From a virus: a DNA stretch of 24,034 nucleotides. The stretch lies in UHGV virus genome UHGV-0029496, one strand, 5' to 3'. A program made the position numbers and the translations under genes. The notes under the pieces were generated by a model. The model was given only the letters and a program-made list of their open reading frames with translations. It ran no database searches and had not been told where the DNA came from. This document shows, piece after piece, positions 1 through 24,034 of this stretch; within the stretch, counting starts at the first letter, position 1, and each line of letters begins with the position of its first letter.

Positions 1-497
1 TCCAACTTATCCTGAACAGTTCTGTATACGGTGCCGTCAACGACAGTTGGCAGCCCGTATTTATACCTAACGGCTTCCGGGAAACTGCCGTCTGACCACA
101 TTGTTTCTAAATCGCTACGTAAGTCCGGGTCTGTCTGCGGTTTCCAGCTAACGTTACCTACCGGGTTAAAGGATGCAGGAACCACAACAGGCAACGTACC
201 TGCGTACGAATACCATGTTTTACTTACAGGGTCATACACCACTTTATCGCGGTCGTTAACTGTGAGAGTGCCGCCAGTTGAAAAGTCCCACGACACTGGG
301 GAAAAGCCAGCATCACGTAACACGGCAGGGAGCGTCTTCTGCGTCTGCCCGGTTACCTGGTTGGTCGCGTAATCAATATCAGCGCCGCCAGCAACGCCGC
401 CGGATTTGCCCGTGATAACCTCTGCTTCGAAAATCTGGTGTTTCTTGGCGGTTTGTAAATCCGCCAGGCTTAAAACGTCACCGCATCCGCTTGACAT
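1..497 (-). CDS. Tail fibre / tailspike-like protein, N-terminal part (gene runs off the window start)
   Basis: ATG at 497 preceded by AGAGGA SD 8 nt upstream; hand translation MSSGCGDVLSLADLQTAKKHQIFEAEVITGKSGGVAGG... stays open to position 1. Not in the ORF track because it has no in-window stop. Last gene of the tail module by position. Confidence 0.5.
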   Translation of the reverse strand, partial: MSSGCGDVLSLADLQTAKKHQIFEAEVITGKSGGVAGGADIDYATNQVTGQTQKTLPAVLRDAGFSPVSWDFSTGGTLTVNDRDKVVYDPVSKTWYSYAGTLPVVVPASFNPVGNVSWKPQTDPDLRSDLETMWSDGSFPEAVRYKYGLPTVVDGTVYRTVQDKL

Positions 498-511
498 ATA
501 TAGAGTCCTCT

Positions 512-3139
512 TTAGCTAAAACCGTTGCTGAATCCGCCGGAGAAACCGCGACCGAAGGGTGCGACACCGTCGTATTTATAGAAATCCGCTTCATAGTTAA
601 CCCCGGTAATCTTAACTGTTCTGTCATCTCCGGGGTCAACTGTAGAAACAAGAATCATCTGAGCATTATGCCTTGCTTCGTTGCCGAATGAAAACTCAGT
701 TTTTAGTGCGCTATTCCCTGTGTAAATTGCCTCCTGCGGCGCGGATAACATAACCACTTCACGGTCATGACTTCCAGGAACTACAGCGACGCTCTGGACA
801 CCACCGTCGCGCTTCTTAAGGATTAAAGAGTGGTCGTCACCCGGAGTAAATGTGACAGGCTGTGATAAAGTCAGAGTAAGACCATTAACGGCAACAACAT
901 AGCCGTCTTGAGGCGCTACGCGCGAACCTTTAACGACGCTTATTGCGCGACCCGGCAGCACAAAAACTCCCTCTTCTGTCGCTGTAAAGGACACCGTGAC
1001 TTTCTTCAACAGGTTCTTCTGGTACCGACGGTACGCCGCCCAGTACGCCTGACGATAATTACGTATACCTTTGGAGTCATACGTTTCAGTATTAACACCA
1101 CCTTCGGCTGGGATGCTGATGGTCTCTTTTACGTTAGTATCTGGGTCGATGTAGGAGAACTTAAGACTATCATATACCTGAGCGTCGTTGAACGTTCGGG
1201 TCCACTTCTCCGTAGCTGTAGTCTTGCTGCGATGTGTGAACACCATCTCCGGGCCAATCCGCGGGCGCTCGAAATCCAGTAATATGTCCTGCCCTTTACG
1301 ATATGGTATGCAGAAAATAGCGTCGGCTATTGTGCTGATTATGTCCTGCATAGTCATTTTATAATCGTCAAAAGTGTAGCAGAATTGACCGGCCTCTGCG
1401 TTACCGAAATAGTTTTCTATCTCGTTCTGAGTCGCTAACAACTTGTCCATATTGGATGTGGTTAGGTTGAGATTACCTACTACCGGGTCGCGGGCAAGAC
1501 GGATTAAGGACTGAATCGCCTGAGTATTTGGTGTCATAACCGTGTCGAATACGCCGTTGCCGAGGTATTTGTACACCATCTCTGTGGCAACCATACGTAG
1601 TTGCGGCTGCTTAATCTCCGCGGCCCGCGGCGTCTGCTTACGTGCGGAGTGCACGGTAGTACGGTTGCCGTAATGCGGTGTAGTGTCGCGTACCTGCCCA
1701 TAAAGATTGATGTAGGAAACCTCATCTACCACGGTTCCCTCAAAACTGAGGTCCAGGTCAGTGACGCGGCGGGCACGTACCCTAACTTTCGACCGCATGG
1801 GCAAGTCGGCGTAAATAGTAACACCTGTGTAATCCGCAGAACGACCTGATATAACGGCCTGTTTTGAGTAAACATCACCGTACGGCACGCCAGTTCCATC
1901 AAGGAGTTGATACTGAAGCTCGACAGTTACCGACGTGCGCAATTTACTGCCGTTGTCTTTATACATACCATTCGCGGCCGCGATGTTGGCTACTACACGT
2001 TCAACTTCCAGGCGGTTTAAGGTAGTCCAGTCCGTTAACGACTTATCGTAAGTGTTCGACGGTGAAATCCATGCTTCGGTACCTTGCGTTAAAGGAGTGA
2101 ATCCCGATGGCAATTTTTGCCATGCTGACAACATCCCTCCGACGGCTACTCTTACCTCAAAGTCATCTACGTATGTAACAGTATAGCTACCACTGACGTT
2201 AGCCACGTCTTTTACCAGAATAAGGTTAAAAACAGCTATGTCCCCAACTGATAAAATCTCAGAGAAAGCAGAGTCGCCAGTGTTATCGCGGACGACACCA
2301 GTTGCCCCCTGCAATGAAATCTCACCGGTATCACTGGGATTAACCCTGATGTCGTTCTGCGCTTTAAGAACAGCCCCATCTACCTCGTTCGAGGTAATAG
2401 TTATGTATAGATTTTGATTAATAGGATCCCCTACCAGAAGCTGAGGCGTATTTGTATTGTTAGGGGATGTAAATGGGGCGTATACCGCTACAGAAGTTCC
2501 TGTAATCTCCTGCACTTTAGTATCGCCGTCTGTGATGTCTTCGGCTTTAATATCAAGATACCCGCGACCGGCGTCATAGTAGCCGTATTCAACTACCACA
2601 CCTGCGTCATTGAAGACCTTATACGTAGTCATGAGGTCATTAGGGATAGTCTGGACCCTGCCGCAAATATCATACGACCGTTCATACGGCCGCGGTTTAT
2701 TGTTTCGGTCAGTCAGGCTGTTGTTGGGAGACTCCGCCTGCTGGTTCGCTAAACTCGTTTTAGGCGTTTTCTGCGACGGAGAAATCAACTTGGTAATAAA
2801 TTTAAGCACACCCAAAGGGTCAAGGAGTTTACCCAGAAAACCACCACCGCCGCCAGCACCCTCGATGATATGGAAAACGTCATCTTCTTTCAGCGCTTCG
2901 AAGTTTTCCGTTACGTCTGTATCATCACCAATCTCGCCGCGGTAAATACGCACAGGTACCCCGTCTGGGATGTTAGCAACGACGTATTCCATCGGAGGTA
3001 CGTTATACCGTTTGCGGTCAAAAGTACCGTCTTCGTTACGGGTGTAATGTAATATCAGCGCCAAAATTCTATCTCCGCATAAGTTTCGCGCAAGTCTTCC
3101 AGTCGGTCTAACCGTACCTGGCGACTTGCTAGCTCGCAA
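512..3139 (-). CDS. Tail tip protein: gpI-like N-terminal domain fused to a large J-like central fibre / host-specificity protein
   Basis: 875-codon ORF. N-terminal VRIYRGEIG...VFHIIEGAGGGGGFLGKLL resembles lambda tail assembly protein I (VIHIVPRVAGAKSGG). Track start is TTG at 3139; alternatives are TTG 3064 (GGAGA SD) or ATG 2992. Position after K-like gene. Confidence 0.6.
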   Translation of the reverse strand: MRASKSPGTVRPTGRLARNLCGDRILALILHYTRNEDGTFDRKRYNVPPMEYVVANIPDGVPVRIYRGEIGDDTDVTENFEALKEDDVFHIIEGAGGGGGFLGKLLDPLGVLKFITKLISPSQKTPKTSLANQQAESPNNSLTDRNNKPRPYERSYDICGRVQTIPNDLMTTYKVFNDAGVVVEYGYYDAGRGYLDIKAEDITDGDTKVQEITGTSVAVYAPFTSPNNTNTPQLLVGDPINQNLYITITSNEVDGAVLKAQNDIRVNPSDTGEISLQGATGVVRDNTGDSAFSEILSVGDIAVFNLILVKDVANVSGSYTVTYVDDFEVRVAVGGMLSAWQKLPSGFTPLTQGTEAWISPSNTYDKSLTDWTTLNRLEVERVVANIAAANGMYKDNGSKLRTSVTVELQYQLLDGTGVPYGDVYSKQAVISGRSADYTGVTIYADLPMRSKVRVRARRVTDLDLSFEGTVVDEVSYINLYGQVRDTTPHYGNRTTVHSARKQTPRAAEIKQPQLRMVATEMVYKYLGNGVFDTVMTPNTQAIQSLIRLARDPVVGNLNLTTSNMDKLLATQNEIENYFGNAEAGQFCYTFDDYKMTMQDIISTIADAIFCIPYRKGQDILLDFERPRIGPEMVFTHRSKTTATEKWTRTFNDAQVYDSLKFSYIDPDTNVKETISIPAEGGVNTETYDSKGIRNYRQAYWAAYRRYQKNLLKKVTVSFTATEEGVFVLPGRAISVVKGSRVAPQDGYVVAVNGLTLTLSQPVTFTPGDDHSLILKKRDGGVQSVAVVPGSHDREVVMLSAPQEAIYTGNSALKTEFSFGNEARHNAQMILVSTVDPGDDRTVKITGVNYEADFYKYDGVAPFGRGFSGGFSNGFS

Positions 3140-3420
3140 TGACTGACCATACCATCATAATATACGCCAGCGTGCCAGATTACACGGTTTCTGTGCCGTG
3201 TTGCCATCAGCACGGCATCGAAGTTTTGCGGAGTTTCTACGCGTACGAGGCCTTTAGTGTCTTTATGGCCTTCTTCGAAGGCGTCGTTAATCTGTGTTGG
3301 TGAAGCGACGTTAAACTCTGGCGTAAAAAGACCAGCGTCGGTACGAACGTTACGCACGTGGTGCCAGCAATTACGACGGCGAAAATCGTACGGTAACCCA
3401 GTATAAGAATTAATGTTCAT
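3055..3420 (-). CDS. Tail assembly protein, NlpC/P60-like (lambda gpK-like)
   Basis: ATG at 3420 overlaps the upstream stop (ATGA). Cys-His motifs NCWHHV, WHAGVYYDG, SHCEL fit an NlpC/P60 peptidase core; lies between L-like and I/J-like genes as in lambda. Confidence 0.55.
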   Translation of the reverse strand: MNINSYTGLPYDFRRRNCWHHVRNVRTDAGLFTPEFNVASPTQINDAFEEGHKDTKGLVRVETPQNFDAVLMATRHRNRVIWHAGVYYDGMVSHCELASRQVRLDRLEDLRETYAEIEFWR

Positions 3421-3932
3421 GTAGACAAAACACCACGTAACAATGGGATTACCGAAGGGGTCATTAGTTCACCGGTGGCTCTTTGGTTCAACATAGGGAC
3501 GCCGACGTCAGCTGTGAATATCCCCTTTTCCTGGTTTATCGACTGCAACTCGTATACAACTGGCCCATCAGCCGGGTAGGTTAAATCTGTGCTGACGAAA
3601 CGGCGGAATATGAACTTAGGTAACACCGTATTGTCCGGCGGTATGCGGTCCATCTCATCGTCTAATTGGTTACCGATGTCAGGTAATGCGAACGACGCCC
3701 GCTGGTCCATGTCGTTATTGTTGGCGGCTCCTTTAGCCTCCATAGGGGTGGCTTCAAACGTAACGACTTCGCCGGTCTCTAACGTCGCCGTCAGGTCGGA
3801 AGTTCCGCGGACAAGCAAATACCGCTTCGAAAGAAGCGGGTGTACTATCTCCAGCGTCGTGTAGTCAATTTCGCCGTCGGGATTTGAGGCCAGCTTACGG
3901 CGATAGGCAGCTTCTACTGATTCCTGGCTCAT
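3417..3932 (-). CDS. Minor tail protein, gpL-like N-terminal domain
   Basis: 171 aa; position between M-like and K-like genes; loose pattern resemblance to lambda gpL N-terminus, but lacks the C-terminal Cys cluster. Confidence 0.4.
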   Translation of the reverse strand: MSQESVEAAYRRKLASNPDGEIDYTTLEIVHPLLSKRYLLVRGTSDLTATLETGEVVTFEATPMEAKGAANNNDMDQRASFALPDIGNQLDDEMDRIPPDNTVLPKFIFRRFVSTDLTYPADGPVVYELQSINQEKGIFTADVGVPMLNQRATGELMTPSVIPLLRGVLST

Positions 3933-3935
3933 AAA

Positions 3936-5306
3936 TTAACCGTCCACATTAAAGTCGATACGAGTGATGTATTTACTACCCCACACGGAATCTGCCTGTG
4001 GAATAATGGCGTAATCATCTACAGCCGGAACGTTCACCATGGAGCCATCTGAATAGGCAATGTCGATACTTGTTGCGCCGTTCATTACTACTTTTGCTGA
4101 TGCCGTCGTGCGCGTTCCTGGTGACAATTCGGTTACTATCGGGGACGAGGCAAAGCCGCGTTTTTCTATTTGCGGATTGAAAACAATAATTCCGCTAATA
4201 CCATCTCCCTGAAATGAGCCGTTTGTTGCAGAGGCGTATAGCATAACCCTGTACTGAGCTGATAACGAAGATAGCCTCGATGCGTCGAAAGATATTGATA
4301 CAGACGCATAACCACCAAGATCCGCAATAGATGCCACTCCACCGAACGATGATTTGATAACTTTGCTATCAATGTCTGCAACAACAGATGCGACGTCAAA
4401 ATTATCCGAGTTTCTTATATATAATCTTAAAAAATCCAAACCATTACCAGCCGCTATGACGCTGAATGTAACATAATCTTCTGCATCTAATTGCATGTTT
4501 TGAGAAAAGTAATGAGACCCGCTGGTTGTAGTAGCGATCACTGAAAATATATCCGATGTAGCTTCTCTATTGACTGTGACGTTTGTTAGTGAAGAAGATG
4601 AAATGTCTCCTGAATTTATATAAAGATTTTCAGAATAATATTCTGGAGGCACCCGTCCGACAGCAACCCCATCGATAAACGTAAGGGGCCATTCATTTAC
4701 GGCGGACTGCACAAGATTACCGTTTCGGTTGATGTAATAAACCTGCGGCCCGTCATACACAATGCGACTATCCAGCGTGAGCGCCAGAAGGTTGATCGGC
4801 GGATAGCCGGCTGGCCCTTCATCGCTCCTGATGCGCGGGAACGTAGTCTCATAGTTCGCGTATACTTTCAGGAAACTACCCAGACAATCCCCGTAACAGC
4901 CATACAAATCTGGCAGATTCTTAGTAAGACATGTGTCTTCCTGAATTGCTGTGCGCTCTGCTGTAGCAGTAAACGTAATGACCCAGTTTTTACCGTCGTC
5001 TGTGCTATCGCTAATGTCGGACGTAATAAGAACCTTGTGGTCTTCGATACCTAAACCGGTATCATGAGGCATGATGAACGAAGATGCCCCGCCGTCTATG
5101 TTATTCAGGAAGCTATAGAAAGCCTGACGGCCTAGTGACGATACGACCAGGGTAACGCTAATAGGTACCGGTTCGAAGTATGTATCACGCCCCTGTCGAG
5201 GCACGCCACCTTGCACTTCTGTACGCCAGATATTACTCCCTCGCGTTTGGGAGTACCCCTTCGACACTATTGGTCGAAGGGACATAGGGAATCTCAAATC
5301 ACTCAT
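3936..5306 (-). CDS. Distal tail protein, gpM-like N-terminal domain with long C-terminal extension
   Basis: 456 aa directly after the tape measure gene; N-terminus has the GYSQ motif seen in lambda gpM (GDGYSQRAP); about 340 extra residues, partly encoded by a visibly AT-rich segment (about 4380-4700). Confidence 0.55.
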   Translation of the reverse strand: MSDLRFPMSLRPIVSKGYSQTRGSNIWRTEVQGGVPRQGRDTYFEPVPISVTLVVSSLGRQAFYSFLNNIDGGASSFIMPHDTGLGIEDHKVLITSDISDSTDDGKNWVITFTATAERTAIQEDTCLTKNLPDLYGCYGDCLGSFLKVYANYETTFPRIRSDEGPAGYPPINLLALTLDSRIVYDGPQVYYINRNGNLVQSAVNEWPLTFIDGVAVGRVPPEYYSENLYINSGDISSSSLTNVTVNREATSDIFSVIATTTSGSHYFSQNMQLDAEDYVTFSVIAAGNGLDFLRLYIRNSDNFDVASVVADIDSKVIKSSFGGVASIADLGGYASVSISFDASRLSSLSAQYRVMLYASATNGSFQGDGISGIIVFNPQIEKRGFASSPIVTELSPGTRTTASAKVVMNGATSIDIAYSDGSMVNVPAVDDYAIIPQADSVWGSKYITRIDFNVDG

Positions 5307-5309
5307 TGG

Positions 5310-7619
5310 TTAATACCCCGGCTGGTTTCGTGTAGCCCGGCGGGACTTGGAGATTGCACTGTTGCTGTCTTGTAACGCCGCCGATACTGTTTCACTGATG
5401 ATAACACGTAACCGCCCTTCGTCGTCACGCTCTGTAACGGCGGAATCAACTCGTCCGGTGGTGTTGTTGACGATTGTCACGCTGTCACCGCCTGACTTGT
5501 TGCCGTTCTCGCCCATAATCTGGCGCATTTGTTCGGCGGTACGGACGCGTGATGCCCCCGCTGGCATAATAACTTCAGGCTTGTTACGTTCGGCGATGGT
5601 GGATAGTTGCCCGGCGGCTAAGTTACCGCCCTGCTCACGAGCCGAACGAATCTTACCAATGTTCGCCAGACCTGCTGCTACCGCTGCCGCGGCAGCTACG
5701 GGGCCGAGTACCCATCCGACAATAGGAATCGCGGACGCAGATTTATAAGCCTCGATGGCGGAGGTGTATGTGGCTATTGTAGCCTGAGCAATAGCAAACG
5801 CTTTATACGCGCTAGACGCTTCACCAAGTGACGACTTAATATTGTCCGCCATCATGCCGAAAGCGTTACCCGTAGCGTTGGCGCGCTTCAAAGCATACTG
5901 GCCGTTTATCGCGTTAACCGCGGCCTGATACTGTTCCTCGTTTATAAGATTTTGTTCCCGGTACCGGTCTGCAACGTCCAGTTTTTGCTGTTCCTGAATC
6001 TCGAGAAGCTCAAGCTCAGCGGCATTCTGGCCCATAATCTGGGCCATGAAGTCTTCACCTTTCTGGTTCTTTTCCTGCCGTTCTTTCTCTCGCTTGGCGA
6101 GTTCTTCCTGGCGTGCGGTGTCCGCCTCCAGCATAATCTGAGTTTTGGCGTTTTCGTACTGCTGCTGGCTTATTGTTCCTGCTCGGTTGAACTCTTCGAG
6201 TTTCGCCAGTTTCTGTTCTTCCGCCGCGGTGATACGAGAAATTTCGTCTCCGGTTGTACGGTCAACCGTAGCTAGGAAATCTTCTGCGGCTTTCTTCTGG
6301 CGTTGTGCTGCCATTTCTTCACGTTTGGTCTGTGCCGCCAGACGTTCCTCGTTCGATTTAGCCTCTCGGTCGGCCTTCTCTTTCTCGGCCTTGTCAATGC
6401 GGGCGATGTCTTGCTGCGCTTCCGCGTCACGAGCGGCATTATACGCTGCAATCTGTTCTTTGGTGACGGCTTCACGTTTAGCGAACGCCTGTTTATCGAG
6501 TTCAGCTTGCGCCCGGATGCGCTCACGGTCACTTAGGATGGCGATTTGCTGGTTCTTAACAATGGCTTCGTTCTGTTCCTGGAATCTCTGCGTGGTTGAG
6601 TTGACGTTACGACCAAGATTCTTTTGAGCCTCCGCTGCCGCGTTTGCTGACTTCTCCGCGTTCTCCAGTGCCGTGGCGTTCTTGTTGGCATTGTCAGTAA
6701 GGCGTATAAGTTCCGGGTTCAACTGTTCCGTGTTACCTAGCCAGTCGGTGAACACATCGGCGATGCGACGGGCGTTCTCCGCGGTCGGCTCTTTGTTAAA
6801 CGCACTCTGCGCCGCTATCATCTCCAGCGCCTGGTCGCGGTTAACCCCGAACTTACTGCTAAGCTCCGCAATGTTCTGCGCCAGCATGTTGACGCCTACG
6901 ATATTACCCTCGTAAGTGCCGCCGAGTTTTTCTAACGTGTCGCCTACATCAACGCCCTTAGATACCAATGCATCATACTGGCTAATCGCCGATGCCGTGG
7001 ATGCTTTCCACGTTTCCCACGATTCTGCGTCCTCGCGAATGGCTTTAGCTGTTTGCTGCGCGATAAGGTCCGCGTTGGCCTTAGCTAGAGCAAGCTGAGT
7101 CTCCGCCGCTTCTCTGCTGATTTGGGTAAGCTGGATAAGGCCGTCTGTCAGTTCAAGAGAACCGGATGCCGTTTGCTGGAAAGTATCTTTTAACTGCTTC
7201 TGCGCAGCTTCGAGGTCTTTTGAACTGCCTTCTGCTTCGGTTAGCGATTTATACAGGACACCGCCAATTGCTGACGCAAGAGCAATTACAGCCCCAAGCA
7301 CCGCACCACCGGGGCCGAAAGCACCAGCAAGTTGGGAACCTTGCTGCCCTATCGCAACGAATGCAGACGTACCGGATTGCAACTGGACTACCATGTCCTG
7401 CACCTGGTAACCAACCTGCTCGGCGGCATTGCGGAACTTGGCAAAACCGTCGAACACGGCTTTAGACGTAGCGGAATTTACTTTATTAACATCCGGCGTT
7501 AGTTTGTTTACAGATGTGTCCGCCCGGTCTGCGGATGCCGCCATAGCGTCAAGCTGTTTAGCAGCTGCATCAGCGCCTTCTGTTTTTACTCTGGCAATTA
7601 GGGAAGCCGTATCAGCCAT
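5310..7619 (-). CDS. Tail tape measure protein
   Basis: Long Ala/Gln/Glu-rich alpha-helical ORF downstream of the G/T chaperone pair, with Gly-rich hydrophobic segments. Track start is TTG at 7634; first ATG is at 7619 (MADTASLIARVK...). Confidence 0.8.
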   Translation of the reverse strand: MADTASLIARVKTEGADAAAKQLDAMAASADRADTSVNKLTPDVNKVNSATSKAVFDGFAKFRNAAEQVGYQVQDMVVQLQSGTSAFVAIGQQGSQLAGAFGPGGAVLGAVIALASAIGGVLYKSLTEAEGSSKDLEAAQKQLKDTFQQTASGSLELTDGLIQLTQISREAAETQLALAKANADLIAQQTAKAIREDAESWETWKASTASAISQYDALVSKGVDVGDTLEKLGGTYEGNIVGVNMLAQNIAELSSKFGVNRDQALEMIAAQSAFNKEPTAENARRIADVFTDWLGNTEQLNPELIRLTDNANKNATALENAEKSANAAAEAQKNLGRNVNSTTQRFQEQNEAIVKNQQIAILSDRERIRAQAELDKQAFAKREAVTKEQIAAYNAARDAEAQQDIARIDKAEKEKADREAKSNEERLAAQTKREEMAAQRQKKAAEDFLATVDRTTGDEISRITAAEEQKLAKLEEFNRAGTISQQQYENAKTQIMLEADTARQEELAKREKERQEKNQKGEDFMAQIMGQNAAELELLEIQEQQKLDVADRYREQNLINEEQYQAAVNAINGQYALKRANATGNAFGMMADNIKSSLGEASSAYKAFAIAQATIATYTSAIEAYKSASAIPIVGWVLGPVAAAAAVAAGLANIGKIRSAREQGGNLAAGQLSTIAERNKPEVIMPAGASRVRTAEQMRQIMGENGNKSGGDSVTIVNNTTGRVDSAVTERDDEGRLRVIISETVSAALQDSNSAISKSRRATRNQPGY

Positions 7620-7983
7620 CTTCTCTGCCCTCAAATATTCCGTCTAAGCCCATGATAACCTCGGCTTCGAACAAACTTATGCCGTAACCGGCGACATCAC
7701 GAAACGCTACCAAATCTTGCCATTTGAGCGCATCGCGCGGGATTATAACGATAGTATCATCTGTTTCGCGCTGTAGGAATTTAATGGCACGGTATTTCTC
7801 GAACACGTCGATAAGAGAAACGGGGCATTCTGGCCCCGTCGCTTCTTTCATCTGCGGTTCTTTAATCACGCCCATTGCAATCAAAGCCGCCTGGTGCCCT
7901 GCCGCGATGTCGTCGAATTGCTTACGTTTGTGGCGGTCGACAAAGCACCATTGCGCAAACTCATACAGCGCTTTTACTTTTCC
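7612..7983 (-). CDS. Tail assembly chaperone -1 frameshift extension (gpT-like), expressed as a G-T fusion
   Basis: The -1 frame relative to the G ORF is open from 7998 to the stop at 7612-7614 and overlaps the last G codons; slip candidate G-GAA-AAG at 7977-7983 (minus strand) just before the G stop. Confidence 0.45.
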   Translation of the reverse strand, partial: GKVKALYEFAQWCFVDRHKRKQFDDIAAGHQAALIAMGVIKEPQMKEATGPECPVSLIDVFEKYRAIKFLQRETDDTIVIIPRDALKWQDLVAFRDVAGYGISLFEAEVIMGLDGIFEGREDG

Positions 7984-8390
7984 GAGAGTTTCTCGCGGCT
8001 ATCAGTATGGTGCTTAACTACGGCTTCTGCCAGTCCGCTGTACTGGTCAAACAGGTTAGCCAGCGCCTCTTTGCTGAACGGTTCGTCGAATGACCAACCG
8101 GTGACGATTTCCACGGCAAGCTGCTTGTTCAGGTCCATCACCCGCCAGCCCTTCTCATCGTTATAGCGCGCCCAGTTATTCAGTGCCTCGCACTCTTTAT
8201 CTAATGGCGCAAGTTCTTCCGTAAGGCGGCGAATTGCCGTTGTGTAGGCGCGGCCCGCACGAACACCCGCGTCACAATCGGGGCCAATGACCTGCAACCA
8301 TTCGCCGGAGTCCTTACCACTCGGCAGAAGGATAGGCATTTTAGTGCCGGCGGCGTGGCGGTCGGCAAAATAGAAATCAGAAAGTTTCAT
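7974..8390 (-). CDS. Tail assembly chaperone (gpG-like)
   Basis: 138 aa acidic protein immediately upstream of the tape measure gene; AAGGA SD before ATG 8390; followed by an overlapping -1 frame ORF. Confidence 0.55.
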   Translation of the reverse strand: MKLSDFYFADRHAAGTKMPILLPSGKDSGEWLQVIGPDCDAGVRAGRAYTTAIRRLTEELAPLDKECEALNNWARYNDEKGWRVMDLNKQLAVEIVTGWSFDEPFSKEALANLFDQYSGLAEAVVKHHTDSREKLSEK

Positions 8391-8482
8391 TCTTTAATCC
8401 TTTGGTTAAGAGGTTACGGGTTAAGGTTGACGCGCCAGACGGGAACCACCCGCTTTTCGTGTGCGACACTAGGCGCAAACTT

Positions 8483-8516
8483 ATTCTAGCACACTACTTG
8501 CACACCCCAATATAAT
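8483..8516. promoter_or_regulatory. Divergent promoter candidates in the 164-bp gap between the chaperone gene (minus) and the plus-strand cassette
   Basis: Plus strand: perfect TATAAT at 8511-8516, about 40 nt before ATG 8555, weak -35. Minus strand: TAGAAT (plus 8483-8488) with TTGGGG 16 nt upstream. Confidence 0.25.
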
Positions 8517-8554
8517 AGGGTACTATTCACCTGTAACTTACTGAGGAAATAATT

Positions 8555-8881
8555 ATGCGTAAATTAGTATTAGCTCTGGGGTTTATGTCTTTTGCGGCTT
8601 TTGGGTCCTCGTGCGAACAGGCATTTAGTGAATCTGTTCTTATGACTTCTGGTGTGCTTGAGAAAGCCGACCCTACTATTGTAAAGGCATTTAGGGACTC
8701 TACCGTTCGCGAGTGTGAGGCCGCCGTGGAGGTTGGTAAATCGGGCCTACCCCCGCAAGCCGTAACATACACGGTAATACGTTCGGTAGAGAAAAACGGA
8801 GATGCGTTTTACAGCCTACTGACAGCCACCCGTCTGCAAATGGTAATGACGGGTTGGGCAGTAGGCGCAGAAAGTAAATAG
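8555..8881 (+). CDS. Small secreted protein or possible lipoprotein
   Basis: GAGGAA SD 6 nt before ATG; N-terminus MRKLVLALGFMSFAAFGSSC is a classic signal peptide with Cys at 20 (non-canonical lipobox); three Cys in total. Confidence 0.6.
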   Translation: MRKLVLALGFMSFAAFGSSCEQAFSESVLMTSGVLEKADPTIVKAFRDSTVRECEAAVEVGKSGLPPQAVTYTVIRSVEKNGDAFYSLLTATRLQMVMTGWAVGAESK

Positions 8882-8945
8882 TTGCCTTTATTTAAAGAAC
8901 GCACTGTGGCTAAATAGGACAAATCCTAAACACGAGGAAGTAAGT

Positions 8946-10076
8946 ATGGCCCAGAAGAAAATAACCGACGAACAGTTACAGGAAGAATTGAACGCCGGGA
9001 TGAAGAATATCGACATCGCACGTAAATATGGCATCTCAGACCGCGTTATTCGTATCCGTAAAGCGAAGCTGGCTAAGAAAGGTGTAGGCCACGGGCGTGA
9101 CGTTAGTCACCTTGTGCCGGACGGTTACAAGATTAAAGGAACGTCGTCACTGGTGGACGAGTTCGGCAACACTAAGTTGCAATGGGTTAAGACCGACACC
9201 GATGCCGAACGTCAGGTCGAATTGATGAAAGCCGTAATCGAAGGAATGAAGTCAGAGATTACGCCAGTTGCGCCTGTTAAAGCCATTCGCGCTAAACGCG
9301 ATGACAAGCTACTTAATCTTTACACGGTATCTGATTTTCATCTCGGTATGCTGGCATGGGCGGATGAGAGCGGCGACGACTGGGATATGAAGATTGCGGA
9401 AGACCTGTTCTCCCGATGGTTCGACGCGGCATTCCAGAAAGCACCGGATGCAGGAACAGGAGTTATTAATCTGTTAGGTGACTTCGCACACTTTGATAGT
9501 CTTGATGCCGTTACGCCCGAGTCGTGCCATGTGCTAGACGCGGATACGCGCTACCAGAAACTTGTCCGCTACATGATTCGCATGGTCCGCCGTGTTGTTG
9601 ATATGGCGCTGGTTAAGCATAACACCGTAAAACTTTTAATCATTCAAGGTAACCACGACCCTGTCGGCTCCGTATGGCTGTCCGAAATGTTCTGCACATT
9701 GTATGACAACGAACCTCGCGTATTTGTGGACACCTCCCCCGACGTATACAAGATGGTTCAGCACGGGAAAACTACACTATTCATGCACCACGGACACCGT
9801 GCGAGATTCGACGCCATAGAGTCGGTAATGATTTCTAAATTCCGTAAGGCTTTCGGAGAAAGCACATACAGCTACGCCCACGTAGGCCACCTGCACCATC
9901 AGAAGATTGTAGAAAGCCGTAACATGATTGTTGAGCAACACCGCACCTTAGCGGCTAAAGACGCCTACGCCTCTCGCGGCGGATGGATGTCAGGCCGTAG
10001 CGCGAATGTAATTACTTATAGCGCCGAATATGGTGAGGTCGCTCGTTTAACTATTTCACCGGAGATGCTGGGATGA
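8946..10076 (+). CDS. HTH domain fused to a calcineurin-like metallophosphoesterase (Mre11/SbcD-like motifs)
   Basis: GAGGAAG SD; N-terminal HTH-like segment IDIARKYGISDRVIRIRKAKL; motifs DFHLG (DxH), GDFAHFD (GDxxD), GNHD, HHGH, GHLHH in the canonical order. Confidence 0.7.
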   Translation: MAQKKITDEQLQEELNAGMKNIDIARKYGISDRVIRIRKAKLAKKGVGHGRDVSHLVPDGYKIKGTSSLVDEFGNTKLQWVKTDTDAERQVELMKAVIEGMKSEITPVAPVKAIRAKRDDKLLNLYTVSDFHLGMLAWADESGDDWDMKIAEDLFSRWFDAAFQKAPDAGTGVINLLGDFAHFDSLDAVTPESCHVLDADTRYQKLVRYMIRMVRRVVDMALVKHNTVKLLIIQGNHDPVGSVWLSEMFCTLYDNEPRVFVDTSPDVYKMVQHGKTTLFMHHGHRARFDAIESVMISKFRKAFGESTYSYAHVGHLHHQKIVESRNMIVEQHRTLAAKDAYASRGGWMSGRSANVITYSAEYGEVARLTISPEMLG

Positions 10077-10303
10077 CTTCAAAATACAACCGCACAATGA
10101 CAAACACCCACGGCAGCACTATGACTGTAGACGTTTACGATGTTCTCCGTGCTTTCGACATCCGCGACCCAGCGCTACAGCACGCATTAAAGAAACTGCT
10201 GTGCATGGGCTTGCGTGGTCACAAGGACACCGGGACCGACTTAGCGGAAGCGATTGAAAGTCTGGAGAAGTTACAGGAATACCGGAGTAATATTGATGAG
10301 TAA
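10073..10303 (+). CDS. Small hypothetical protein, translationally coupled to the phosphoesterase gene
   Basis: ATG overlaps the upstream TGA (ATGA at 10073-10076); 76 aa, helical and charged (DPALQHALKKLL...DLAEAIESLEKLQE). Confidence 0.55.
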   Translation: MTSKYNRTMTNTHGSTMTVDVYDVLRAFDIRDPALQHALKKLLCMGLRGHKDTGTDLAEAIESLEKLQEYRSNIDE

Positions 10304-10451
10304 GAAAAAGCGAACCCCAAACAACAACAACAACAACGTCCCGTATACCCCGCTGCCGTTTCCAGAGCCTAACAAGCCCTCGCCGCTTATGTCGGACAAC
10401 GAATGGCGGCGGGTCGCCAGAATGACCATCCGCCTGAGAAGACTGGCTTGA
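10296..10451 (+). CDS. Small Asn/Pro-rich basic protein
   Basis: ATG 10296 with GGAG 9 nt upstream, overlapping the end of the previous ORF by 8 nt; 51 aa MSKKKRTPNNNNNNVPYTPLPFPEP...; contains the (AAC)6 tract. Confidence 0.4.
   Translation: MSKKKRTPNNNNNNVPYTPLPFPEPNKPSPLMSDNEWRRVARMTIRLRRLA
10320..10337 (+). repeat. Perfect trinucleotide microsatellite (AAC)6, in frame (Asn6)
   Basis: aacaacaacaacaacaac read directly. Confidence 0.9.
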
Positions 10452-10463
10452 CCGATAAATAGT

Positions 10464-10483
10464 AAGGCCCTGAAAGGGGCCTT
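10464..10483 (+). terminator. GC-rich hairpin after the three-gene operon (weak terminator or attenuator)
   Basis: aaggccc-tgaaag-gggcctt, 7-bp stem, no clear U-tract. Confidence 0.3.
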
Positions 10484-10496
10484 ATCGCAACAGGAG

Positions 10497-10991
10497 ATGA
10501 TTATGGACTGGAATGAATTTTTCATATACGACTTAATTTCAGGAAGGATATTTAACAGAGTAACACGTTCCGGGAGGGCTAAGGCTGGAGAGGAGGCAGG
10601 TACGGTACAGCGAGACGGATATAGAAGGATATTTTTCAGGGGTAAATGGCACGCGGCGCACCGTATAGCTTGGGACTTAAACAATACTAACAATAAGCTA
10701 ACCTCGTCAGATCAAATAGACCATCTAGACCATAACCGAATAAACAATAGGCCGCTTAACTTAGCTAAAAAGTCCAATGCGGAAAACCATAAAAATATGT
10801 CAAAACAGCGTAATAATAAATCAGGAGTAACCGGGGTTTACTGGAACGCGAAAGAAAGGTTGTGGTACGCACAGATATTCAACAATAACGTAAAAACACA
10901 CATCGGGTGCTTTAAAACGCTACTAGATGCAGTTGCCGCAAGGAGAGTTGCTGAAAGAGATTTAGGGTTCCACGAGAACCACGGTAAATAG
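10497..10991 (+). CDS. HNH homing endonuclease with C-terminal AP2-like DNA-binding domain
   Basis: HNH core AHRIAWDL...IDHLDHNRINNRPLNL; C-terminal GVTGVYWNAKERLWYAQI...IGCFKTLLDAVAARR is AP2-like; Asn-rich and AT-rich codon usage unlike neighbours. AGGAG abuts ATG 10497, so ATG 10503 may be the true start. Confidence 0.75.
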   Translation: MIMDWNEFFIYDLISGRIFNRVTRSGRAKAGEEAGTVQRDGYRRIFFRGKWHAAHRIAWDLNNTNNKLTSSDQIDHLDHNRINNRPLNLAKKSNAENHKNMSKQRNNKSGVTGVYWNAKERLWYAQIFNNNVKTHIGCFKTLLDAVAARRVAERDLGFHENHGK

Positions 10992-10992
10992 T

Positions 10993-11016
10993 AAGGCCCC
11001 TTTCGGGGCCTTTTCC
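10993..11016. terminator. Bidirectional rho-independent terminator between convergent genes
   Basis: aaggcccc-tttc-ggggcctt followed by ttttcc on the plus strand; also U-rich on the minus strand. Sits between the plus HNH stop (10991) and the minus major tail stop (11017). Confidence 0.7.
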
Positions 11017-12183
11017 TTACGCGTAGCTAATACGCTGTATTACAATAGAAGATTGATATTGATTGCCTGTGGACTGTCCTTCTATGCTCTGAGTTATTGA
11101 TTCTGGCCCCCCAATCTCTGGTGTAACCGCCGTAAGTTCTGCGCGTTTCAGGCTGAAAGACATAGCCCCGTTTACCCCGGCCAGAATAGAGTTAATCTCC
11201 ACCTGCTGTTCGTTGATAAACTTCTGAATCATCACCATGTCGTACAGCTTGCCGGAGATAGAGAAGGTGTTAGCCGCGCGACCACGTTCCACGAACGCAA
11301 CGCTACTGTTGCCGAGTTCGAACTGTGCGGAAGCACCGTTGTCGTTGGTGATGGTCAGAGTATCGCAACGCAACGGCGTAGAGCCGTCGAACACAGACAC
11401 ATCTACAGATGAGAACGGCTCATCGGTAAACGTCACCTGAGAGAAATCAGAGCCTGCTGGCGGTGCGGTAAGAATCTCCTGACTCAGGCCGATGAACGGG
11501 AAGCTGCCAGTTACCATAGCGTTAACCGCCTGCTCTACGGTGAAGCCGGAGATTTCCACGCCTTTGGTGAGCATATACGCGTCCGGGTTGCCGCACTGGC
11601 CCTTGAACCACGTCAGGATGGAGAACGTCTTACATGCGTTACCGGTTTCCAGCTTGTCACCCGTTTTTGCGTCAGTGGTTACTGTCTCAGCCGTTAGCGT
11701 GTGCTGAATGCCAGCACCCGTAACTACCAGAGCGGAAACCGCAGTTACGATGAACGGTTTGGCGTTGTCGCCGGTTAAGCCGGTGAACGCAATCAGGTCG
11801 CCAACTTCTACGCCGTCAGTGACGAAGCTACCCGCCGCGCGAGTGAACGTCTTGCCAGTTGGCTCTACAGTGATGGACGCGCCCGTAATTTCTGCCCCAG
11901 CCTGCCATGTAGAAGTCATCGCGCCTGCAAGGAAATCATCCTGGCTACGGGAGCTAAGTTCAATAGCATACTCCCCGCTAACCTGCTTGTTACCGGTTCG
12001 GATGGATGTAGTTTCACGGCTGCCGTCGAGTTCGTTGGAAGTAAGCGCATCGCGGGTTACGGCAGGAACGCCGCCAGTGTTACGCAACGGTGACCATACC
12101 GGGTTAGTCGGTGTTACGCCCGGGGTAGTTTCCGCCACATAGAATTGCGCGGTATTCGCGCCCTTAAAAGGAGTTGTAGCCAT
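11017..12183 (-). CDS. Major tail (tube) protein
   Basis: 388 aa Thr/Gly/Ser-rich beta-type protein after the neck genes; AAGAGG SD before ATG 12183 (track start is GTG 12189); TGAATATG junction with the upstream gene. Confidence 0.6.
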   Translation of the reverse strand: MATTPFKGANTAQFYVAETTPGVTPTNPVWSPLRNTGGVPAVTRDALTSNELDGSRETTSIRTGNKQVSGEYAIELSSRSQDDFLAGAMTSTWQAGAEITGASITVEPTGKTFTRAAGSFVTDGVEVGDLIAFTGLTGDNAKPFIVTAVSALVVTGAGIQHTLTAETVTTDAKTGDKLETGNACKTFSILTWFKGQCGNPDAYMLTKGVEISGFTVEQAVNAMVTGSFPFIGLSQEILTAPPAGSDFSQVTFTDEPFSSVDVSVFDGSTPLRCDTLTITNDNGASAQFELGNSSVAFVERGRAANTFSISGKLYDMVMIQKFINEQQVEINSILAGVNGAMSFSLKRAELTAVTPEIGGPESITQSIEGQSTGNQYQSSIVIQRISYA

Positions 12184-12185
12184 AT

Positions 12186-12602
12186 TCACAGCCTCTTGGT
12201 GAATGCAATAAAGTTAATAGACAATGGTCGTTTGGCCCATCCGTTCTCTACAATCAGCGGCCCCAGGCTAACCGATTGAACCTCGGCGCAGATGTCGTTA
12301 CGTGAAAATGACTTACCTGCTTTAAACGCCGTGTTAAGTAAGTCTGCCATTTTATTGATTGGCGCGCTACCTTTCACCGATGCGTAGTTAATGTCAACCT
12401 GATAAATACCTGAGCGTTGTTCCGTGAAGAACAAATCAGCCTGCTCGGTATCCGCAAGTAACATGTAACTTGCCAGATACGGAGTATCGGTTGACGTCGG
12501 CGCGTCGATGTTTTCAAGCGCGACCTTGATGCCGTTGGTGGTTCCGAAGGCTACCAGTGGCACATCGAACGCTTTTGTTAAGTCCTCAAAGTAGCCCATC
12601 AT
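12186..12602 (-). CDS. Neck protein, tail-terminator-like by position
   Basis: 138 aa; start overlaps upstream stop (ATGATGA); immediately upstream of the major tail gene. Confidence 0.4.
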   Translation of the reverse strand: MMGYFEDLTKAFDVPLVAFGTTNGIKVALENIDAPTSTDTPYLASYMLLADTEQADLFFTEQRSGIYQVDINYASVKGSAPINKMADLLNTAFKAGKSFSRNDICAEVQSVSLGPLIVENGWAKRPLSINFIAFTKRL

Positions 12603-12994
12603 TTCACCTTGTTGGCTTCTTCGTTAATGAGTTGCTGGAAGCGGGACATGTTAGTCCTGACAACCCCGGAGGGCGCTTGTTGCGACCAACCATACTCCAG
12701 CCGTTGTGCATACGGCAGATTATTTGTCAGCGTGAATTCGCGCCAGTCCGCAGCTTTCAGCACGAAACTCGTAGCGTTTCCGATTGCTATGTTTCCTGAT
12801 TTATCTGTAGCATCCGTAACCCCTGAAGCAGGATTACCGCCAGACGCCATCCAGTTCATACGAAACCGACCAGTATCTACCGGACTCGCCTTTATGATAG
12901 CGGAAAACAGCTTGATAGACACCTGACGCATCACCTTCTCAGGGTTCTTCTTCGCCTTTTCCACGAACTTAGAGACATCGAGCGCGAAACTCAT
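12599..12994 (-). CDS. Neck / tail completion protein (hypothetical)
   Basis: 131 aa; ATGA overlap with the upstream gene; position in the head-tail joining block. Confidence 0.4.
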   Translation of the reverse strand: MSFALDVSKFVEKAKKNPEKVMRQVSIKLFSAIIKASPVDTGRFRMNWMASGGNPASGVTDATDKSGNIAIGNATSFVLKAADWREFTLTNNLPYAQRLEYGWSQQAPSGVVRTNMSRFQQLINEEANKVK

Positions 12995-13350
12995 TTTCTC
13001 ACCTGAATAAAGTATGCCACGACATCACCATTAACCATCTTCTTCTCGATGGCTACGACAGACCATTGCCCGCCGTCGAATTGCACCTTGTCTTCCATCT
13101 TCGGAACGACACTACAATCGGCTTTAACAATCACGTCACCAGCTTGAATAGTCGTACCGTTCACCCGTTCCGCGTTTACCGGAACTGGAACAGCCCTCAA
13201 CGGCAGCACTTCATCCGCAGACCATACGTACTCGCCGAGGGCTTCGTCCCACACTTTCGAGCCAGCGCGAATCAGAGATACCGTGCTGCCGAATTTGGTT
13301 AGCAGGCGTGTGCCCACGCCTTGCATACGTTTACTGAAAGCTGTGCTCAT
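12991..13350 (-). CDS. Neck / head closure protein (hypothetical)
   Basis: Track ORF 12991..13404 starts at a non-ATG codon; ATG 13350 has GGAGG SD and a TAATG overlap with the upstream stop, giving 119 aa. Confidence 0.4.
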   Translation of the reverse strand: MSTAFSKRMQGVGTRLLTKFGSTVSLIRAGSKVWDEALGEYVWSADEVLPLRAVPVPVNAERVNGTTIQAGDVIVKADCSVVPKMEDKVQFDGGQWSVVAIEKKMVNGDVVAYFIQVRK

Positions 13351-13964
13351 TACGCGGCCTCCAGTCTCGAAATAACCAGTAGCGCAGATGGCGCTGTACC
13401 CCATGCGGTTACGGTTGCGGCCTGCGGGTATACGCCGCCGAAGTTACTCCCGGAGCTATCCCGCATAATCTGAACGGCAAACGTCTGACCCGCTGTCGGG
13501 TTGATAACTACGCGGGACTCAATCGGGATGGTTACGTCGGCGCTTACCAGCTTAGTTGCTGCGGGGGAACCGTACTGAGCGCCGTTCAGAAGAATGCGCG
13601 ATAACAGGATAGATGTCCCACTGGCGCCCGTGCGCCCCGCCTGTAACTTGATTCGAACGGCATAGTTACCCGCGGTGTTGAACGTAACCAGCCCCGCAGC
13701 ATTAATCATTACTGGATCAGATGCGCTACCCTGAGCGGAGCCGAAAGTTAACTGCAACGCCGTGTCTAATGCGGTGGGTGCTTGCGTTACGGTCGACGAG
13801 GCGCGGAGAACTTCAACCTCTTTAACACCGGCCGCGGCGTAAATAGGCGAGTCTGCCATCTGGGTTAATACCCCGCGCAACTTCGATGGCGTGATAAGTC
13901 CGGTTGTGTTGTCGGGTAGCTCCGCGCCGATTAACGTAAATATCTCTGTTTTAGTCTTCACCAT
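13350..13964 (-). CDS. Hypothetical structural protein
   Basis: 204 aa Ala/Thr/Gly-rich; GGGGA SD; lies between connector-like and closure-like genes. Confidence 0.4.
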   Translation of the reverse strand: MVKTKTEIFTLIGAELPDNTTGLITPSKLRGVLTQMADSPIYAAAGVKEVEVLRASSTVTQAPTALDTALQLTFGSAQGSASDPVMINAAGLVTFNTAGNYAVRIKLQAGRTGASGTSILLSRILLNGAQYGSPAATKLVSADVTIPIESRVVINPTAGQTFAVQIMRDSSGSNFGGVYPQAATVTAWGTAPSALLVISRLEAA

Positions 13965-13966
13965 TG

Positions 13967-14479
13967 CTATCCCCGGTACACGTTAAACGAGAAGCCATTG
14001 TTAAGACCGCCACACAGTAACGGGCGTAAGGCGTCGTCCGCAGCGGTAATCGCGGTTGTGGCACCACTGTTACCATTGTTGAAGTAGGTCACCGTTACCG
14101 CACCCTCGACACGCTCAGTCTGCACGGAACGCCCGTCTGAGTTAGCCCGGACATCAGTACCCGCGCCATACGTAGCAGCGGCGGTTACCTGCGCAAGAAT
14201 TACCTGCTTCGGGATGGCGTTGTCAGCTACGGGGAACCCGTTTAGTGTTACACCAGTGCGAGGATAAGCCAGAGACTGTTCAGCGGACACACGGCGCCCG
14301 CACATCTGCGGTTCTGCAAGCCCTACATAAGTAGCGCCGTTGCGCAGGGCTACTTCGGCGGCGGTATCGTCTTCCGGTAGCTCAAGGCCATAATTAGCCG
14401 CTAACGCGCGGGCGTCAGCCAGGCTAACGTAACTGTCAGCGTCAGGTACTATTGACCCATCTTCCACGATTAGCGGCAT
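13967..14479 (-). CDS. Head-tail connector / adaptor (gp6-like pattern)
   Basis: GAGGAA SD; N-terminus ADSYVSLADARALAANYGL...DDTAAEVAL resembles the usual start of gp6-like connector proteins. Confidence 0.45.
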   Translation of the reverse strand: MPLIVEDGSIVPDADSYVSLADARALAANYGLELPEDDTAAEVALRNGATYVGLAEPQMCGRRVSAEQSLAYPRTGVTLNGFPVADNAIPKQVILAQVTAAATYGAGTDVRANSDGRSVQTERVEGAVTVTYFNNGNSGATTAITAADDALRPLLCGGLNNGFSFNVYRG

Positions 14480-14482
14480 AAA

Positions 14483-14662
14483 TTATTCCTCTGACTTACG
14501 GCGACGACGCTTAGTACCGCCGCCGTTGTTGTGCGCTTCTTCGTTGTCCGGTTGAGTCGCAACCAGTTCATCCGCTTCTACAACACCGCGAACGGGCATC
14601 ACCTGACCGTTAACAATGTCAACGTGGGTGTACTTTTCACGGATTACGTAATTATCTGCCAT
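14483..14662 (-). CDS. Small protein with basic C-terminal tail
   Basis: 59 aa found by hand (below the track cutoff): MADNYVIREKYTHVDIVNGQVMPVRGVV...GTKRRRRKSEE; AAGGAAAGG SD before ATG 14662; fills an otherwise unexplained gap. Confidence 0.45.
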   Translation of the reverse strand: MADNYVIREKYTHVDIVNGQVMPVRGVVEADELVATQPDNEEAHNNGGGTKRRRRKSEE

Positions 14663-14677
14663 GACCTTTCCTTATTA

Positions 14678-14693
14678 CGGCCCCGAAGGGCCG
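14678..14693 (-). terminator. GC hairpin between the decoration gene and the small gene (attenuator-like)
   Basis: cggccc-cgaa-gggccg, 6-bp stem. Confidence 0.3.
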
Positions 14694-14698
14694 TTGTA

Positions 14699-15040
14699 TT
14701 AAGACACAGTTGCTACAGTGCTACTGGAGATAATATTACCATACACATCATGAACAACCACTTTATACGTGCCTGAATCTGCGGTAGTAGTGGACGCCTT
14801 CGCATAGGAAGCAGCGTTTGCCCCGGCGATAGCGTTGTTGTTCTTGTACCACTGGTAGGAATATGGCTCCAGACCGCCAGTTACGGCTACGGTCAGTGTC
14901 ATGGTTTCACCCGCGGTAACGGAGGTAGTAGCCGCCAGTGCGGAAGAGAAAGACGCGGGAGAAATAGTCTCCATGTCAATCTTAGCACCCACTGTATCCG
15001 CAGAAACACCAGTAGTGCGTCGTTTTAGCACGTCTGCCAT
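14699..15040 (-). CDS. Ig-like domain head decoration protein (Hoc-like)
   Basis: AAGAGGA SD; 113 aa with Ig-type signature YSYQWYKNN...SGTYKVVV; immediately after the major capsid gene. Confidence 0.55.
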   Translation of the reverse strand: MADVLKRRTTGVSADTVGAKIDMETISPASFSSALAATTSVTAGETMTLTVAVTGGLEPYSYQWYKNNNAIAGANAASYAKASTTTADSGTYKVVVHDVYGNIISSSTVATVS

Positions 15041-15056
15041 TGAGGAATCCTCTTAG

Positions 15057-15085
15057 TAAATGAAAAGAGGGACCGAAGTCCCTCT
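15057..15085 (-). terminator. Rho-independent terminator after the major capsid gene
   Basis: agagggac-cgaa-gtccctct (8-bp stem) followed on the minus strand by UUUCAUUUA. Confidence 0.5.
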
Positions 15086-15101
15086 CGATTATATCTTAAC
15101 C

Positions 15102-16154
15102 TTAAGCCCCGACACCAGTTACCAGGAAGGCAATCGGTACATGCTTACGCTCAACCACACGGTTCCAGTTGGAGGCGTTCGCCAGGTCCTGCCAGGAAGC
15201 AGAGCGGGCGATAGTCTCGGTGCCGTTACCGGTGATTACCGCACTGGTGAAGCTGTAACCAAACGGATGCAGCAACCAGGTCTTACGGGTCCACAGGGTT
15301 TCAACGCCACCACCGTTACCGCGAGACGCTTCGCGCTCGTATTCCAGCGGGTTAGACGGAGAACCTTCACCATAACCAATAGCGCCGTTGCCGAAGATAA
15401 TGGAGATGAACTTACGGCTAGGGCCAGTACCGACTACGGTCATGCTGTCGTCAACAATCACACGGTAGCCCTGGTAGGTGGCGAACATGGTGTTGTTATC
15501 GGCATCGCGGATGAAGTCGATAAGCTGCTGCTTACGCGCCTGTGCATAAACGAAACTGTGCATCGCGATAGCGCCCAGTACTTCACCGCCGTTACCCATC
15601 AGAGCATCGCCCATGGTCTGGGTAGCGTCGATGAATGCGCCCGCGTCGAAGCCCAGAGTCGCGGACACGTCTACTACCATGTCGTTCTGCACGTGGTAAG
15701 CATCGGTAGCGGTTACGTTGTTGTTGTACAGACCTAGCGCAGTAGCAATCAGACGGCGTTGTGCCTGACGCTGCCAGAAGTTATCCAGACGAGAAGCCAC
15801 GGATTGCAGCGGGTTCTGGCTGGTCAGTTCTACAGTCAGGTCAGCCTGTCCAAAGCCTTCGTTCAGGTAAGCTACACGAACGTCCATCTCACCGGTTTGC
15901 ACGTTACGAGGGGTGGCGATGTCCTGATATACGTCGTTCGAGTAGTTCGGCTCGATAGAGGTATCAATCGCTTTCCAGTACGGCAGAACAGCTTTGTTGG
16001 ACGGGCCGTTAGCGATAGCCGCTGCGTACGGAGTCGGGGTCAGAATACCGGACTGGAAGAACGCGGTTTTCTCTACCGGGTCTTCTGTCATGTAAGACAG
16101 AATGACCGATTCTTTACCAGTTACGATGTCGCCGATAGTAGTAATTGCCATCAT
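15102..16154 (-). CDS. Major capsid protein
   Basis: 350 aa directly after the scaffold gene, followed by decoration gene and terminator; GAGGAAAA SD; start overlaps scaffold stop (ATGATGA). Confidence 0.8.
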   Translation of the reverse strand: MMAITTIGDIVTGKESVILSYMTEDPVEKTAFFQSGILTPTPYAAAIANGPSNKAVLPYWKAIDTSIEPNYSNDVYQDIATPRNVQTGEMDVRVAYLNEGFGQADLTVELTSQNPLQSVASRLDNFWQRQAQRRLIATALGLYNNNVTATDAYHVQNDMVVDVSATLGFDAGAFIDATQTMGDALMGNGGEVLGAIAMHSFVYAQARKQQLIDFIRDADNNTMFATYQGYRVIVDDSMTVVGTGPSRKFISIIFGNGAIGYGEGSPSNPLEYEREASRGNGGGVETLWTRKTWLLHPFGYSFTSAVITGNGTETIARSASWQDLANASNWNRVVERKHVPIAFLVTGVGA

Positions 16155-16855
16155 TTTTTCCTCAGGGCTTTAAGTTGCCGTTCAAATTCGGCAGGGTTCG
16201 ATTCGTACAGAGCGATACGCTCCGCTTCACTCATGTCTTTAAACGCTGGTGCGGCCCCGCCACCTTTGCTACCGGAAGCCCCGCCGCCGGAAGCTGCATT
16301 TGCTTTAATCAAATGCGAAAACGCTTTGTGTTCGCGCAGATATTTGCGGAACTGTTCCGGGTCAGTCGTGATTACATTGCCATCTGCACCAACAAACTTA
16401 GTAACCACATCATCGCCTTCGAACTCAGTCTTAACGAACGGCGCAAGAATGTCTACTGCTTCCGGGGTGATAAAGTCGCCCGCGAAAGAGCCTAACACCG
16501 CTTTACGTTCGCTGCCGAGGATGCGCTCTGCCATTTTGGAGATGCGGCCATCTTTCTCGGCTAACACCGGGTCATACTGGCTACGAATCGTCTTTTCGAA
16601 CTCGTCCATCTTACCGGCGGCTTTTAACGCCTCCTGGTGCGCGCGCTGCCGTTCTTCTTCGGCCTCTTTTGCTTTACGAGCGGCTTCTTTCTTCTCCGCC
16701 AGCAATGCTTCCTGATTAGCCTTAAGCCCGGCAACTTCTTTCTCGATCAGCGCCTGAACTTCTTCGGCGGTGAACATTTTCGGCGCGTCACCGCCGCCAG
16801 ATTTATCTTCTGCCCCAGCTTCTTCCTGGAACGGATAACGTAAAAAACGATTCAT
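16151..16855 (-). CDS. Capsid scaffolding protein
   Basis: Charged Ala/Glu/Lys-rich coiled-coil sequence (EEVQALIEKEVAGLKANQEALLAEKKEAARKAKEAEEERQRAHQEALKAAGK) directly upstream of the capsid gene. Track start is TTG 16909; first ATG is 16855. Confidence 0.7.
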   Translation of the reverse strand: MNRFLRYPFQEEAGAEDKSGGGDAPKMFTAEEVQALIEKEVAGLKANQEALLAEKKEAARKAKEAEEERQRAHQEALKAAGKMDEFEKTIRSQYDPVLAEKDGRISKMAERILGSERKAVLGSFAGDFITPEAVDILAPFVKTEFEGDDVVTKFVGADGNVITTDPEQFRKYLREHKAFSHLIKANAASGGGASGSKGGGAAPAFKDMSEAERIALYESNPAEFERQLKALRKK

Positions 16856-16909
16856 AGTCAGTATGTCCCCTGGACTTTGGAACCCGGGCCACCCGGATTT
16901 ACATGTCAA

Positions 16910-16928
16910 GAATAAATTATTCCAACAT
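16910..16928 (-). repeat. Copy A of a repeated intergenic motif (minus orientation ATGTTGGAATAAnnTATTC) abutting a TTGACA hexamer
   Basis: 12/12 identical core (ttattccaacat, plus 16917-16928) and 17/19 over the extended motif with copy B at 17692-17710. Confidence 0.5.
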
Positions 16929-16937
16929 GCAAGGCAA

Positions 16938-17201
16938 CTATTCCAGAATATTCCTCACGTAATCCTGCAACATGAACACTTTCAGTCTCAGTTGCCGTAC
17001 GCATTCGGCGTTCTGAACATCAATAGCCAAATCCTCGTCTGTGTCGCTACTTGGCGCGGCCAGTTTGCACGGCGGCTGCATCATCGTCGTATCCGGGGAT
17101 GGAATTGGCGTTTGCGACGGCGCGGGACTTGAGCTGCACGCGCTCAGGGTCAAAAGTGCACACGCTGCGACCAGGCGTTTTAATGTACTTAACGACTTCA
17201 C
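16938..17201 (-). CDS. o-spanin (Rz1-like outer-membrane lipoprotein)
   Basis: GTG start with GAGGT SD; signal peptide plus perfect lipobox LSAC; Pro-rich mature part (CSSSPAPSQTPIPSPD); starts inside the Rz-like ORF in another frame and extends past its stop. Confidence 0.55.
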   Translation of the reverse strand: MKSLSTLKRLVAACALLTLSACSSSPAPSQTPIPSPDTTMMQPPCKLAAPSSDTDEDLAIDVQNAECVRQLRLKVFMLQDYVRNILE

Positions 17202-17433
17202 GGGTAATTACCTCTGATTTCGTCTTGCCTTCGTTGTCAGCGGCTGCGGCCTTTGATTCGTCCTGCTGCTGCCGTTGTGTTTTCTTCGCCAGCTCGGCCT
17301 GCGCTTTCTGCTGTTGCTGCGAAACGAGATTAGCCCGGCCTTCGTTCCACCCTTGAAGATAGTTGTATTTCCCGTAAGCGAAAACGAGAAACGCGGAACA
17401 TGCCGTGGTTATGATTGCTGCTTTAAGATTCAT
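17047..17433 (-). CDS. i-spanin (Rz-like)
   Basis: AAGGAG SD; N-terminal transmembrane segment AAIITTACSAFLVFAY followed by a Gln/Lys/Glu-rich coiled-coil region; overlapped by the lipoprotein ORF. Confidence 0.55.
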   Translation of the reverse strand: MNLKAAIITTACSAFLVFAYGKYNYLQGWNEGRANLVSQQQQKAQAELAKKTQRQQQDESKAAAADNEGKTKSEVITREVVKYIKTPGRSVCTFDPERVQLKSRAVANANSIPGYDDDAAAVQTGRAK

Positions 17434-17457
17434 GTTTCTCCTTTCTCGATAAGTAAA

Positions 17458-17477
17458 GCCCCGCCTTAAAGCGGGGC
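17458..17477 (-). promoter_or_regulatory. Hairpin in the 5' leader just upstream of the Rz-like RBS
   Basis: gccccgc-cttaaa-gcggggc (7-bp stem), followed on the minus strand by UUUACUUAUCG and then the SD. Confidence 0.35.
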
Positions 17478-17656
17478 GCTAGTCCTTATCATTTAAACAT
17501 AGAAACGGCGTAATCTCAGTAAACCAGTTACTTTTTACACAAGCAATAGACTATGGCCCTTCCGAACGCGTCAGCGACACTACACTCAGTGCTAACGCAC
17601 CGCTCCGTTCTCCTGCCGCGCCGCGGTCGCTTGTTCATACTTCACAAGCTCAGGTG

Positions 17657-17685
17657 GAGCTTATCATATTTTTAGTGAAAAGTCA
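17657..17685 (-). promoter_or_regulatory. Sigma70-like promoter candidate driving minus-strand genes
   Basis: Minus strand TTGACT (plus 17680-17685), 17-nt spacer, TGaTAAGCT extended -10 (plus 17657-17662). Confidence 0.3.
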
Positions 17686-17691
17686 ACTATT

Positions 17692-17710
17692 CGAATAGTT
17701 TATTCCAACA
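17692..17710 (-). repeat. Copy B of the repeated intergenic motif, 6 nt upstream of the TTGACT -35 candidate
   Basis: See copy A; core ttattccaacat at plus 17699-17710. Confidence 0.5.
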
Positions 17711-17744
17711 TTTACAATTGAGGGGAATAACTGGAATAATCACA

Positions 17745-17770
17745 GGCATTAAAAAGCCCCTTTCGGGGCT
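17745..17770 (-). terminator. Rho-independent terminator after the Ig-like gene
   Basis: aagcccc-tttc-ggggctt (7-bp stem) followed on the minus strand by UUUUAAUG; starts 6 nt after the stop codon. Confidence 0.7.
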
Positions 17771-17775
17771 TCAGT

Positions 17776-18237
17776 TTATTCCGGCTTAGTAACCTTCGCC
17801 GCTTTGCTTACGGCCTCTACACCATCGGCATCGGTGGCTTTAACGAAGTATTCACCGACTGCATTAACTGTCAGAGACAGAGCCTCTTCCGGGGCGTTTA
17901 CCACTTCCTTACCGTCTTTGTACCAGGTCAGAGCATACGGGGCTTTACCCGCCTTAACTTCGACAGTGATAGTCGCACTGCCGTCTGCCAGTTCAGCGTC
18001 TTTCGGCTGTACCGAGAAGTACACGTCACCTGCATTGACCAAATACGGAATCTCATAAACCATACCTGCCGCGGGTAACGCAATACCGGTCTTGTCAGCA
18101 AACGGCATATCGTCTACAGGCGAACCCAGTACACTTTCATCTTCAATAAACACCACGTTCTCACCAGAGCCAGACACACGGGCGTACTGGACTACGCGAC
18201 GCGACGGCACATCAGTTACTTTGAAAAAGCCCATCAT
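17776..18237 (-). CDS. Ig-like domain protein (minor capsid or decoration candidate)
   Basis: AAGGGG SD; ATGATG start overlaps the upstream stop; C-terminal Ig-type signature YALTWYKDGKEV. Confidence 0.5.
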   Translation of the reverse strand: MMGFFKVTDVPSRRVVQYARVSGSGENVVFIEDESVLGSPVDDMPFADKTGIALPAAGMVYEIPYLVNAGDVYFSVQPKDAELADGSATITVEVKAGKAPYALTWYKDGKEVVNAPEEALSLTVNAVGEYFVKATDADGVEAVSKAAKVTKPE

Positions 18238-19313
18238 TATTCCCCTTTCAGATAATCAGCAACACGTTTATCGAGTTCCGCCATCTGCTTAAGCGTGAGC
18301 GGATTCCCGAAACCATCTACAGATATTACGCGAAACTCTTCCGGCGATATACCGCTGTTGCGGAAAATCTTACCGCGGGTCGGTCCGAGTGCTTCATCCT
18401 GAAACCATGCTGGTTGTTGTTTCAGGAACTCGTAATAGGTTGTGTCCGCGCTTACCTGAGTACCCCCGTCTGCACCCTTAGCCGCACGTTTTGCACCTTT
18501 ATCGAGGAAGTCGAACTCGGAACTGATTACCGGGGCCGTGCACGATCGACAGTTCGGATGGGCTGGGGGCATTGGACCTTTACCGATTTCCCACGTCATC
18601 CCATCTCTGGCTCTGCAAATCGTACTGGTACGGCTGTCCAGCGTCGACACCCATTCGTACTTCTCGATGATGTCGTCGTTCTGGCGGTACGTCTCGTTAC
18701 GCGCTTCGTTGGACACGTGCGACAGCGCGGTGCGGATTACTGTAGCTGCGTTACGTTCAGAGATGTCGGCAAGCCCACCCGCACCAACAACATTCTTAAC
18801 AATCTGCCGTGTGGTTTGACCTTGTACAAAACCCATCTTAACACCGGTTACCAGGCGCGATACTTCTGTTTCCCCCCAGCCATCCATCAGCTTCGTGAAA
18901 TCAACAGGCTTGTCACTTAACGATAATGGCTGAAACTCGGCCGCGGCCCACACCTGTTCCGCGGTAGGTGTGACAAATTCCGCGTTAACGTTGGTGGTAA
19001 GTGTCTTTACGTTCCACTCGGCCTCATACGCCGCCAGTTCCTTAAGGTCTTCTGTCAGCTTCGTTTGCCAATCACCGGTAAGCCTGGTCAATGCTTCTTC
19101 CAGGTCGCGCAACAATTTATTCAGTCGCGCAGTGCTGCGCCCATCGTCGCCGAATAACAGCACCTGCCGTTTGATTTCATCTCGCATCTCCTGGATGAAC
19201 GGTGCGAGGTCTTTCACTTCACCGGATGCGGTGCGTTGTAGCCATATCTGGTGGCTGATTAGTGATGTCAGTAAGCTCATAGATAAACCCTGTGGCGCTA
19301 AAGTTAATAGCAT
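18237..19313 (-). CDS. Head morphogenesis protein (Mu gpF / SPP1 gp7-like)
   Basis: 358 aa immediately downstream of the portal gene; C-terminal conserved PMPPAHPNCRSC motif characteristic of Mu-F-like proteins. Confidence 0.8.
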   Translation of the reverse strand: MLLTLAPQGLSMSLLTSLISHQIWLQRTASGEVKDLAPFIQEMRDEIKRQVLLFGDDGRSTARLNKLLRDLEEALTRLTGDWQTKLTEDLKELAAYEAEWNVKTLTTNVNAEFVTPTAEQVWAAAEFQPLSLSDKPVDFTKLMDGWGETEVSRLVTGVKMGFVQGQTTRQIVKNVVGAGGLADISERNAATVIRTALSHVSNEARNETYRQNDDIIEKYEWVSTLDSRTSTICRARDGMTWEIGKGPMPPAHPNCRSCTAPVISSEFDFLDKGAKRAAKGADGGTQVSADTTYYEFLKQQPAWFQDEALGPTRGKIFRNSGISPEEFRVISVDGFGNPLTLKQMAELDKRVADYLKGE

Positions 19314-19314
19314 A

Positions 19315-19339
19315 CTATAAGAAAGCCCCTTTCGGGGCT
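19315..19339 (-). terminator. Hairpin between the portal and head morphogenesis genes (partial terminator or attenuator)
   Basis: agcccc-tttc-ggggct, the same 18-mer as at 17752-17769; followed on the minus strand by UUCUUAUAG. Confidence 0.4.
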
Positions 19340-19349
19340 ATATGTGAAC

Positions 19350-20831
19350 TTACTGCTGATTGGCGTCCTGTTGTTGCGCCGACTGCGGAATCTCTCCTGA
19401 TACCTGAGCAACAGCACCTAATGGTAGGGGTGCGTCCTCAATCGCAGTCTTAATCTCCTCGTCAGTCCAGTCAGTAACCCCCGCCTTACGCAATGCCGCG
19501 TAGTAAGCAGTAGCGGGTAGCAGGCCGGCGTTAATATCCGCCATCCACTGCGCTCGTTCGGGCGCGGTCATCGGTTGCAGGAAGAACTCCATATTCAGTT
19601 TGAACTCAATCTCTGTGCCTTCACGCAACCCTAACATCGCAGCTACCCAGCGCAGCGCATCGGTGTACGCCATGCTTACGTTACGCGCGATTGTCGCCAT
19701 AACAGACGTGTCAGCACCACGTTGCAGGCGGGCCGATTCAGCGGTGATTTGCTGTGTCGGGGTGATAAGCTGCGCGCCAATCTGGATGGCCTGATTCTCT
19801 TTATCCAGCATGTTCTGTTTGGCGAGGTTATTCTCTCCCGCCTGGACCAGAAACGCGTTGCCGCCGTACCCGATGTTATGACCCGAACGTGACCCCATGC
19901 GCACGCCGTGGGGGTTGGCTTCTTTCCACTGTTCTATGCCCATGTTCTCCCCCGGGGCGATGAACAGAGTAGGCTGGCCAACAACGAAGCTGGACTCCTC
20001 ATTGTCTGCGCTGTTGCGGAAATGCCCAATATTAAGCTCAGCCAACGGCAGTAGAGGCGCATCGTCGATGGTCGCGTCGTTGTTGCTCGCCCCGATAAAC
20101 GTGAACGGGATTTTGCCGCGTAACTGTTCCCCAAGTTCCGGGAATATTTCGATTACTTCATCCTGGGCACCACCTTCGGCATCGAATCTGTAAATGCGCT
20201 GGCGGTAGCGCCCGTCAATCAGGTCAAGGACGCGGTATTGTTCACCGAACTTGGTTTCGAACTCTGCACCGGGTTCTGAGTATTCCCATACCTCACGCAG
20301 CACGACCATCGTCACGCGGTTAACTGAACCGACGCGAGTCAGTCGCCAGTTGATGATGTTCTCTGCGGTGTAGAATGCGATGACCGGGTTTAATAATCCA
20401 GCATTCTGTTCGGCCGCCGTGGCCGCAGCAGTCTCCGGGGCATCAACCAGCAACCCACCGCGGCCTACAGAGTCAATCTCCATCAGCGTATCCTGCGCGT
20501 GCTGCCACAGACCAACACCGGAGCCGTCCGCATTGCGTAACAGGTACTCCAGTTCAGGCGGAATAATTTGTTCCGGGTCTTTGCGCATCACCGACCCCAC
20601 CATCCCCGCCAGGGTACGCTTAGTGAAGTTGTAGCAGATAGCACCGTTCTCGTATTCTTCCTGGCGCTGGGCCGCGTAGGTCGGGTCAGGCTCATTCTTT
20701 CCGACGTTGCGAAGATAGCGAATAATGTCGCCTTCCAGAGCGTGGCGTACCTTCTGCCATTTATCGAAGTGATGCAGCCATTCCCGGTGTTTTGTCTTAA
20801 CACCTTGATTCTGACCGTTCATAGTTAACAT
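19350..20831 (-). CDS. Portal protein
   Basis: 493 aa between the terminase/HNH genes and the Mu-F-like gene; GGAG SD 9 nt before ATG 20831; size and position typical. Confidence 0.8.
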   Translation of the reverse strand: MLTMNGQNQGVKTKHREWLHHFDKWQKVRHALEGDIIRYLRNVGKNEPDPTYAAQRQEEYENGAICYNFTKRTLAGMVGSVMRKDPEQIIPPELEYLLRNADGSGVGLWQHAQDTLMEIDSVGRGGLLVDAPETAAATAAEQNAGLLNPVIAFYTAENIINWRLTRVGSVNRVTMVVLREVWEYSEPGAEFETKFGEQYRVLDLIDGRYRQRIYRFDAEGGAQDEVIEIFPELGEQLRGKIPFTFIGASNNDATIDDAPLLPLAELNIGHFRNSADNEESSFVVGQPTLFIAPGENMGIEQWKEANPHGVRMGSRSGHNIGYGGNAFLVQAGENNLAKQNMLDKENQAIQIGAQLITPTQQITAESARLQRGADTSVMATIARNVSMAYTDALRWVAAMLGLREGTEIEFKLNMEFFLQPMTAPERAQWMADINAGLLPATAYYAALRKAGVTDWTDEEIKTAIEDAPLPLGAVAQVSGEIPQSAQQQDANQQ

Positions 20832-20835
20832 AGTC

Positions 20836-21450
20836 TTACTCCGTAGTTAGTTTACGATATACAGCCGCGCACTTTCGCCCGCAGGTGACACGAGGTTTAT
20901 AGCGGTTATGCTCGTGAGTAGCGCCGCAGACGGGGCATATAGCTGTTACGTTATCTACCCCCGAAGCCCGTCTATGTGCCGCTAAGCATCTTTTAGAACA
21001 AAAACAATTCTCGCCCTTTGTCGGTATGGCCGTAAACTCTTTGTTGCAATAAGAGCATATTTTTTCAACCTTAACGTGAAGTTTGTCTTTTGTGGCTTCG
21101 TAATGTGCCTTATGCCACTGCCGGCCTGCTTCACTGGCGTGCCACTCTTTAGTTAAATGCTGGTGCTTGCGGCCCATTTCGGCCGACCTGGCACGCGCTT
21201 CATCAGTAGAGAAATGCAGATAGCTATGGTCTGACGCCGAAAGCATCTCTAGGTTTTCTATTTGATTATTTGAGCGGTCTTCGTCTTTATGGTGGATGTC
21301 ATACCCTTCTGGGATTTCCCCGTTGAAATATGACCATACAACTCTGTGCAACCTTTTAACAATTGATGAGTTCATAAAATAGTTACCACACAAATAGTAA
21401 CGCGTACCGTTAAATTCTTGGATTGTTGGGGATATAACTTTTACTCGCAT
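20836..21450 (-). CDS. HNH endonuclease with C-terminal Cys-rich zinc-ribbon region
   Basis: HNH core YDIHHKDEDRSNNQIENLEMLSASDHSYLH; Cys clusters CSYCNKEF, CFCSKRC, CPVCGATHEH, CGRKC. Track start is TTG 21477; ATG 21450 follows an AGGAGG SD. Confidence 0.8.
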   Translation of the reverse strand: MRVKVISPTIQEFNGTRYYLCGNYFMNSSIVKRLHRVVWSYFNGEIPEGYDIHHKDEDRSNNQIENLEMLSASDHSYLHFSTDEARARSAEMGRKHQHLTKEWHASEAGRQWHKAHYEATKDKLHVKVEKICSYCNKEFTAIPTKGENCFCSKRCLAAHRRASGVDNVTAICPVCGATHEHNRYKPRVTCGRKCAAVYRKLTTE

Positions 21451-21506
21451 ATAGCCTCCTGATTGTTTACCTGACAATATCAGTAAGACCGATGCGAGTA
21501 AATACG

Positions 21507-22742
21507 CTATAACGTGAATCTGACAGGAGTGTTGATAACAGGGCGGACAACAGGGAACAACCTATGCATACAATAACCTAAACTGTCGTTCCAGTCGTCG
21601 ATAGCCGGGTGAGTTTTAAACTTCTCCGGTTCACCATTATCGTTATACCCCTGCGTCTCCAGTGACTGCGTCAATTTAGGGCATTTTGAAGTGTTAACCC
21701 TCAAACGGCTATGTGACAAAAGAGCGTTAACCGCGTTTATTCTGTCTTTAACGAATGGGTTCTTACTCGGAGCGTTAACACGTAAGCCGGCCTTTTCGAT
21801 GATACCTATGTCGGATAACGATGCGTTAGTGTGGCCTGAGCGACCAGAGGCGTCAGGGTAAACCGTAACCGTATGGCCCGGATACCGTATCCTGACATTA
21901 TTGACGAAGTCGTCGGTATTATGGCTGACAAACTCATCAACAACCGTCGGGTTGCCGTCTTCGATAATGCTCACGGTGGCGCAACAGCCGCCGATGTTAA
22001 AGTCCAACCCTATGTGCAGAGCGTCTCCGTTCTGCAAGGTGCGAGTGGAGTCATGTGTGTTTCGTTTGAAATAGTGATACACCTTATTGGCCGTCAAACT
22101 GACAAATTCACCGTTGATATACATATCAGCCAAAGCCGCGTCGTAGTTCCTTCGTATCTGCTCGACGTAGCCGTCAGGTAAATATGGGTTCGACAATGTA
22201 GACGCCTTAATCAGTTCCGTAGAACTGTCAGCGTTAGTAACCCAATAGTCATACACAAATCCGGAGAATCCCTGGTCGGGCGTAGTCACGGCGGCAATAC
22301 TGTTCCCGCCCCTACATGGCTGTCGGGTGCGCTCTGAAATTTTACGCCACACCAGGGACGCCTGTTCTTTAGTAAGAACGTCAAGTTCATCGGCGACAGA
22401 ATGGGCTACTTCAAAAGCGATTAGACGGTTCGGGTTGTCATAGGACCTGAAAAACATAGTACCGTACCCCTTAACATGGATACTGTATTCCGATTTGTTG
22501 AGGTCATACTTAAGCCCCATCATATTCAGGTCATCAACCACACCAGGGATGGCGCGCAGCTTCAACAGGTCATATGTAGGCATGGTGTACAGGGTGTTTA
22601 TCCCGCGCTCGCGCAACATGAGATACAGGAGGCGCATAGTGGCCGCGCGGGACTTGCCCGCCCCCAGTCCAGCGACAATAGCTGGATGTGTCTTTGTACT
22701 GAATACAAAGTCCTGTTGGGGTTCTGTTAATGGAATATCCAT
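21507..22742 (-). CDS. Terminase large subunit
   Basis: Walker A GLGAGKS near the N-terminus, Walker-B-like LIAFEVAHSVADE, C-terminal Asp-rich nuclease-like region; TAATG overlap with the upstream small ORF. Confidence 0.85.
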   Translation of the reverse strand: MDIPLTEPQQDFVFSTKTHPAIVAGLGAGKSRAATMRLLYLMLRERGINTLYTMPTYDLLKLRAIPGVVDDLNMMGLKYDLNKSEYSIHVKGYGTMFFRSYDNPNRLIAFEVAHSVADELDVLTKEQASLVWRKISERTRQPCRGGNSIAAVTTPDQGFSGFVYDYWVTNADSSTELIKASTLSNPYLPDGYVEQIRRNYDAALADMYINGEFVSLTANKVYHYFKRNTHDSTRTLQNGDALHIGLDFNIGGCCATVSIIEDGNPTVVDEFVSHNTDDFVNNVRIRYPGHTVTVYPDASGRSGHTNASLSDIGIIEKAGLRVNAPSKNPFVKDRINAVNALLSHSRLRVNTSKCPKLTQSLETQGYNDNGEPEKFKTHPAIDDWNDSLGYCMHRLFPVVRPVINTPVRFTL

Positions 22743-23254
22743 TACTCGCCCCCCGGTTTAACAGCCTTAACGAAACGAATCTCGATAGGTTCAGAACCCT
22801 CGCCAGTCGATTCTTCTTTCTTATTCAGGCCCAGCTTCGCGGCAGCAAACGTAGCAGAGATACCCGCGGCCCCTGTCTCAGTGAAATACGCCTCTTCCAG
22901 CGCCTGTGCTGTCTCCCAGGCTTCTGCAAATGCGGGAATCTCGCGCAGCCACAGTTTGATAATCGGGATGGTGACGCCGATGTGTAAGGCGAAGCGGGCC
23001 AGTGACGGCGGTTTATCCTGAATCAGCGGGCGCTCGTCACCCTTAGACGTAGGCACAAGTTCCCATGACGTGCGGTCGAAGAAACGAATCAATTCGTCAC
23101 AATAGTCCGGGTCCCACAACGCGGCGGAATTACGGGATGATTGATAAAGGCTCTGTTTGCCGCGCGGTCGTTTACGGCGACGGTTTGCGCTAACAGCTTC
23201 TTCATGTGCAGCTTGCACCACCTCTGGCGATGGCTGCTTGAGTTTCAGCTTCAT
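22742..23254 (-). CDS. Terminase small subunit (by position and HTH-like segment)
   Basis: Directly upstream of and overlapping the large terminase gene; basic N-terminus (RRRKRPRGK) and helix-turn-helix-like LARFALHIGVTIPIIKLWLRE. Track start is GTG 23293; ATG 23254 follows an AAGGGGA SD. Confidence 0.5.
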   Translation of the reverse strand: MKLKLKQPSPEVVQAAHEEAVSANRRRKRPRGKQSLYQSSRNSAALWDPDYCDELIRFFDRTSWELVPTSKGDERPLIQDKPPSLARFALHIGVTIPIIKLWLREIPAFAEAWETAQALEEAYFTETGAAGISATFAAAKLGLNKKEESTGEGSEPIEIRFVKAVKPGGE

Positions 23255-23294
23255 AGAATCCCCTTGCATATGCGTCTGACCATCAGAGCGCACC

Positions 23295-23325
23295 AGACGC
23301 GCCCTACGCGTCTAAAGGGATTATA
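23295..23325 (-). promoter_or_regulatory. Promoter / operator candidate upstream of the terminase genes
   Basis: Minus-strand TATAAT (plus 23320-23325) about 65 nt upstream of ATG 23254; inverted repeat agacgcg-cccta-cgcgtct (23295-23313) just downstream of it; GGGATT direct repeats nearby. Confidence 0.25.
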
Positions 23326-23345
23326 TAAGGGGATTGGGCGGGATG

Positions 23346-23372
23346 TACAGAAAAGCCATCCGTAGATGGCTT
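23346..23372 (-). terminator. Terminator-like hairpin upstream of the terminase genes
   Basis: agccatc-cgta-gatggct (7-8 bp stem) followed on the minus strand by UUUCUGUA. Confidence 0.45.
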
Positions 23373-23478
23373 GTCGGTCAGTTATATAGGCCGCGTCGTG
23401 GTGCTCTTTTACCATCGCCGCCGTAATGGTCGTTAGCTACGGCGATAGTCCAGGCGTTCGGGATGATTAACAGTTTCA

Positions 23479-23655
23479 TCAGCAAATATCTACCAGTACG
23501 TCGTAATTATCGCTTAGATACTGTAACGCATCCCCTCTTTCTACAAACTCGTCGCCAACAGCAAATGTTCCATCAGAGACGTCGATTAGGAGGTCATCGC
23601 GCCCGATAAACTGGAATACCACCTGCCCGTTGTCGTCAAGAAGCGTATGCAGCAT
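23479..23655 (-). CDS. Possible small acidic protein (58 aa)
   Basis: Hand-found ORF MLHTLLDDNGQVVFQFIGRDDLLIDVSDGTFAVGDEFVERGDALQYLSDNYDVLVDIC; no recognisable SD (A/U-rich upstream), so coding status is uncertain. Confidence 0.3.
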   Translation of the reverse strand: MLHTLLDDNGQVVFQFIGRDDLLIDVSDGTFAVGDEFVERGDALQYLSDNYDVLVDIC

Positions 23656-23676
23656 AAGTAATAATAGTTTTTTTGT

Positions 23677-23913
23677 TCATTCCCCACTCTCCTCTTTAGC
23701 AATACGTTGCTCAGTTTTAGTGATACCTCGGCGCGTGAATAATACCGGGCTTGTCTTAACGTGCGTCATCAGACGGTTGTTATAAATTACGTGGCGCTCG
23801 CAGTTCACGTCTTTGCTGTACTTCGCAATCGTCATTTCGTTGATGCCGGTTTGTCGGCATGTCTCGGCCATCGTACCAAATTCTTTAATCAGGTTCGGAA
23901 TGCTGGTAATCAT
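23677..23913 (-). CDS. Small HTH DNA-binding protein
   Basis: HTH-like segment TMAETCRQTGINEMTIAKY. Track start is GTG 23937; ATG 23913 forms an ATGA overlap with the stop of the upstream minus-strand frame. Confidence 0.55.
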   Translation of the reverse strand: MITSIPNLIKEFGTMAETCRQTGINEMTIAKYSKDVNCERHVIYNNRLMTHVKTSPVLFTRRGITKTEQRIAKEESGE

Positions 23914-24034
23914 CCTAAGAAATTCCTCGTTGTCCACATAGCATTCGGGTACTTGTTATCGCGGTCCCGTACTACGGCAATCATGTTTCCGCGCTGCATC
24001 AGGCAAAAGTGCCGTTGTTGTTCGCCGTTGTAGC
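23910..24034 (-). CDS. Hypothetical protein, C-terminal part (gene enters from beyond the window end)
   Basis: Minus-strand frame open from the window edge to TGA at 23910-23912 (...AVVRDRDNKYPNAMWTTRNFLG*), with the stop overlapping the next ATG. Confidence 0.35.
   Translation of the reverse strand, partial: YNGEQQRHFCLMQRGNMIAVVRDRDNKYPNAMWTTRNFLG

Follow-up and report, generated by a model that had tools for sequence, protein, structure and literature searches.

A Kagunavirus tail-tip hub protein with an N-terminal module that is probably equivalent to lambda gpI

In phage lambda, the tail protein gpI belongs to the tail-tip hub, and mass spectrometry of the virion has reported one gpI peptide, without its position. 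Together, gpL, gpI and gpJ make up one hub subunit (PMC10721106, PMC13243795), in which gpI consists of an unresolved N-domain, two helices (H1 and H2), a plug, and strands that augment gpJ (PMC11101478, PMC10721106). The conserved Gly at the end of the beta-grasp of this protein type (TAPI) and the Gly-rich linker were defined by Iyer, Burroughs and Aravind in 2006 (PMC1779556), who also described prophage fusions of TAPI to TAPJ located beside a JAB-less NlpC/P60 TAPK. In Sf11, baseplate hub protein 2 is gp14 (PDB 9OCC chain E), which is present in three copies per virion and was modelled from residue 81 (PMC12724387); in that paper the terms “gpI” and “ubiquitin” are absent, and neither residues 1-80 nor a link to gpI is treated. 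Sf11 gp14 is one chain of 828 aa.

The window analysed here is a stretch of 24,034 nucleotides from the virus genome UHGV-0029496, a Jersey-like E. coli phage belonging to Kagunavirus (Guernseyvirinae), with 95-97% identity to Escherichia phages AV104 and hz69. Its tail genes are arranged in the Sf11/Chi-type order, i.e. TMP, DTP, DUF1833 BHUB1, small peptidase, BHUB2 and tailspike, and all those described below lie on the minus strand. The distal tail protein (3936-5306, 456 aa), which has a large C-terminal extension, matches its Sf11 homologue gp17 (9occ_C) with an E-value of 8e-75 over residues 165-454. The DUF1833 protein (3417-3932, 171 aa; PF08875, E 2.4e-17; PHROG 396) corresponds in gene position to Sf11 gp16 and is, by synteny, the gpL-equivalent BHUB1; a PDB sequence search with it returned no match. 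The next gene (3055-3420, 121 aa) is K-like and encodes an NlpC/P60-type peptidase (PHROG 329, E 1.5e-10), the relatives of which are annotated as RipA-like, dipeptidyl-peptidase or endopeptidase. BLASTP aligned it weakly with lambda K around the catalytic Cys, while no Pfam, NCBIfam or PDB sequence match and no JAB match were obtained: the JAB (deubiquitinase-like) domain of lambda K-type proteins is absent from this neighbour.

Next to the K-like gene lies the frame of interest. As originally predicted, a single ORF occupies 512-3139 on the minus strand, giving 875 aa when counted from TTG in the ORF listing and ending at a TAA stop codon (512-514); the strings quoted with the prediction, VRIYRGEIG, VFHIIEGAGGGGGFLGKLL and, at the Gly-rich C-terminal end, GRGFSGGFSNGFS, are all present in its translation. 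The three candidate start codons were also exactly as described. The upstream TTG (3137-3139) has no Shine-Dalgarno sequence and falls within the K-like gene; as the latter extends to 3055, a gene starting at this TTG would overlap it by 85 nt. The second TTG (3062-3064) is preceded, after an 8-nt spacer, by GGAG (3073-3076, in the context GGAGAT) and overlaps the K-like gene by 10 nt (TTGGCGCTGA, 3055-3064), including its TGA stop at 3055-3057. The internal ATG (2990-2992, Met25) again has no Shine-Dalgarno sequence.

The choice between these codons had been left uncertain, and comparison with relatives resolves it. The TTG at 3064 is kept in Snoke, AV104, Jersey, K1G and Smarc3, as is the 10-nt overlap, and the annotations of relatives use the same TTG start. 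GGAGAT is found in 5/6 of the Guernseyvirinae-type sequences compared, Smarc3 having AGAGGAT at the same position, and in Gorganvirus PM-CJR and Sasha, where the gene starts with GTG, GGAG again precedes it. In favour of a start at TTG 3139 (875 aa), one may note that it is the mechanical ORF start and that it would mimic the 103-nt K/I overlap of lambda; in favour of ATG 2992 (826 aa), that a few gene callers picked it. Both are nevertheless very improbable. In Jersey, K1G and Smarc3, stops interrupt the frame upstream of TTG 3064, one of them a TGA two codons ahead of this conserved start, and Met25 is replaced by Ile in Jersey. Moreover, residues 2-24, which make up the first two strands of the predicted beta-grasp, are conserved in protein sequence among relatives that are 47-68% identical, with an N-terminal MAL/MAI...HYTRN conserved down to 47% identity. 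Sequence conservation thus places the translation start at TTG 3064, and therefore the feature is 512-3064, not 512-3139, i.e. a complete coding sequence of 850 aa, a length far beyond chance.

The original prediction also held that the N-terminal module runs into the large tip protein without a stop. The reading frame between the two parts is indeed uninterrupted, and the same arrangement is one gene in 7/7 relatives inspected, Jersey, K1G, Smarc3, PM-CJR and Sasha included. Could the fusion nevertheless be an artefact, i.e. separate I-like and J-like genes whose intervening stop or frameshift was lost by sequencing error? PHROG 31307 might suggest so, since it is a 276-position family covering the N-terminal 270 residues only, and some database entries are therefore short. 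But these short entries are fragments, being labelled “Fragment” in BFVD or representing partial proteins on short contigs. By contrast, the 120 protein clusters listed at 85-100% identity (826-851 aa) repeatedly show a continuous gene of about 850 aa: nearly all are called at 846-851 aa, most at 850, and five at 826 aa, the equivalent of the ATG 2992 start. With the N-terminal 148 aa as query, tblastn matched 517 phage records, 498 of them with at least 80% query coverage, and the solved Sf11 gp14 is likewise one chain. These comparative data refute a sequencing-error fusion, the probability of which we regard as negligible.

The larger part of the protein was predicted to be a J-like tip, and this was borne out. 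On sequence grounds, residues 353-830 (575-2008) can be firmly assigned to the TipJ/gpJ hub family: NCBIfam NF040662 matches them at 373.9 bits (E 1e-111; curated cut-off 140 bits) over profile positions 4-477 of 477. PHROG 469 and PHROG 31 (“central tail fiber J”) also match the hub body, and phmmer against PDB sequences found Sf11 gp14 (E 3e-21, in the C-terminal body) and lambda gpJ (E 1e-5), the part of gpJ matched by the hub domains being residues 311-533. Foldseek returned 9occ_E (1e-19), lambda gpJ (6e-14 to 2e-12) and the T1 tail tip (2.5e-11), using a low-confidence query model and with TM about 0.2; the full-length AF2 model is poor (mean pLDDT 53). The alignable part stops about 20 residues before the C-terminus. 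Lambda J, in contrast, has 1132 aa, and given the short remainder we infer that the protein is without the long central fibre or a LamB-type receptor-binding domain. Receptor recognition in this group has been attributed to tailspikes.

Upstream of this body, four elements follow one another. Residues 1-68 (2861-3064) are predicted to fold as a ubiquitin-like (Ubl) beta-grasp domain, the putative equivalent of the gpI N-domain. Directly after the last beta-grasp strand comes a Gly-rich hinge, GAGGGGG (residues 69-75, 2840-2860), at a position corresponding to ...AGAKSGG in lambda gpI; within the motif EGAGGGGG, E68, G71 and G73 are invariant in the alignment, and GG is also found in PM-CJR and Sasha. 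The hinge is followed by an amphipathic helix, FLGKLLDPLGVLKFITKLIS (residues 76-95, 2780-2839), a positional equivalent of gpI H1/H2 which hhalign pairs with gpI MVLGGVAQMLAP and in which AF2 places helices at residues 77-80 and 83-93. It is a single helix and not TM-like, whereas in the relatives P0255, P0264 and P0265 a TM-like, fully hydrophobic helix follows the Gly motif, which is also the case in gpI. The fourth element is a conserved extended segment, PSQKTPKT...SPNNSLTDRNNKPRPYERSYDICG (residues 96-135, 2660-2779), in which N107, S112, N114, R120, N122, R125, P126, R129, D132 and G135 do not vary in either of two multiple alignments. It lies in the modelled part of the Sf11 gp14 structure (from residue 81), and we consider it a candidate for the gpI plug together with the first insertion strands. 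AF2 is unconfident for residues 70-146. The Ubl N-domain is not visible in the assembled tails of Sf11 or lambda.

We then come to the relation of this module to gpI itself. When 17 N-termini were compared with 13 diverse gpI proteins, hhalign gave a probability of 71%, short of conclusive (P 3.7e-5, score 38.9, about 15% identity), the alignments being small, with an Neff of about 3. The match is colinear over 104 columns, pairing query residues 21-128 with lambda I residues 49-193. Reversed profiles scored 12-13, 60 column shuffles at most 19.5 and 60 block shuffles at most 26.5, so that the real score lies above all 120 shuffles. Taken separately, the Ubl halves matched each other with P 1.4e-4; the C-half matched the gpI C-half weakly (P 0.008, score 21, probability 4.9%). 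Crossed halves gave P 0.45-0.87, each half thus fitting its cognate half alone, and 0/80 shuffles reached the real score for either half. With low-diversity alignments the probability was 0.6-2.3%, which is not significant, though the match was already colinear. Homologue recovery was shallow: searches by the N-terminal 172 aa yielded only 13 short fragments (partial proteins on short contigs), relatives were recovered at 85% identity or more over the full length and, for lambda I, at about 70% or more, and a locus search with the lambda-I alignment led to 80 near-identical lambda copies. Alignment depth was therefore limited.

Standard profile searches gave a different answer. Pfam PF06805, which all the lambda-I relatives recovered carry, did not match at E<=10 the N-terminal 238 aa, the whole protein or five relatives; NCBIfam returned no gpI-type model for the hub protein, and neither PHROG nor the PDB sequences yielded a gpI signature. 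When the Ubl part was made into a HMMER profile and run against 1.84 billion proteins, it gave 13 matches, 11 of which belong to the same N-terminal family and two of which are repeat proteins aligned in seven stretches; a free-standing gpI was absent among them. Lambda I was also not among the best 50 Foldseek matches in BFVD. The outcome that had been proposed as refuting the prediction, a profile search without an I-like domain, was thus formally obtained with the standard tools, there being no link to lambda I in Pfam, NCBIfam or HMMER, and strict family membership is therefore not demonstrable. The central idea of the prediction, a gpI-like module fused in frame to a J-like tip, stands, supported only by sensitive evidence, namely the colinear hhalign match, the predicted beta-grasp and the order of the elements, while PF06805 membership does not.

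These negative searches raise the question of whether the N-terminal domain is instead a generic beta-grasp add-on, e.g. an adaptor for the K-like protein or for tailspikes, with its likeness to gpI arising by convergence. Its elements (a small beta-grasp, a Gly linker, a hydrophobic stretch) are all common ones, the N-terminal family is narrow by HMMER, and, besides the missing Pfam, NCBIfam and BFVD matches, hhalign aligned the two families at only about 15% identity. However, the colinear match covers three successive elements, both halves fit only their cognate halves and score above every shuffle, and the module directly follows the K-like gene and precedes the J-like body, which is the place of lambda gene I. 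The N-domain is invisible in the solved tails of both systems, and a TAPI-J fusion has already been published (PMC1779556). We consequently view convergence as unlikely. The resemblance to gpI is, as judged from the profiles, real, and the module probably works like gpI and is homologous to it. The best explanation as a whole, which we hold to be likely, is that gene 512-3064 encodes baseplate hub protein 2 of a Kagunavirus, a trimeric protein of 850 aa, the first 130 or so residues of which have the look of a fused and highly diverged copy of the small tail protein I of lambda.

How does this protein compare with the described systems? With lambda gpI it shares the predicted Ubl beta-grasp and the Gly and Gly-rich linker, which are followed in the same order by candidate equivalents of the gpI helices (here hydrophobic/amphipathic) and extended segment; the gene position between K and the J body is also common to both, as is an N-domain unseen in assembled tails. 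In lambda, gpI is a separate gene; here, the module is fused and below Pfam detection. One short amphipathic helix stands in place of the two long TM-like helices of gpI, and because of this replacement the module measures about 130 residues versus 223 in gpI. The TAPI-TAPJ fusions described in 2006 (PMC1779556) have exactly the architecture and neighbourhood seen in UHGV-0029496, and the present protein is a divergent new case of that published layout; the earlier examples are prophages found by PSI-BLAST-type searches, whereas this family lies below Pfam detection. With Sf11 gp14 the protein shares, at low identity, both the N-terminal module (residues 30-197 versus Sf11 32-189) and the C-terminal body, in the same gene order. 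Finally, T5 pb3 combines hub and plug in one polypeptide, but its plug is inserted within HDII-ins instead of forming an N-terminal module, and a Ubl domain has not been reported for it.

On these comparisons, a model for the role of the protein in assembly can be proposed. The hub subunit, split in lambda over gpL, gpI and gpJ, would have its gpI and gpJ parts in one polypeptide, running from the Ubl domain (1-68) through the hinge (69-75), the helix (76-95) and the extended segment (96-135) to the gpJ/TipJ hub domains, which reach towards the C-terminus. Judging from lambda gpI and Sf11 gp14, the chain from about residue 81 onwards would lie inside the tip cone. The Ubl domain would most likely serve during assembly, as a handle for solubility or docking, and afterwards might either be removed at the Gly hinge or be left disordered. 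The overlap of the hub start with the K-like stop would allow translational coupling, and a weak, conserved TTG at this place fits coupled, low-level expression, since three hub copies are needed per virion. More speculatively, the Ubl domain may be a removable pro-domain that is cut at the hinge, around residues 69-75, by the papain-fold K-like protein during assembly; we consider this doubtful. If true, the K-like protein would be an assembly protease and not a cell-wall hydrolase, the pair would form a minimal phage-encoded Ubl-processing system, and both the invisible N-domains of Sf11 gp14 and lambda gpI and the absence of K-type proteins from virions would be explained.

Since its layout was described in 2006, the case is an ordinary one which tidies annotation. 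The hub gene is labelled “tail fiber” or “hypothetical” in hundreds of Guernseyvirinae genomes, among them many candidates for phage therapy or biocontrol of Salmonella and E. coli, and a better label would be a tail-tip hub with an N-terminal gpI-equivalent module and a conserved TTG start. The protein also provides a compact case for the emerging view that siphophage hub subunits are one and the same set of modules, divided between one, two or three polypeptides, and a simple single-chain system without JAB in which to ask about the role and possible cleavage of the gpI-type Ubl.

At its other end, the protein carries a Gly/Phe/Ser (GFS) tail, FGRGFSGGFSNGFS (residues 837-850, 515-556). Among the C-termini compared, this tail is absent from K1G, PM-CJR and Sasha, and also from Sf11 gp14, the chain of which ends 5 residues past the last aligned position, while it is kept in four Kagunavirus clusters of 85-90% identity and in Jersey, Smarc3, P0257 and P0259.

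By megablast, the region is Kagunavirus (Guernseyvirinae), with 95-97% identity to Escherichia phages AV104, hz69 and others; 472 phage records match it, mostly Salmonella Jerseyvirus and Escherichia Kagunavirus. The minus strand carries genes for the tape measure protein (5310-7634), a 456-residue distal tail protein (DTP, 3936-5306), a DUF1833 protein (3417-3932), a 121-residue K-like peptidase (3055-3420), the 850-residue, TTG-started tail-tip hub protein (512-3064) and a tailspike (1-497) truncated by the window start. This annotated order is common to Snoke, AV104, Jersey, K1G, Serratia phage Smarc3, Proteus phage PM-CJR (Gorganvirus) and Sasha. The tailspike begins at ATG 497, 14 nt past the hub stop codon (MSSGCGDVLSLADLQTAKK...); tailspikes at this position differ greatly among relatives and include an endosialidase and a G7C-like fibre.

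The original prediction placed the hub gene at 512-3139 (minus) with an ambiguous start. The open reading frame is present (875 residues from the first in-frame TTG), its translation contains the N- and C-terminal strings quoted in that prediction, and the three candidate starts, TTG 3139, TTG 3064 and ATG 2992, all exist. TTG 3139 lies deep within the upstream K-like gene, which ends at 3055, and ATG 2992 has no Shine-Dalgarno sequence. TTG 3064 is preceded by GGAGAT, with GGAG at 3073-3076 and an 8-nt spacer, and overlaps the K-like stop by 10 nt (3055-3064, minus; TTGGCGCTGA), an overlap found across Guernseyvirinae-type phages. When start regions were compared, the TTG was kept in Snoke, AV104, Jersey, K1G and Smarc3, and GGAGAT precedes it in 5 of 6 sequences, Smarc3 having AGAGGAT at the same position. 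An in-frame TGA stands two codons 5' of the TTG in Jersey and K1G (both GGAGATTGAATTTTG) and in Smarc3 (AGAGGATTGAATTTTG), with more stops further upstream, and an upstream start is therefore impossible in those phages. Met25, the residue encoded by ATG 2992, is Ile in Jersey, and residues 2-24 (ALILHYTRNEDGTF...), the first two strands of the N-terminal domain predicted by AF2, are conserved at the protein level in relatives at 47-68% identity. TTG 3139 and ATG 2992 were rejected on these grounds. The equivalent of TTG 3064 is used by curated annotations and most gene callers, with clusters nearly all of 846-851 residues and five at 826. Because the start comparison and the conservation of residues 2-24 favour TTG 3064, we accept 512-3064 as the predicted hub gene.

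In the more distant PM-CJR and Sasha the hub starts with GTG, again with GGAG upstream. The gene thus has a non-ATG start both in the window and in the relatives' loci L001, L002 and L004-L008, with TTG used by Kagunavirus, Jerseyvirus and Smarc3 and GTG by Gorganvirus and Sashavirus. Such a cross-genus non-ATG start overlapping the upstream stop suggests coupled, deliberately weak initiation.

We then considered whether the hub N-terminus is gpI-like, as originally predicted. Its predicted ubiquitin-like beta-grasp domain (Ubl, residues 1-68) ends in a strand, VFHIIE, that leads directly into a Gly hinge, GAGGGGG (residues 69-75); E68, G71 and G73 are invariant in the alignment. An amphipathic helix follows, then a strongly conserved segment, SPNNSLTDRNNKPRPYERxYDICG; AF2 gave no confident structure for residues 70-146. 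In three relatives (P0255, P0264 and P0265) the helix after the Gly motif is fully hydrophobic and TM-like (e.g. AALIGWAIAAVVAVAAVTVLAA), as it is in gpI. This form is nearer to lambda gpI H1/H2 than the amphipathic one, and the trait varies within one family.

Standard searches gave no link to gpI. [quoted passage not shown] A HMMER profile built on residues 1-96 found 13 among 1.84 billion proteins, 11 of the same N-terminal family and two repeat proteins, P0262 and P0263, each matched in seven stretches. The latter (458 and 7658 residues; E 6e-10 and 5e-9), of which P0262 is a tandem repeat of ~55 residues containing '...KIYRNPIGKD...', are probably spurious matches to the Ubl profile.

Profile-profile comparison was more sensitive. 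With shallow alignments, hhalign gave 0.6-2.3% probability, two local matches being already colinear with gpI. We diversified both sides, using 17 hub N-termini (including Gorganvirus, Sashavirus and metagenomic relatives) and 13 gpI sequences (lambda, phi80, T1-like and SSU5, and Pseudomonas, Vibrio, Burkholderia, Aeromonas, Edwardsiella and Yersinia phages). These small sets (Neff about 3) gave 71% probability, P 3.7e-5 and a score of 38.9, with 104 columns colinear between query 21-128 and lambda I 49-193; reversed profiles scored 12-13, 60 column shuffles at most 19.5 and 60 block shuffles at most 26.5. When both sides were divided at the Gly motif, Ubl matched Ubl (P 1.4e-4) and C-half matched C-half (P 0.008), crossed halves gave P 0.45-0.87, and none of 80 shuffles reached the real half-against-half scores. 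The predicted gpI likeness thus stands on architecture, position and hhalign, but not on PF06805, NCBIfam or HMMER. The module is certainly the architectural and positional equivalent of gpI and probably a very diverged homologue, while its membership of the Pfam gpI family is not demonstrable.

The remainder of the hub is of TipJ type. Residues 353-830 match NCBIfam NF040662 (TipJ-family host specificity factor; 373.9 bits, cut-off 140), PHROG 469 (tail protein) runs from end to end, and PHROG 31 (central tail fiber J) spans 592-856. Among solved structures the best sequence match is Shigella phage Sf11 gp14, 'baseplate hub protein 2' (9OCC_E, E 3e-21), followed by lambda gpJ (E 1e-5). Although poor (pLDDT 53), the AF2 model of the complete protein has Sf11 gp14, lambda gpJ and the T1 tip as its top PDB structure matches. 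The Sf11 gp14 chain ends 5 residues beyond the last position aligned to the hub. The C-terminal tail FGRGFSGGFSNGFS (515-556, minus) is kept in four 85-90% Kagunavirus clusters, Jersey, Smarc3 and two metagenomic relatives, and is absent from K1G (ending GVAP), PM-CJR and Sasha. The DTP matches Sf11 gp17 (E 8e-75) through its C-terminal 290 residues, a match that makes the whole tail tip one of the Sf11/Chi type. At the same position the DTP has only ~165 residues in Jersey, K1G and Smarc3, and the additional length here is therefore a modular extension, variable within the subfamily. The DTP also faintly resembles the RcGTA head spike fibre (E 0.004).

Three copies of gpI lie in the lumen of the lambda tip, and their N-domain (residues 1-100) is never resolved; the tube is blocked by helices H1/H2 and a plug (159-175), which also support the C-terminal coiled coil of the tape measure, and C-terminal strands augment gpJ sheets, the plug opening upon LamB binding (PMC11101478, PMC10721106). 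gpL, gpI and gpJ are regarded as together making one hub subunit, a single chain in other phages (PMC11101478, PMC10721106, PMC13243795). Sf11 gp14 is present in three copies and was modelled from residue 81 to 827 (PMC12724387); neither 'gpI' nor 'ubiquitin' appears in that paper. By alignment, this model starts a few residues past the hub's Gly hinge, so the helix and conserved segment are ordered tip parts, whereas the Ubl is invisible. Most economically, residues ~76 to 135 would perform the job of the gpI C-terminal part, covalently joined to the hub, and the Ubl would serve assembly.

TAPI-TAPJ fusions beside a K protein lacking the JAB domain have been published (Iyer et al., PMC1779556), and that arrangement is precisely the one found here. 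What is new, and minor, is that Guernseyvirinae and Sf11-type hubs carry a gpI-like module too diverged for Pfam, and that the hub start is a conserved TTG. As to possible cleavage of the Ubl, processing of TAPI by K-type peptidases at the Ubl C-terminal Gly was proposed by Iyer et al. (PMC1779556). The K-like protein of this phage lacks a JAB domain, and others annotate it as an NlpC/P60 or RipA-like peptidase. Searches of Pfam (NLPC_P60), NCBIfam and PDB sequences gave no match to it; PHROG 329 alone matches, apart from a weak BLAST alignment that pairs NCWHH with TDCYTL of lambda K. It is a very diverged, minimal-size peptidase. No gpK was found in lambda virions (PMC10721106), and gp15, which gene order suggests is the Sf11 K-like product, is absent from the Sf11 virion mass-spectrometry table (PMC12724387). 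Several E. coli proteins (P0142, P0146, P0147, P0150 and others) carry PF00877 (NlpC/P60) and PF06805 in one chain of ~340-390 residues; these may be genuine K-I fusions, or gene predictions that run on through the ~100-nt K/I overlap.

Follow-up and report, generated by a model that had tools for sequence, protein, structure and literature searches.

A distal tail protein of a Kagunavirus siphophage carries an optional, exchangeable head-spike-fibre-like module with a probable role in glycan binding

The distal tail protein (Dit or DTP) encoded in virus genome UHGV-0029496 combines a conserved core (amino acids, aa, 1–160) with an optional extension (aa 161–456) that is a mobile module of a known protein family, the central, AT-rich part of which behaves as an exchangeable cassette. 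The stretch of DNA analysed, hereafter called the window, is 24,034 nt long. We consider that the extension is probably an adhesin, accessory and exchangeable, that binds glycans. Our account of its structure and evolution, taken alone, can be given with high confidence; that it binds glycans, and which ligand it recognises, we infer, and a fold like that of carbohydrate-binding modules (CBMs) is in itself no proof of sugar binding. An extended protein of this type is already known from Shigella phage Sf11, and what is new here is the assignment of the extension to a family and a fold, its behaviour as a cassette, and a testable link to the host.

The region that the first-pass annotation had singled out, 3936–5306, corresponds exactly to one ORF on the minus strand (3936..5306, including the stop codon), which starts with ATG and encodes 456 aa. 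Its neighbours lie on the same strand in the order tape measure, Dit gene, DUF1833, K-like, TipJ, and tailspike. The gene for the tail length tape measure protein occupies 5310..7634 (phrog_1538, E 5e-189), and downstream of the Dit gene are those for a gpL-like hub protein with the DUF1833 domain (3417..3932; PF08875, E 2.4e-17; phrog_396), a gpK-like small tail protein (3055..3420; phrog_329), annotated in relatives as NlpC/P60-like, and a TipJ-family central tail fibre/hub protein (512..3139; NF040662, E 1e-111; phrog_469). The true start of the TipJ gene is probably near 3064; in the annotations of relatives, the start lies about 10 nt ahead of the stop codon of K. The Dit gene thus has the position expected of a siphophage Dit gene: it directly follows the tape measure gene and precedes the hub and tip genes. 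Its ATG lies 3 nt past the stop codon of the tape measure gene, and M1 is likely to be the start codon because aa 1–7 are conserved in relatives that have Ala or Arg at position 8. At the edge of the window, positions 1..497 (minus strand) hold the 5′ end of the tailspike gene, which encodes the 165-aa conserved N-terminal anchor, the receptor-binding part being encoded outside the window. This anchor is identical at 158 of 165 residues to that of the Logan contig L026 and at 159 of 165 to that of Escherichia phage AV104, and the receptor-binding parts of the L026 and AV104 tailspikes differ from each other. The window DNA is ~90% identical to AV104 and other members of the genus Kagunavirus (Guernseyvirinae), and the phage is a Kagunavirus siphophage infecting E. 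coli. No further contig with the window Dit protein was found in a look-up.

The core, aa 1–160 (4827..5306, minus strand), is the sole part of the protein shared with short Dits. Short Dits of 164–166 aa are carried by Jerseyvirus, RP180-like phages, and K1G/K1H; in the IMG/VR relatives, K1G, and K1H, the protein stops at 164–166 aa, right past the motif TFPRIWDPMQ, and with Bas81 (157 aa) included, the short forms span 157–166 aa. Furthermore, aa 1–159 were the only part matched in 514 of the 576 related GenBank phage records, and about 11% of the related phages in GenBank had the extension. From the endpoint of the short relatives and these partial matches, we defined aa 1–160 as the core and aa 161–456 as an optional addition. 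The comparison with relatives that the first-pass annotation had proposed thus came out in its favour, most of them having no extension, but its boundaries had to be moved: the N-terminal part, put at about 115 aa, extends to aa 160 by comparison with the short relatives, and the extension comprises about 296 aa, not about 340. The PHROGs families divide the protein in a similar manner, phrog_384 matching aa 1–142 and phrog_11600, a family of its own, matching aa 126–454 end to end. In an alignment with 120 database homologues, aa 1–220 were 87–100% conserved, except that the first 20 aa, left out of many gene calls, reached 68%.

The resemblance of the core to lambda gpM, also claimed earlier, is weak and holds at the level of motifs and gene position. 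Lambda gpM is likewise encoded directly after the tape measure protein and shares the motifs GYSQ and SVTL...SFL..GG..SF; however, it has 109 aa and neither the helix described below nor an extension. Membership of the lambda gpM family was not supported: there was no Pfam match, and hhalign gave a probability of 15.7% over 42 columns. A Pfam search with the whole Dit protein returned no family at E ≤ 0.1, and a comparison of the core profile with PDB sequences gave a single spurious match and no solved structure. The contractile-tail baseplate wedge (triplex) proteins Pa193 gp46 and E217 gp45 of Pseudomonas phages (PDB 9B45 and 8ENV) share about 17% identity with the window protein and are not known to have a ligand.

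A first AlphaFold2 (AF2) run, which drew on 64 near-identical homologues, gave a mean pLDDT of 57 and was usable for aa 225–383 only, with aa 1–224 mostly below 50. The core in this low-confidence model weakly matched the DTP of Sf11 (9occ_C and 9occ_D; Foldseek E 1.4e-3 and 2.0e-3). In the same model, DSSP assigned an alpha-helix to aa 133–150 (4857..4910, minus strand; low pLDDT), a candidate adaptor for tailspike docking. Short and long Dits alike conserve the helix region. The Dit core and the N-terminal anchor of the tailspike vary in type together, the Kagunaviruses differing from Sf11 and Bas80 in both. By analogy with the adaptor helix of Sf11 gp17, the helix at aa 133–150 may dock the tailspikes.

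The extension is made up of three parts, all on the minus strand. The first, aa 161–220 (4647..4826), contains a Pro/Gly-rich linker and the N-terminal strands of the head-spike-fibre-like module and ends in an invariant GRVPPE. Its identity was 87–97% in Kagunavirus relatives, 73–80% in Sf11 and Bas80, and 65% in one IMG/VR relative, and its motif, TLDSR..Y..G.L..A.N.WPL.F.DG.AVGR.PPE, also occurs in stand-alone homologues of about 300 aa. The second, aa 221–400 (4107..4646), is the AT-rich, exchangeable cassette, predicted to form a CBM4-like beta-sandwich and belonging to the NF048003 "phage head spike fiber" domain. Among the 120 aligned homologues, the residue found in the window protein was kept in just 11–56% of the sequences per 20-aa block from aa 221 to about 395. 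The third part, aa 401–456 (3939..4106), consists of the C-terminal strands of the module, with the motif ASAKV.MNGATSIDI.YSDGS...IPQADS.WGSKYITRI; aa 400–456 are 78–92% conserved and are shared with Sf11 gp17 and the stand-alone homologues. When a second AF2 model was built for aa 155–456 from a diverse alignment, it reached a pLDDT of 92.1 and a pTM of 0.88, with local pLDDT values of 86–97 in aa 161–220 and 95–97 in the C-terminal part.

The cassette exceeded the curated cut-off of NF048003 (GTA_spike_fiber) with 59.8 bits against 36, aa 225–400 aligning with profile positions 6–181 of 182. All nine other long-Dit alleles that were examined also passed, with 43.7–140.8 bits, which indicates that all of the cassette types are divergent alleles of one domain. 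The family profile matched the head spike fibre Rcc01080 of the gene transfer agent RcGTA (PDB 6TB9) over aa 215–422 (E 5.6e-23), and it matched Sf11 gp17 (PDB 9OCC) over aa 161–454 only. An exhaustive HMMER scan with aa 121–456 yielded 377 representatives, many of which are stand-alone proteins of 290–330 aa that share the conserved motifs at both ends and vary in between, some of them named "phage head spike fiber domain-containing protein" by NCBI. Meanwhile, in Sf11 and Bas80 the extension is fused to Dit cores just 17–19% identical to that of the window, and the Skatevirus-like BASEL phages Bas77–80 display the same pattern as Sf11, with an unrelated core and a homologous extension. These sequence relationships characterise the extension as a module that moves between proteins. 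The structural comparison of the extension was favourable to the carbohydrate-binding or adhesin-like domain suggested at first: the matches in BFVD were phage tail fibres and "ConA-like lectin" proteins, and the relatives by fold included the CBM-cenC baseplate protein of phi812, BppA of Tuc2009, and CBM2 of the evolved Dit of phage J-1.

The cassette boundaries are visible at the DNA level. The flanks are about 90% identical to AV104 (mostly 80–100% up to 4647, counted along the minus strand), but across about 4197–4646 identity is about 45%; it falls to 0.43–0.53 from 4646, directly after the codons for GRVPPE, and rises again between 4197 and 4107. The 20 genomes compared contain at least 11 cassette types, and the type of the window was found only in the window itself and in L026 (77% cassette identity). 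In pairs of phages sharing a cassette type, dS was 0.10–0.28 in the cassette versus 0.33–1.8 in the flanking segments of the extension. For the window and L026, the cassette dS was 0.23, compared with 0.70–1.52 in the flanks (core, stalk, and C-terminal part); the corresponding values were 0.12 and 0.50–0.66 for Bas75 and Bas73, 0.11 and 1.0–1.8 for K1ind1 and EC3-1, and 0.28 and 0.33–2.5 for Bas75 and Bas80. By this measure, cassettes of the same type are much younger than their flanks. The sharp break in identity to AV104 and the disagreement between cassette and flank dS both uphold the proposal that the AT-rich part was acquired horizontally. A diversity-generating retroelement (DGR) was considered as the source of the variation and rejected: the cassette is not repeated at any point of the window, so that a DGR template is excluded, and the variation consists of whole-domain alleles at 13–54% identity and is not adenine-specific. 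Even if the module were not a lectin, the locus would be a clean case of cassette exchange within a structural gene.

We propose the following mechanism. The core (aa 1–160) would form a hexameric ring beneath the tail tube, and the helix at about aa 133–150 would dock six tailspike trimers in the manner of Sf11 gp17. The Pro/Gly-rich linker would then let six lectin-like modules extend outward from the tail tip, each of about 290 aa and built of conserved strands (aa 170–220 and 400–456) around the hypervariable beta-sandwich (aa 221–400). The sandwich would reversibly bind a polymorphic host surface polysaccharide, such as O-antigen or a similar glycan, and the modules would help the enzymatic tailspikes by adding avidity and positioning. 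Alleles would be swapped, even between unrelated genera, when the conserved flanks undergo homologous recombination; the AT-rich allele of the window is a rare one that probably came from a lower-GC source.

[quoted passage not shown] The window protein was likened to such proteins at first, and we compared it with those of Lactobacillus phage J-1 (PDB 5LY8) and of lactococcal and streptococcal phages (PMC7291167; PMC6669499). One half of the likeness stood, as the window protein is a Dit with a domain of CBM fold; the insertion architecture did not. The short relatives end at aa 164, just past the helix, with no further domain, and the module of the window is appended after a linker instead of being inserted, is complete and fibre-like, and belongs to another family, that of the GTA head spike fibres. 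The phages of the window type differ also in having Gram-negative hosts, enzymatic tailspikes, and cassette-like exchange of alleles. If the module is a lectin, the concept of the evolved Dit would extend from Gram-positive to Gram-negative hosts.

The homologue for which binding has been demonstrated is Rcc01080 (GhsB), which experimentally binds capsule-bearing Rhodobacter cells (PMC10218006; PMC7296036). It shares with the window module both the variable domain and its flanks, is flexible and beta-rich, and belongs to NF048003. Rcc01080 is a stand-alone protein of 325 aa, anchored to the capsid-vertex pentamer by an N-terminal Ile/Leu-Gly repeat (PMC7296036), whereas the module of the window begins at aa 161 and is fused to a tail-tip ring protein; no (I/L)-G anchor repeat was visible in the window Dit sequence.

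The closest known counterpart is gp17 of Sf11 (Cedarrivervirus; PDB 9OCC), a protein of 457 aa encoded at the same gene position (PMC12724387). Its C-terminal extension, about 290 aa in length, is a homologue of that in the window (phmmer E 8.4e-75, aa 165–454), the stalk being 80% and the C-terminal strands 79% identical, and its cassette is also a member of NF048003. The two proteins differ in the ring-forming core, which is 18% identical without a significant BLASTP match, in the tailspike anchor, and in the cassette allele (26% identity). In Sf11 virions, gp17 is present in six copies at the tube-tip junction; residues 3–165 were modelled, an adaptor helix at about aa 129–152 bundles with the N-terminal helices of the tailspikes, and the appendage was seen at low resolution (PMC12724387). 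The cryo-EM paper describes the appendage as "of currently unknown function" and mentions neither its family nor its fold or variability (PMC12724387); a lectin would give this part of the map a function.

The Sf11 structure also offers an alternative, in which the extension is purely architectural: it would space or scaffold the six tailspike trimers and bridge the 6-fold/3-fold mismatch without having a ligand. The Sf11 paper sums up the C-terminal portion of gp17 in about these terms, and the Sf11 DTP does dock tailspikes, which the appendage adjoins in the low-resolution map (PMC12724387). We regard an exclusively architectural role as improbable, because the adaptor helix of Sf11 lies within residues 3–165, i.e., in the core, and because short-Dit phages (K1G/K1H, Jerseyviruses, and Bas81) have tailspikes with the same anchors but no extension. 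Moreover, a hypervariable middle, in which 11–37% of homologues keep the residue of the window protein per 20-aa block, beside flanks conserved at 87–100% would be unexpected of a scaffold, and so would exchange in the form of cassettes.

Glycan binding by the extension, the reading that we prefer, raises the question of which host feature the cassettes follow. The identity of the cassette does not generally track that of the tailspike (Spearman −0.12 over 153 pairs), and a general correspondence was therefore rejected, but a narrower association of a cassette type with an O16 target survives. The Bas75-type cassette occurred in 17 phage records, all of which have one of two O16-specific tailspike receptor-binding domains (RBDs) that are just 19% identical to each other (Fisher p about 4e-15 for the records, which are non-independent, and about 3e-11 after conservative collapse of duplicates). 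The carriers include all seven BASEL Kagunaviruses, four Skatevirus-like phages, and isolates from other countries, and the dependence of Bas70–81 on O16 O-antigen is experimental (PMC11990801). Bas73 and Bas80, for example, are 86% identical in the cassette and 95% in the tailspike RBD, yet are unrelated in the Dit core (16%), J (24%), and the tailspike anchor (38%), suggesting that the two host-facing modules travelled separately and ended up together.

These data permit a bolder reading, which we put forward tentatively and regard as doubtful at present: beside the tailspike, the Dit cassette would act as a second serotype determinant, exchanged separately, that has to fit the glycan target of the tailspike, and host recognition would rest on two kinds of module, six lectin-like Dit modules and six enzymatic tailspike trimers. 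The presence of one cassette type with two unrelated O16 tailspike types in two unrelated genera fits such a scheme. Several combinations run against a strict match. The tailspikes of 536P11 and Ivi are 98% identical and their cassettes just 49%; the tailspike RBD of L026 is 96% identical to those of BUCT789 and Henuyfy11N, whose cassette is 31% identical to that of the window; and in DUEC01 an O16 tailspike goes with a different cassette type. Bas81 infects the O16 K-12 host with a 157-aa Dit, and K1G/K1H, which are capsule-specific and infect O18:K1, have a short Dit, whereas the K1-independent phages K1ind1–3, isolated on the O18:K1:H7 host of K1G/K1H, have a long Dit with one common cassette type. 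The extension is thus dispensable for infecting the same hosts, O16 K-12 in the case of Bas81 and O18:K1 in that of K1G/K1H. Given 536P11/Ivi, L026/BUCT789, DUEC01, and the short-Dit phages, a match between cassette and tailspike is at most facultative; the module would be accessory, with a ligand that may differ from the substrate of the tailspike.

Kagunaviruses and Skatevirus-like phages are common O-antigen-dependent phages of E. coli that now serve as model phages and as chassis for engineering; in the BASEL study, the tailspike was treated as their sole receptor-binding protein (PMC11990801). Should the Dit appendage prove to be a lectin matched to the serotype, a determinant of host range would have been overlooked, and if the two-module scheme is correct, swapping the tailspike alone would be a suboptimal way of retargeting these phages. 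As a lectin, the module would also represent a modular site with conserved recombination flanks, available for retargeting or display.

The module could instead bind glycans other than the receptor, such as gut mucins or biofilm matrix, and so retain virions near their hosts. A CBM-like fold is generic, the phages were obtained from sewage and from samples associated with the gut, and cassette types are frequently reassorted relative to tailspike types, all of which would suit this explanation. We nevertheless give it little credence, since one cassette type is confined to O16-tailspike phages across two genera and several countries, and the homologue that has been studied binds the capsule of its own producer species. 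The variability might also reflect escape from a host or immune sensor of an exposed tail domain, as opposed to retargeting to new ligands: the domain is predicted to be exposed, and between the window and L026, dN/dS is 0.52 in the cassette and 0.02–0.07 in the flanks. We know of no defence system that senses Dit appendages, however, and the deep allelic classes, 13–54% identical with one family signature, resemble specificity classes; the association with O16 is not predicted either, making this explanation very unlikely.

Finally, the composition of the cassette bears on its origin. With the N-terminus of the protein at 5306, the segment 4380–4700, which the first-pass annotation had described as visibly AT-rich, encodes aa 203–309. 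A sliding-window GC plot confirmed the dip: of 23,735 overlapping 300-nt windows, the one starting at 4345 has the lowest GC of the whole stretch (0.34), about 4.1 SD below the mean (0.511, SD 0.041), and within the Dit gene GC stays below 0.40 over 4212–4721. The dip is therefore real and no chance fluctuation. GC at third codon positions (GC3) is 0.20–0.37 across aa 211–330 and 0.30 across aa 222–385; as GC3 falls too, the choice of codons is shifted, and the dip is not solely an effect of amino-acid composition. Strong AT bias was restricted to the window allele and that of L026 (GC 0.38–0.40), the other alleles having a GC of 0.45–0.51, and this restriction fits a recent arrival of the window allele from a lower-GC source. 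In searches for the donor, the best BLASTP matches among 150 representatives at the 50% level had 31–36% identity, JGI metagenomes, IMG/VR, and GTDB genomes scanned with patterns yielded no relative, and GenBank phages reached at most 38% identity to the window cassette, leaving L026 as the sole relative found. A local quirk of composition or mutation in a vertically inherited gene is hardly credible as the cause of the AT-rich stretch, given the GC3 of 0.30, the sharp identity break against a genome about 90% identical, the window/L026 dS of 0.23 in the cassette versus 0.70–1.5 in the flanks, and the confinement of the remaining islands of GC <0.40 to homing-endonuclease genes, although most cassette alleles do lie slightly below their flanks in GC (0.45–0.49 vs 0.50–0.57), so part of the dip could come from an amino-acid bias intrinsic to the domain. 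These islands are just two in number, both of them HNH homing-endonuclease genes (10497–10991 and 20836–21477), and low GC in this genome is a mark of mobile DNA.

Two phages from unrelated siphophage lineages, Bas73 (L030, a Kagunavirus) and Bas80 (L032, Skatevirus-like), shared only 16% identity in the core of the distal tail protein (Dit), 24% in the TipJ-family tail-tip protein J, and 38% in the tailspike anchor, whereas their Dit cassettes were 86% identical and their tailspike receptor-binding domains 95% identical. Two distinct host-facing modules, the cassette and the receptor-binding domain, have thus been exchanged between the two genera. The only other phage found with the cassette type of the window was the Logan contig L026. 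The receptor-binding part of its tailspike (14808–16607) was 67% identical to that of CBA120 orf212 and 96% identical to those of the Kagunaviruses BUCT789 and Henuyfy11N, and despite this close match, the Dit cassettes of the latter two differed from that of L026. The tailspike gene of the window starts at position 497 on the minus strand (1–497) and continues beyond the window edge, and the part inside comprises only the conserved 165-aa N-terminal anchor, which matched that of L026 at 158 of 165 residues and that of the closest genome, Escherichia phage AV104, at 159 of 165. Since nothing but this anchor is included, the glycan specificity of the phage cannot be read from the window.

Individual genera included both short (157–166 aa) and long (approximately 460 aa) forms of Dit, and phages of the two forms also shared host strains. 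The short form was encoded in Bas81 (L044, 3669–4142) and in the K1-capsule-specific phages K1G (L041, 4938–5438) and K1H (L042, 3249–3749), and the long form in the K1-independent phages K1ind1–3. In several relatives (GenBank OR061069 [M01], OR061068 [CR01], and PQ474795, and the IMG/VR locus L004), either the match to the long form was divided between two annotated coding sequences or the ORF was shortened, to 363 aa in L004. Decay of the extension could account for this, as could a frameshift or an error in sequencing.

Three islands with a GC content below 0.40 were present in the window: the Dit cassette and two AT-rich HNH endonuclease genes. The first of these genes, a homing-endonuclease gene (10497–10991, plus strand; phrog_99), is flanked by the tail tube and exonuclease genes and bracketed by two GC-rich, hairpin-like direct repeats of 34 nt each (10453–10486 and 10982–11015; 79% identical), and AV104 carries an HNH gene at the equivalent position. 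The second (20836–21477, minus strand; phrog_15471) is an insertion between the portal gene (19350–20831) and the terminase large subunit gene (21507–22742).

Most database gene calls for the Dit protein start at Met8 and give 449 aa (the region affected is 5285–5306). However, relatives in which position 8 is Ala or Arg retain residues 1–7, and the first ATG of the gene lies 3 nt past the tape measure stop codon; from these sequence features, Met1 is the likelier start. For the TipJ-like gene, the mechanical ORF call placed a TTG start at 3139, with an 85-nt overlap with the K-like small tail protein gene (3055–3139), whereas the annotated start in relatives lies approximately 10 nt ahead of the K stop codon, which would correspond to a position near 3064 in the window.

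Follow-up and report, generated by a model that had tools for sequence, protein, structure and literature searches.

A probable -1 frameshift at a non-canonical, stop-adjacent NNA_AAG site joins the tail assembly chaperone genes G and T of a Kagunavirus

In phage lambda, a -1 frameshift yields the tail proteins G and G-T (Levin 1993; Xu 2004, 2013, 2014; as summarized in the review PMC5009743). Just before the tape measure gene come two overlapping ORFs, of which the second is in the -1 frame and lacks a start of its own; the slip takes place on ...A_AAG near the end of G, as part of the heptamer G_GGA_AAG, and a strong RNA structure is not required. Many copies of G bind the tape measure protein, the rare G-T makes the link to the tube protein via T, and neither protein is found in virions (PMC5009743). 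In E. coli, A_AAG shifts to -1 far more readily than any other tetramer (PMC4066793; also PMC6815119); it supports ~0.15% frameshifting without a stimulator, barely over background (PMC4066793), and C_AAG abolishes the effect (PMC6815119). At A_CGA_AAG of B. subtilis cdd, G_CGA_AAG of IS1222 and A_AAG of IS3, the lysyl-tRNA alone slips from AAG to AAA (PMC5009743, PMC4066793, PMC6815119), with an efficiency that for NNA_AAG sites such as those of IS1222 and cdd depends on the tRNA of the 5' codon (PMC5009743). A tail chaperone frameshift has also been predicted for gp18/gp19 of Burkholderia phage KL1, whose tail proteins were reported to be similar to K1H-group proteins; the site, GGGAAAC, immediately precedes a TGA stop (PMC3483164). 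The 'shifty stop' idea is that of Weiss et al. 1987, as cited in PMC5009743.

The window, which is the whole 24,034-nt stretch of virus genome UHGV-0029496 that was analysed, is a Kagunavirus (Guernseyvirinae) ~95% identical to K1H-like coliphages. The 1.1-kb region considered here shows 94–96% nucleotide identity to many Escherichia Kagunavirus siphophages, e.g. 590B, K1H and XY2. It contains the following features.

8390..7974, minus strand: gene G, tail assembly chaperone, the 0-frame product of 138 aa, from ATG 8390 to the stop TAA 7976..7974 (ORF and translation)
7988..7974, minus strand: last codons of G, CTC 7988-7986, TCG 7985-7983, GAA 7982-7980, AAG 7979-7977 and TAA 7976-7974 (sequence)
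7977..7998, minus strand: overlap window of 22 nt in which a shift must happen, the -1 frame being already open upstream of the G stop
7977..7983, minus strand: predicted slip site G_GAA_AAG, with A_AAG (7980..7977) as its obligate part
7974..7976, minus strand: 0-frame stop UAA, abutting the slip site on its 3' side and a candidate for a 'shifty stop' pause
7966..7971, minus strand: 3' tract GCG CTG (Ala-Leu in the T frame), 5 nt after the slip site and invariant in the main comparison set described below
7612..7977, minus strand: T segment, 121 codons in the -1 frame, from GTA 7977..7975 to TGA 7614..7612
7612..8390, minus strand: coding region of the predicted G-T fusion, 259 aa, joined as 8390..7977 plus 7977..7612
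5310..7619, minus strand: tape measure protein gene, matching phrog_1538 'tail length tape measure protein' (E=8e-188) and annotated likewise in relatives

The 3' end of G reads ...GAG AAA CTC TCG GAA AAG TAA. In the -1 frame, two stops (TGA 8004-8002 and TAG 8001-7999) are followed by an open run from CCG 7998 to the TGA at 7614..7612; this run comprises 128 codons, of which 121 follow the G stop, and the first two bases of the G stop UAA belong to its codon GUA. The initial annotation had placed the end of G at 7974 within CTC-TCG-GAA-AAG-TAA and the open -1 frame from 7998 to 7612, and all of its coordinates and sequence statements were correct to the base. G, T and the tape measure gene are consecutive, both chaperone ORFs thus lying immediately upstream of the tape measure. 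The stop of T falls 8 nt inside the tape measure gene, whose ATG at 7619 makes the two genes overlap as ATGGCTGA. The first ATG of T, at 7875, is codon 34 after the slip. The tail-tube gene (11017..12189, Pfam Phage_tube_2) and a tail-terminator gene are both found upstream of G on the same strand; opposite-strand genes at 8555..10991, for an unknown protein, a DNA repair exonuclease and an HNH endonuclease, separate the tube gene from G. The locus therefore resembles lambda in having two overlapping ORFs just upstream of the tape measure, the second in -1 and without its own start, and in its predicted products, a short chaperone and a rare fusion; it differs in that the tail-tube gene is set apart from G by this 2.6-kb opposite-strand module.

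The motif AAAGTAR by itself is ordinary, with 8 matches in the window against 6.1 expected. The long open -1 frame is unusual. The -1 frames of 10 long genes of the window contain a stop every ~13 codons (0.076 per codon), with a longest open run of 70 codons, and at this stop rate the probability of at least 121 open codons is ~7e-5.

Both halves belong to tail chaperone families. G matches Pfam PF08748 Phage_TAC_4 (35.9 bits against a curated cut-off of 21.1) and the T segment matches PF23812 Phage_TAC_18 (64.5 bits against a cut-off of 27), which are different Pfam families from those of lambda G and T. One 259-position PHROG, phrog_15027 'tail assembly chaperone', evidently built from fused proteins, covers both: G aligns to positions 1-138 (E=1e-65) and T to positions 137-259. 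If G is joined to T on the G of AAG, the result is a 259-aa protein with the junction ...REKLSEK|VKALYE.... This predicted fusion is identical in amino-acid sequence in K1H, Bas76 and XY2, and it has been deposited with exactly this junction (LSEK|VKAL) as 'tail assembly chaperone [Escherichia phage K1H]' (ADA82316.1 / YP_009168853.1); NC_027994 carries G-T as a two-piece joined CDS. The G and G-T amino acids of the window are thus those of K1H ORF19A/ORF19B (GU196278 / NC_027994), from which the locus differs in nothing substantive, the window being another isolate at ~95% nucleotide identity. A joined CDS labelled 'frameshift product' is present in fFiEco02 (Kagunavirus) and in Shemara (Cornellvirus); in these two genomes and in K1H, the junction and the gene order are as in the window, and the annotations are likewise predictions. 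Together, the two Pfam families, the single PHROG spanning both and the deposited K1H fusion support the initial reading of the locus as a G/G-T tail chaperone pair. We conclude that the G/GT frameshift of this locus is already known at the annotation level, since the identical fusion was deposited with the K1H genome. Our literature search found no experimental test of the frameshift in this phage group, which sets it apart from lambda, and no paper joining Kagunavirus with a frameshift; the genome announcement of one relative explicitly reports 'no canonical slippery sequence' (PMC6776780). A PDB search gave no structure related to G-T in sequence.

Relatives were gathered by G-protein similarity alone, which gave 43 distinct G-T nucleotide sequences with G identities from 100% to 44%. 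In all 43, G ends in N-NNA-AAG-TAR and is followed by 120–122 open -1 codons that run into the tape measure start. The same picture emerged from a wider set of 66 distinct sequences, with G identities as low as about 45%: NNA-AAG-TAR at the end of G and about 121 -1-frame codons after it in 66/66, although the relatives share a phylogeny and such counts overstate their independence. The arrangement is found in Jerseyvirus, Cornellvirus and other Kagunavirus genomes, and >500 genomes of the subfamily carry a G homologue.

Coding constraint on T begins with codon 1. The entropies at codon positions 1/2/3 of T codons 1–33, between the G stop and ATG 7875, are 0.60/0.56/1.27, the same coding signature as that of the rest of T and of G (0.62/0.63/1.31), and the residues K-V-x-A-L-Y-x-(F/Y)-A-x-W right after the junction are conserved. 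T has no conserved start codon: ATG 7875 is missing in several relatives, and the first ATG, GTG or TTG of the T frame can be as late as codon 47 (L016), 57 (L029) or 94 (L028). A coding signature in codons 1–33 together with an unconserved ATG indicates that T is translated from codon 1 without a start of its own. These results contradict independent initiation at ATG 7875, which had been named at the outset as the scenario that would speak against a frameshift.

We considered more generally that T might be made independently, by termination-reinitiation at a YUG codon (CUG 7968..7966, 9 nt after the G stop) or at AUG 7875, with no frameshift at all. In several public records T is indeed an ORF of its own, beginning with CTG in Bas76, with TTG in Sciku, XY1, BPS11Q3 and fEg-Eco06, and with the internal ATG in XY2 and KE06, and gene callers have reported T versions of 87 aa and 119 aa. 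Moreover, T codon 4 is invariably CTG or TTG and the preceding GCG is invariant, for which a role as a start could account at codon 4. However, CUG initiates very poorly in E. coli, no conserved SD was found upstream, and independent initiation leaves unexplained the A-ending penultimate codon of G, the constant AAG and the G before GAA described below. The coding constraint on codons 1–33 also speaks against it. A free T would also lack the G part, which in lambda provides the tether to the tape measure (PMC5009743). We regard this explanation as very improbable; T is instead predicted to be expressed solely as the C-terminal half of a G-T fusion. The comparative evidence thus supports a frameshift. 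Public records of the subfamily disagree on T, which appears joined, as a separate 'hypothetical protein', or with a CTG/TTG start, and one rule resolves the inconsistency: G ends in NNA-AAG-UAR, and the G of AAG is the base on which T is joined.

The slip site and its adjacency to the stop are under selection at the nucleotide level. Among 48 degenerate amino-acid columns that are fully conserved across the 43 sequences (a 260-codon gene), only four use a single codon, namely AAG, GTA, GCG and CTG at junction positions 0, +1, +3 and +4, and all others vary synonymously. In the 66 sequences, the last G codon is always AAG, even though AAA makes up 60% of the Lys codons in these genes. For the penultimate codon, 50 sequences have GAA, 10 GCA, 4 GTA, and one each GGA and TCA, so that the amino acid varies but the third base is always A. 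The stop adjoining AAG is TAG (43) or TAA (23) and never TGA, and the base that follows it is A (53), C (11) or T (2) and never G. From these counts, A_AAG with an adjacent UAA or UAG is universal in the set. The initial annotation had proposed an AAG to AAA slip into the open frame, a sequence statement that holds, and had cautioned that G_GAA_AAG is non-canonical, rightly so; the comparison refines the core to A_AAG plus the adjacent UAA/UAG. G_GAA_AAG does not have the form X_XXY_YYZ, and its canonical part is the 3' tetramer A_AAG alone, placed close to the end of G as in lambda. The missing canonical heptamer lowers the case for a textbook site, not the case that the locus works like G/GT. 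All penultimate codons seen here (GAA, GUA, GCA, GGA, UCA) are NNA, as at the cdd and IS1222 sites, where the 5' NNA codon modulates the site and does not define it.

The shift window leaves little room for other sites. It is as short as 16 nt in some relatives, and no other slippery motif was found within the 16–22 nt shift windows of the relatives. A slip one codon earlier would give ...LSGKVK..., a protein absent from a 15-billion-sequence collection in which ...LSEKVK... is present, and the shift window contains no upstream motif for it; this candidate was rejected. A change of frame in the transcript, with RNA polymerase adding or removing a base on the short A run at the junction (GGAAAAG), is hardly credible. 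Productive transcriptional slippage needs ~7–9 identical bases. The run is far below this, with 4 A here and 3 A in the relatives with GTA-, GCA- or TCA-AAG, and the selection for AAG over AAA and for an adjacent stop is in keeping with a translational event, not a transcriptional one.

Two translational readings differ in the part given to the 5' tRNA and to the stop. In the first, the slippage is of the classical tandem kind, during translocation on G_GAA_AAG, and the adjacent stop is incidental and merely marks the end of G. The P-site tRNA-Glu could re-pair on GGA with a central G.U pair; G_GAA_AAG is the dominant heptamer, and the base before GAA is G in 50/50 sequences despite seven different antepenultimate codons (TCG, TTG, CAG, GCG, CTG, ATG and AAG), which argues for selection on P-site re-pairing from GAA to GGA. 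The site thus looks selected as a heptamer, judging from this codon usage, and one relative of the window carries exactly the lambda heptamer, G_GGA_AAG. In contrast, the base before a penultimate GCA is A, G or C, and A_GCA_AAG, C_GCA_AAG, G_TCA_AAG and G_GTA_AAG cannot re-pair the 5' tRNA. As the GCA, GTA and TCA lineages nevertheless keep the arrangement, re-pairing of the 5' tRNA is dispensable. Compared with lambda, G_GAA_AAG of the window entails a G.U at the second position of P-site re-pairing, and the sister lineages have no re-pairing at all. In a reconstituted E. coli system, AUG_GAA_AAG served as the poorly shifty control in which 'only one tRNA can slip', compared with G_GGA_AAG, and yielded predominantly 0-frame product whatever the EF-G concentration (PMC6924986). 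Tandem slippage also leaves the invariant stop adjacency unaccounted for, with UAA or UAG and never UGA, though UGA would likewise give a -1 Val codon.

A single-tRNA A_AAG or NNA_AAG site of E. coli-type translation would be expected to have a stimulator, either a stem-loop or pseudoknot 5–9 nt downstream or an SD-like sequence 10–14 nt upstream. No conserved helix was detected by RNAalifold within -120 to +90 nt of the site, with either 17 or 61 sequences, and the predicted fold of the 104 nt that follow the site in the window was no better than that of shuffled sequences (z=+0.36). The check for a downstream RNA structure proposed with the initial annotation therefore came out negative, and such a structure was rejected as the stimulator. 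A GC-rich hairpin at 7840..7819 was likewise dismissed in this role, being 137 nt from the site and too far away. No SD-like stimulator was conserved upstream: in a scan for anti-SD duplexes, at most 8% of the sequences reached -4.5 kcal/mol at any position. Rfam gave no match at the slip site. In these respects, the locus differs from cdd, IS1222 and IS3, which need either an upstream SD or a downstream structure (pseudoknot or stem-loop); here none is detectable and a stop directly follows. From the sequence comparison, the signal is best described as a non-canonical, stop-adjacent NNA_AAG without detectable RNA stimulators.

The sole conserved candidate for a pause element is the adjacent stop codon, which fills the A site while AAG sits in the P site. 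We give about even chances to the second reading, in which the adjacent UAA/UAG acts as the pause and replaces the missing RNA structure or SD stimulator. Classical tandem slippage, for which neither a structure nor an SD was found to provide the pause normally needed, appears possible but doubtful. The protein product is identical under both. Stop adjacency sets the locus apart from lambda, where the slip site does not abut a stop codon, and brings it close to the KL1 site, which abuts the 0-frame stop; KL1 differs in having a canonical X_XXY_YYZ heptamer and a UGA stop, and its site is also a prediction.

Under either reading, the G-T fusion of 259 aa, as against the 138-aa G, is very probably made by a -1 slip at G_GAA_AAG just before UAA. 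A minority of the ribosomes translating G would slip back by 1 nt at 7983..7977, immediately 5' of the UAA. The lysyl-tRNA(UUU) would re-pair from AAG to AAA, and the tRNA-Glu could re-pair near-cognately from GAA to GGA via the central G.U. After the slip, GUA would be read in place of UAA, and translation would continue for 121 -1 codons to yield G-T (...LSEK|VKALYE...). Most ribosomes would terminate and release the 138-aa G, and a fixed frequency of slipping would set the G:GT ratio. By analogy with lambda, G would coat the tape measure protein and the rare G-T would recruit the tail-tube protein through its T domain. That ribosomes actually slip here, and at a rate giving little fusion, we infer from the architecture and conservation of the site, and the division of labour between G and T from the lambda precedent.

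A bolder proposal is that G/GT of the Guernseyvirinae represents a distinct, structure-less class of -1 signal, (N_)NNA_AAG, that would work only with UAA or UAG in the A site and with a linear 3' tract NN-GCG-YUG, the ratio of products being set by the kinetics of termination (RF1/RF2) and not by RNA structure. We put it forward tentatively, as an unlikely extension of the above. The GCG CTG tract was not part of any conserved helix detected by RNAalifold. As a universal 3' element, GCGCUGUA was rejected: it is invariant in the 43 sequences, but the tract reads GCG TTG (GCGUUG in the RNA) in the Jerseyvirus/Sciku lineage. Scanning IMG/VR for AAAGTARNNGCGCTGTA returned at least 120 stretches; among 80 loci that were read, 33 had a G/GT context, and the others of these 80 were noncoding or encoded K-V-x-A-L-Y in frame by chance. 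L057, which has A_AAA_AAG_TAA, was set aside as a candidate member, as it is not a G/GT homologue. Distant G homologues (30–35% identity) have ordinary heptamers a few codons before the stop, e.g. T_TTT_TTC (L049) and A_AAT_TTT (L052).

The site belongs to the best-known class of phage recoding, the slip that gives long-tailed phages a short and a long form of their tail chaperone, and is ordinary apart from its non-textbook, stop-adjacent signal. The frameshift in the window is not itself new; what is added here is the subfamily-wide rule and the evidence for a non-canonical, stop-adjacent NNA_AAG signal. For recoding biology, it offers a natural and widely conserved low-grade A_AAG site whose sole conserved companion is the adjacent stop, and an inexpensive setting in which to examine 'shifty stop' -1 frameshifting in E. 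coli.

Two RNA elements were observed on either side of the junction. The hairpin within T (7840..7819) is terminator-like and carries a T-tract; its outer pairs covary via amino-acid changes on both sides in many lineages, Jerseyvirus excepted. Immediately 5' of G, at 8477..8431, lies a structured leader RNA resembling int-alpA (Rfam RF02996). The window scores 27.7 bits and relatives 24.7–34.7 bits, below the gathering threshold of 35.8, and the window and 12/14 relatives share the position of this sub-threshold match 5' of G. Either element could regulate the operon at the transcript level, and the termination-coupled signal may be combined with such control by both. The leader and the hairpin may be more novel than the frameshift itself. 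The three-helix shape of the leader was recovered independently by RNAalifold, with compensatory changes in 8/14 pairs, and the leader sequence is more conserved than the G protein.

The heptamer G_GAA_AAG (7983..7977, minus strand), which adjoins the UAA stop codon of the tail assembly chaperone gene G and is the predicted slip site for G-T fusion, is followed closely by a tract of unusual constancy.

7966-7971, minus strand: GCG CTG codons, Ala-Leu in the frame of T (the -1-frame segment that forms the C-terminal half of the fusion), 5 nt 3' of the slip site

No synonymous variation was found at GCG CTG in 43 distinct sequences, while every other conserved column varies. The related Jerseyvirus/Sciku lineage has GCG TTG in its place. 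No conserved helix includes the tract.

Homologues of G at 25–35% identity (loci L049, L052, L053, L181 and L182) keep the order G, -1-frame T, tape measure gene, and the stop-adjacent A_AAG is missing in them. Ordinary heptamers lie a few codons 5' of the stop in some of these loci (T_TTT_TTC in L049, A_AAT_TTT in L052). T is without annotation in Pseudomonas phage Almagne and is a "hypothetical protein" in Pseudomonas phage phiH1.

The T reading frame itself contains a hairpin, located 137 nt downstream from the slip site.

7819-7840, minus strand (the coding strand of T): intrinsic-terminator-like hairpin inside the T reading frame

Its arms, ACGGGGC and GCCCCGT, enclose the loop CAGAAT and are followed by TTTCTCTT, with a local minimum free energy of -18 kcal/mol; in many lineages TTTTTAT follows the hairpin. 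The inner pairs stem from conserved G-P-E-C-P codons, and the outer three to five pairs covary through two-sided amino-acid changes (T..V, E..S, K..F, RG..PP). Among 26 distinct segments, pairing was retained in 72.6% of cells vs 63.7% after shuffling, a level reached in 0 of 500 shuffles, and 32 cells carried double changes vs 16 in the shuffled sets. The covariation evidence is moderate, because one slid register (+3) has a higher covariation score than the unshifted one (0.263 vs 0.224). The hairpin is absent from the Jerseyvirus/Sciku lineage. It may act as a partial terminator or as a 3'-end stabiliser, raising G relative to the tape measure gene.

A conserved RNA element lies a short way upstream of the ATG of G (8390).

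8431-8477, minus strand: structured leader RNA
8491..8483, minus strand: extended -10-like TGCTAGAAT, read by eye from the sequence

Two hairpins of the leader, GUG-UCGCA-CAC and GCGGG-UGGUU-CCCGU, lie within an outer stem (UGCGCC/GGCGCG) with GAAAA as joiner. RNAalifold, applied to 12 diverse leaders, also predicted these three helices, with compensatory double changes in 8 of 14 pairs. When the whole window was scanned against Rfam, the sole match was at the leader, to int-alpA (RF02996), at 27.7 bits, below the gathering score of 35.8; the same match recurs at the same position in 12 of 14 relatives (24.7–34.7 bits). Across lineages that share only ~50% identity in the G protein, the leader and TGCTAGAAT hardly differ.

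Genes on the opposite strand split the tail gene cluster, with the tube gene on one side of them and G on the other.

8555-10991, plus strand: opposite-strand module
within 8555-10991, plus strand: 108-aa protein, function unassigned (phrog_14165)
within 8555-10991, plus strand: DNA repair exonuclease (phrog_704)
10073..10303, plus strand: 76-aa ORF matching phrog_2452
10497..10991, plus strand: HNH endonuclease, part of the module

The 76-aa ORF matches phrog_2452 only at the C-terminal third (positions 150–220 of 235); possibly this gene has been truncated or split, with a homing endonuclease as its neighbour.

Follow-up and report, generated by a model that had tools for sequence, protein, structure and literature searches.

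The closest described counterparts of the locus analysed here are found in published genomes of the Guernseyvirinae (K1H ORF15-18, XY2, Bas70-76, KMB36, STP03, NBSal007 and AH01), where a gene cassette occupies the same junction in the same orientation and shares its promoter, leader element and closing hairpin with our sequence. For the largest cassette gene, an HTH-metallophosphoesterase (MPE), full-length homologues of about 380 aa with the same HTH plus MPE architecture are T1 gp16 and the members of phrog_704 ('DNA repair exonuclease'), a group that covers T1-like, Dhillonvirus, Vibrio and Rhodobacter phages. T1 and TLS, in both of which MPE homologues are present, degrade the host chromosome by an enzyme yet to be identified (PMC11447400). 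In phage T5, degradation of the host DNA requires the putative metallophosphatase A1, a protein with Mre11/proofreading-like features that is also sufficient for it (bioRxiv 10.64898/2026.04.02.716235). No experimental study of any cassette gene was found in the searchable literature.

The window, i.e., the whole stretch of 24,034 nucleotides from virus genome UHGV-0029496, belongs to a Kagunavirus (Guernseyvirinae). The ORF listing and Pfam bear out the initial annotation in that five consecutive plus-strand ORFs (8555-10991) lie between two minus-strand tail genes. On the left is the tail assembly chaperone G (7974-8390, minus strand; Phage_TAC_4, E 1e-8; phrog_15027) with its frameshift extension T (7612-7884, minus strand; Phage_TAC_18, E 3e-18), which the annotations of K1H and fFiEco02 join into one frameshift product. 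On the right is the tail tube, or major tail, protein (11017-12189, minus strand; Phage_tube_2, E 3e-35), found in 595 phage records by tblastn. The claim that the other, structural genes are on the minus strand agrees with the closest annotated genome, hz69, where the rest of this stretch is on the minus strand save for one 55-aa ORF. Since all five ORFs match PHROGs families, they are considered real genes: a signal-peptide protein, the MPE, two small proteins termed p76 and p51, and an HNH endonuclease. The earlier calls of an MPE and an HNH endonuclease were confirmed, the signal peptide was read from the sequence, and the coupling proposed for the two small proteins is visible as overlaps at 10073-10076 (ATGA) and 10296-10303 (8 nt).

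The cassette is located at this junction in all 11 Guernseyvirinae genomes inspected, which comprise phages of Escherichia, Salmonella and Pantoea (XY2, K1H, NTEC3, fFiEco02, Bas71, VIPECOTPH05A, hz69, KMB36, STP03, NBSal007 and AH01). Its core order starts with a small exported or membrane protein, continues with the MPE and closes with small ORFs or nucleotide enzymes; it is kept across the three host groups, while the 3' end turns over. With identities of 85% and 80%, the MPE is better conserved than the tube (73/71%) and chaperone (62/58%) proteins; within Kagunavirus, identities to the window reach 93-94% for the signal-peptide protein, 94% for the MPE and 99% for p76. In GC content, codon usage and tetranucleotide content, the core genes stay within the range spanned by the structural genes. 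What sets the window apart from the published cassettes is its combination of signal-peptide protein, MPE, p76, p51 and HNH gene.

These data bear directly on the idea, put forward in the initial annotation, that the cassette is a recent moron or hotspot island, a five-gene unit carrying a new host-interaction or anti-defence system. The cassette indeed has its own predicted promoter and terminator, its 3' end is highly variable, and the MPE allele of NBSal007, with 55% identity, suggests exchange. Furthermore, the tube/chaperone junction is contiguous in the distant relative Vibrio phage 1.132.O and carries different, unrelated opposite-strand genes in Shewanella phage 3/49. However, the core is neither recent nor private in view of its presence at the same site in the 11 genomes, and the expected foreign composition of 8391-11016 was not found, the HNH gene being the sole outlier. 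Nor do the five genes travel together: there are 99 records with the signal-peptide protein, 2,007 with the MPE, 774 with p76 and six with the HNH segment, and in Dhillonvirus and T1-like phages the MPE stands by itself elsewhere in the genome. The 3.4-kb region has 248 matching phage records by megablast, each covering at most 80% of it. Among known defence families, PADLOC gave a weak HNH match only. No anti-defence function is indicated, and the genes are annotated, though uncharacterised, in hundreds of public genomes, which argues against an undescribed system. We thus regard the island interpretation of the whole cassette as unlikely. The cassette is most probably not a new defence or anti-defence system, and its hotspot character is limited to the 3' end.

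In close relatives this 3' end carries HNH genes, at three different positions, or else small ORFs, a Rha/Ant protein, or a HAD phosphatase together with a dNMP kinase. In the window it is formed by a free-standing HNH endonuclease of 164 aa (10497-10991, plus strand), assigned to phrog_99 (E 5e-49) and to Pfam HNH_3 with 21.4 bits, just under the gathering score of 24.8, and with a weak AP2 match in its C-terminal, putatively DNA-binding region. The HNH_3 motif and AP2-like C-terminus are shared with homing endonucleases of the I-HmuI-like and HNH-AP2 types and the T4 mob genes. As is typical of free-standing HNH genes in phages, it is an intergenic insertion beside a conserved gene, with patchy distribution and low GC content; its GC (0.418) and CAI (0.627) are the lowest in the window. 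The segment 10464-11020 occurs in only five other phage records at 96-98.7% identity. At this site, KMB36 and 536P11 share the HNH gene of the window with 98% nucleotide identity; it is absent from XY2 and from hz69, which has a 66-aa ORF without HNH. Relatives and T1 have HNH genes elsewhere around the MPE gene, at three other positions, and in T1 a terminator and, behind it, an HNH gene come after the MPE gene, as in the window. Taken together, this suggests a recent mobile insertion of a homing endonuclease gene.

The gene is flanked by a 34-nt direct repeat (10453-10486 and 10982-11015, 79% identical) that contains terminator hairpins. The first copy, upstream of the HNH gene (10463-10484; -17.6 kcal/mol and z -4.3 on the plus strand), was called terminator-like on the minus strand by the consensus scanner. 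The closing hairpin, shared with the tail tube gene (10993-11016; stem 10993-11000/11005-11012, loop UUUC, then UUUUCCUU), has an 8-bp G+C stem with -15.4 kcal/mol on the plus and -16.8 kcal/mol on the minus strand. The initial annotation described it as a strong bidirectional terminator. The hairpin is real and conserved in XY2, K1H and VIPECOTPH05A, but 'strong' is generous for z-scores of only -1.8 and -2.2 with short U-tracts and a structure not called by the consensus terminator scanner. XY2 has a U-run on both strands; the weakened minus-strand tail in the window is attributed to the HNH insertion.

The first cassette gene (8555-8881, plus strand) encodes a protein of 108 aa that matches phrog_14165 (E 9e-53), annotated as unknown function. 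It begins with MRKLVLALGFMSFAAFG|SS, the classic n/h/c shape of a Sec signal peptide, and shows two conserved cysteines, C20 and C54, and a highly conserved C-terminus. No match was obtained in Pfam, NCBIfam, PADLOC or PDB. Its 99 phage records are all of Guernseyvirinae type, with a weak member in AH01. In many other Guernseyvirinae, among them the Kagunavirus KMB36, the identical first slot is filled by a T4 Imm-like protein (PF14373 Imm_superinfect, E 2e-15), a family of 982 records including T-even phages, and Shewanella phage 3/49 has a 60-aa single-TM protein in this slot. The slot 1 product is thus always predicted to be small and either exported or membrane-located. Because sister phages place the Imm-like protein in the same slot, the 108-aa protein is a candidate periplasmic superinfection-exclusion protein, by analogy of position. 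It is small like T4 Spackle, and its export to the periplasm is predicted, but it has no detectable sequence similarity to any known exclusion protein, and neither sequence nor PDB comparison links it to Imm, Spackle, Cor or Llp.

The MPE (8946-10076, plus strand, 376 aa) consists of an N-terminal HTH (about 8-44), a beta-hairpin plus helix (61-100) and the MPE domain (about 119-376), in which none of the five catalytic motifs varies. Homologues of the protein are on record with HTH Pfam families, and the HTH resembles the LuxR/GerE, Fis and sigma-70 region 4 types. The structure model is confident, with Mre11, SbcD, PolD DP1 and the Pol delta small subunit as nearest folds; at sequence level, no significant similarity to PDB chains was obtained. 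In contrast to Mre11, SbcD and PolD DP1, also of the calcineurin-like metallophosphoesterase superfamily, the protein has no identified capping domain and no Rad50/SbcC ATPase or polymerase partner nearby, but an HTH of its own. Identities amount to 41-46% with Drexlerviridae and 73% with Dhillonvirus homologues, T1 gp16 being among the relatives. In these phages, unlike here, the gene adjoins lysis or packaging genes on the strand of its neighbours, and a late role therefore fits as well as an early one. T5 A1 is expressed from first-step-transfer DNA and differs from the MPE in its length of 556 aa and another N-terminal half without an HTH match; hhalign gave a probability of only 22-40% over 21-31 columns. 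In K1H the MPE gene precedes genes for a HAD PNKP-type phosphatase and a dNMP kinase, in AH01 a gene whose product is annotated as a nuclease. We infer that the protein is a DNA-binding, metal-dependent nuclease of the Mre11/SbcD-like type.

A different enzymatic role has been weighed. The phosphatase of bacterial Pnkp is a calcineurin-type MPE, which sets a precedent for a 2',3'-cyclic phosphodiesterase or 3'-phosphatase that, together with a kinase/phosphatase, mends tRNA or DNA that host anticodon nucleases or restriction have cleaved, after the model of T4 Pnk/Rnl1 or Pnkp. Downstream of the MPE, K1H, G AB-2017 and fTaEco03 encode a HAD PNKP-type phosphatase (PF25109, E 7e-20; phrog_415 'polynucleotide kinase') and a P-loop kinase. 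However, the P-loop protein matches dNMP kinase (phrog_139) and not polynucleotide kinase, no ligase was found, both extra genes are missing from the window and from most relatives, and the pnk-like gene of T1 is 35 kb away from its MPE gene. The HTH and the nearest folds argue for DNA as well, and we give such an end-healing module little credence.

Of the remaining two ORFs, p76 (10073-10303, plus strand, 76 aa) overlaps the MPE stop codon with its start and aligns with the last ~70 positions of phrog_2452 and of five further PHROGs. Its homologues are often free-standing small genes in early regions; no PDB match and no relationship to the protein that replaces it in K1H were found. p51 (10296-10451, plus strand, 51 aa from ATG) is basic and of low complexity (MSKKKRTPNNNNNNVPY...), matches phrog_17117 (E 4e-13), has the second lowest CAI in the window (0.665) and is missing from XY2, Bas71 and K1H. 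It is a variable accessory ORF.

Between the chaperone gene and the cassette, at 8391-8554, divergent promoters had been proposed, and conservation supports them. The candidate cassette promoter (8498-8526, plus strand) consists of a -35 box TTGCAC (8498-8503), a 17-nt spacer and a -10 box TACTAT (8521-8526), with a predicted start at ~8533 and the RBS GAGGAA at 8543-8548; it escaped the consensus scanner, as its -35 box matches in 3/6 positions only. The arrangement reads TTGCAC-17-TACTAT in Kagunavirus, TTGCGC-17-TATTAT in Jerseyvirus and TAGTAT behind TTGCAC-17 in Pantoea phage AH01, i.e., hexamers and spacing persist across the Escherichia, Salmonella and Pantoea groups, whereas the spacer sequence has fully diverged. 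This points to a sigma-70-type promoter belonging to the cassette itself. On the minus strand, a candidate promoter of the chaperone/tape-measure genes (8483-8510) has a -35 box TTGGGG (8510-8505), a 16-nt spacer and an extended -10 box TGC-TAGAAT (8491-8483). TGnTAGAAT is kept in all Kagunavirus contigs and in AH01 (TGATAGAAT), and Salmonella phages show TGCTATTCT. The scanner reports a second minus-strand match, GTTACA-17-TATATT (8537-8509). The predicted back-to-back pair is thus conserved in all three host-defined groups.

The predicted minus-strand start, ~8476, is the first base of a structured RNA element (8432-8476, minus strand) that cmscan assigns to the int-alpA RNA motif, RF02996, with 27.7 bits, below the gathering score of 35.8 (E 3.7e-4 when the 181-nt region is scanned and 0.049 for the whole window). 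The element occurs in the same place in all eight relatives scanned, two of which reach 35.8 bits. It folds into an outer stem of 5-6 bp around two hairpins, and RNAalifold on eight sequences from phages of three host genera gave the same 15 pairs, four with compensatory changes. The three-stem architecture and the conserved unpaired bases CUAG, CGAAAA and CUG are as in the int-alpA motif; unlike the latter, the element is not beside int or alpA genes, and in place of the U-rich 3' tail there are AACC repeats and the chaperone start. This leader (8398-8428, minus strand) comprises four AACC repeats (8428-8425, 8422-8419, 8415-8412, 8407-8404) and the Shine-Dalgarno sequence AAGGA (8402-8398). 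UAACCAAAGG and the three repeats proximal to the start codon do not change between Escherichia, Salmonella and Pantoea phages, in contrast to the intervening bases; Kagunavirus contigs carry 3-5 copies. AACCA is complementary to UGGUU in the hairpin loop. The motif is thus probably placed as a leader of the chaperone gene.

The MPE gene adjoins these overlapping promoters and the conserved leader, and its HTH resembles the types named above, such that the protein might mainly be a transcription regulator that switches between expression of the cassette and of the chaperone/tape-measure genes. We consider this quite improbable: the HTH-MPE architecture is kept in ~2,000 phages with other neighbours and without such an intergenic region, and all catalytic metal ligands are invariant, which implies selection for the enzyme activity. 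A hidden structural or assembly role of the cassette proteins in the tail, suggested by position alone, is hardly credible given the opposite strand, the own promoter, the features of an enzyme and an exported protein, homologues outside structural modules in other phage families, and a first slot interchangeable with unrelated proteins. The cassette in all likelihood lacks a structural role. Of the conserved core block with structural roles that the initial annotation set against its island, the first half therefore holds (same genes, same position) and the second does not.

Our preferred reading, to which we assign a probability of roughly 0.65, is a lineage-wide non-structural operon of the Guernseyvirinae with putative exclusion, nuclease and homing parts. 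It lies antisense at the one natural break of the tail operon, after the terminator of the tail tube gene, and would be transcribed by host RNA polymerase independently of the late tail genes, probably early. The first product would move to the envelope and exclude superinfecting phages. The MPE would bind DNA via its HTH and cut it with an intact two-metal active site of the Mre11/SbcD type in the service of phage DNA metabolism, most plausibly in host-chromosome breakdown and nucleotide recycling, or in the processing of recombination ends, with T4 gp46/47 and T5 A1 as precedents; no Rad50/SbcC partner is present, and the kinase and phosphatase genes behind the nucleotide theme are absent from the window. 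p76 and p51 would be translationally coupled passengers. The HNH gene would have inserted beside the conserved MPE gene and duplicated the terminator, and may spread by cleavage of HNH-less genomes during co-infection. On this reading, the cassette is a long-resident operon of this whole E. coli/Salmonella phage group, plus a recently inserted selfish endonuclease gene.

The phages nearest to the window are E. coli siphoviruses of the genus Kagunavirus in the Guernseyvirinae, found by megablast both with the segment 7900-11300 and with the whole window at approximately 90% identity; phage hz69 is the best match, with 90.4% identity across 91% of the window. On the minus strand, the genes follow the order small and large terminase, portal, capsid, neck, tail tube, chaperones, tape measure and distal tail proteins. 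Five consecutive plus-strand genes are wedged between the tail tube gene (11017-12189, minus strand) and the tail assembly chaperone gene (7974-8390, minus strand, with a frameshift extension at 7612-7884), as the initial annotation had stated and as the ORF listing and the family matches confirm. The ORFs encode a 108-aa protein (8555-8881), an HTH-metallophosphoesterase of 376 aa, here called MPE (8946-10076), the small proteins p76 (10073-10303) and p51 (10296-10451), and an HNH protein (10497-10991), each with a match to a phage protein family. The overlaps, an ATGA at 10073-10076 and 8 nt at 10296-10303, are compatible with translational coupling and thus fit the earlier description of two small coupled proteins. 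The cassette closes with a stem-loop at 10993-11012, which it shares with the tail tube gene (-15.4 kcal/mol on the plus strand, -16.8 on the minus strand). This hairpin, which had been described as a strong bidirectional terminator, is real and kept in relatives, but its U-tracts are short and a consensus terminator scanner made no call. Elsewhere in the window, approximately 340 bp between two structural genes (17434-17775) lack a minus-strand ORF; in the corresponding gap of hz69, a 55-aa plus-strand ORF is annotated.

The cassette is an ordinary, lineage-typical accessory operon with a mobile endonuclease, not a new system or a recent island. Exactly the same junction harbours a cassette of opposite orientation, HTH-phosphoesterase included, in all 11 Guernseyvirinae genomes inspected, i.e., in eight from Escherichia phages (XY2, K1H, NTEC3, fFiEco02, Bas71, VIPECOTPH05A, hz69 and KMB36), in STP03 and NBSal007 from Salmonella and in AH01 from Pantoea. 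The phosphoesterase is even better conserved than its structural neighbours: 85% of its residues are identical between the window and STP03, against 73% for the tube and 62% for the chaperone protein, and the respective values for AH01 are 80%, 71% and 58%. NBSal007 carries a phosphoesterase allele of 55% identity, yet its p76 is 89% identical, which argues for an exchange of phosphoesterase alleles. Further away, Shewanella phage 3/49 (tube 68% identical) fills the slot with two unrelated opposite-strand genes, and in Vibrio phage 1.132.O (tube 33%) the tube and chaperone genes are contiguous. The slot of phage 3/49 (5710-6281) encodes a 60-aa protein with a single TM segment and a 129-aa protein of phrog_18768.

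A moron or hotspot island, as had been proposed, would carry its own promoter and terminator, and judged by its sequence the cassette does have both, a TTGCAC-17-TACTAT promoter and the closing hairpin, each of them conserved. Such an element would also be missing from close relatives and deviate in composition. The comparison of related genomes found the junction contiguous in 1.132.O and differently filled in 3/49, but interrupted by the cassette in every one of the 11 Guernseyvirinae inspected. The comparison of composition with the flanks singled out the HNH gene alone; the genes of the 108-aa protein, the MPE and p76 show a GC content of 0.49-0.50, a CAI of 0.73-0.80 and tetranucleotide frequencies inside the range of the structural genes. 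Given the presence in all 11 genomes, the native composition and the distant phages with other genes or none, we read the tube/chaperone junction as an old accessory slot, whose core content is fixed within the Guernseyvirinae. T1 likewise has a terminator immediately 3' of its major tail gene, which suggests why the junction tolerates an antisense unit. The idea of an undescribed system does not hold either, since hundreds of public Guernseyvirinae genomes carry the gene block. Among the PADLOC-DB models of anti-phage defence systems, the only match of a cassette protein was a weak "homing endonuclease" match of the HNH protein (E 0.0011); NCBIfam returned no informative match for the cassette proteins.

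Variation within the cassette is found 3' of the phosphoesterase gene. There, p76 stands alone in XY2, Bas71 and STP03, and an additional 66-aa ORF is present in hz69, fFiEco02, VIPECOTPH05A and KMB36. In K1H, a HAD phosphatase of the PNKP type and a dNMP kinase substitute for p76 (5174-6213), in AH01 the MPE gene precedes one for a 161-aa protein with a D...EAK motif and a nuclease annotation (5831-6316), and the 3' end of NBSal007 encodes a Rha/Ant protein. With the phosphatase and kinase of K1H and the nuclease of AH01, enzymes acting on nucleic acids or nucleotides recur downstream of the phosphoesterase. PHROG matches of p76 to the C-termini of "ATPase" proteins raised the possibility that it is a remnant of the K1H ATPase, which was rejected as there is no similarity.

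Among all genes of the window, the HNH gene ranks last in both GC content (0.418) and codon adaptation (0.627). Its segment (10464-11020) is shared with just five other records, at 96-98.7% identity, where the surrounding region matches 248, and the gene is missing from hz69 and XY2. Compared with XY2, approximately 690 bp comprising p51, a copy of the hairpin and the HNH gene are inserted immediately before the original hairpin, and a 34-nt direct repeat (10453-10486 and 10982-11015) brackets the HNH gene, duplicating the terminator. The protein belongs with phrog_99 (E 4.7e-49) and matches 11 other HNH PHROGs; its score of 21.4 bits against Pfam HNH_3 is slightly under the gathering score of 24.8, and the DH...N...N residues are recognisable in IDHLDHNRINNRPLNL. 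Low GC and CAI, the distribution over five records, the flanking repeat and the insertion relative to XY2 together form the sequence signature of a free-standing homing endonuclease. The initial annotation was right on this point, as the HNH family match and the sporadic presence among collinear genomes indicate. In the relatives, HNH genes take three different positions around the phosphoesterase gene on either strand, and in T1 an HNH gene lies directly beyond the phosphoesterase terminator; this scatter suggests the conserved gene as a recurrent homing target. HNH genes adjoin the HTH-phosphoesterase in T1 (40822-42510), NTEC3, NBSal007, fFiEco02 and the window, with differing positions and strands. 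The window contains a second homing endonuclease gene, of the HNH_3 family (20836-21477, minus strand; 213 aa, Pfam E 1e-18, GC 0.45), inserted between the portal and large terminase genes, which are directly adjacent in hz69.

The promoter-proximal slot 1 holds the 108-aa protein, in which a signal peptide had been noted; its N-terminus is indeed signal-peptide-like, it carries a pair of conserved cysteines, and its C-terminus is highly conserved. The family counts 99 records only and has no match in Pfam, including Imm_superinfect (PF14373), nor in NCBIfam, PADLOC or PDB. In NBSal007, KMB36 and approximately 270 other Guernseyvirinae records, the same slot encodes a superinfection immunity protein similar to Imm of T4, and the NBSal007 protein matches PF14373 with an E-value of 2.3e-15. 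Slot 1 of Pantoea phage AH01 encodes a divergent protein of the signal-peptide family, and that of Shewanella phage 3/49 the 60-aa single-TM protein. As the product of this slot is in every case a small envelope protein, and frequently one known for exclusion, our best guess from its position is that the 108-aa protein is a superinfection-exclusion protein.

The intergenic region 8391-8554 was correctly described as divergent and promoter-like. A candidate cassette promoter is found on the plus strand (TTGCAC, 8498-8503; TACTAT, 8521-8526); in Escherichia, Salmonella and Pantoea phages, both hexamers and their 17-nt spacing are kept and the spacer sequence has diverged completely. Back to back with it, and conserved in the phages of the same three hosts, lies a candidate minus-strand promoter with the extended -10 element TGCTAGAAT (8491-8483). 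Transcription from it is predicted to start right at the 5' end of a structured RNA element, a match to the int-alpA RNA motif (Rfam RF02996; 8476-8432, minus strand) within the predicted leader of the chaperone gene. In the window, the match scores 27.7 bits (local E 3.7e-4), under the gathering score of 35.8. Each of the eight relatives scanned has the element, and Bas71 and VIPECOTPH05A reach exactly 35.8, so that such sequences may already be members of RF02996. RNAalifold recovered 15 pairs from phages of three host genera, four of them with compensatory double changes, and the unpaired CUAG, CGAAAA and CUG agree exactly with the RF02996 consensus. This covariation came from the Salmonella and Pantoea phages; viral contigs screened for the RNA core motif yielded approximately 40 Kagunavirus copies with an invariant motif, hence no added covariation. 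Neither integrase nor alpA genes adjoin the element, its neighbours being the chaperone gene and the cassette. The region thus appears to hold, besides its promoters, a known uncharacterised RNA motif as leader of the chaperone and tape measure genes. Four other viral contigs from IMG/VR contain cores resembling CGAAAAGCGGG-N5-CCCGCCUGGG in different flanks, which may be further int-alpA-type elements of unrelated phages or prophages.

Between the RNA motif and the Shine-Dalgarno sequence of the chaperone gene, three to five copies of a (U)UAACC repeat are located (8398-8431, minus strand). The last three AACC repeats and the Shine-Dalgarno sequence are invariant across the three host genera, while the intervening bases vary. 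The complementarity between AACCA and the invariant hairpin loop UGGUU hints at a pseudoknot or at an array of protein-binding sites close to the ribosome-binding site.

The MPE is a member of phrog_704 (E 3e-163). Equally long homologues amount to 2,007 phage records and 4,490 clusters at 50% identity, and occur in Drexlerviridae (gp16 of T1), in Dhillonvirus (73% identity) and in Vibrio, Rhodobacter and Campylobacter phages; there, the gene is found outside the tail module, next to lysis or packaging genes. Alignments of 42 and 67 members show D130-x-H132, G178-D179, N236-H237-D238, H282 and G314-H315-x-H317 to be invariant, i.e., all five calcineurin-like motifs (DxH, GD, GNH(D/E), H and GHxH) are present. 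The earlier assignment as an HTH-metallophosphoesterase is in good agreement with these catalytic motifs and with the N-terminal HTH Pfam families on homologues. The protein itself stays under the Pfam gathering thresholds of Metallophos (18.7 bits against 21.5) and Metallophos_2 (22.2 against 27), and precomputed tables list some close homologues with PF12850 or PF00149. An AlphaFold model built from a 67-sequence alignment is confident (pLDDT 82.6) and has the beta-sandwich fold of metallophosphoesterases; the single-sequence model was unusable (pLDDT 38.6). Fold matches in BFVD are phage proteins only, either unnamed or called "DNA polymerase II small subunit", and PDB sequence searches with the single cassette proteins and the family profiles gave nothing significant. 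From the invariant motifs, the HTH families of the homologues and the confident model, we infer that the MPE is a DNA-binding, two-metal nuclease. No gene for a Rad50/SbcC ATPase partner is found in the cassette or the 24-kb window, and the P-loop neighbour in K1H is of the dNMP-kinase type. The literature searched contained no functional study of the phosphoesterase in Kagunavirus, Drexlerviridae or Jerseyvirus, and the metallophosphatases of the Metis and "conserved folds" preprints are other proteins.

T1 and TLS break down the host chromosome by means of an unassigned gene (PMC11447400). In T5, host DNA degradation requires the putative metallophosphatase A1, and A1 alone suffices for it (bioRxiv 10.64898/2026.04.02.716235). 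The fold neighbours of A1 are of the same kind as those of the MPE. We do not claim homology of the two: hhalign gave a probability of 18.6% for the MPE family profile compared with A1 as a single sequence and of 22.5% and 39.6% for profile-profile comparisons with the A1 family, the alignments span only 21-31 columns around motif III (the GNHD-x3-S-x-WL stretch), and hmmsearch scores were 3-4 bits. In K1H, the phosphoesterase gene is coupled with genes for a phosphatase and a dNMP kinase. Mutants of T1 affected in host degradation show a higher frequency of generalised transduction. The HTH-phosphoesterase may be the host-chromosome-destroying, nucleotide-recycling enzyme of T1-like phages, Dhillonvirus and Guernseyvirinae, a reading that we hold unlikely, at roughly one chance in five. 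It would then act as a stand-alone Mre11-like nuclease, its own DNA-binding domain replacing Rad50, and as a functional analogue of A1. The cassette would be an early "takeover" operon, by which rivals are excluded, host DNA is degraded and nucleotides are fed, and the divergent promoter together with the int-alpA leader would time it against tail assembly.

As found, the cassette matters little, being one more copy of a known Guernseyvirinae block with one more homing-endonuclease insertion. The residual interest lies in three of its parts. The int-alpA RNA motif gains a defined context, the predicted leader of the chaperone transcript followed by invariant AACC repeats. Slot 1 resembles a site at which superinfection-exclusion proteins are swapped, which makes the orphan family of 99 members testable. 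Few uncharacterised enzymes of small lytic siphophages are as widespread as the HTH-phosphoesterase, which also offers a concrete candidate for the host-DNA degradation by T1-like phages (PMC11447400).

What the first reader, a model, noticed from the sequence alone, without database searches (positions are those of the whole stretch)
8555..8881. Secreted small protein at a tail-module locus: candidate superinfection-exclusion or receptor-masking factor
The N-terminus is a textbook signal peptide (MRKLVLALGFMSFAAFG) with a Cys shortly after the cleavage region, so it may be a lipoprotein with a non-canonical lipobox. The gene has a strong SD and sits just downstream of a perfect TATAAT. In several siphophages, small lipoproteins that block the phage's own receptor (Cor-type, Llp-type) are encoded within or beside the tail genes in a separately transcribed unit. 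Position and architecture fit that pattern; sequence similarity to those proteins was not established.
Basis: inference. Interest (0 to 1): 0.55.

Follow-up and report, generated by a model that had tools for sequence, protein, structure and literature searches.

The report
Secreted phage protein in superinfection-immunity slot
This is a real, conserved gene of a Kagunavirus-type E. coli phage for a small exported protein (probably soluble in the periplasm, not a lipoprotein); in most related phages the same genome position holds a T4 Imm-type superinfection-immunity gene, so it most likely blocks entry of competing phages, though this is untested.

Summary
The ORF at 8555-8881 (+) is real. 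It encodes 108 aa, belongs to phrog_14165 (unknown function), and has dN/dS of 0.06-0.17 against close relatives. The window is a Kagunavirus (Guernseyvirinae) siphophage.

The signal peptide, the Shine-Dalgarno sequence and the TATAAT are all present. The lipoprotein reading fails for the family. About 35 homologues carry Pro, Gln, Thr or Val just before the Cys; only this window has Ser (CCG to TCG). Cys20 and Cys54 are invariant, which fits Sec export, signal peptidase I cleavage after Gly17 and one periplasmic disulfide. The AlphaFold2 model (pLDDT 84) is all-helical and has no informative structural neighbour. There is no homology to Cor, Llp or T4 Spackle.

The main new evidence is positional. 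The gene always sits first after a conserved promoter, divergent from the tail-assembly-chaperone gene. Among 76 related loci this slot holds a T4 Imm-type superinfection-immunity protein (27), this family (23, never together with Imm), or other secreted, lipoprotein or membrane proteins. It is empty in 6 and holds a cytoplasmic protein in 2. One relative has about 85% identical flanks but a 38% identical allele swapped in.

Best reading: a periplasmic superinfection-exclusion factor of a new family. It is not a receptor-masking lipoprotein. The function is inferred, not shown.

The parts
8498..8526 (+). Conserved sigma-70-like promoter of the slot gene: -35 TTGCA(C) at 8498-8503, 17-nt spacer, -10 TACTAT at 8521-8526
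   Evidence: In alignment A4 of 12 relatives, TTGCA and TA...T are invariant whichever gene follows, Imm or this family. The promoter scores only 7/12 against consensus, so the consensus scan did not report it. Function is inferred from conservation.
8511..8516 (+).
   Evidence: It is present. It lies in the spacer of the conserved promoter, has no -35 at 16-18 nt, and is conserved only in close Kagunavirus relatives.
8544..8548 (+). Shine-Dalgarno sequence GAGGA, 6 nt before the ATG
   Evidence: Read directly from the sequence.
8555..8881 (+). ORF of 108 aa, member of phrog_14165, a secreted two-Cys all-helical protein
8555..8605 (+). Predicted Sec signal peptide (residues 1-17), with signal peptidase I cleavage AFG|SS
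   Evidence: The -3/-1 rule applied across the alignments. The only cleavage site allowed in all homologues is after G17 (Kagunavirus type) or after SFA (Jersey type), because Pro follows at +2. No SignalP was available, so this is an inference.
8609..8614 (+). Ser19 (TCG) and Cys20 (TGC). Ser19 is the window-specific substitution that creates a PROSITE-compatible lipobox FGSS|C.
   Evidence: All other homologues have P, Q, T or V at this position.
8714..8716 (+). Cys54, the invariant partner of Cys20 (putative disulfide)
   Evidence: It is invariant in A1 and A2 down to 27% identity.
8489..8860 (+). Exchangeable cassette segment: promoter-proximal DNA plus almost the whole ORF
   Evidence: In blastn against L004, homology at about 85% stops at 8488 and resumes at 8861. 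L004 carries a 38% identical allele (P0030) in between.
8946..10303 (+). Downstream genes, probably co-transcribed with the ORF: HTH-metallophosphoesterase (8946-10076) and a small phrog_2452 protein (10073-10303). This is variable cargo of the cassette.
   Evidence: No hairpin terminator was seen by eye in 8882-8945. This cargo is absent or different in relatives.
7974..8390 (-). Tail assembly chaperone gene, the divergent neighbour that anchors the slot
   Evidence: PF08748 and phrog_15027. It was used to survey 80 loci.
11017..12189 (-). Tail tube gene, the other boundary of the slot and cassette
   Evidence: PF18906 at E = 3e-35.

Best explanation
The gene encodes a small protein that is exported by the Sec pathway. 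Signal peptidase I most likely cuts it after Gly17. It folds in the periplasm into a compact bundle of about 90 residues and five helices, held by one disulfide (Cys20-Cys54).

It is transcribed by host RNA polymerase from a conserved promoter that points away from the tail genes. The position it occupies in Guernseyvirinae genomes is an exchangeable slot for envelope-targeted proteins. In most relatives that slot holds a homologue of T4 Imm, the inner-membrane superinfection-immunity protein.

The most likely job is therefore superinfection exclusion exerted from the periplasm. After infection the protein would accumulate in the periplasm and block a conserved step of genome delivery by later-arriving related phages. 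It could do this by binding their tail-tip or tape-measure conduit, or a host periplasmic or inner-membrane component they need.

Shown here: a real gene under purifying selection, export signal features, an invariant Cys pair, an all-helical model, slot sharing with Imm, and allele replacement. Inferred: the cleavage site, the disulfide, the periplasmic location, the exclusion function and its target.
For: - Real gene: phrog_14165 at E = 9e-53; dN/dS 0.06-0.17.
- Export: signal peptides are present in all homologues, including those at 27-40% identity.
- Not lipidated: 22/22 homologues fail the lipobox rule, as do 13 further loci.
- Conserved core: Cys20, Cys54, W101 and G104 are invariant.
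- Structure: AF2 model with pLDDT 83.9 and pTM 0.73, all-alpha.
- Fixed position: the gene is the first gene divergent from the chaperone gene in ten examined loci (L003-L010, L013, L015), and it is the only opposite-strand gene in L006 and phiEap-2.
- Imm in the same slot: SE2 and K1ind1 carry PF14373 Imm_superinfect there (E = 1.9e-15 and 2e-13, above the gathering score; phrog_1039). About 350 records match the Guernseyvirinae Imm at 60% identity or more; weaker matches include annotated T-even imm genes at 50-53%.
- Slot survey of 76 loci: Imm 27; this family 23, never both; distant secreted two-Cys proteins 6; single-pass membrane proteins 8; canonical lipoproteins 3; other two-transmembrane protein 1; cytoplasmic 2; empty 6. 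By a crude hydrophobicity test, only 10 of 82 Bas71 proteins have a hydrophobic segment.
- No Imm gene anywhere in the complete Bas71 genome or in the window.
- The same conserved promoter drives either occupant.
- Allele swap with about 85% identical flanks.
- Literature: Kagunavirus phage P differs from phages G and L in the chaperone gene and in having a superinfection-immunity gene (PMC5582158). G and L carry this family.
- The family was not found in 185,579 bacterial and archaeal species genomes.
Against: - There is no experimental evidence for any member.
- Sharing a position with Imm is guilt by association. Only T4 Imm itself has been characterised, and the slot could simply tolerate any small envelope protein.
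- There is no similarity to any known exclusion protein.
- No peptidoglycan-hydrolase domain was found in the tail proteins of the window, so a Spackle-type target is missing.
- L058, L072 and L073 carry a single-pass membrane protein together with a family member, so slot occupants are not always alternatives.
- The surveyed loci are not independent; many come from one metagenome.
- No SignalP or LipoP run and no model coordinates were available, so the cleavage site and the disulfide rest on rules and conservation.
Confidence: 0.45

Rival explanations
1. Outer-membrane lipoprotein of the Cor or Llp type that masks the phage's own receptor. In this particular phage the Pro19-to-Ser change could have created a functional lipobox, FGSS|C.
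For: - The window sequence alone passes a PROSITE PS51257-like rule.
- One subfamily (P0028, L058, L066) has a canonical lipobox, AVLG|C, upstream of the conserved Cys pair.
- Three related loci carry unrelated canonical lipoproteins (LSGC, LAGC) in the same slot.
Against: - 0 of 22 homologues and 0 of 13 further loci have A, G or S at -1.
- Gly at -3 is rare in lipoboxes (general knowledge).
- Lipidating Cys20 would destroy the invariant Cys20-Cys54 pair.
- There is no similarity to Cor (phrog_1119) or to any lipoprotein family.
- The gene is about 5 kb from the receptor-binding-protein locus.
- Kagunavirus phages use glycans through tailspikes (PMC11990801), yet the protein is about 93% identical between K1-capsule and O16-antigen phages.
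Confidence: 0.1
2. Periplasmic regulator of lysis timing, comparable to the periplasmic domain of the T4 RI antiholin, which senses or transmits superinfection signals to the holin.
For: It is a small, helical, exported phage protein. T4 RI is likewise exported and helical (general knowledge, not tested here).
Against: - The gene is far from the lysis cassette (holin and endolysin at 39.6-40.7 kb in Bas71).
- It shares its slot with Imm, not with lysis genes.
- The lysis cassettes of relatives look ordinary: Phage_holin_3_3 in L008, and Phage_lysozyme plus Phage_lysis in L007-L009. No holin periplasmic domain was examined.
Confidence: 0.08
3. Host-takeover or counter-defence factor acting on a host periplasmic or envelope component for the benefit of the current infection, and not concerned with other phages. 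Examples would be inhibiting an envelope stress response, a protease or vesiculation.
For: Strong purifying selection within an allele together with replacement between alleles also fits an arms race with a host target. The family is confined to virulent phages.
Against: There is no hit to any defence or anti-defence family. The positional partner with a known function is an exclusion protein. Alleles at 93% identity occur in phages of hosts with different surface glycans, and 56-60% identical alleles occur in Salmonella phages, so any host target would have to be broadly conserved.
Confidence: 0.2
4. A chance ORF, or a dispensable remnant with no function.
For: No function or domain is known for it.
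Against: dN/dS is 0.06-0.17. It is conserved to 27% identity with invariant residues. It has a confident structure model and a conserved promoter and Shine-Dalgarno sequence.
Confidence: 0.02

Closest known systems
T4 Spackle (gp61.3; PDB 6X6O, 6XC0)
   Same: Both are small phage proteins with a cleaved signal peptide, a compact all-helical periplasmic domain of about 75-90 residues, and one Cys pair that ties the N-terminal short helix to a later helix (PMC7677548). In T4, Spackle partners Imm in superinfection exclusion. Here the protein alternates with an Imm homologue in one slot.
T4 Imm / Pfam PF14373 Imm_superinfect
   Same: It occupies the identical genome slot and uses the same promoter in sister phages. 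It is also envelope-targeted.
   Different: Imm-type proteins are 59-63 aa inner-membrane proteins with two transmembrane segments. This protein is a soluble exported 108-aa precursor with no sequence similarity to them.
Cor (phi80/T1/N15) and Llp (T5) exclusion lipoproteins
   Same: They are small exported proteins of siphophages encoded in or near tail genes, and are thought to protect the infected cell from further infection.
   Different: Cor and Llp are lipoproteins that block the protein receptor FhuA, and they are encoded next to the receptor-binding gene (general knowledge; T5 in PMC9586334). This family has no lipobox, no sequence or fold similarity, is not next to the receptor-binding gene, and belongs to glycan-dependent phages.
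Ltp of Streptococcus phage TP-J34
   Same: A helical, exported exclusion protein reported to block DNA injection through the tape-measure protein (general knowledge). This is the kind of mechanism proposed here.
   Different: Ltp is a lipoprotein of a temperate Gram-positive phage with helix-turn-helix-like repeats. It did not appear among the fold matches.

Membership tests
phrog_14165 (unknown function) | Significant full-length match to the family profile | tested here: met
   E = 9e-53, residues 1-108 against profile positions 1-109 of 109.
Bacterial lipoprotein (signal peptidase II substrate) | Lipobox [LVI..][ASTVI..][AGS]-Cys at the end of the hydrophobic region, conserved in the family | tested here: not met
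   The window alone (FGSS|C) passes a PROSITE-like rule. 0 of 22 homologues pass (Pro or Gln at -1), and 13 further loci have Pro or Thr. LipoP and labelling experiments were not available.
Cor superinfection exclusion (phrog_1119) | Sequence similarity to Cor | tested here: not met
   The PHROG and Pfam scans returned only phrog_14165.
Cor/Llp type | Gene directly beside the receptor-binding or tail-fibre gene | tested here: not met
   The gene lies between the tail-tube and chaperone genes. The tailspike locus is downstream of the J-like gene 512-3139 (PMC11990801).
Cor/Llp type | Blocks the phage's own outer-membrane protein receptor (FhuA) | not testable with these tools
   Kagunavirus phages are reported to depend on glycans (PMC11990801). 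No protein receptor is known for them.
T4 Spackle | Sequence or profile homology to gp61.3 | tested here: not met
   hhalign probability 2.3%, with only the signal peptide aligned. The Spackle sequence was verified against 6X6O.
T4 Spackle | Same fold | tested here: not met
T4 Spackle | Exported, all-helical, one disulfide | tested here: inconclusive
   The signal peptide and an all-alpha model were found, and the Cys pair is invariant. The disulfide geometry could not be checked.
T4 Spackle | Tail-borne lysozyme as target | tested here: not met
   Pfam finds no peptidoglycan-hydrolase domain in the tape-measure, distal tail or J-like proteins of the window.
Pfam PF14373 Imm_superinfect | Match to the Pfam profile; two-transmembrane membrane protein | tested here: not met
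   No Pfam hit. The local Imm HMM gave no hit in the window. Only the genome position is shared.

The most novel reading that the evidence does not exclude
The region between the tail-tube and chaperone genes of Guernseyvirinae is a dedicated, rapidly exchanging 'entry-immunity' slot. At least six unrelated families of exported or membrane proteins alternate there behind one conserved promoter: the Imm type, this two-Cys helical family, single-pass YebO-like proteins, canonical lipoproteins, and others. The phrog_14165 family would be a new class of soluble periplasmic superinfection-exclusion protein. It would block a conserved, glycan-independent step of siphophage genome delivery. That would reveal both a new exclusion mechanism and the still unknown periplasmic or inner-membrane entry step of these phages.
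Probability: 0.35. Interest if true: 0.65.

Novelty: new variant of a known kind. Interest (0 to 1): 0.45.

Why it matters
How small virulent siphophages that recognise only surface glycans move their DNA across the periplasm and inner membrane is unknown. A periplasmic factor that blocks that step would be a direct handle on it.

Kagunavirus and Jerseyvirus phages are widely isolated for therapy and biocontrol. Mutual exclusion between cocktail members that carry different slot alleles would affect cocktail design.

The slot also offers a ready list of candidate exclusion proteins from several unrelated families. These can be tested in the BASEL phage-host system.

Tried and rejected
- Pfam: no hit for the ORF.
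- PADLOC: no hit.
- Profile search of PDB sequences: none at E ≤ 10.
- Foldseek against PDB: nothing with E < 1.
- Foldseek against BFVD: only uncharacterised phage proteins, plus low-probability mycobacteriophage DUF732 proteins.
- The afdb50 library was not available.
- hhalign against T4 Spackle: negative.
- The representative search gave one spurious hit, P0029, a 744-aa protein built of long tandem repeats, matched through a short GVLKTSG-like motif. It was discarded.
- Searching the window for further copies of the promoter-associated motif ANCA-N6-TTGCA gave 2 matches against 0.9 expected, which is not informative.
- The consensus promoter scan did not support the TATAAT as a -10 element.
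- Scan of 185,579 species genomes for the family: nothing. The A2 alignment was too diverse for that tool.
- Literature searches found no experimental work on this protein or on exclusion in Guernseyvirinae.
- The Cys-Cys distance in the model could not be measured because coordinates are not exposed.

Full report
**Identity of the window.** The region 7900-10100 is 89-94% identical to Escherichia phages of the genus Kagunavirus (Guernseyvirinae). These include vB_Eco_AMO_3701M, the BASEL isolates Bas70-76 and K1H. On the minus strand the window carries the structural module, running from terminase to the J-like tail-tip protein. That module is interrupted between the tail-tube gene (11017-12189) and the tail-assembly-chaperone gene (7974-8390) by a plus-strand cassette. 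The cassette contains the ORF in question (8555-8881), an HTH-metallophosphoesterase (8946-10076), a small phrog_2452 protein (10073-10303) and an HNH endonuclease (10497-10991).

**The observation.**
- a 108-aa ORF beginning MRKLVLALGFMSFAAFGSSCEQ;
- GAGGA 6 nt before the ATG;
- TATAAT at 8511-8516.

The ORF is a real gene. It matches phrog_14165 end to end (E = 9e-53). It is found in 99 phage records, all of them Escherichia, Shigella or Salmonella phages or records named Kagunavirus. A profile search of 1.8 billion representatives found relatives down to 27% identity. Against ten close relatives dN/dS is 0.06-0.17. Nothing related was found in one genome per bacterial species. The two 'Salmonella enterica' entries sit on contigs of 42-43 kb, which is phage-genome size.

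**Lipoprotein or not.** The window sequence alone satisfies a PROSITE-style lipobox rule (FGSS|C). All 22 database homologues fail it, because the residue before the Cys is Pro (Gln in one). Thirteen further loci have Pro or Thr, and the distant relatives have Pro, Thr or Val. The window's Ser19 is TCG where the relatives have Pro. Cys20 and Cys54 are both invariant across the whole family.

The only signal-peptidase site compatible with all members is after G17 in the Kagunavirus type (AFG|S-P/S-C) and after SFA in the Jersey type (SFA|HPC). This is a signal peptidase I site. I infer a soluble periplasmic protein with one disulfide. Lipidating Cys20 would leave Cys54 unpaired. One subfamily (P0028, L058, L066) has a canonical lipobox (AVLG|C) eleven or twelve residues upstream of the conserved pair. 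A lipid-tethered version of the domain may therefore exist there.

**Structure.** An AlphaFold2 model built on a 14-sequence alignment has mean pLDDT 83.9 and pTM 0.73. Beyond the signal peptide it is all-helical, with helices at 19-25, 28-31, 40-62, 68-76 and 84-106. Fold searches gave no informative neighbour:
- Foldseek against PDB gave nothing with E < 1.
- Foldseek against the viral structure set BFVD gave only uncharacterised phage proteins.
- A profile search of PDB sequences found nothing.

**Genomic position, the key evidence.** In distant relatives from metagenomes, and in phages Jersey, phiEap-2, Eta and Esher4, the homologue is always the first gene divergent from the chaperone gene. 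In L006 and phiEap-2 it is the only opposite-strand gene between chaperone and tube. Elsewhere the downstream cargo varies.

In Salmonella phage SE2 and Escherichia phage K1ind1 the same position holds a 59-63 aa protein with two transmembrane segments. This protein matches Pfam PF14373 Imm_superinfect above the gathering score (E = 1.9e-15 and 2e-13) and phrog_1039 'immunity to superinfection'. About 350 phage records match it at 60% identity or more, and weaker matches include annotated T-even imm genes at 50-53% identity.

I then surveyed 80 IMG/VR loci found through the chaperone protein. Seventy-six had enough upstream sequence to read the slot:

| Slot occupant | Loci |
|---|---|
| Imm type | 27 |
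| This family (never with Imm within 2.5 kb) | 23 |
| More distant secreted two-Cys proteins (one weakly hits phrog_14165) | 6 |
| YebO-like single-pass membrane proteins | 8 |
| Canonical lipoproteins | 3 |
| Another two-transmembrane protein | 1 |
| Cytoplasmic phrog_1273 protein | 2 |
| Empty (tube gene abuts chaperone gene) | 6 |

So 68 of 70 occupied slots begin with an exported or membrane protein. By a crude hydrophobicity test, about 12% of the annotated Bas71 proteins have a hydrophobic segment. The complete Bas71 genome and the window contain no Imm homologue. The loci are not independent, but at least six unrelated envelope-protein families are involved.

A published comparison had already noted that Kagunavirus phage P differs from phages G and L in the chaperone gene and in having a superinfection-immunity gene (PMC5582158). 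G and L carry the present family.

**Promoter and cassette boundaries.** I aligned the chaperone-to-slot intergenic region of 12 relatives. TTGCA (8498-8502) and TA...T (8521-8526, TACTAT here) are invariant at fixed spacing whichever gene follows. It is conserved only in close relatives and has no -35 of its own.

Against L004, homology of about 85% ends at 8488 and resumes at 8861. The allele in between is only 38% identical at the protein level, while the L004 chaperone protein is 97% identical to the window's. This is a discrete allele replacement. Together with the strong purifying selection within alleles, it is the pattern expected of a gene in an arms race.

**Mechanism.** The only slot occupant with a characterised relative is Imm, which in T4 blocks DNA transfer of superinfecting phage (PMC7677548 and general knowledge). 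T4's second exclusion protein, Spackle, resembles the present protein in architecture. It has a cleaved signal peptide, a mature helical bundle of 75 residues and one disulfide, and it acts in the periplasm on the incoming tail lysozyme (PMC7677548).

The present family is nevertheless not a Spackle homologue. hhalign gives a probability of 2.3%, Spackle is not among the fold matches, and no lysozyme domain is detectable in the tail proteins of the window.

The protein is about 93% identical between the K1-capsule phage K1H and the O16-antigen phages Bas70 and Bas73 (receptors from PMC11990801). Its target is therefore not the primary glycan receptor, which argues against receptor masking. I propose a periplasmic block of a conserved genome-delivery step. 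The target would be either the incoming tail-tip or tape-measure conduit, or a host component that conduit needs. I put export and periplasmic location at about 0.85, the exclusion function at about 0.45, and leave the target open.

**Verdict.** The family is uncharacterised, and its alternation with Imm in a hypervariable envelope-protein slot did not appear in the papers I could search. Interest is moderate and the idea is readily testable in the BASEL system.

Noticed in passing
window 8432-8476 (- strand), within the intergenic region 8391-8554: A conserved structured RNA lies in the leader of the chaperone/tape-measure operon. It gives a sub-threshold Rfam hit to RF02996 int-alpA RNA (27.7 bits against a gathering score of 35.8; E = 0.0014). 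RNAalifold on 10 relatives gives an outer stem enclosing two hairpins, and 9 of 14 pairs show compensatory changes. Its function is unknown. It could be a processing or antitermination element for late tail transcription across the inserted cassette.
   Followed up: partly
window 10461-10486 and 10989-11014: The HNH endonuclease gene (10497-10991) is bracketed by two copies of the same GC-rich hairpin, TAGTAAGGCCCC-loop-GGGGCCTTAT, a bidirectional terminator type. Bas71 lacks the HNH gene: homology is lost between 10310 and 10993. This suggests a homing-endonuclease insertion that duplicated the terminator.
   Followed up: partly
L069, L071, L077 (IMG/VR loci), slot upstream of the chaperone gene: Some relatives carry genuine small lipoproteins (84-87 aa, lipoboxes LSGC and LAGC, several extra Cys) in the same slot. 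Others carry YebO-like single-pass membrane proteins (phrog_5031) or a 65-aa protein with two transmembrane segments. All are uncharacterised candidates for exclusion factors.
   Followed up: partly
L058, L072, L073: These three loci carry a YebO-like membrane protein, a 65-aa cytoplasmic protein and a member of the secreted family in tandem in the slot. Slot occupants can therefore be stacked and are not only alternatives.
   Followed up: no
window 8946-10076 (+): The metallophosphoesterase (phrog_704, 'DNA repair exonuclease') has an N-terminal helix-turn-helix region with weak GerE/LuxR-type and 'late transcriptional activator' hits. It is conserved next to the slot gene in many relatives but absent in others.
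   Followed up: no
window 3936-5306 (-): The protein encoded just downstream of the tape-measure gene is 456 aa here and about 466 aa in Bas71. In Jersey, phiEap-2 and the metagenomic relatives it is only 157-166 aa. Homology to L004 is lost over 3933-4860. This probably reflects an inserted extra domain in the distal tail protein; Pfam finds nothing.
   Followed up: no
window 8527-8772 (-): An 81-aa GTG-initiated ORF lies antisense to the gene. The codon-level selection pattern supports the plus-strand frame. I treated the antisense ORF as spurious.
   Followed up: no

Follow-up and report, generated by a model that had tools for sequence, protein, structure and literature searches.

A helix-turn-helix-fused metallophosphoesterase of a Kagunavirus siphophage and the exchangeable small genes downstream of it

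Described metallophosphoesterases and the locus under study

Phage T5 encodes a predicted metallophosphatase, A1, that is both required and sufficient for host DNA to be degraded and that, in its annotation and in the same work, is also reported to be involved in host transcription shutoff (bioRxiv 10.64898/2026.04.02.716235). In mycobacteriophage A10ZJ24, the metallophosphoesterase (MPE) gp48 has been tied experimentally to host DNA degradation; by the paper's description its motif I lies at residue 10 (mutant D10G; PMC12287305), and so we see no room in gp48 for an N-terminal helix-turn-helix (HTH).

Enzymes of solved structure offer further points of comparison. Mre11/SbcD nucleases combine a binuclear MPE fold with a C-terminal capping (DNA-specificity) domain and a Rad50/SbcC partner; PolD DP1, the archaeal 3'-5' proofreading exonuclease, is likewise an MPE nuclease, extended by an N-terminal domain and partnered by DP2; Rv0805 and CpdA represent the class III phosphodiesterases. 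The PPP-type Ser/Thr phosphatases (lambda PP-like) carry the motif shapes GDxHG, GDxVDRG and GNHE. Among phage families, phrog_704 is labelled 'DNA repair exonuclease' in PHROG, a label that is itself a prediction. We found no experimental work on this family in the literature, and for the phosphoesterases of Kagunavirus, Jerseyvirus or Drexlerviridae our search returned genome reports only.

The DNA analysed here, a stretch of 24,034 nt to which we refer as the window, belongs to a Kagunavirus (Guernseyvirinae) siphophage. The genes for an HTH-bearing MPE and for proteins of 76 and 51 aa (p76 and p51) lie on the + strand, inside a − strand tail operon, in an island that is flanked by the genes for the tail assembly chaperone (7974–8390) and the tail tube (11017–12189). 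The earlier note had placed the three reading frames, their overlapping junctions and the island as we find them (Table 1). The mechanical p51 reading frame opens at TTG 10254, and the gene call in one related contig uses the ATG that we list. Downstream of p51, the hairpin at the end of the unit coincides with the first copy of a 34-nt direct repeat (10453–10486), and its T-rich tail is seen on the − strand only. A promoter scan of the island gave a number of sites not above that for shuffled sequence.

Table 1. Features of the + strand gene unit (positions in the window; residues of the MPE)
Feature	Position	Strand	Remarks
HTH-metallophosphoesterase gene (MPE)	8946..10076	+	376 aa; phrog_704 member; ATG 8946, TGA 10074–10076; Shine-Dalgarno GAGGAAG, 8934–8940
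Three-helix HTH domain, residues 8–44, GerE / sigma-70 region 4-like	8967..9077	+	AF2 and profile matches
Family-specific beta-hairpin and helix, residues 61–102, between HTH and core	9126..9251	+	AF2
MPE catalytic core, residues 119–376	9300..10073	+	motifs, invariant residues, fold matches
Motif I DFHLG, residues 130–134	9333–9347	+	read from sequence
Motif II GDFAHFD, residues 178–184	9477–9497	+	read from sequence
Motif III GNHD, residues 235–238	9648–9659	+	read from sequence
Motif IV HHGH, residues 281–284	9786–9797	+	read from sequence
Motif V GHLHH, residues 314–318	9885–9899	+	read from sequence
p76, small conserved phage protein (beta-hairpin and three helices); optional MPE neighbour	10073..10303	+	ATG 10073 overlaps MPE stop (ATGA); TAA 10301–10303; GGAG 10060–10063
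p51, basic Asn/Pro-rich small protein; rare accessory gene	10296..10451	+	ATG 10296; 8-nt overlap with p76; GGAG 10282–10285
GC-rich hairpin at end of MPE-p76-p51 unit	10453..10486		stem 10464–10484

A divergent metallophosphoesterase with an N-terminal HTH

The window MPE matches the phrog_704 profile at E 3e-163 (3.1e-163), residues 3–375 being aligned on positions 1–389 of 390. By sequence comparison it is a typical member of a known, uncharacterised phage family, and we see no substantive difference between it and the phrog_704 proteins that GenBank calls 'calcineurin-like phosphoesterase' in Guernseyvirinae and Drexlerviridae. All five metal-ligand motifs of the calcineurin-like superfamily (DxH, GD, GNH(D/E), H, GHxH) are found, and in an alignment of 50 diverse homologues (30–49% identity) D130, H132, G178, D179, N236, H237, H282, G314 and H317 are invariant. 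To judge from this alignment, the active site is complete and conserved, and the invariance of the catalytic residues indicates that enzymatic activity is under selection; dN/dS values of 0.055–0.07 describe purifying selection on the gene.

The MPE falls short of the Pfam gathering threshold for either model, Metallophos or Metallophos_2 (22.2 bits vs a cut-off of 27 in one case and 18.7 vs 21.5 in the other), and the superfamily assignment rests on motifs and fold; we regard the protein as belonging to a divergent clade outside the reach of the curated Pfam models. An NCBIfam search gave nothing useful, and a single-sequence search of the PDB returned just an HTH match, to FixJ (E 1.6). When the MPE profile was searched against the PDB, the MPE-domain matches were weak and non-significant, and all were to nucleases (SbcD/Mre11 and 'Nuclease MPE', 6nvo).

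Evidence for the fold was derived from an AF2 model (pLDDT 91.8), which in Foldseek matched 110 PDB chains at E <= 0.001; the first 50 of these, without exception, have the MPE fold. The motif matches of the earlier note are not chance ones, as the invariant residues and the phrog_704 match show. The top solved structures are Mre11 (4o43), PolD DP1 and Rv0805, at E ~1e-7 and TM ~0.35–0.4; since all three score alike (Rv0805, at E 1e-7, is indistinguishable from Mre11 and DP1), the model's fold matches do not separate a nuclease from a cyclic-nucleotide phosphodiesterase.

The closest of these by Foldseek, Thermotoga maritima Mre11 (4o43, E 7e-8), is also the best of the weak MPE-domain profile matches, and shares the binuclear MPE fold and the five motifs with the window MPE, but at an identity of just 12–13% and a TM of ~0.4. 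Furthermore, the window MPE has no capping domain in the AF2 model, because the protein ends with its core at residue 376; no Rad50/SbcC gene stands beside the MPE gene, either in the window or in the related loci that we examined; and, unlike Mre11/SbcD, the window MPE begins with an HTH and a beta-hairpin. PolD DP1 (5ihe, E 9e-8) resembles it in being extended at the N-terminus, whereas the identity is 10–12%, the rmsd is high, the window MPE lacks a DP2 partner, and we detected no OB fold in it. Several phage MPE homologues carry the annotation 'DNA polymerase II small subunit'. The motif shapes of the PPP phosphatases are not those of the window MPE, which has SDFHLG, GDFAHFD and GNHD; the GDxxH shape of motif II is familiar from Mre11. 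The likeness to Mre11/SbcD rather than to PPP enzymes that had been proposed from motif I is supported insofar as Mre11/SbcD is among the nearest solved folds and the PPP shapes are absent. Two T5 proteins were also tried as relatives and rejected: A1, which belongs to another family (phrog_1745), shows no relationship to the MPE core beyond that of the superfamily (hhalign probability 20%, the alignment being confined to 21 columns near motif III), and A2, the separate DNA-binding protein of T5, shows no similarity to the HTH.

The N-terminal HTH-like segment, also predicted in the earlier note, appears in the AF2 model as helices 8–16, 21–28 and 32–44, and matches GerE at E 9e-4. Across the 50 family members, 11 match Sigma70_r4_2 (best 1.5e-9), and the best GerE match is 2.4e-8; going by these profile matches, the HTH belongs to the phrog_704-type MPE family as a whole. 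Between HTH and core, residues 61–102 form two strands (61–70 and 76–85) and a helix (87–102) at a pLDDT of ~84; in the 50-sequence alignment G74 is invariant, and the conservation of W80 and K82 is 90% or more.

Distribution and candidate roles of the enzyme

MPE homologues occur in 2,048 phage records (tblastn), and, where proteins are clustered at 50% identity, they number 4,490 cluster representatives. Many Kagunavirus genomes encode MPEs that are 93–97% identical at the same site between tail assembly chaperone and tail tube, and the gene is also found in T1-like, Dhillonvirus, Jedunavirus, Vibrio, N4-like and Campylobacter phages. Its genome contexts differ, and include replication modules and the interval between lysis and terminase genes. 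In Kagunavirus and Jerseyvirus it is the constant gene of the opposite-strand island, and the genes that flank it vary. Separately, a scan of genome contigs gave two MPE loci only, one of them on a Pusillimonas chromosome. Across ~90 loci, the neighbours that recur in distant lineages are a PNKP-type HAD phosphatase, a dNMP-kinase-like P-loop protein and DUF7768, to which may be added a MazZ-type dGTP_diPhyd_N protein, ThyX, dCTP deaminase, endonuclease VII and DNA ligase.

Our preferred reading, to which we give a probability of roughly 60%, is that the MPE is a stand-alone, HTH-fused binuclear metallophosphoesterase of a phage-specific family, a phosphodiesterase or nuclease that is directed to DNA and has a part in the DNA or nucleotide metabolism of the phage, and that p76 and p51 are separate accessory genes. 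The HTH would bring the enzyme to DNA, on which it would act as a Mn2+/Mg2+-dependent phosphodiesterase or nuclease after the manner of Mre11/SbcD or PolD DP1. That it would serve DNA or nucleotide metabolism is suggested by its recurring neighbours, which fit such a role; the likeliest tasks would be to degrade host DNA and so replenish the nucleotide pool, or to process DNA ends. Phage MPEs tied to host DNA degradation have precedents in T5 A1 and A10ZJ24 gp48, which are possible functional analogues of the window MPE.

A bolder proposal is possible, albeit rather unlikely: that the phrog_704 HTH-MPE is the host-DNA-degrading or nucleotide-salvage nuclease of T1-like and Jersey-like siphophages that has long gone unrecognised, a counterpart of T5 A1 in which the DNA-binding partner is fused as the HTH. 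DUF3310-like small proteins might, in this proposal, modulate or restrain the enzyme in a loose, replaceable two-part module; p76 would be one of them, and the canonical DUF3310 proteins that are encoded near distant MPE genes in two other loci (L078 and L080) would be others.

The phosphatase and kinase neighbours could instead be taken to describe an end-healing enzyme, a 2',3'-cyclic phosphodiesterase or 3'-phosphatase that would join a PNKP-type phosphatase, kinase and ligase in mending broken RNA or DNA, e.g., tRNA cut by host anticodon nucleases. The model here is the MPE domain of Clostridium thermocellum Pnkp (CthPnkp). A HAD_PNKP phosphatase gene (E 1e-19 to 9e-21) overlaps the MPE stop in Klebsiella phage MEW1 as well as in 16 Kagunavirus loci; in Vibrio phage JSF38 and one further locus (L067), the phosphatase gene lies 46–199 nt downstream. 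The Kagunavirus loci and JSF38 have a P-loop kinase gene after that for the phosphatase, and JSF38 also has genes for endonuclease VII (upstream) and an ATP-dependent DNA ligase (downstream). However, a dedicated 3'-phosphatase next door would leave an MPE phosphatase redundant, and the match of the kinase is to dNMP kinase (phrog_139), not to polynucleotide kinase. Moreover, the window lacks the phosphatase/kinase pair, as do about half of the Kagunavirus loci, neither gene is near the MPE in T1-like phages, and the HTH suits DNA targeting better than tRNA repair. We consider end healing unlikely.

The top fold matches include a class III cyclic-nucleotide phosphodiesterase (Rv0805), and we also weighed, as the earlier note had suggested, an anti-defence phosphodiesterase that would destroy the cyclic-nucleotide signals of CBASS, Pycsar, type III CRISPR or Thoeris immunity. 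The position of the MPE in a variable opposite-strand island, which candidate superinfection-exclusion genes adjoin, is consistent with this idea; the MPE is nevertheless the constant gene of that island amid variable ones, and it is kept in ~2,000 phages with differing genome contexts. Constancy in the island, together with presence in many lytic phage genera, argues for a routine function over an accessory anti-defence cassette. In addition, the conserved DNA-binding HTH has no obvious role in the degradation of small molecules, and we found neither a link in the literature nor a match in PADLOC-DB, which returned nothing for the MPE, p76, p51 or a 108-aa protein at E up to 1. An anti-defence role is accordingly graded as very unlikely, and the assignment to defence or a toxin-antitoxin system that the earlier note had entertained finds no support in these searches.

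We hold it to be equally unlikely that the HTH-MPE is mainly a transcription or host-shutoff factor, in which a sigma-70-region-4-like domain would target promoters or RNA polymerase and the MPE domain would cut DNA there or regulate. Such a role would agree with the Sigma70_r4_2 and GerE matches in many family members, with a weak match of the MPE to phrog_836, 'late transcriptional activator' (E 0.0013), and with the part reported for T5 A1 in transcription shutoff besides DNA degradation. On the other hand, the invariant catalytic residues speak for selection on enzyme activity, we see no sign of sequence-specific binding, and the HTH similarity is generic, given that many HTH families match.

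The genes downstream of the enzyme

The window places p76 and p51 directly after the MPE gene, and the earlier note had taken the overlaps to imply 'stoichiometric co-expression' of the enzyme with two 'obligate small partners'. Comparison of 37 loci in which the MPE is at least 90% identical gives a different picture. The p76 gene overlaps the MPE stop in 11 of them and is parted from the MPE in 10, by a gene for a 66-aa protein (six loci) or an HNH gene (four loci); in the remaining 16 loci, p76 is replaced by the HAD_PNKP phosphatase and the dNMP-kinase-like gene. One and the same ATGA junction with the MPE is used alike by p76, the 66-aa gene and the phosphatase.

Farther afield, p76 follows the MPE directly in several Jerseyvirus loci, but was absent from the vicinity of the MPE in the Drexlerviridae, Dhillonvirus, Jedunavirus and Vibrio phages examined. 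In the T1-like phage 12397IV, the MPE gene (33703–34827) and a p76 homologue (42486–42686) are 7.7 kb apart, and Acinetobacter phage P115 has the p76 domain and no MPE. The p76 family therefore occurs far from the MPE or without it, and a dedicated link between the two finds no support. A looser functional link of the MPE with p76-type small proteins may exist, since p76 adjoins the MPE in 21 of the 37 close loci and in Jerseyvirus, and DUF3310 proteins are found near distant MPEs.

As a protein, p76 is conserved: homologues are present in 782 phage records, and dN/dS values of 0.01–0.15 indicate purifying selection. The AF2 model (pLDDT 88) has the helices that the earlier note predicted, three in number, and a beta-hairpin as well, so that p76 is not purely helical. 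This model has no significant fold match in the PDB, and searches with the sequence gave no PDB or Pfam match; p76 does align with the C-terminal ends of phrog_2452, phrog_17613 and others. Both p76 and the DUF3310/SaV proteins (the latter early proteins) are small phage proteins with a similar order of motifs: in hhalign, HALKKLLCxGLRGHKDxxxDLxEA of p76 aligns in the same register to (Q/E)xxxKYxxRxxxKxxxxxxDxxKA of sk1 SaV and canonical DUF3310. These matches are weak (E 0.009 and probability 4.6% for sk1 SaV; E 0.05 and 1% for a canonical DUF3310 protein), and Pfam DUF3310 (PF11753) does not match p76 even at E up to 10, so that p76 is at most a candidate member of this group. One GenBank record calls a p76 orthologue 'DUF3310 protein'.

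The p51 gene, which contains an (AAC)6 run, is far rarer in this setting. As a component of the supposed system it recurs in one other contig (L082) in all collections searched, that is, in 1 of 72 related loci, and none of the 71 IMG/VR loci with a related MPE has it. The p51 protein matches phrog_17117 (E 3.7e-13) and has homologues in 27 phage records, 24 of them at 52–56% identity in Seuratvirus-type phages and none in Kagunavirus; its exact sequence is not on record, and a homologue search gave just two proteins. The closest relative (94%), encoded in L082, differs at too few positions for a dN/dS estimate. Between the window and L082, dS falls from 1.31 in the MPE gene through 0.46 in p76 to 0.03 in p51; so unequal a dS along three genes of the same two genomes, with a ~40-fold spread, points to mosaicism.

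In light of these comparisons of gene order and sequence, p76 and p51 are best described as passengers of a mosaic region that can be exchanged for other genes, and not as partners that the MPE requires. Least probable of all the readings, and one that we hold to be highly improbable, is an obligate three-protein module (a complex or toxin/antitoxin-like) with its stoichiometry set by translational coupling: stop and start codons overlap at both junctions, p76 directly follows the MPE in the close and Jerseyvirus loci noted above, and the p76-p51 overlap is seen again in L082, but the variable gene slot, the shared ATGA junction, the separate occurrence of p76, the near-absence of p51, the dS differences and the lack of PADLOC matches all count against it. 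According to our preferred reading, that of a stand-alone DNA-targeted enzyme, phage mosaicism would have put p76 and p51 downstream of the MPE, and the stop/start overlaps would be the ordinary packing of compact phage genes rather than the mark of a stoichiometric complex.

The MPE family is very common, with members in ~2,000 sequenced phages, among them many candidates for phage therapy directed at E. coli, Salmonella and Klebsiella. A catalytic site predicted to be intact, a putative DNA-binding domain, constancy in a mosaic island and neighbours of nucleotide metabolism together give a concrete hypothesis on its function.

An intact metallophosphoesterase fused to a helix-turn-helix domain

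All of the sequence features that the earlier note had listed (the MPE reading frame, its motifs and both gene overlaps) are present, and its assignment of the 376-aa protein as a helix-turn-helix (HTH) metallophosphoesterase (MPE) is sound: the match to phrog_704 spans the whole protein (E 3e-163), and its five phosphoesterase motifs are not chance matches, with D130, H132, G178, D179, N236, H237, H282, G314 and H317 invariant in an alignment with 49 homologues of 30-49% identity. Matches to the Pfam Metallophos models fall short of the gathering scores, which puts MPE in a divergent clade. Modelled by AlphaFold2 from the same alignment (mean pLDDT 91.8), the protein matches 110 PDB chains at E ≤0.001, of which the top 50 all have the MPE fold. 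The N-terminal HTH is also real: the model places three helices at residues 8-44, GerE matches the N-terminus (E 9e-4; best across 50 family members, 2.4e-8), and HTH models match many of these 50 (Sigma70_r4_2 in 11, best 1.5e-9). Between HTH and core, residues 61-102 form a family-specific β-hairpin and helix in which G74, W80 and K82 are conserved. The gene is under purifying selection (dN/dS 0.055-0.07), and its product is an intact, conserved enzyme with a fused HTH. It is also a typical member of a phage gene family that is very common (2,048 phage records) and already annotated but uncharacterised; in BFVD the family is large, restricted to phages and without a named function.

Layout of the island

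The DNA around the MPE region is 87-93% identical to many Escherichia Kagunavirus (Guernseyvirinae) genomes. MPE, p76 and p51 belong to a five-gene + strand island within the - strand tail operon (Table). The MPE start codon is preceded by a Shine-Dalgarno sequence, GAGGAAG, that ends five nucleotides before it; the MPE TGA (10074-10076) overlaps the p76 ATG as ATGA, the p76 TAA (10301-10303) overlaps the p51 ATG (8-nt overlap), and GGAG lies 9-10 nt 5' of both the p76 and p51 starts.

Table. Features of the window and of related loci (L handles) compared with it
Locus	Feature	Coordinates	Strand	Remarks
Window	second chaperone	7612-7884		same flank as the 7974-8390 chaperone and tape measure gene
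Window	tail assembly chaperone	7974-8390	-	Phage_TAC_4; island flank
Window	108-aa protein	8555-8881	+	N-terminal hydrophobic, signal-peptide-like segment; phrog_14165
Window	MPE, 376 aa	8946-10076	+
Window	p76	10073-10303	+
Window	p51	10296-10451	+
Window	(AAC)6 run	10320-10337		within p51; encodes Asn6
Window	34-nt direct repeat	10453-10486 and 10982-11015		copies 79% identical
Window	GC-rich hairpins	10464-10484 and 10992-11012		one inside each repeat copy
Window	HNH endonuclease	10497-10991	+	HNH_3; phrog_99, E 5e-49
Window	tail tube gene	11017-12189	-	Phage_tube_2; other island flank
L082	span compared with window 8946-10451	2167-4150		Logan contig
L013	HAD_PNKP-type phosphatase and kinase	4628-5667		phosphatase 161 aa, phrog_415, ATGA overlap with MPE; kinase 184 aa, P-loop, phrog_139 'dNMP kinase'
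L006	neighbours of distant MPE	4627-5501
L064	neighbours of distant MPE	4765-5325
L075	neighbours of distant MPE	4572-5667
L067	neighbours of distant MPE	5260-5904
L078	canonical DUF3310 protein	2787-2996		just 5' of MPE
L080	canonical DUF3310 protein	2287-2493		just 5' of MPE
L009	p76-domain fusion	2497-3228		Pseudoalteromonas phage PS_L5
L090	p76-domain fusion	41097-41678		Acinetobacter phage P115

The slot 5' of MPE is bimodal by tblastn in related loci: it holds either the 108-aa protein, whose signal-peptide-like segment reads MRKLVLALGFMSFAAFGSSC..., or, in many relatives, a small membrane protein of no relation to it that carries the label 'imm / superinfection immunity'; these may be alternative superinfection-exclusion morons. 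At the other end of the island, the 34-nt repeat brackets the HNH gene, and in relatives that lack this gene the last island gene lies within ~30-40 nt of the tail tube gene; the region 10453-11015 looks like a homing-endonuclease cassette that inserted at the terminator and duplicated it. In 7974-12189, a 2.6-kb block of + strand genes, closed by hairpins, lies between the tail tube gene and the chaperone, and transcription of the tail operon must either cross the island in antisense or begin anew upstream of the chaperone; a promoter scan of the island gave nothing above the shuffled-sequence level.

A swappable slot after MPE

The proposal that MPE, p76 and p51 form a three-gene system with obligate partners does not hold: the downstream slot is variable, p51 is rare, and the p76 family is independent of MPE. 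We located homologues of the island genes by local tblastn in 71 IMG/VR loci encoding close to moderately distant MPE relatives, and in annotated phage loci. Among the 37 loci with an MPE at least 90% identical to that of the window, the slot has four states: p76 overlapping the MPE stop (11/37), an unrelated 66-aa gene and then p76 (6/37), an HNH endonuclease and then p76 (4/37), or a 161-aa HAD phosphatase and a 184-aa P-loop kinase instead of p76 (16/37). The genes after MPE are swappable accessory genes. Since the ATGA junction serves three different genes (p76, the 66-aa gene and the phosphatase), the overlap is a property of the MPE gene end and not the sign of a dedicated partner. The 16 close Kagunavirus loci with phosphatase and kinase are L013, L014, L016, L017, L019, L023, L025, L026, L028, L034, L035, L037, L041 and L061-L063; Vibrio phage JSF38 (L005) has the same gene order, followed by an ATP-dependent DNA ligase, and Klebsiella phage MEW1 (L085) has an MPE-phosphatase pair.

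The p76 protein, previously described as helical, is modelled by AlphaFold2 (pLDDT 88) as a β-hairpin followed by three helices; nothing in Pfam and no PDB sequence or fold matches it. One GenBank record names an orthologue DUF3310, and hhalign pairs p76 in a consistent register, below significance, with lactococcal SaV and a canonical DUF3310 protein; p76 is a possible DUF3310 member. The protein is under purifying selection (dN/dS 0.01-0.15). Members of its widespread family (782 phage records) are either stand-alone proteins of 70-100 aa or form the C-terminal domain of ~190-245-aa proteins (phrog_2452, phrog_17613). In the T1-like phage vB_EcoS-12397IV, 7.7 kb separates MPE from the p76 homologue; in phage P115, the domain ends a 193-aa protein and MPE is absent; among Klebsiella phage records of the phage collection, 468 have MPE and 24 have p76. 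Some of the C-terminal fusions (193-243 aa in L009 and L090) go under the name 'terminase ATPase subunit' or 'terminase large subunit'; the fusions contain no Pfam domain, their genomes carry true terminase genes elsewhere, and the labels are probably misannotations.

The p51 protein, basic and with a conserved C-terminal half, occurs in 0/71 IMG/VR loci and has two relatives among 5.8 billion protein clusters. Its 27 matches in the phage collection include none in Kagunavirus records and 24 (52-56% identity) in Seuratvirus-type phages; the CAjan homologue adjoins a dUTPase gene, and the 5-kb stretch covered there has no gene annotated as a phosphoesterase. The one close relative (94%) is in a single Logan contig, L082, where an HNH gene lies between MPE and p76. 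Synonymous divergence between window and contig is 1.31 for MPE, 0.46 for p76 and 0.03 for p51; such unequal values reveal separate gene histories, the signature of mosaic exchange, and indicate that the p51 segment was recently exchanged horizontally. The AAC run in p51 is a slippage-prone coding triplet repeat; L082 has Asn4 where the window has Asn6.

Likely function of MPE

Foldseek on the AlphaFold models, a check suggested earlier, recovered the MPE fold, but nothing in the PDB for p76. The top matches of MPE are Mre11 (4o43), PolD DP1 (a proofreading exonuclease) and Rv0805 (a cyclic-nucleotide phosphodiesterase), all at E ~1e-7 and TM ~0.35-0.4; with these tied, fold alone leaves the substrate undecided. 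The earlier lean towards a nuclease is reasonable. Every weak profile match to an MPE domain in the PDB falls on a nuclease (SbcD/Mre11, Nuclease MPE).

Three lines, the family-wide HTH, genomic position and recurring neighbours, point to DNA or nucleotide metabolism. Position varies by phage group, usually among replication or nucleotide-metabolism genes: MPE follows helicase, VRR-NUC and Dam in a T1-like phage and primase in Jedunavirus MEW1, adjoins ThyX and dCTP deaminase in an N4-like roseophage, and in JSF38 lies between endonuclease VII and the phosphatase, kinase and DNA ligase. Several neighbours are shared across unrelated lineages: HAD_PNKP phosphatase (Kagunavirus subset, MEW1, JSF38, L067), dNMP-kinase-like protein (Kagunavirus subset, JSF38), DUF7768 (L006, L064, L075) and MazZ-type dGTP_diPhyd_N (L006, L067). 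The latter two recur downstream of distant homologues (40-61% identity), and canonical DUF3310 proteins lie just 5' of MPE in L078 and L080; these three kinds of small, nucleotide-metabolism-like gene make up a loose neighbourhood of the family.

Bearing in mind these neighbours, MPE could possibly heal ends, with the PNKP-type phosphatase, the kinase and the ligase working beside it, but it would then be redundant with the phosphatase next to it, and none of the three genes is in the window. An anti-defence cyclic-nucleotide phosphodiesterase is compatible with the fold; it fits poorly with the HTH and with an MPE that is the constant gene of the island and broad across lytic phages (PADLOC gave no matches). 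Sigma-region-4-like targeting in host shutoff is speculative.

Two phage MPEs of other families provide precedents: T5 A1 is both required and enough on its own for chromosome digestion (bioRxiv 10.64898/2026.04.02.716235), and mycobacteriophage A10ZJ24 gp48 is experimentally tied to host-DNA degradation (PMC12287305). A1 is not detectably of the same family as MPE, and no resemblance links T5 A2 to the MPE HTH. On the three lines and these two precedents, we favour MPE being a DNA-targeted phosphodiesterase or nuclease; the substrate and the physiological role, in which the enzyme would feed or process DNA for the phage, are both inferred.

Follow-up and report, generated by a model that had tools for sequence, protein, structure and literature searches.

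Genes and features of the locus

We analyzed a 24,034-nt stretch of viral DNA (UHGV virus genome UHGV-0029496), referred to below as the window; it comes from a Kagunavirus-like (Guernseyvirinae) siphophage of E. coli. With 1 kb around the repeat tract discussed here as query, 223 phage records matched at 80–98% identity, mostly Escherichia and Salmonella phages belonging to the same group. The tract is located in a 51-aa ORF that follows a 76-aa gene and is followed, in turn, by a hairpin and a gene for a homing endonuclease (Table 1).

Table 1. Features of the locus, in window coordinates
Feature	Position	Strand	Basis
Upstream 76-aa gene, conserved across Kagunavirus	10073–10303	+	ORF list, alignments, PHROG search
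Block shared with ERR9974861, 98.4% identical (245/249) excluding the 6-bp AAC gap	10230–10484		DNA alignment
GGAG Shine-Dalgarno-like motif, 8 nt 5′ of ATG	10284–10287	+	Sequence
Basic Pro-rich ORF, 51 aa, member of PHROG 17117	10296–10451	+	Profile match, alignments, dN/dS
156-bp segment (codons 6–51, stop, 15 nt) present here and in ERR9974861 only	10311–10466		Alignment, empty sites
Perfect (AAC)6 microsatellite	10320–10337	+	Sequence, Tandem Repeats Finder
G+C-rich hairpin AAGGCCC-TGAAA-GGGGCCTT, copy of the bidirectional terminator closing the island in relatives	10464–10484		
HNH homing endonuclease gene, bracketed by direct repeats	10497–10991	+	

The 51-aa ORF runs from ATG 10296 to a TGA at 10449–10451 (product MSKKKRTPNNNNNNVPYTPLPFPEPNKPSPLMSDNEWRRVARMTIRLRRLA). 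The protein has eight prolines and 11 Lys and Arg residues against three Asp and Glu (net charge ∼+7.5, pI 11.6). The program-made list of ORFs placed the start at TTG 10254, upstream of this ATG. ATG 10296 is the better start, because the GGAG motif precedes it by 8 nt, it overlaps the stop of the 76-aa gene (ATGAGTAA) and homologues all begin with M[SG]K[KR]K. The same overlap suggests that the ORF is probably translated by coupling to the 76-aa gene. No promoter-like site was detected ahead of the ORF, and a hairpin is present 3′ of it.

The 76-aa protein matches only positions 150–220 of the 235-position PHROG 2452, and it also matches the C-terminal parts of several further PHROGs. As its PHROG matches are C-terminal only, this protein corresponds to the C-terminal domain of a longer protein in other phages. 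A 140-aa ORF on the opposite strand (10271–10693) was rejected as spurious; no PHROG matches it, and its frame crosses both the terminator and the HNH gene.

A family of small phage proteins

The 51-aa protein matched PHROG 17117 with E 3.7e-13, residues 1–51 aligning with profile positions 1–49 of 58. An exhaustive profile search of 1.84 billion representatives returned only 11 matches, of which eight small representatives (49–60 aa) were retrieved. In these eight, the order of elements is a basic N-terminus M[SG]K[KR]K, a variable linker, PYxPxxFPEP and [ST][DE]x[ED]W..AR..[IV].L+R; residues Y17, W37 and R42 are invariant across family alignments A3 and A4. The 51-aa protein itself has an N-terminal Lys/Arg patch, the conserved PYxPxPFPEP and a C-terminal Arg-rich amphipathic helix, EWRRVARxxIRLRRLA.

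Using tblastn we found 56-aa homologues with 52–56% identity in 24 phage records; all three of the records that we inspected are classified as Seuratvirus. The homologues are mostly annotated as hypothetical, and a dUTPase gene adjoins them in the three loci examined. The Seuratvirus members of PHROG 17117 (Skure QBZ71687.1 and SLUR25 VOG8445, both 56 aa) have the same basic N-terminus, PYxPxPxPE and the EWR+VARxxIRL+RL helix. The 51-aa protein is 49–56% identical to them, yet it occurs in another phage group and at another genomic position, and a homopolymeric Asn linker is found within PHROG 17117 only in its own subgroup.

The dN/dS ratio among the Seuratvirus copies was 0.16–0.30; between subgroups pN was about 0.3 and pS about 0.9, i.e. 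synonymous sites were saturated. By its match to PHROG 17117 together with this purifying selection, the 51-aa ORF is a genuine protein-coding gene.

No significant Pfam, PADLOC or PDB profile match was found for the 51-aa protein. The best PDB match, a segment of CKS1 with E 0.28, was dismissed as chance. The AlphaFold2 model built with the family alignment has one confident helix (residues 34–50, pLDDT about 96), while residues 1–33 are without secondary structure and pLDDT is 59–77 over the Asn tract. As a tentative guess, the protein might contact nucleic acid or an acidic partner through its Lys patch and Arg-rich helix.

A further member of the family, a 53-aa protein (P0008), is encoded in two lambdoid-type phage contigs (L144 and L145, positions 3001–3162 in each). 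Its gene has the antiterminator Q gene directly 3′ of it and shares bases with the stop codon of an antirepressor (ANT) gene. Members of the family are thus found in both virulent and temperate phages, and relatives within the 49–60 aa range also come from metagenomic contigs.

The (AAC)6 tract is longer than expected from composition

The first-pass annotation of this DNA described a perfect 18-bp triplet tract encoding six Asn residues in a 51-aa Pro-rich protein, and both the sequence and Tandem Repeats Finder (period 3, 6.0 copies, 100% matches) bear this out. The in-frame (AAC)6 encodes residues Asn9–Asn14. It is the sole perfect simple sequence repeat (SSR) of at least 12 bp, with a unit of 2–6 nt, in the 24 kb examined. 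Of 2000 dinucleotide-preserving shuffles, none reached 18 bp; 15 bp was the longest run of period 3 that they gave. The (AAC)6 run is thus longer than composition predicts.

The annotation had also called such runs uncommon in tightly packed phage genomes, which held for close relatives and not for viruses at large. Two complete Kagunavirus genomes (85 kb) contain no triplet run of six units and a single run of at least four, (GCC)5; on the other side, at least 120 IMG/VR contigs contain (AAC)6, many among those listed being giant-virus MAGs. In a survey of SSRs in mycobacteriophages, ∼78% of all SSRs were in coding regions, trinucleotides mostly so, and repeat runs reached nine units (PMC6426759). 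The tract is unusual for the present genome, and the kind of feature has precedent. The (GCC)5 run is located in the tape-measure gene of Ro145c2YLVW (23142–23156).

Codon usage adds little to the argument. Asn is encoded in this phage by AAC 184 times versus 76 for the other codon (71% AAC), so that six Asn codons would all be AAC with an expected frequency of 0.71^6 = 0.13; since AAC makes up 71% of the Asn codons, the uniform codons are a weak sign of recent expansion.

A second allele with four AAC units

A search of 5.8 billion proteins produced one close relative of the 51-aa protein, a 49-aa protein (P0001) that differs from it by four Asn residues instead of six and by P21S. It is encoded on a 29-kb Logan contig, ERR9974861, which derives from another Kagunavirus, and the gene again follows the 76-aa gene. 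The ERR9974861 allele is (AAC)4: the DNA alignment has an exact 6-bp gap inside the AAC run, with the reading frame intact, and outside the repeat the two ORFs differ by only two substitutions.

The first-pass annotation had predicted that slipped-strand changes would vary the length of the tract without breaking the ORF, and had named invariant length as evidence against its reading. The clean two-allele difference, six units here and four in the related genome, agrees with this prediction, and tract length is not invariant. Given that the alleles are otherwise nearly identical, a difference of two whole units is a signature of slippage rather than of substitution.

The two genes lie in the shared block of Table 1, while the kilobases on either side of it are 88–90% identical to ERR9974861. 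The upstream boundary falls within the 76-aa gene, whose first 157 bp are 88.5% identical and whose last ∼70 bp are inside the block. A block of 98.4% identity between flanks of 88–90% implies that the ORF was recently shared by two otherwise diverged phages. Since the sharing, four substitutions in 249 bp and one two-unit repeat change have accumulated; length variation is known from two alleles only, and a claim of elevated mutability amounts to this one indel versus four substitutions per 249 bp.

Searches for additional close copies were negative: in IMG/VR, neither DNA patterns, with or without gaps, nor a protein query gave a match; a 20-mer scan of metagenome and genome collections gave chance matches only (up to 24 nt, in G+C-rich organisms); no further copy was found by tblastn in plasmids or by blastn in ‘distant’ mode in phages and E. 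coli genomes; and exact-protein look-up of the window protein and its N2–N9 variants returned nothing more.

These data also bear on the possibility that the run arose by chance or from composition in a non-coding spacer or a spurious ORF, and that four versus six units is an assembly artefact. Such a reading could draw on the tiny size of the ORF, its lack of a Pfam domain, its absence from nearly all relatives and the origin of one allele from an automated Logan assembly. We consider it extremely unlikely, given that the ORF matches PHROG 17117 and is under purifying selection, that 0/2000 shuffles gave such a run, and that the 18-bp tract is far below sequencing-read length, with a gap of exactly two units between cleanly aligned flanks.

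A hypervariable slot for small genes

The 51-aa ORF was present in 0/223 related phage records; among phage records as a whole, the body of the ORF was unmatched at the DNA level, and no protein match exceeded 60% identity. What the 51-aa gene and its ERR9974861 counterpart have in addition to the relatives is the 156-bp segment of Table 1, whose junctions are ambiguous by a 3-bp microhomology, AAG. Its G+C content is slightly above that of the surroundings (57% versus 51%).

The same site takes different forms among relatives. In Ro145c2YLVW and KMB36, ATGAGTRAGAAAAAG joins the hairpin directly (GAAAAAG to hairpin), without the 156-bp segment. In Bas71 and ORH_001, the empty site GATGAGTRAGAAAAAGGCCCCGAAAGGGGCCTTAGTTTTAT is a bidirectional terminator facing the tail-tube gene. 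The slot is occupied in phiSD1 by an unrelated 58-aa acidic ORF (L016 1597–1773) and in phiEc3 by an unrelated 40-aa ORF (L018 2109–2231), neither with a PHROG match. With slots that are empty or filled by unrelated ORFs, the site is a hypervariable slot for small genes, and the 51-aa gene is a rare accessory insert that does not belong to the conserved genes of Kagunavirus. A direct repeat, TGAGTRAGA, lies on either side of the insert in phiSD1 and suggests recombination at short boundary homologies.

Conservation of the ORF, on which the first-pass annotation had let its reading depend, thus has two sides: the ORF is coding (PHROG 17117, purifying selection), but not one Kagunavirus in the phage collection has it.

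The first five codons of the ORF (ATGAGTAAGAAAAAG) belong to the backbone; they consist of the upstream stop and the A-tract of the terminator and are also found in relatives that lack the ORF. These backbone-derived codons coincide with the native MSKKK start of the family. Homology-assisted insertion and deletion between the AAG microhomologies would both fit. We favor a recent gain or transfer of the ORF, as judged from its distribution, because it occurs in 2 of about 225 genomes and lies within a 98% identical block.

The arrangement resembles morons and the operon-end small-gene slots of tailed phages. As in those, there is presence/absence polymorphism among close relatives, the slot holds unrelated small ORFs, a terminator hairpin is adjacent and the insert is slightly higher in G+C. 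The difference from morons is that no promoter of its own was detected here; the gene is apparently coupled to the upstream gene rather than being an autonomous transcription unit.

Probable slippage in a permissive linker

In alignments A3 and A4, the columns that hold the Asn run, after the basic N-terminus and before PYxP, are gapped and not conserved. Other family members have 8–14 unrelated residues at this position; their linkers are rich in K, S, Q and D, unrelated in sequence, and none contains an Asn run. The linker carrying the run is probably disordered, as predicted by the structural model, and of all parts of the protein it is the one most likely to tolerate in-frame changes in length. 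As the run occupies the linker, gain or loss of AAC units alters linker length only.

One could suppose that selection on the protein maintains the Asn run, for instance as an interaction motif or a polar, flexible spacer, and that its homogeneous codons simply reflect the preferred Asn codon. The preference for AAC (184 versus 76), the retention of a pure run of at least four Asn in both alleles and the predicted disorder of the region are what such selection would lead one to expect. Asn runs are absent from all other family members, however, and the exact two-unit difference between near-identical alleles fits slippage, not substitution; we consider selection for the run itself quite unlikely.

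We find it likely instead that the tract is an Asn proto-repeat expanded by slippage in the permissive linker of a mobile accessory gene, with the four- and six-unit alleles effectively neutral. Replication slippage would have expanded a short Asn-coding proto-repeat inside the small gene; whole AAC units would then be gained or lost, changing only the length of the linker, and such changes would be tolerated. The gene itself would move horizontally into the hypervariable slot that ends a small + strand gene island, before the bidirectional terminator. Both slippage as the mutational mechanism and the near-neutrality of the length change are what we infer from the comparison of the alleles.

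Apart from neutral drift in length, the tract could be a selected tuning device. Slippage would alter the spacing between the patch and the core of the protein, or the efficiency of translation via ACA/CA motifs, and a phage population would carry variants of the small protein with differing activity or dose. ACA motifs and downstream CA repeats have been reported to enhance translation initiation in enterobacteria (PMC3879156). Between about +23 and +41, the mRNA of the 51-aa ORF contains five or six ACA motifs; the tract itself covers +25 to +42, and the region is predicted to lack structure (−2 kcal/mol). The difference between the alleles is one of whole units, and the PHROG 17117 family is variable in linker length. 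All this is compatible with tuning. The initiating ribosome, though, reaches roughly +15 to +20 of the mRNA, and the tract is beyond that reach. Furthermore, no other family member, the Seuratvirus and L005 homologues included, has a CA-rich or repetitive tract there, six units are short compared with known contingency tracts, and an in-frame tract cannot turn the gene on or off. We regard a tuning role as quite improbable. The more specific version, a ‘tuning knob’ whose slippage variants of a host-directed protein, or of its translation rate, are selected as hosts change, we find very improbable; if true, it would constitute an in-frame contingency locus in a lytic coliphage.

Pairing of the CA-rich tract with the host sRNA GcvB was also considered. 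The R1 duplex had −27.8 kcal/mol, a value equaled by 38 of the 2398 phage background windows, and this candidate was rejected.

Slippage in a permissive linker would place the tract among repeat polymorphisms of well-known kinds. It is like the in-frame trinucleotide microsatellites of coding regions (PMC6426759) in being a perfect tract within a CDS, with whole-unit alleles and the frame kept; there is no essential difference, the present case being one of a very small accessory gene with two known alleles. The phase-variable contingency loci of bacteria and some phages likewise have, inside a gene of a host–parasite system, a simple repeat that is prone to slippage. Here, in contrast, the tract is short, its in-frame units of 3 bp allow no switching by frameshift, and there is no evidence that ties it to a surface function or to host range. 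A classical on/off contingency switch was excluded on account of this in-frame unit, and both alleles leave the ORF intact.

The polymorphism is probably of an ordinary slippage type and advances no open question. It is a tidy worked example of an in-frame phage microsatellite that differs by whole units between the sole two known copies, and the (AAC)n tract could be used as a strain marker for the lineage. Its carrier is a rare mobile member of an uncharacterised family of small proteins in Kagunavirus, Seuratvirus and lambdoid phages, and the variable slot by the terminator illustrates the movement of small accessory genes into and out of Kagunavirus genomes.

The HNH gene and a second variable slot

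The hairpin at 10464–10484 is not followed by a T-run on the + strand. It is included in a pair of 34-nt direct repeats (10453–10486 and 10982–11015, 79% identical) that bracket the HNH gene; one copy has the loop TGAAA and the other has it inverted, CTTTC. Ro145c2YLVW and KMB36 have the HNH gene at this spot, and ERR9974861, Bas71, phiSD1 and phiEc3 lack it there; the locus is a presence/absence polymorphism of a homing endonuclease, with duplication of the insertion site. The first ATG of the HNH ORF (10497) abuts AGGAG without a spacer and the second (10503) is spaced from it by 6 nt; translation more likely begins at the second. The KMB36 annotation starts the HNH gene at an upstream ATGAGTGAG and continues through the hairpin, which is probably an over-extension.

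Another gene, of 471 bp, is located between the exonuclease gene and the 76-aa gene in Ro145c2YLVW (L002 1017–1487) and in ERR9974861 (L004 2294–2764); the ERR9974861 copy has a Pfam match to HNH_3. The window is without this gene (junction at about 10073–10076), and KMB36 has a different ORF, of 66 aa, at the same place. The junction between the exonuclease and 76-aa genes is thus a second variable slot of the same small gene island.

Follow-up and report, generated by a model that had tools for sequence, protein, structure and literature searches.

Free-standing endonucleases in which an HNN- or HNH-type nuclease domain is joined to an AP2 domain are a recognised class in phages, known from the Xanthomonas phages Xp10, OP1 and Xop411, from T1, Rtp and T5, and from RB16 and RB43 (PMC2248197; PMC3022922). 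An HNH-AP2 protein of Trichodesmium erythraeum (Magnani et al. 2004) is cited in both papers. The gene that we analyse here encodes the same arrangement, a cysteine-less HNN-type HNH domain followed by an AP2 domain, and matches the class in the boxes HR.AW, DH, DNR, NL and EN; like the genes of that class it is free-standing and patchy in its distribution (PMC2248197; PMC3022922). It differs from the copies of Xoo phages, which are reported to occupy varying sites and to have no conserved flanks, in that its lineage keeps to one site across genera and is linked to an allele of the flanking sequence.

The best match in both sequence profile and structure is I-HmuI, the HNH nicking endonuclease of Bacillus phage SPO1 (1U3E), at an identity of only ~21%. 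The two proteins share an N-terminal β-sheet, the HNH/His-Me core and the D-H...N...N residues, and both do without zinc-binding cysteines. I-HmuI, however, is encoded within an intron and has a helical C-terminal part of the helix-turn-helix type, whereas the gene described here is free-standing and intergenic, and its product ends in an AP2 domain.

The gene itself is already known, since a near-identical copy in GenBank carries a homing-endonuclease annotation. In coliphage vB-Eco-KMB36 (hereafter KMB36; OR525703) the product WQN07554.1, labelled 'HNH homing endonuclease', represents the same gene at the same site, is 98.8% identical and is annotated from an upstream start that brings it to 179 aa; equivalent ORFs lie at the same site in Ro145clw and 536P11. 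A paralogue of the same architecture (590B UCR96557.1; Ro145clw AUX83754.1) is 39% identical over its full length, ends in GFHENH and belongs to the same plus-strand cassette but sits elsewhere in it, with the exonuclease gene on one side and a gene for a 76-aa protein on the other; it is absent from the DNA studied here. This second AP2-HNH gene encodes 156 aa (2016-2486 in loci L004 and L007 of Ro145clw; 2175-2645 in locus L003 of 590B), and in Ro145clw the 76-aa gene has an endonuclease gene to either side. What we add is mildly new: a defined cassette with a linked allele, fidelity to one site across genera, and a caution against reading composition as a measure of recency.

Genomic setting

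The window, by which we mean the whole stretch of 24,034 nucleotides that was analysed (UHGV virus genome UHGV-0029496), derives from a Kagunavirus (Guernseyvirinae) coliphage. Its structural genes lie on the minus strand and are interrupted by a short plus-strand cassette, which is bordered by the minus-strand gene for a tail assembly chaperone (7974-8390). The cassette opens with a 108-aa ORF (8555-8881; phrog_14165) and continues with a gene for a calcineurin-like 'DNA repair exonuclease' (8946-10076) and the 76-aa ORF (10073-10303), all on the plus strand. The endonuclease ORF (10497-10991, plus strand) lies in the intergenic gap that separates the preceding cassette gene from the convergent tail-tube gene (11017-12189, minus strand); it is the last plus-strand gene there, in agreement with the initial annotation, which had placed it at the close of the cassette. 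A consensus scan for σ70-like promoters found none just upstream of the endonuclease gene, and its sole match on the plus strand (8526-8553) lies at the head of the cassette. The endonuclease gene would thus be expressed by read-through. We note that the first gene of the cassette is variable: the 108-aa phrog_14165 ORF is present in the window and in Bas71, KMB36 and Ro145clw encode a 63-aa 'putative immunity protein' instead, and fFiEco03 has a 109-aa superinfection immunity protein.

Domain architecture of the protein

A free-standing endonuclease with an HNH core and an AP2 domain had been proposed from inspection of the sequence. Taken alone, single-sequence Pfam scores are equivocal, both domains falling below their cut-offs (HNH_3, 21.4 bits against a gathering cut-off of 24.8; AP2, PF00847, 15.5 bits, E 0.022, against 33.3), and a search of NCBIfam with the ORF gave no match. 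The whole protein, however, matches PHROG 99 'HNH endonuclease' at 5e-49, and Pfam detects HNH_3 in 21 of 21 relatives (best E 1.7e-17) and AP2 in five of the 21 at E ≤ 0.01. A family profile built from 21 aligned homologues and searched against the PDB matched I-HmuI (1u3e; 4e-10) with positions 38-102 and the AP2 domain of Arabidopsis WRI1 (7wq5; 3e-5) with positions 110-155, TEM1 and AtERF1 coming next. Six residues (D75, H76, N84, N88, L89 and N100) are invariant among the 21 homologues and N97 is nearly so; in the alignment with I-HmuI, the invariant residues fall on its nuclease motif DH...NL...N. The residues that this class uses for catalysis and metal binding are present, namely an Asp-His general base pair, a structural Asn and a metal-binding Asn.

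The AlphaFold2 model agrees with this reading. Its mean pLDDT is 86.4, and it consists of two well-defined domains separated by a linker of low confidence (residues ~100-112). The first contains a ββα-metal fold (strands 73-76 and 89-92, helix 94-101; pLDDT ~87-93), and the second, AP2 part is made of three strands (114-117, 122-129 and 132-139) and a helix (142-156). When the model was compared with the PDB by Foldseek, the top match was again 1u3e (E 1e-3, probability 1.00, 104 columns), followed by the AP2 domains of TEM1, WRI1 and AtERF1 (rmsd 1.1-1.9 Å, probability ~1.0). Family profile, PHROG, model and Foldseek thus concur in bearing out the proposed architecture. As judged from profiles and model, the protein has an N-terminal I-HmuI-like HNH domain made up of a β-sheet and a DH...N...N His-Me finger, a flexible linker and a C-terminal AP2 domain. 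The profile, the invariant columns and Foldseek place the HNH core, a His-Me finger of the I-HmuI/HNH_3 type, at residues ~38-102 (10608-10802, plus strand), and the profile, Pfam in relatives, the model and Foldseek place the AP2 DNA-binding domain at residues ~108-156 (10818-10964, plus strand).

Start codon, selection and base composition

Counted from its first ATG, the ORF has 164 codons and a stop. A Shine-Dalgarno sequence, AGGAG (10492-10496, plus strand), directly abuts that ATG (10497) and lies 6 nt before a second one at 10503. The true start is probably ATG 10503, which would give a protein of 162 aa, because the closest orthologues are 162 aa long and begin at the equivalent Met.

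Comparison of the gene copies found 5:2, 7:2, 9:3 and 16:3 synonymous to non-synonymous codon differences, the last against Ro145clw. Because these differences are mostly synonymous, the protein is under purifying selection. This bears on the idea that the gene is a decaying remnant of a homing endonuclease that has lost its ability to cut, a course that has a precedent in the degeneration of HNN-AP2 genes after invasion in Xanthomonas phages (PMC2248197). One of two further copies, found in IMG/VR contigs, does carry a frameshift in its AP2 region, caused by a 2-nt (AC) insertion (IMGVR_UViG_3300010279_000003; locus L022, ~2900), which represents either decay or an assembly error. The copy in the window, by contrast, is full length and lacks none of the conserved residues, six of seven copies are intact, and the differences between copies are of the kind just described; we give decay the slightest chance of the explanations considered here. 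The gene in the window is instead probably a typical and active homing endonuclease gene.

The gene had been described as conspicuously AT-rich and Asn-rich compared with its neighbours, and the computed values confirm that its composition does not match that of the rest of the window. At 0.418 (window, 0.511), its GC content is the lowest among 28 candidate genes, with a z of -2.6 relative to all 495-bp windows, 1.2% of which are equally low. Asn makes up 12.1% of its product; for the remaining genes above 60 aa the range is 0-7.6%. Just three troughs account for the low-GC 495-bp windows, and they correspond to the AP2-HNH gene, a second HNH gene and part of a distal tail gene.

The second HNH gene is a free-standing ORF of 213 aa on the minus strand (20836-21477; phrog_15471, 2e-42; GC 0.452) with a Cys-rich C-terminal part, situated between the genes for the portal protein (19350-20831) and the large terminase (21507-22742). 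It is present in one of 127 related records (Ec1-ASingh, PQ561395.1); the others have a gap of ~664 bp. The deepest GC trough of the window (4081-4800, minimum 0.386) lies inside a minus-strand ORF (3936-5306) for a 456-aa tail or virion protein, the N-terminus of which matches phrog_384 and the C-terminal 330 aa of which match phrog_11600 (function unknown). This protein looks like a swapped distal-tail or receptor-binding module.

Orthologues at the same site

The initial annotation had read the unusual composition as a sign of recent acquisition, and this reading is not supported. Orthologues that are 65-76% identical in amino acid sequence (P0002, P0005 and P0009) occupy the same place in three other Guernseyvirinae-like contigs, one of them Cornellvirus-like, whose tail-tube proteins (PF18906, Phage_tube_2) are 72-75% identical to that of the window. 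These orthologues are just as AT-rich and Asn-rich, with GC contents of 0.42-0.43 against 0.51-0.53 and 10-12% Asn, and in the alignment of 21 homologues many Asn belong to conserved motifs. Because distant orthologues at the same site share both its GC and its Asn content, the odd composition of the gene is a stable trait of the lineage rather than a mark of recent arrival, and we have rejected it as an acquisition clock.

Each orthologue is the last plus-strand gene and is followed by the same hairpin and then by the tail-tube stop codon. Upstream, each has a different neighbour (a YebO-like 59-aa ORF, a 75-aa ORF or the exonuclease gene), and what the endonuclease gene is tied to is therefore the end of the tail-tube gene and the hairpin, and not the cassette.

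Insertion boundaries, hairpins and the 51-aa ORF

The initial annotation had suggested comparison with relatives lacking the gene as a way of defining the insertion boundaries, and an exact empty site is available in Bas71 and 590B. There the stop codon of the 76-aa gene is followed by a single hairpin, AAGGCCCCGAAAGGGGCCTT, and then by the tail-tube stop codon. Blastn junctions and the junction sequences show that, relative to the empty site of Bas71, the window has 682 bp of extra DNA (10311-10992, plus strand), made up of a segment with a small ORF and the HNH cassette. In the other carriers the insert is a unit of 529 bp, comprising ribosome-binding site, ORF and hairpin, with the hairpin on both sides. 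Within the 24 kb there are only two copies of the hairpin, where none is expected by chance, and both fold stably. The upstream copy, the GC-rich terminator hairpin AAGGCCCTGAAAGGGGCCTT (10464-10483), has one stem mismatch and forms the left recombination boundary of the HNH cassette; the downstream copy, AAGGCCCCTTTCGGGGCCTT (10993-11012), serves as terminator for both the endonuclease gene (plus strand) and the tail-tube gene (minus strand).

The two hairpins are contained in a 34-nt direct repeat with plus-strand arms at 10453-10486 and 10982-11015, 529 bp apart. The 11-13 nt that lie 5' of the upstream hairpin (10453-10463, CGATAAATAGT) duplicate the final codons and stop codon of the endonuclease gene (10982-10992, CGGTAAATAGT), and this copied 3' end is absent from the other carriers. 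Its presence in the window suggests that an HNH 3' end and hairpin were already in place when the segment with the small ORF recombined into them. In the upstream hairpin, the window, 536P11 and both IMG/VR contigs have the resident loop GAAA, and KMB36 and Ro145clw have the cassette loop TTTC, which suggests that the left crossover points inside the hairpin differ.

The small ORF (10296-10451, plus strand; phrog_17117) is a separate reading frame of 51 aa situated after the 76-aa gene and ahead of the HNH cassette; its ATG falls within the final codons of the 76-aa gene, and it contains a run of six Asn (N6). The product shares 56% identity with a hypothetical protein known from Seuratvirus phages (CAjan AJT60542.1), and the GC3 of the ORF, 0.71, is the opposite of that of the endonuclease gene. 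The segment (10311-10452) is absent from KMB36, Ro145clw, 536P11 and both IMG/VR contigs; neither the phage collection nor IMG/VR gave a DNA match to it or a further Kagunavirus with the 51-aa ORF, and a scan of IMG/VR found no relatives of that ORF. Exact-sequence look-ups in the assembly collection found neither the 51-aa ORF nor the endonuclease ORF. The 682 extra bp are two separate acquisitions, because the 51-aa segment is unique to the window, Seuratvirus-like and opposite in GC3 to the endonuclease gene.

Distribution and the linked flank

Matches to 8400-12300 at 60-95% identity were found in 248 related phage records. The endonuclease gene is present in five of these (KMB36, 536P11, Ro145clw and two entries for Ro145c2YLVW) and in the two IMG/VR contigs, which have the same junctions, always at this site, and the five records are 98-99% identical to the window in the protein and 96-98.7% in the nucleotide sequence of the gene. 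Between carriers the HNH DNA is 96-100% identical, compared with 75-92% in the flanks. The three cultured carriers match the window at 96-100% identity over ~10476-11099, and identity falls to 75-91% to the left and 65-95% further to the right.

The conserved stretch extends beyond the gene into the first ~72-100 bp of the 3' end of the tail-tube gene, where we find an HNH-linked allele of ~72 bp (11017-11088, minus strand), a probable co-conversion tract and a candidate region for targeting or immunity. Compared base by base, this end has 0-1 mismatches in its first 60 bp among the three GenBank carriers, and the first ~60 bp are also identical in both IMG/VR contigs; the same 60 bp have 9-15 mismatches, nearly all synonymous, in eight of eight non-carriers. 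Beyond ~90 bp into the tail-tube gene, carriers and non-carriers are equally distant. The ~72-bp allele is thus common to all carriers and was seen in no non-carrier compared (n = 8). When, in a search for a donor lineage, the carrier allele was compared by eye with the contigs that hold the orthologues, the diagnostic positions were mixed.

The left flank behaves differently. The 76-aa gene of 536P11 groups with that of the non-carrier PDP21P8 and differs from those of the other carriers at 24-29 of 120 positions, which leaves this flank unlinked to the endonuclease gene. In these alignments the terminator hairpin and ~72 bp of tail-tube sequence travel with the gene, and the left flank does not. 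At least 26 related records align over at least 80% of 8400-12300, a stretch that takes in the exonuclease gene, the 108-aa and 76-aa genes and the flanks of all three, and the junction between the 76-aa gene and the tail-tube gene is matched in 468 records, whereas only five records carry this endonuclease gene. The suggestion that the gene is the mobility agent behind the cassette therefore stands in part. The gene does look mobile, being patchily distributed, having an exact empty site and being more conserved in its DNA than in its flanks, but we reject the idea that it brought the cassette, which is widespread without it and whose adjoining flank is unlinked to it in carriers. We take the distribution and the DNA identity together as evidence for recent spread within Kagunavirus.

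The same distribution speaks to whether the gene has been domesticated as a phage factor, be it a terminase-assisting HNH protein, an enzyme that nicks DNA or a transcription regulator of the AP2 type that works at the terminator separating the cassette from the tail operon. HNH proteins that assist the terminase are known from HK97-like phages, AP2 domains are transcription factors elsewhere, and the gene is situated inside the structural module and adjoins a bidirectional terminator. It is, however, absent from ~98% of close and viable relatives, so it is not essential for morphogenesis or packaging, and we have rejected a terminase-helper role on that ground; it is also far from the terminase genes (21507-23293), and its nuclease residues are intact. 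We regard domestication as very improbable.

Other occupants of the junction

The junction next to the tail-tube stop codon also receives other DNA. In fFiEco02 and fFiEco03 it is occupied by an unrelated 210-aa ORF in reverse orientation (minus strand; 2223-2855 in locus L009 and 2076-2708 in locus L011), which the notes of these records call an I-HmuI-like HNH protein and the C-terminus of which is AP2-like by eye. PDP21P8 (locus L014), which is unannotated, has, as judged from its junction sequences only, an insert of the same 803-bp size with similar ends. In SZH-1 and VIPECOTPH05A the junction holds unrelated 58-aa ORFs that share the ATGAGTAAG start of the 51-aa ORF of the window, and in many records of Salmonella Jerseyvirus it is split by larger inserts. 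The hairpin may thus be a general hot spot for recombination that has no need of a nuclease.

These occupants bear on the main rival explanation, that the gene is passive cargo of the 'moron' kind, a gene-plus-terminator cassette that moves by homologous or illegitimate recombination at the hairpin and the tail-tube gene, its nuclease being inactive, irrelevant or put to some other use. The 58-aa ORFs of SZH-1 and VIPECOTPH05A and the 51-aa ORF of the window are inserts without nuclease domains at the very same junction, the split Jerseyvirus junctions point the same way, and plain recombination would also leave a duplicated hairpin and a linked flank. Against this, the invariant catalytic residues and the predominance of synonymous substitutions indicate a protein under selection, the position beside the tail-tube stop codon has been kept across genera even though the upstream neighbours change, and differences crowded into the ~72 bp beside the gene are what the target and immunity allele of a homing endonuclease classically show. 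We consider passive carriage unlikely.

Discussion

We present evidence, from sequence comparison and a structural model, that the gene is most likely a functional free-standing homing endonuclease gene whose product has two domains. Nuclease activity, a target site and spread driven by the nuclease, as opposed to plain recombination, are what we infer from that evidence. The AP2 domain would anchor the endonuclease on DNA, and in a mixed infection the enzyme would nick or cut the allele without the HNH gene, close to the hairpin or to the 3' end of the tail-tube gene. Recombinational repair from the carrier genome would then copy in the gene together with the ~72 bp of the carrier tail-tube 3' end, with the left crossover resolved inside the hairpin. 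The synonymous differences within the ~72-bp stretch presumably make the carrier resistant, a role suggested by the 9-15 differences per 60 bp that separate its allele from those of non-carriers. We note that the similar apparent end of the tract in all carriers is as compatible with a single acquisition and subsequent ordinary recombination as with repeated homing.

It is conceivable, though we think it rather improbable, that the AP2 domain docks on the G/C runs of the hairpin stem (GGCCCC/GGGGCC) and that the tethered HNH domain cuts the adjacent 3' end of the tail-tube gene. The full 20-nt hairpin, AAGGCCCC-GAAA-GGGGCCTT, is identical in the empty sites of Bas71 and 590B and in the three distant Guernseyvirinae-like contigs, and binding to poly(dG)/poly(dC), reported by Magnani and colleagues in 2004, offers a lead. 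If this were true, the terminator would be a conserved landing pad, and repeated breaks would explain why the junction is a hot spot across the subfamily for different endonuclease genes and for small ORFs of foreign origin, the Seuratvirus-like 51-aa ORF among them. The endonuclease would then shape its neighbourhood, although in an indirect sense only.

The significance of the gene goes little beyond annotation, in that the ORF now has a secure name and a corrected probable start. Nevertheless, the mobile unit is defined as the 529 bp between the hairpin copies plus ~72 bp of linked tail-tube sequence, and the AT-richness of a homing endonuclease gene, as this case illustrates, cannot be read as recent arrival. 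Lastly, cultured coliphages provide natural occupied (KMB36, Ro145clw and 536P11) and empty (Bas71 and 590B) alleles of the site, which would serve for testing homing by an AP2-HNH enzyme, a class whose targets have rarely been mapped.

Follow-up and report, generated by a model that had tools for sequence, protein, structure and literature searches.

Terminator-like hairpins as probable intergenic punctuation in the late region of a Kagunavirus genome

Hairpins between the late genes

The window (UHGV-0029496, the whole stretch of 24,034 nucleotides that was analysed) derives from a Kagunavirus, a Guernseyvirinae siphovirus of E. coli, and its minus strand encodes the head and tail proteins. 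On this strand the portal gene is followed by a hairpin at 19322-19339 (AGCCCC-GAAA-GGGGCU then UUCUUAUAG), the Ig-like decoration gene (17776-18237) by a hairpin at 17753-17770 (AAGCCCC-GAAA-GGGGCUU then UUUAAUG) that closes the terminase-to-decoration block, and the major capsid gene by a hairpin at 15065-15086 (GAGAGGGAC-UUCG-GUCCCUCUU then UUCAUUUAC). A minus-strand hairpin without a U-tract is located at 14677-14694 (ACGGCCC-UUCG-GGGCCGU); a small gene follows, with its ribosome-binding site 5 nt past the hairpin. The hairpin at 10993-11012 (AAGGCCCC-loop-GGGGCCTT) lies between the converging HNH homing-endonuclease gene (10497-10991, plus strand) and tail tube gene (minus strand), and its description as bidirectional in an earlier reading made from sequence only was borne out. 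A near-copy with an inverted loop (GAAA) is found on the plus strand at 10463-10484, with no plus-strand U-tract. All four related hairpins listed in that sequence-only reading (10464-10483, 14678-14693, 15066-15085 and 17458-17477) were found in place, and the family extends beyond the range it covered, to 23295-23313 and to 23353-23372 (minus strand; AAGCCAUC-UACG-GAUGGCUU then UUCUG). Past the 23353 hairpin, upstream of the small terminase gene, is a promoter-like site (TGTACA, 18 nt, TATAAT).

The 18-mer AAAGCCCCTTTCGGGGCT occurs exactly twice, at 19322-19339 and 17753-17770; the exact repeat reported previously therefore stands, with its first copy moved by one base from 17752-17769. Including variants at 10993-11010 (two mismatches) and on the minus strand at 10466-10483 (three mismatches), four matches were observed against 0.02 expected from shuffles. 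All seven hairpins are intergenic and, in the orientation of transcription, lie 4-30 nt past a stop codon, with the exception of 17458, which ends a leader RNA. Counting perfect-stem hairpins of at least 6 bp with at least 4 G-C pairs, the window contains nine in 1,802 intergenic bases versus nine in 22,232 coding bases (approximately 12-fold enrichment), and the complete genome of the relative Bas74 contains 14 in 2,157 intergenic bases versus 20 in 40,939 coding bases (approximately 13-fold).

The stems comprise 6-9 bp with 4-7 G-C pairs and the loops 4-6 nt, thus providing the short-looped, G+C-rich stem (approximately 5-14 bp) of an intrinsic terminator. The hairpins are stable: fold energies of the stretches tested (38-43 nt) range from -13.4 to -19 kcal/mol, and comparison with dinucleotide shuffles gives z-scores between -2.2 and -4.0. 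On the transcribed strand, the loop is GNRA or UNCG in seven of eight hairpins. The eight bases 3' of the stem include 5-6 U at 19322, 17753, 17458, 15066 and 10993 (plus strand), and four U at 10993 (minus strand) and 23353, where two additional U close the stem. No U-tract was found on the transcribed strand at 14678-14693 (tail UAAUAAGG, two of eight U) or at 10464-10483 (tail AUCGCAAC, one of eight). Since several U tails are interrupted (UUCUUAUAG, ACUAUUUAC), terminator efficiencies may be low.

Termination, read-through and message stability

The suggestion that the hairpins are terminators or attenuators, placed at operon boundaries and after highly expressed genes, agrees with their location after the portal, decoration, major capsid and tail tube genes. 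Judged by sequence, the five U-tailed hairpins at 19322, 17753, 17458, 15066 and 10993 (the last on both strands) fit intrinsic terminators or attenuators, which is their best reading. The suggestion does not hold for 14678-14693 and 10464-10483, which lack a U-tract and for which conserved RNA hairpin is a more fitting description than terminator. An RNA polymerase gene is absent from the annotation of one fully annotated relative, and transcription in Kagunavirus would be carried out by the host RNA polymerase, with no phage-encoded enzyme. The hairpins are real, and are probably ordinary stop-or-slow signals for the host polymerase between Kagunavirus late genes. A scan revealed no promoter-like sites in the interval separating either the 19322 or the 15066 hairpin from the essential gene that follows, hence read-through is required at both. 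The 19322 hairpin is likely to be a leaky terminator, given that the start of the head-morphogenesis gene lies 9 nt downstream and the scan detected no promoter-like site before it, and the 15066 hairpin is likely to be a partial terminator.

Hairpins at the portal, decoration, capsid, second decoration and tube gene junctions are present in approximately 50 relatives, and the post-capsid hairpin is also found in most relatives with only 40-45% capsid protein identity. In the capsid hairpin, four of the seven pairs show changes on both sides, and are thus compensatory, and the leader terminator shows compensatory changes from C-G to U-A, G-C to A-U and C-G to G-C. The tail at the portal gene junction is invariant (TTTCTTATAGT), and that at the decoration gene junction varies slightly (TTTTTA(A/G)TG). 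The presence and position of these elements, their stability and conservation, the strand-specific tetraloops and the compensatory changes were observed directly; termination, its efficiency and message stabilisation are inferred, and we consider RNA-level punctuation for the host polymerase to be the probable and best explanation. Counting against it, the loops of the bidirectional sites in relatives are often neither GNRA nor UNCG. A literature search for Term-seq or other 3'-end data from the Guernseyvirinae found none, and returned one RNA-seq study at gene level only.

As punctuation for the host polymerase, each hairpin presents a G+C-rich stem of 6-9 bp capped on the transcribed strand by a stable tetraloop (GAAA, UUCG, UACG or UUAA). 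Those with a U-rich tail would be intrinsic (Rho-independent) terminators, necessarily leaky within the late operon, that cut downstream transcription and leave a 3' hairpin protecting the upstream message. The predicted outcome is that capsid and tail tube mRNA would be favoured over that of the low-copy connector genes. The 10993 hairpin would work for both converging directions, and the 17753 and 17458 hairpins would flank a separate short transcription unit.

In every one of the 50-odd relatives the 14678-14693 hairpin is retained, with altered stem sequence and register (ACGGCCC vs GCGGCC); despite this conservation, it does not qualify as a canonical terminator for late-strand transcription. 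RNAalifold gave no consensus at this site owing to the register shift, and covariation there was assessed by inspection. It is possible, although we think it less probable than termination overall, that the hairpins stabilise messages by blocking 3' exonucleases once processing has occurred, or leave the ribosome-binding site that follows free of base pairing, and do not stop the polymerase. The two hairpins without a U-tract conform to this, as do the proximity of 14678-14693 to the next ribosome-binding site, its maintenance despite stem and register changes, and the UUCG and GAAA loops, which are typical of stable RNA caps. However, the covariation at 14678 was seen by inspection only, with no RNAalifold consensus, and the remaining five hairpins show every element of a terminator, U tails included, and are called by standard predictors; moreover, termination and stabilisation are compatible. 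The 10464-10483 hairpin is part of the HNH cassette, which is present in only three of the relatives fetched. For the hairpins at 14678 and 10464, stabilisation or insulation of message ends would be more probable than termination.

Processing by RNase III, which would divide the polycistronic late transcript into individual mRNAs at these sites, had also been raised. Like the RNase III sites of T7, the hairpins do occupy gaps between the genes of a long operon. However, natural RNase III sites in E. coli and T7 are irregular helices of approximately 20 bp, the punctuation hairpins have stems of 6-9 bp with tetraloops, and the only nearby helix in the 20-bp class belongs to a long hairpin in the leader (17538-17630). 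We therefore regard such processing as extremely unlikely.

Duplication, insertions and loop inversions

Duplication, previously proposed to account for the exact repetition, applies only to the pair that brackets the HNH gene, where a 34-nt repeat (family D7) is present at 10453-10486 and 10982-11015, its upstream copy containing the 10463-10484 hairpin. The repeat finder extends the 18-mer pair at 17753 and 19322 only to 23 nt at 91% identity (family D4). That one of these 18-mers was copied from the other, by recent duplication or as a small mobile repeat, might be expected from an exact match of 18 nt against an expectation of 0.02 and from the genuine duplication flanking the HNH gene. 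However, the flanks of the two sites are unrelated outside the hairpin, and each site recurs at its respective junction, with a site-specific tail, across many relatives, making this origin very unlikely. Near-identity of the hairpins would instead represent a shared optimal design under selection, with occasional copying upon cassette insertion, and that of the two 18-mers would involve no recent duplication.

The hairpins also mark accessory-gene insertion sites, with insertions in relatives starting directly past the portal, decoration-gene and capsid hairpins. Those immediately after the portal and decoration-gene hairpins range from 160 to 2,000 nt, and most of them contain reverse-strand accessory genes (KilA-N, Vut_1, PAPS-reductase-like) with ends abutting the hairpin. 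In L001 an HNH cassette is located between two identical 20-bp hairpins, in L021 the site is empty with a single hairpin, and the HNH gene in the window has the same kind of bracket in the form of its 34-nt repeat. The stem AAGGCCCC/GGGGCCTT, and even its flank TAAAACTAAGG, recurs at three junctions in either orientation. Such features raise the possibility that the hairpins, as short and almost invariant palindromes bordering modules, are mainly DNA-level recombination joints for gain, loss and swapping of cassettes, homing-endonuclease genes among them, with termination secondary. A published parallel exists in the PeSLs of T4-type phages (PMC2839356, PMC4122927); palindromic stems are compatible with a DNA-level role and the insertion junctions hint at one. 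Unlike PeSLs, however, the shared homology is just 16-28 bp and the promoter half is missing. The association may also be passive, since intergenic terminators are places that tolerate insertions, and a second HNH gene in the window (20836-21477), between the large terminase and portal genes, has no hairpin on either side. The compensatory changes in the capsid and leader hairpins are of the RNA type and their tetraloops are strand-specific. We consider a primary role in recombination doubtful, although conceivable, and retain punctuation at the RNA level as the preferred explanation.

The loops are hypervariable amongst relatives, and flip to their exact reverse complement (GAAA to TTTC, GGAA to TTCC, and vice versa) while the palindromic stem and flanks remain unchanged.

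The leader RNA and comparison with known systems

A conserved sigma-70-type promoter with an extended -10 element (17658-17686, minus strand; TTGACT, 17 nt, TGaTAAGCT) is recognised from its sequence and alignment conservation, and is preceded by TTATTCC/GGAATAA repeats. The consensus promoter scan did not flag this site, whose -10 matches three of six positions. Taking the start site predicted from this promoter, a conserved, structured and covarying leader RNA of approximately 197 nt (17455-17651, minus strand) would follow, which contains the long irregular hairpin at 17538-17630 and has no family match in Rfam. The leader ends in a predicted terminator (17458-17477, minus strand; GCCCCGC-UUUAAG-GCGGGGC then UUUACUUAUC) located 24 nt upstream of the spanin start codon. 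The order is thus promoter (TTGACT-17-TGnTAAGCT), leader, terminator and then the spanin, scaffold and capsid genes, as in the lambda PR'/tR' layout.

In lambda, PR'-6S RNA-tR' forms a late checkpoint with Q antitermination, and HK022 has put RNA. The resemblance to these systems lies in the promoter and the 17458 terminator only, which would give a terminated transcript of approximately 200 nt upstream of lysis and late structural genes; the leader lacks sequence or Rfam similarity to them, and antitermination here is pure conjecture. No Q-like or N-like antiterminator is annotated in the complete relative Bas74. By this analogy, 17458-17477 could be a checkpoint terminator, with the leader itself, or a factor bound to its long hairpin, rendering polymerase resistant to termination through the downstream hairpins, which we consider unlikely. 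We give similarly little weight to a combined scheme in which the palindromic stems would serve as cassette joints, with loops flipped by template switching, together with a leader-driven late read-through switch. If true, a late switch like lambda PR'/tR' or put would exist in a phage family with none known, and the leader RNA, if confirmed, would provide the first handle on late-gene control in the Guernseyvirinae.

The set of hairpins is already known, since the same sequences have been published as predicted terminators in relatives. Rho-independent terminators were predicted with ARNold in VB_EcoS-Golestan (Table S5, T01-T07) and fBC-Eco01 (Table S2, T1-T9), with identical or near-identical sequences at the same gene junctions (e.g. 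GCCCCGAAAGGGGCTTTCTTATAGTA, GCCCCGCTTTAAGGCGGGGCTTTACTTATCGA, GAGGGACTTCGGTCCCTCTTTTCATTTACT). The 19322 and 15065-15086 hairpins are identical to Golestan T01 and T04, respectively, and the leader terminator to Golestan T03 and fBC-Eco01 T7, while the 14678-type hairpin was predicted on the strand opposite the genes (Golestan T05). These papers give the ARNold output only, and the variable loops, the junctions with insertions and the leader are not discussed in them. As a standard feature of a well-sampled phage genus, tabulated in genome papers, the terminator set itself adds little. Its practical use lies in the annotation and engineering of therapeutic Kagunavirus phages, given that extra genes are naturally tolerated at the hairpin junctions.

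PeSLs, the composite promoter-terminator motifs of T4-type phages, are likewise short, conserved regulatory stem-loops that border indels between close relatives (PMC2839356, PMC4122927). They are longer, however, and combine an early promoter with a stem-loop, whereas the repeats in the window consist of the stem-loop alone; a promoter follows only two of the sites (17753 and 23353) and its sequence is not repeated. Loop inversion by template switching (PMC8794818), as in quasipalindrome mutation in E. coli (PMC7202029), gives the same reverse-complement flip with constant stem and flanks. Such inversions are known mainly from rRNA, chloroplast and E. coli reporter sequences, whereas here they affect phage terminators and the mechanism is putative. 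If confirmed, the flipping, hypervariable loops would constitute a clean natural case of palindrome-driven mutation.

The T7 terminator T-phi is located just after the major capsid gene 10. The window phages differ from T7 in being transcribed by the host rather than a phage RNA polymerase, and two members of the hairpin family have no U tail. In common with T-phi and the intrinsic terminators of E. coli and its phages, the hairpins combine a G+C-rich stem and tetraloop with a U tail and, as with T-phi, the capsid hairpin sits after a structural gene of top abundance, with read-through needed beyond it.

Gene context and placement of the hairpins

A megablast search with positions 10000-20000 returned 493 phage records, the best matches being Escherichia Kagunavirus phages (Guernseyvirinae) at ~90% identity. 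Mapping based on annotated relatives and on tblastn of the open reading frames (ORFs) in the window places the following genes on the minus strand, listed as they are transcribed: small terminase (22742-23293), large terminase (21507-22742), an HNH gene (20836-21477), portal (19350-20831), head morphogenesis (18237-19313), an Ig-like decoration protein (17776-18237), the spanins (17047-17433, with the embedded second spanin ending near 16938), scaffold (16151-16855), major capsid (15102-16154), a second Ig-like protein (14699-15040), a 59-aa gene (14483-14662), connector genes and, beyond them in transcription order, the tail tube (11017-12189). A plus-strand island (8555-10991) carries an immunity gene, an exonuclease, small ORFs and another HNH gene (10497-10991). 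As the complete relative Bas74 contains no RNA polymerase gene, the genes of the window are transcribed by the host polymerase. Most Kagunavirus relatives have a large terminase only ~39% identical to the one here, and the relative L049 one that is 78% identical, so the head module is mosaic at this end. The HNH gene at 20836-21477, which is free-standing (HNH_3, E = 1e-18) and lies between large terminase and portal, is missing from nearly all relatives.

The sequence-only reading had proposed that near-identical GC-rich hairpins punctuate these genes. The 18-mer at its core is indeed present in two exact copies, at 19322-19339 and 17753-17770 (the latter one base away from the position first reported), with close variants at 10993 and 10466, and the remaining hairpins, which we name by their start coordinates (17458, 15066, 14678 and 10464), were also found where it had placed them. 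Two further members, 23353-23372 and 23295-23313, lie on either side of a promoter-like site that precedes the small terminase gene. In the window, the density of perfect G+C-rich hairpins is 12-fold higher in intergenic than in coding DNA, and in the whole Bas74 genome it is 13-fold higher; the fold energies of the tested stretches (-13.4 to -19 kcal/mol) fall well under those of shuffled sequences, so the hairpins are not a product of chance. The same sequences have been tabulated as Rho-independent terminators predicted by ARNold in two published Kagunavirus phages, Golestan (T01-T07; supplement, PMC7203180) and fBC-Eco01 (T1-T9; supplement, PMC9825357), and the set is therefore an ordinary, already recorded feature. 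A separate strong terminator-like hairpin, ACGGGGC...GCCCCGT followed by TTCTCTTAT (7819-7840, minus strand), is located within the second tail-assembly-chaperone reading frame, upstream of the tape-measure gene, and could be an internal attenuator or be tied to the chaperone frameshift.

Conservation and proposed function of the hairpins

To follow the hairpins across relatives, we fetched 80 related loci through the capsid protein. Among these, a hairpin follows the portal gene in most Guernseyvirinae loci and the decoration, capsid, second decoration and tube genes in nearly all of them. Most phages whose capsid protein is only 40-45% identical still have a hairpin after the capsid gene, of unrelated sequence. 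The stems change by compensation: the capsid hairpin has two-sided changes in four of its seven pairs, and the stem of the hairpin at 17458 occurs as GCCCCGC/GCGGGGC, GCCCTGC/GCAGGGC, GCCCGGC/GCCGGGC or GCCCGAC/GTCGGGC. At the 14678-type junction the fold is kept with a shifted register (ACGGCCC...GGGCCGT versus GCGGCC...GGCCGC); RNAalifold gave no consensus there because the register differs between clades, and covariation at this junction was judged by inspection only.

On the minus strand, GAAA loops cap 19322, 17753 and 10993, UUCG loops cap 15066 and 14678, a UACG loop caps 23353, and the loop of 17458 is UUAA/UUUAAG; the plus-strand hairpin 10464 also has a GAAA loop on its own strand. 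Stable GNRA and UNCG tetraloops on the transcribed strand argue for a function at the RNA level, along the direction in which the genes are read. A U-rich tail is present after 19322, 17753, 17458, 15066 and 23353 and on both sides of 10993. Hairpin 14678 is instead followed by UAAUAAGG and the ribosome-binding site of the next gene, and 10464 by AUCGCAAC and the HNH ribosome-binding site. The earlier terminator or attenuator interpretation is thus the best reading for the U-tailed hairpins and does not extend to 14678 and 10464, which are missing one defining feature of a terminator and are better seen as conserved RNA hairpins that would stabilise the message or insulate the next start site.

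Scanning for promoter-like sites revealed none separating the portal hairpin from the head-morphogenesis gene, at a distance of 9 nt, or the capsid hairpin from the gene after it; both hairpins must therefore let part of transcription pass. A TATAAT box (TATACT in one clade) with no -35 element lies directly upstream of the capsid-gene hairpin (15088-15093, minus strand) and is kept across Guernseyvirinae clades despite a variable surrounding spacer. We infer that the U-tailed hairpins are intrinsic terminators of graded strength, which would cut transcription of downstream genes and protect the messages of abundant proteins, such as capsid and tail tube, by leaving a hairpin at their 3' ends, while 10993 would end both converging units. 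T7 T-phi acts likewise after the T7 capsid gene, lowering downstream transcription and leaving a protective 3' hairpin. RNase III processing, which had also been suggested, is unlikely since the stems span 6-9 bp and natural RNase III sites ~20 bp. The one Kagunavirus RNA-seq study found resolves transcription at the gene level. Overall, the sequence-only observation is confirmed and its interpretation supported in part; further work is merited only by a leader RNA and by the behaviour of loops and insertions.

A conserved putative leader RNA upstream of the spanin gene

Between hairpins 17753 and 17458 is a conserved minus-strand promoter (TTGACT, 17 nt, TGaTAAGCT; 17658-17686), from which a leader RNA of ~197 nt would run (17455-17686 including the promoter) to end at hairpin 17458-17477, 24 nt before the spanin start and upstream of the spanin, scaffold and capsid genes. 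Positions 17538-17630 of the leader make up a long irregular hairpin, and pairing is possible between the 5' end of the leader and a segment just ahead of the spanin ribosome-binding site. Across 20 sequences, pairing holds in 97.7% of cells, compared with 34-53% when the partners are slid, and the covariation score is 0.303 compared with at most 0.058. Since the sequences form only two main clades, independent covariation events are few; one compensatory pair, in the relative L019, arose independently inside the Kagunavirus clade. A third helix in the leader hairpin, GTAAC/GTTAC, was checked by eye and is not claimed: most Kagunavirus sequences keep it, and L015 does so with a compensatory change, but the window has two mismatches in it. 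A search by eye for an antiterminator helix that would join the leader to the 5' arm of the terminator turned up just 4 bp, and the idea was rejected.

A covariance model finds one leader copy per genome, reduced in the L024/L036 clade to the outer motif GCGACCGC...CGGAAGGGCC; in other Guernseyvirinae clades this position is taken by different structured leaders. Among GenBank records, 180 Guernseyvirinae phages of Escherichia and Salmonella share the block at 93-96% identity, and in them it is mostly unannotated or named as a 36-aa hypothetical protein. This ORF (MNKRPRR...) overlaps the leader and its AFGRA..YC frame is kept in most sequences, surviving two compensating indels in L016. Its start codon varies (ATG, GTG or TTG), conservation does not reach its N-terminal half, L019 has lost the frame, and nonsynonymous changes occur in pairs that preserve base pairing; judged from these alignments, it is probably non-coding. 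Rfam searches, which covered the whole window and, with more permissive settings, 17420-17790, gave nothing above a family threshold, the best matches being wcaG (18 bits against 42) and int-alpA (27.7 against 35.8). The int-alpA sRNA match (8432-8476, minus strand, E = 0.049), located where the tail chaperone gene and the plus-strand island diverge, is probably due to chance.

TTATTCC/GGAATAA repeats precede the leader promoter, forming with the perfect palindrome ACTATTCGAATAGT a cluster around it (17700-17782). TTATTCC occurs nine times in the window against 3.1 expected, and the cluster may be a regulator-binding array. Upstream of the scaffold gene (16917-16950), the shared motif ATGTTGGAATAA recurs together with TGTAAAT and a -35-like TTGAC element. 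The promoter-terminator arrangement of the leader resembles lambda PR'-6S-tR', a likeness we put forward as a hypothesis because no antiterminator is annotated in Bas74. AATAG/CTATT motifs related to the TTATTCC repeats have been described in relatives as PHIRE 'phage promoters' (PMC7203180; PMC9825357).

Variable loops and insertions at the hairpins

The stem AAGGCCCC/GGGGCCTT is near-invariant at three junctions and its loop is hypervariable. At the decoration-gene junction, loops differ in 41 of 51 phage pairs with ~92% identical 20-nt flanks. The tube-junction loop belongs to one of two pairs of reverse complements, GAAA/TTTC or GGAA/TTCC, and its orientation differs between phages with 98% identical flanks. 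As read from these alignments, the flipped loops carry the mark that template switching leaves when it inverts the loop of a perfect palindrome, a process described previously (PMC8794818).

The duplication proposed for the 18-mers at 17753 and 19322 does not hold, their likeness being confined to the hairpin; the tails are junction-specific (constant in relatives after portal, slightly variable after the decoration gene), which, with the lack of shared flanks, argues for common design. Duplication does fit the pair around the HNH cassette: two identical 20-bp hairpins bracket it in L001, the empty site in L021 has a single hairpin, and in the window the cassette is bracketed as in L001, with one loop inverted. 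Beside this bracket the window has an extra 156-nt insertion (10304-10452, plus strand), found in none of the 80 related loci, with a short ORF containing a run of six asparagines. It ends with TAAATAGT and a hairpin, the same as the 3' end of the HNH cassette, and looks as if it were a remnant of another cassette.

In relatives, insertions of 160-2,000 nt are concentrated right after the portal and decoration-gene hairpins. Most hold reverse-strand accessory genes, which then use the hairpin jointly as a bidirectional terminator; insertion-bearing hairpins have an A run 5' of the stem and a T run 3', whereas those without insertion are asymmetric (AGCCCC...GGGGCTTTTT). A forward-strand ORF of 84-126 aa directly follows the capsid hairpin in most relatives (15041-15101 compared with L003-L060) and is absent from the window and five relatives, so this hairpin is also an insertion/deletion border. 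A role for the hairpin as the required target of HNH genes is weakened by the second HNH gene (20836-21477), which has no flanking hairpin. The pattern of insertions here is similar to the shuffling brought about by PeSL, the composite promoter-terminator stem-loop of T4-type phages (PMC2839356; PMC4122927). This comparison is limited by the unflanked second HNH gene, by the lack of a promoter half in the hairpins of the window and by the very short homology that they offer. A passive association, with insertions surviving nowhere but at terminators, is no less likely.
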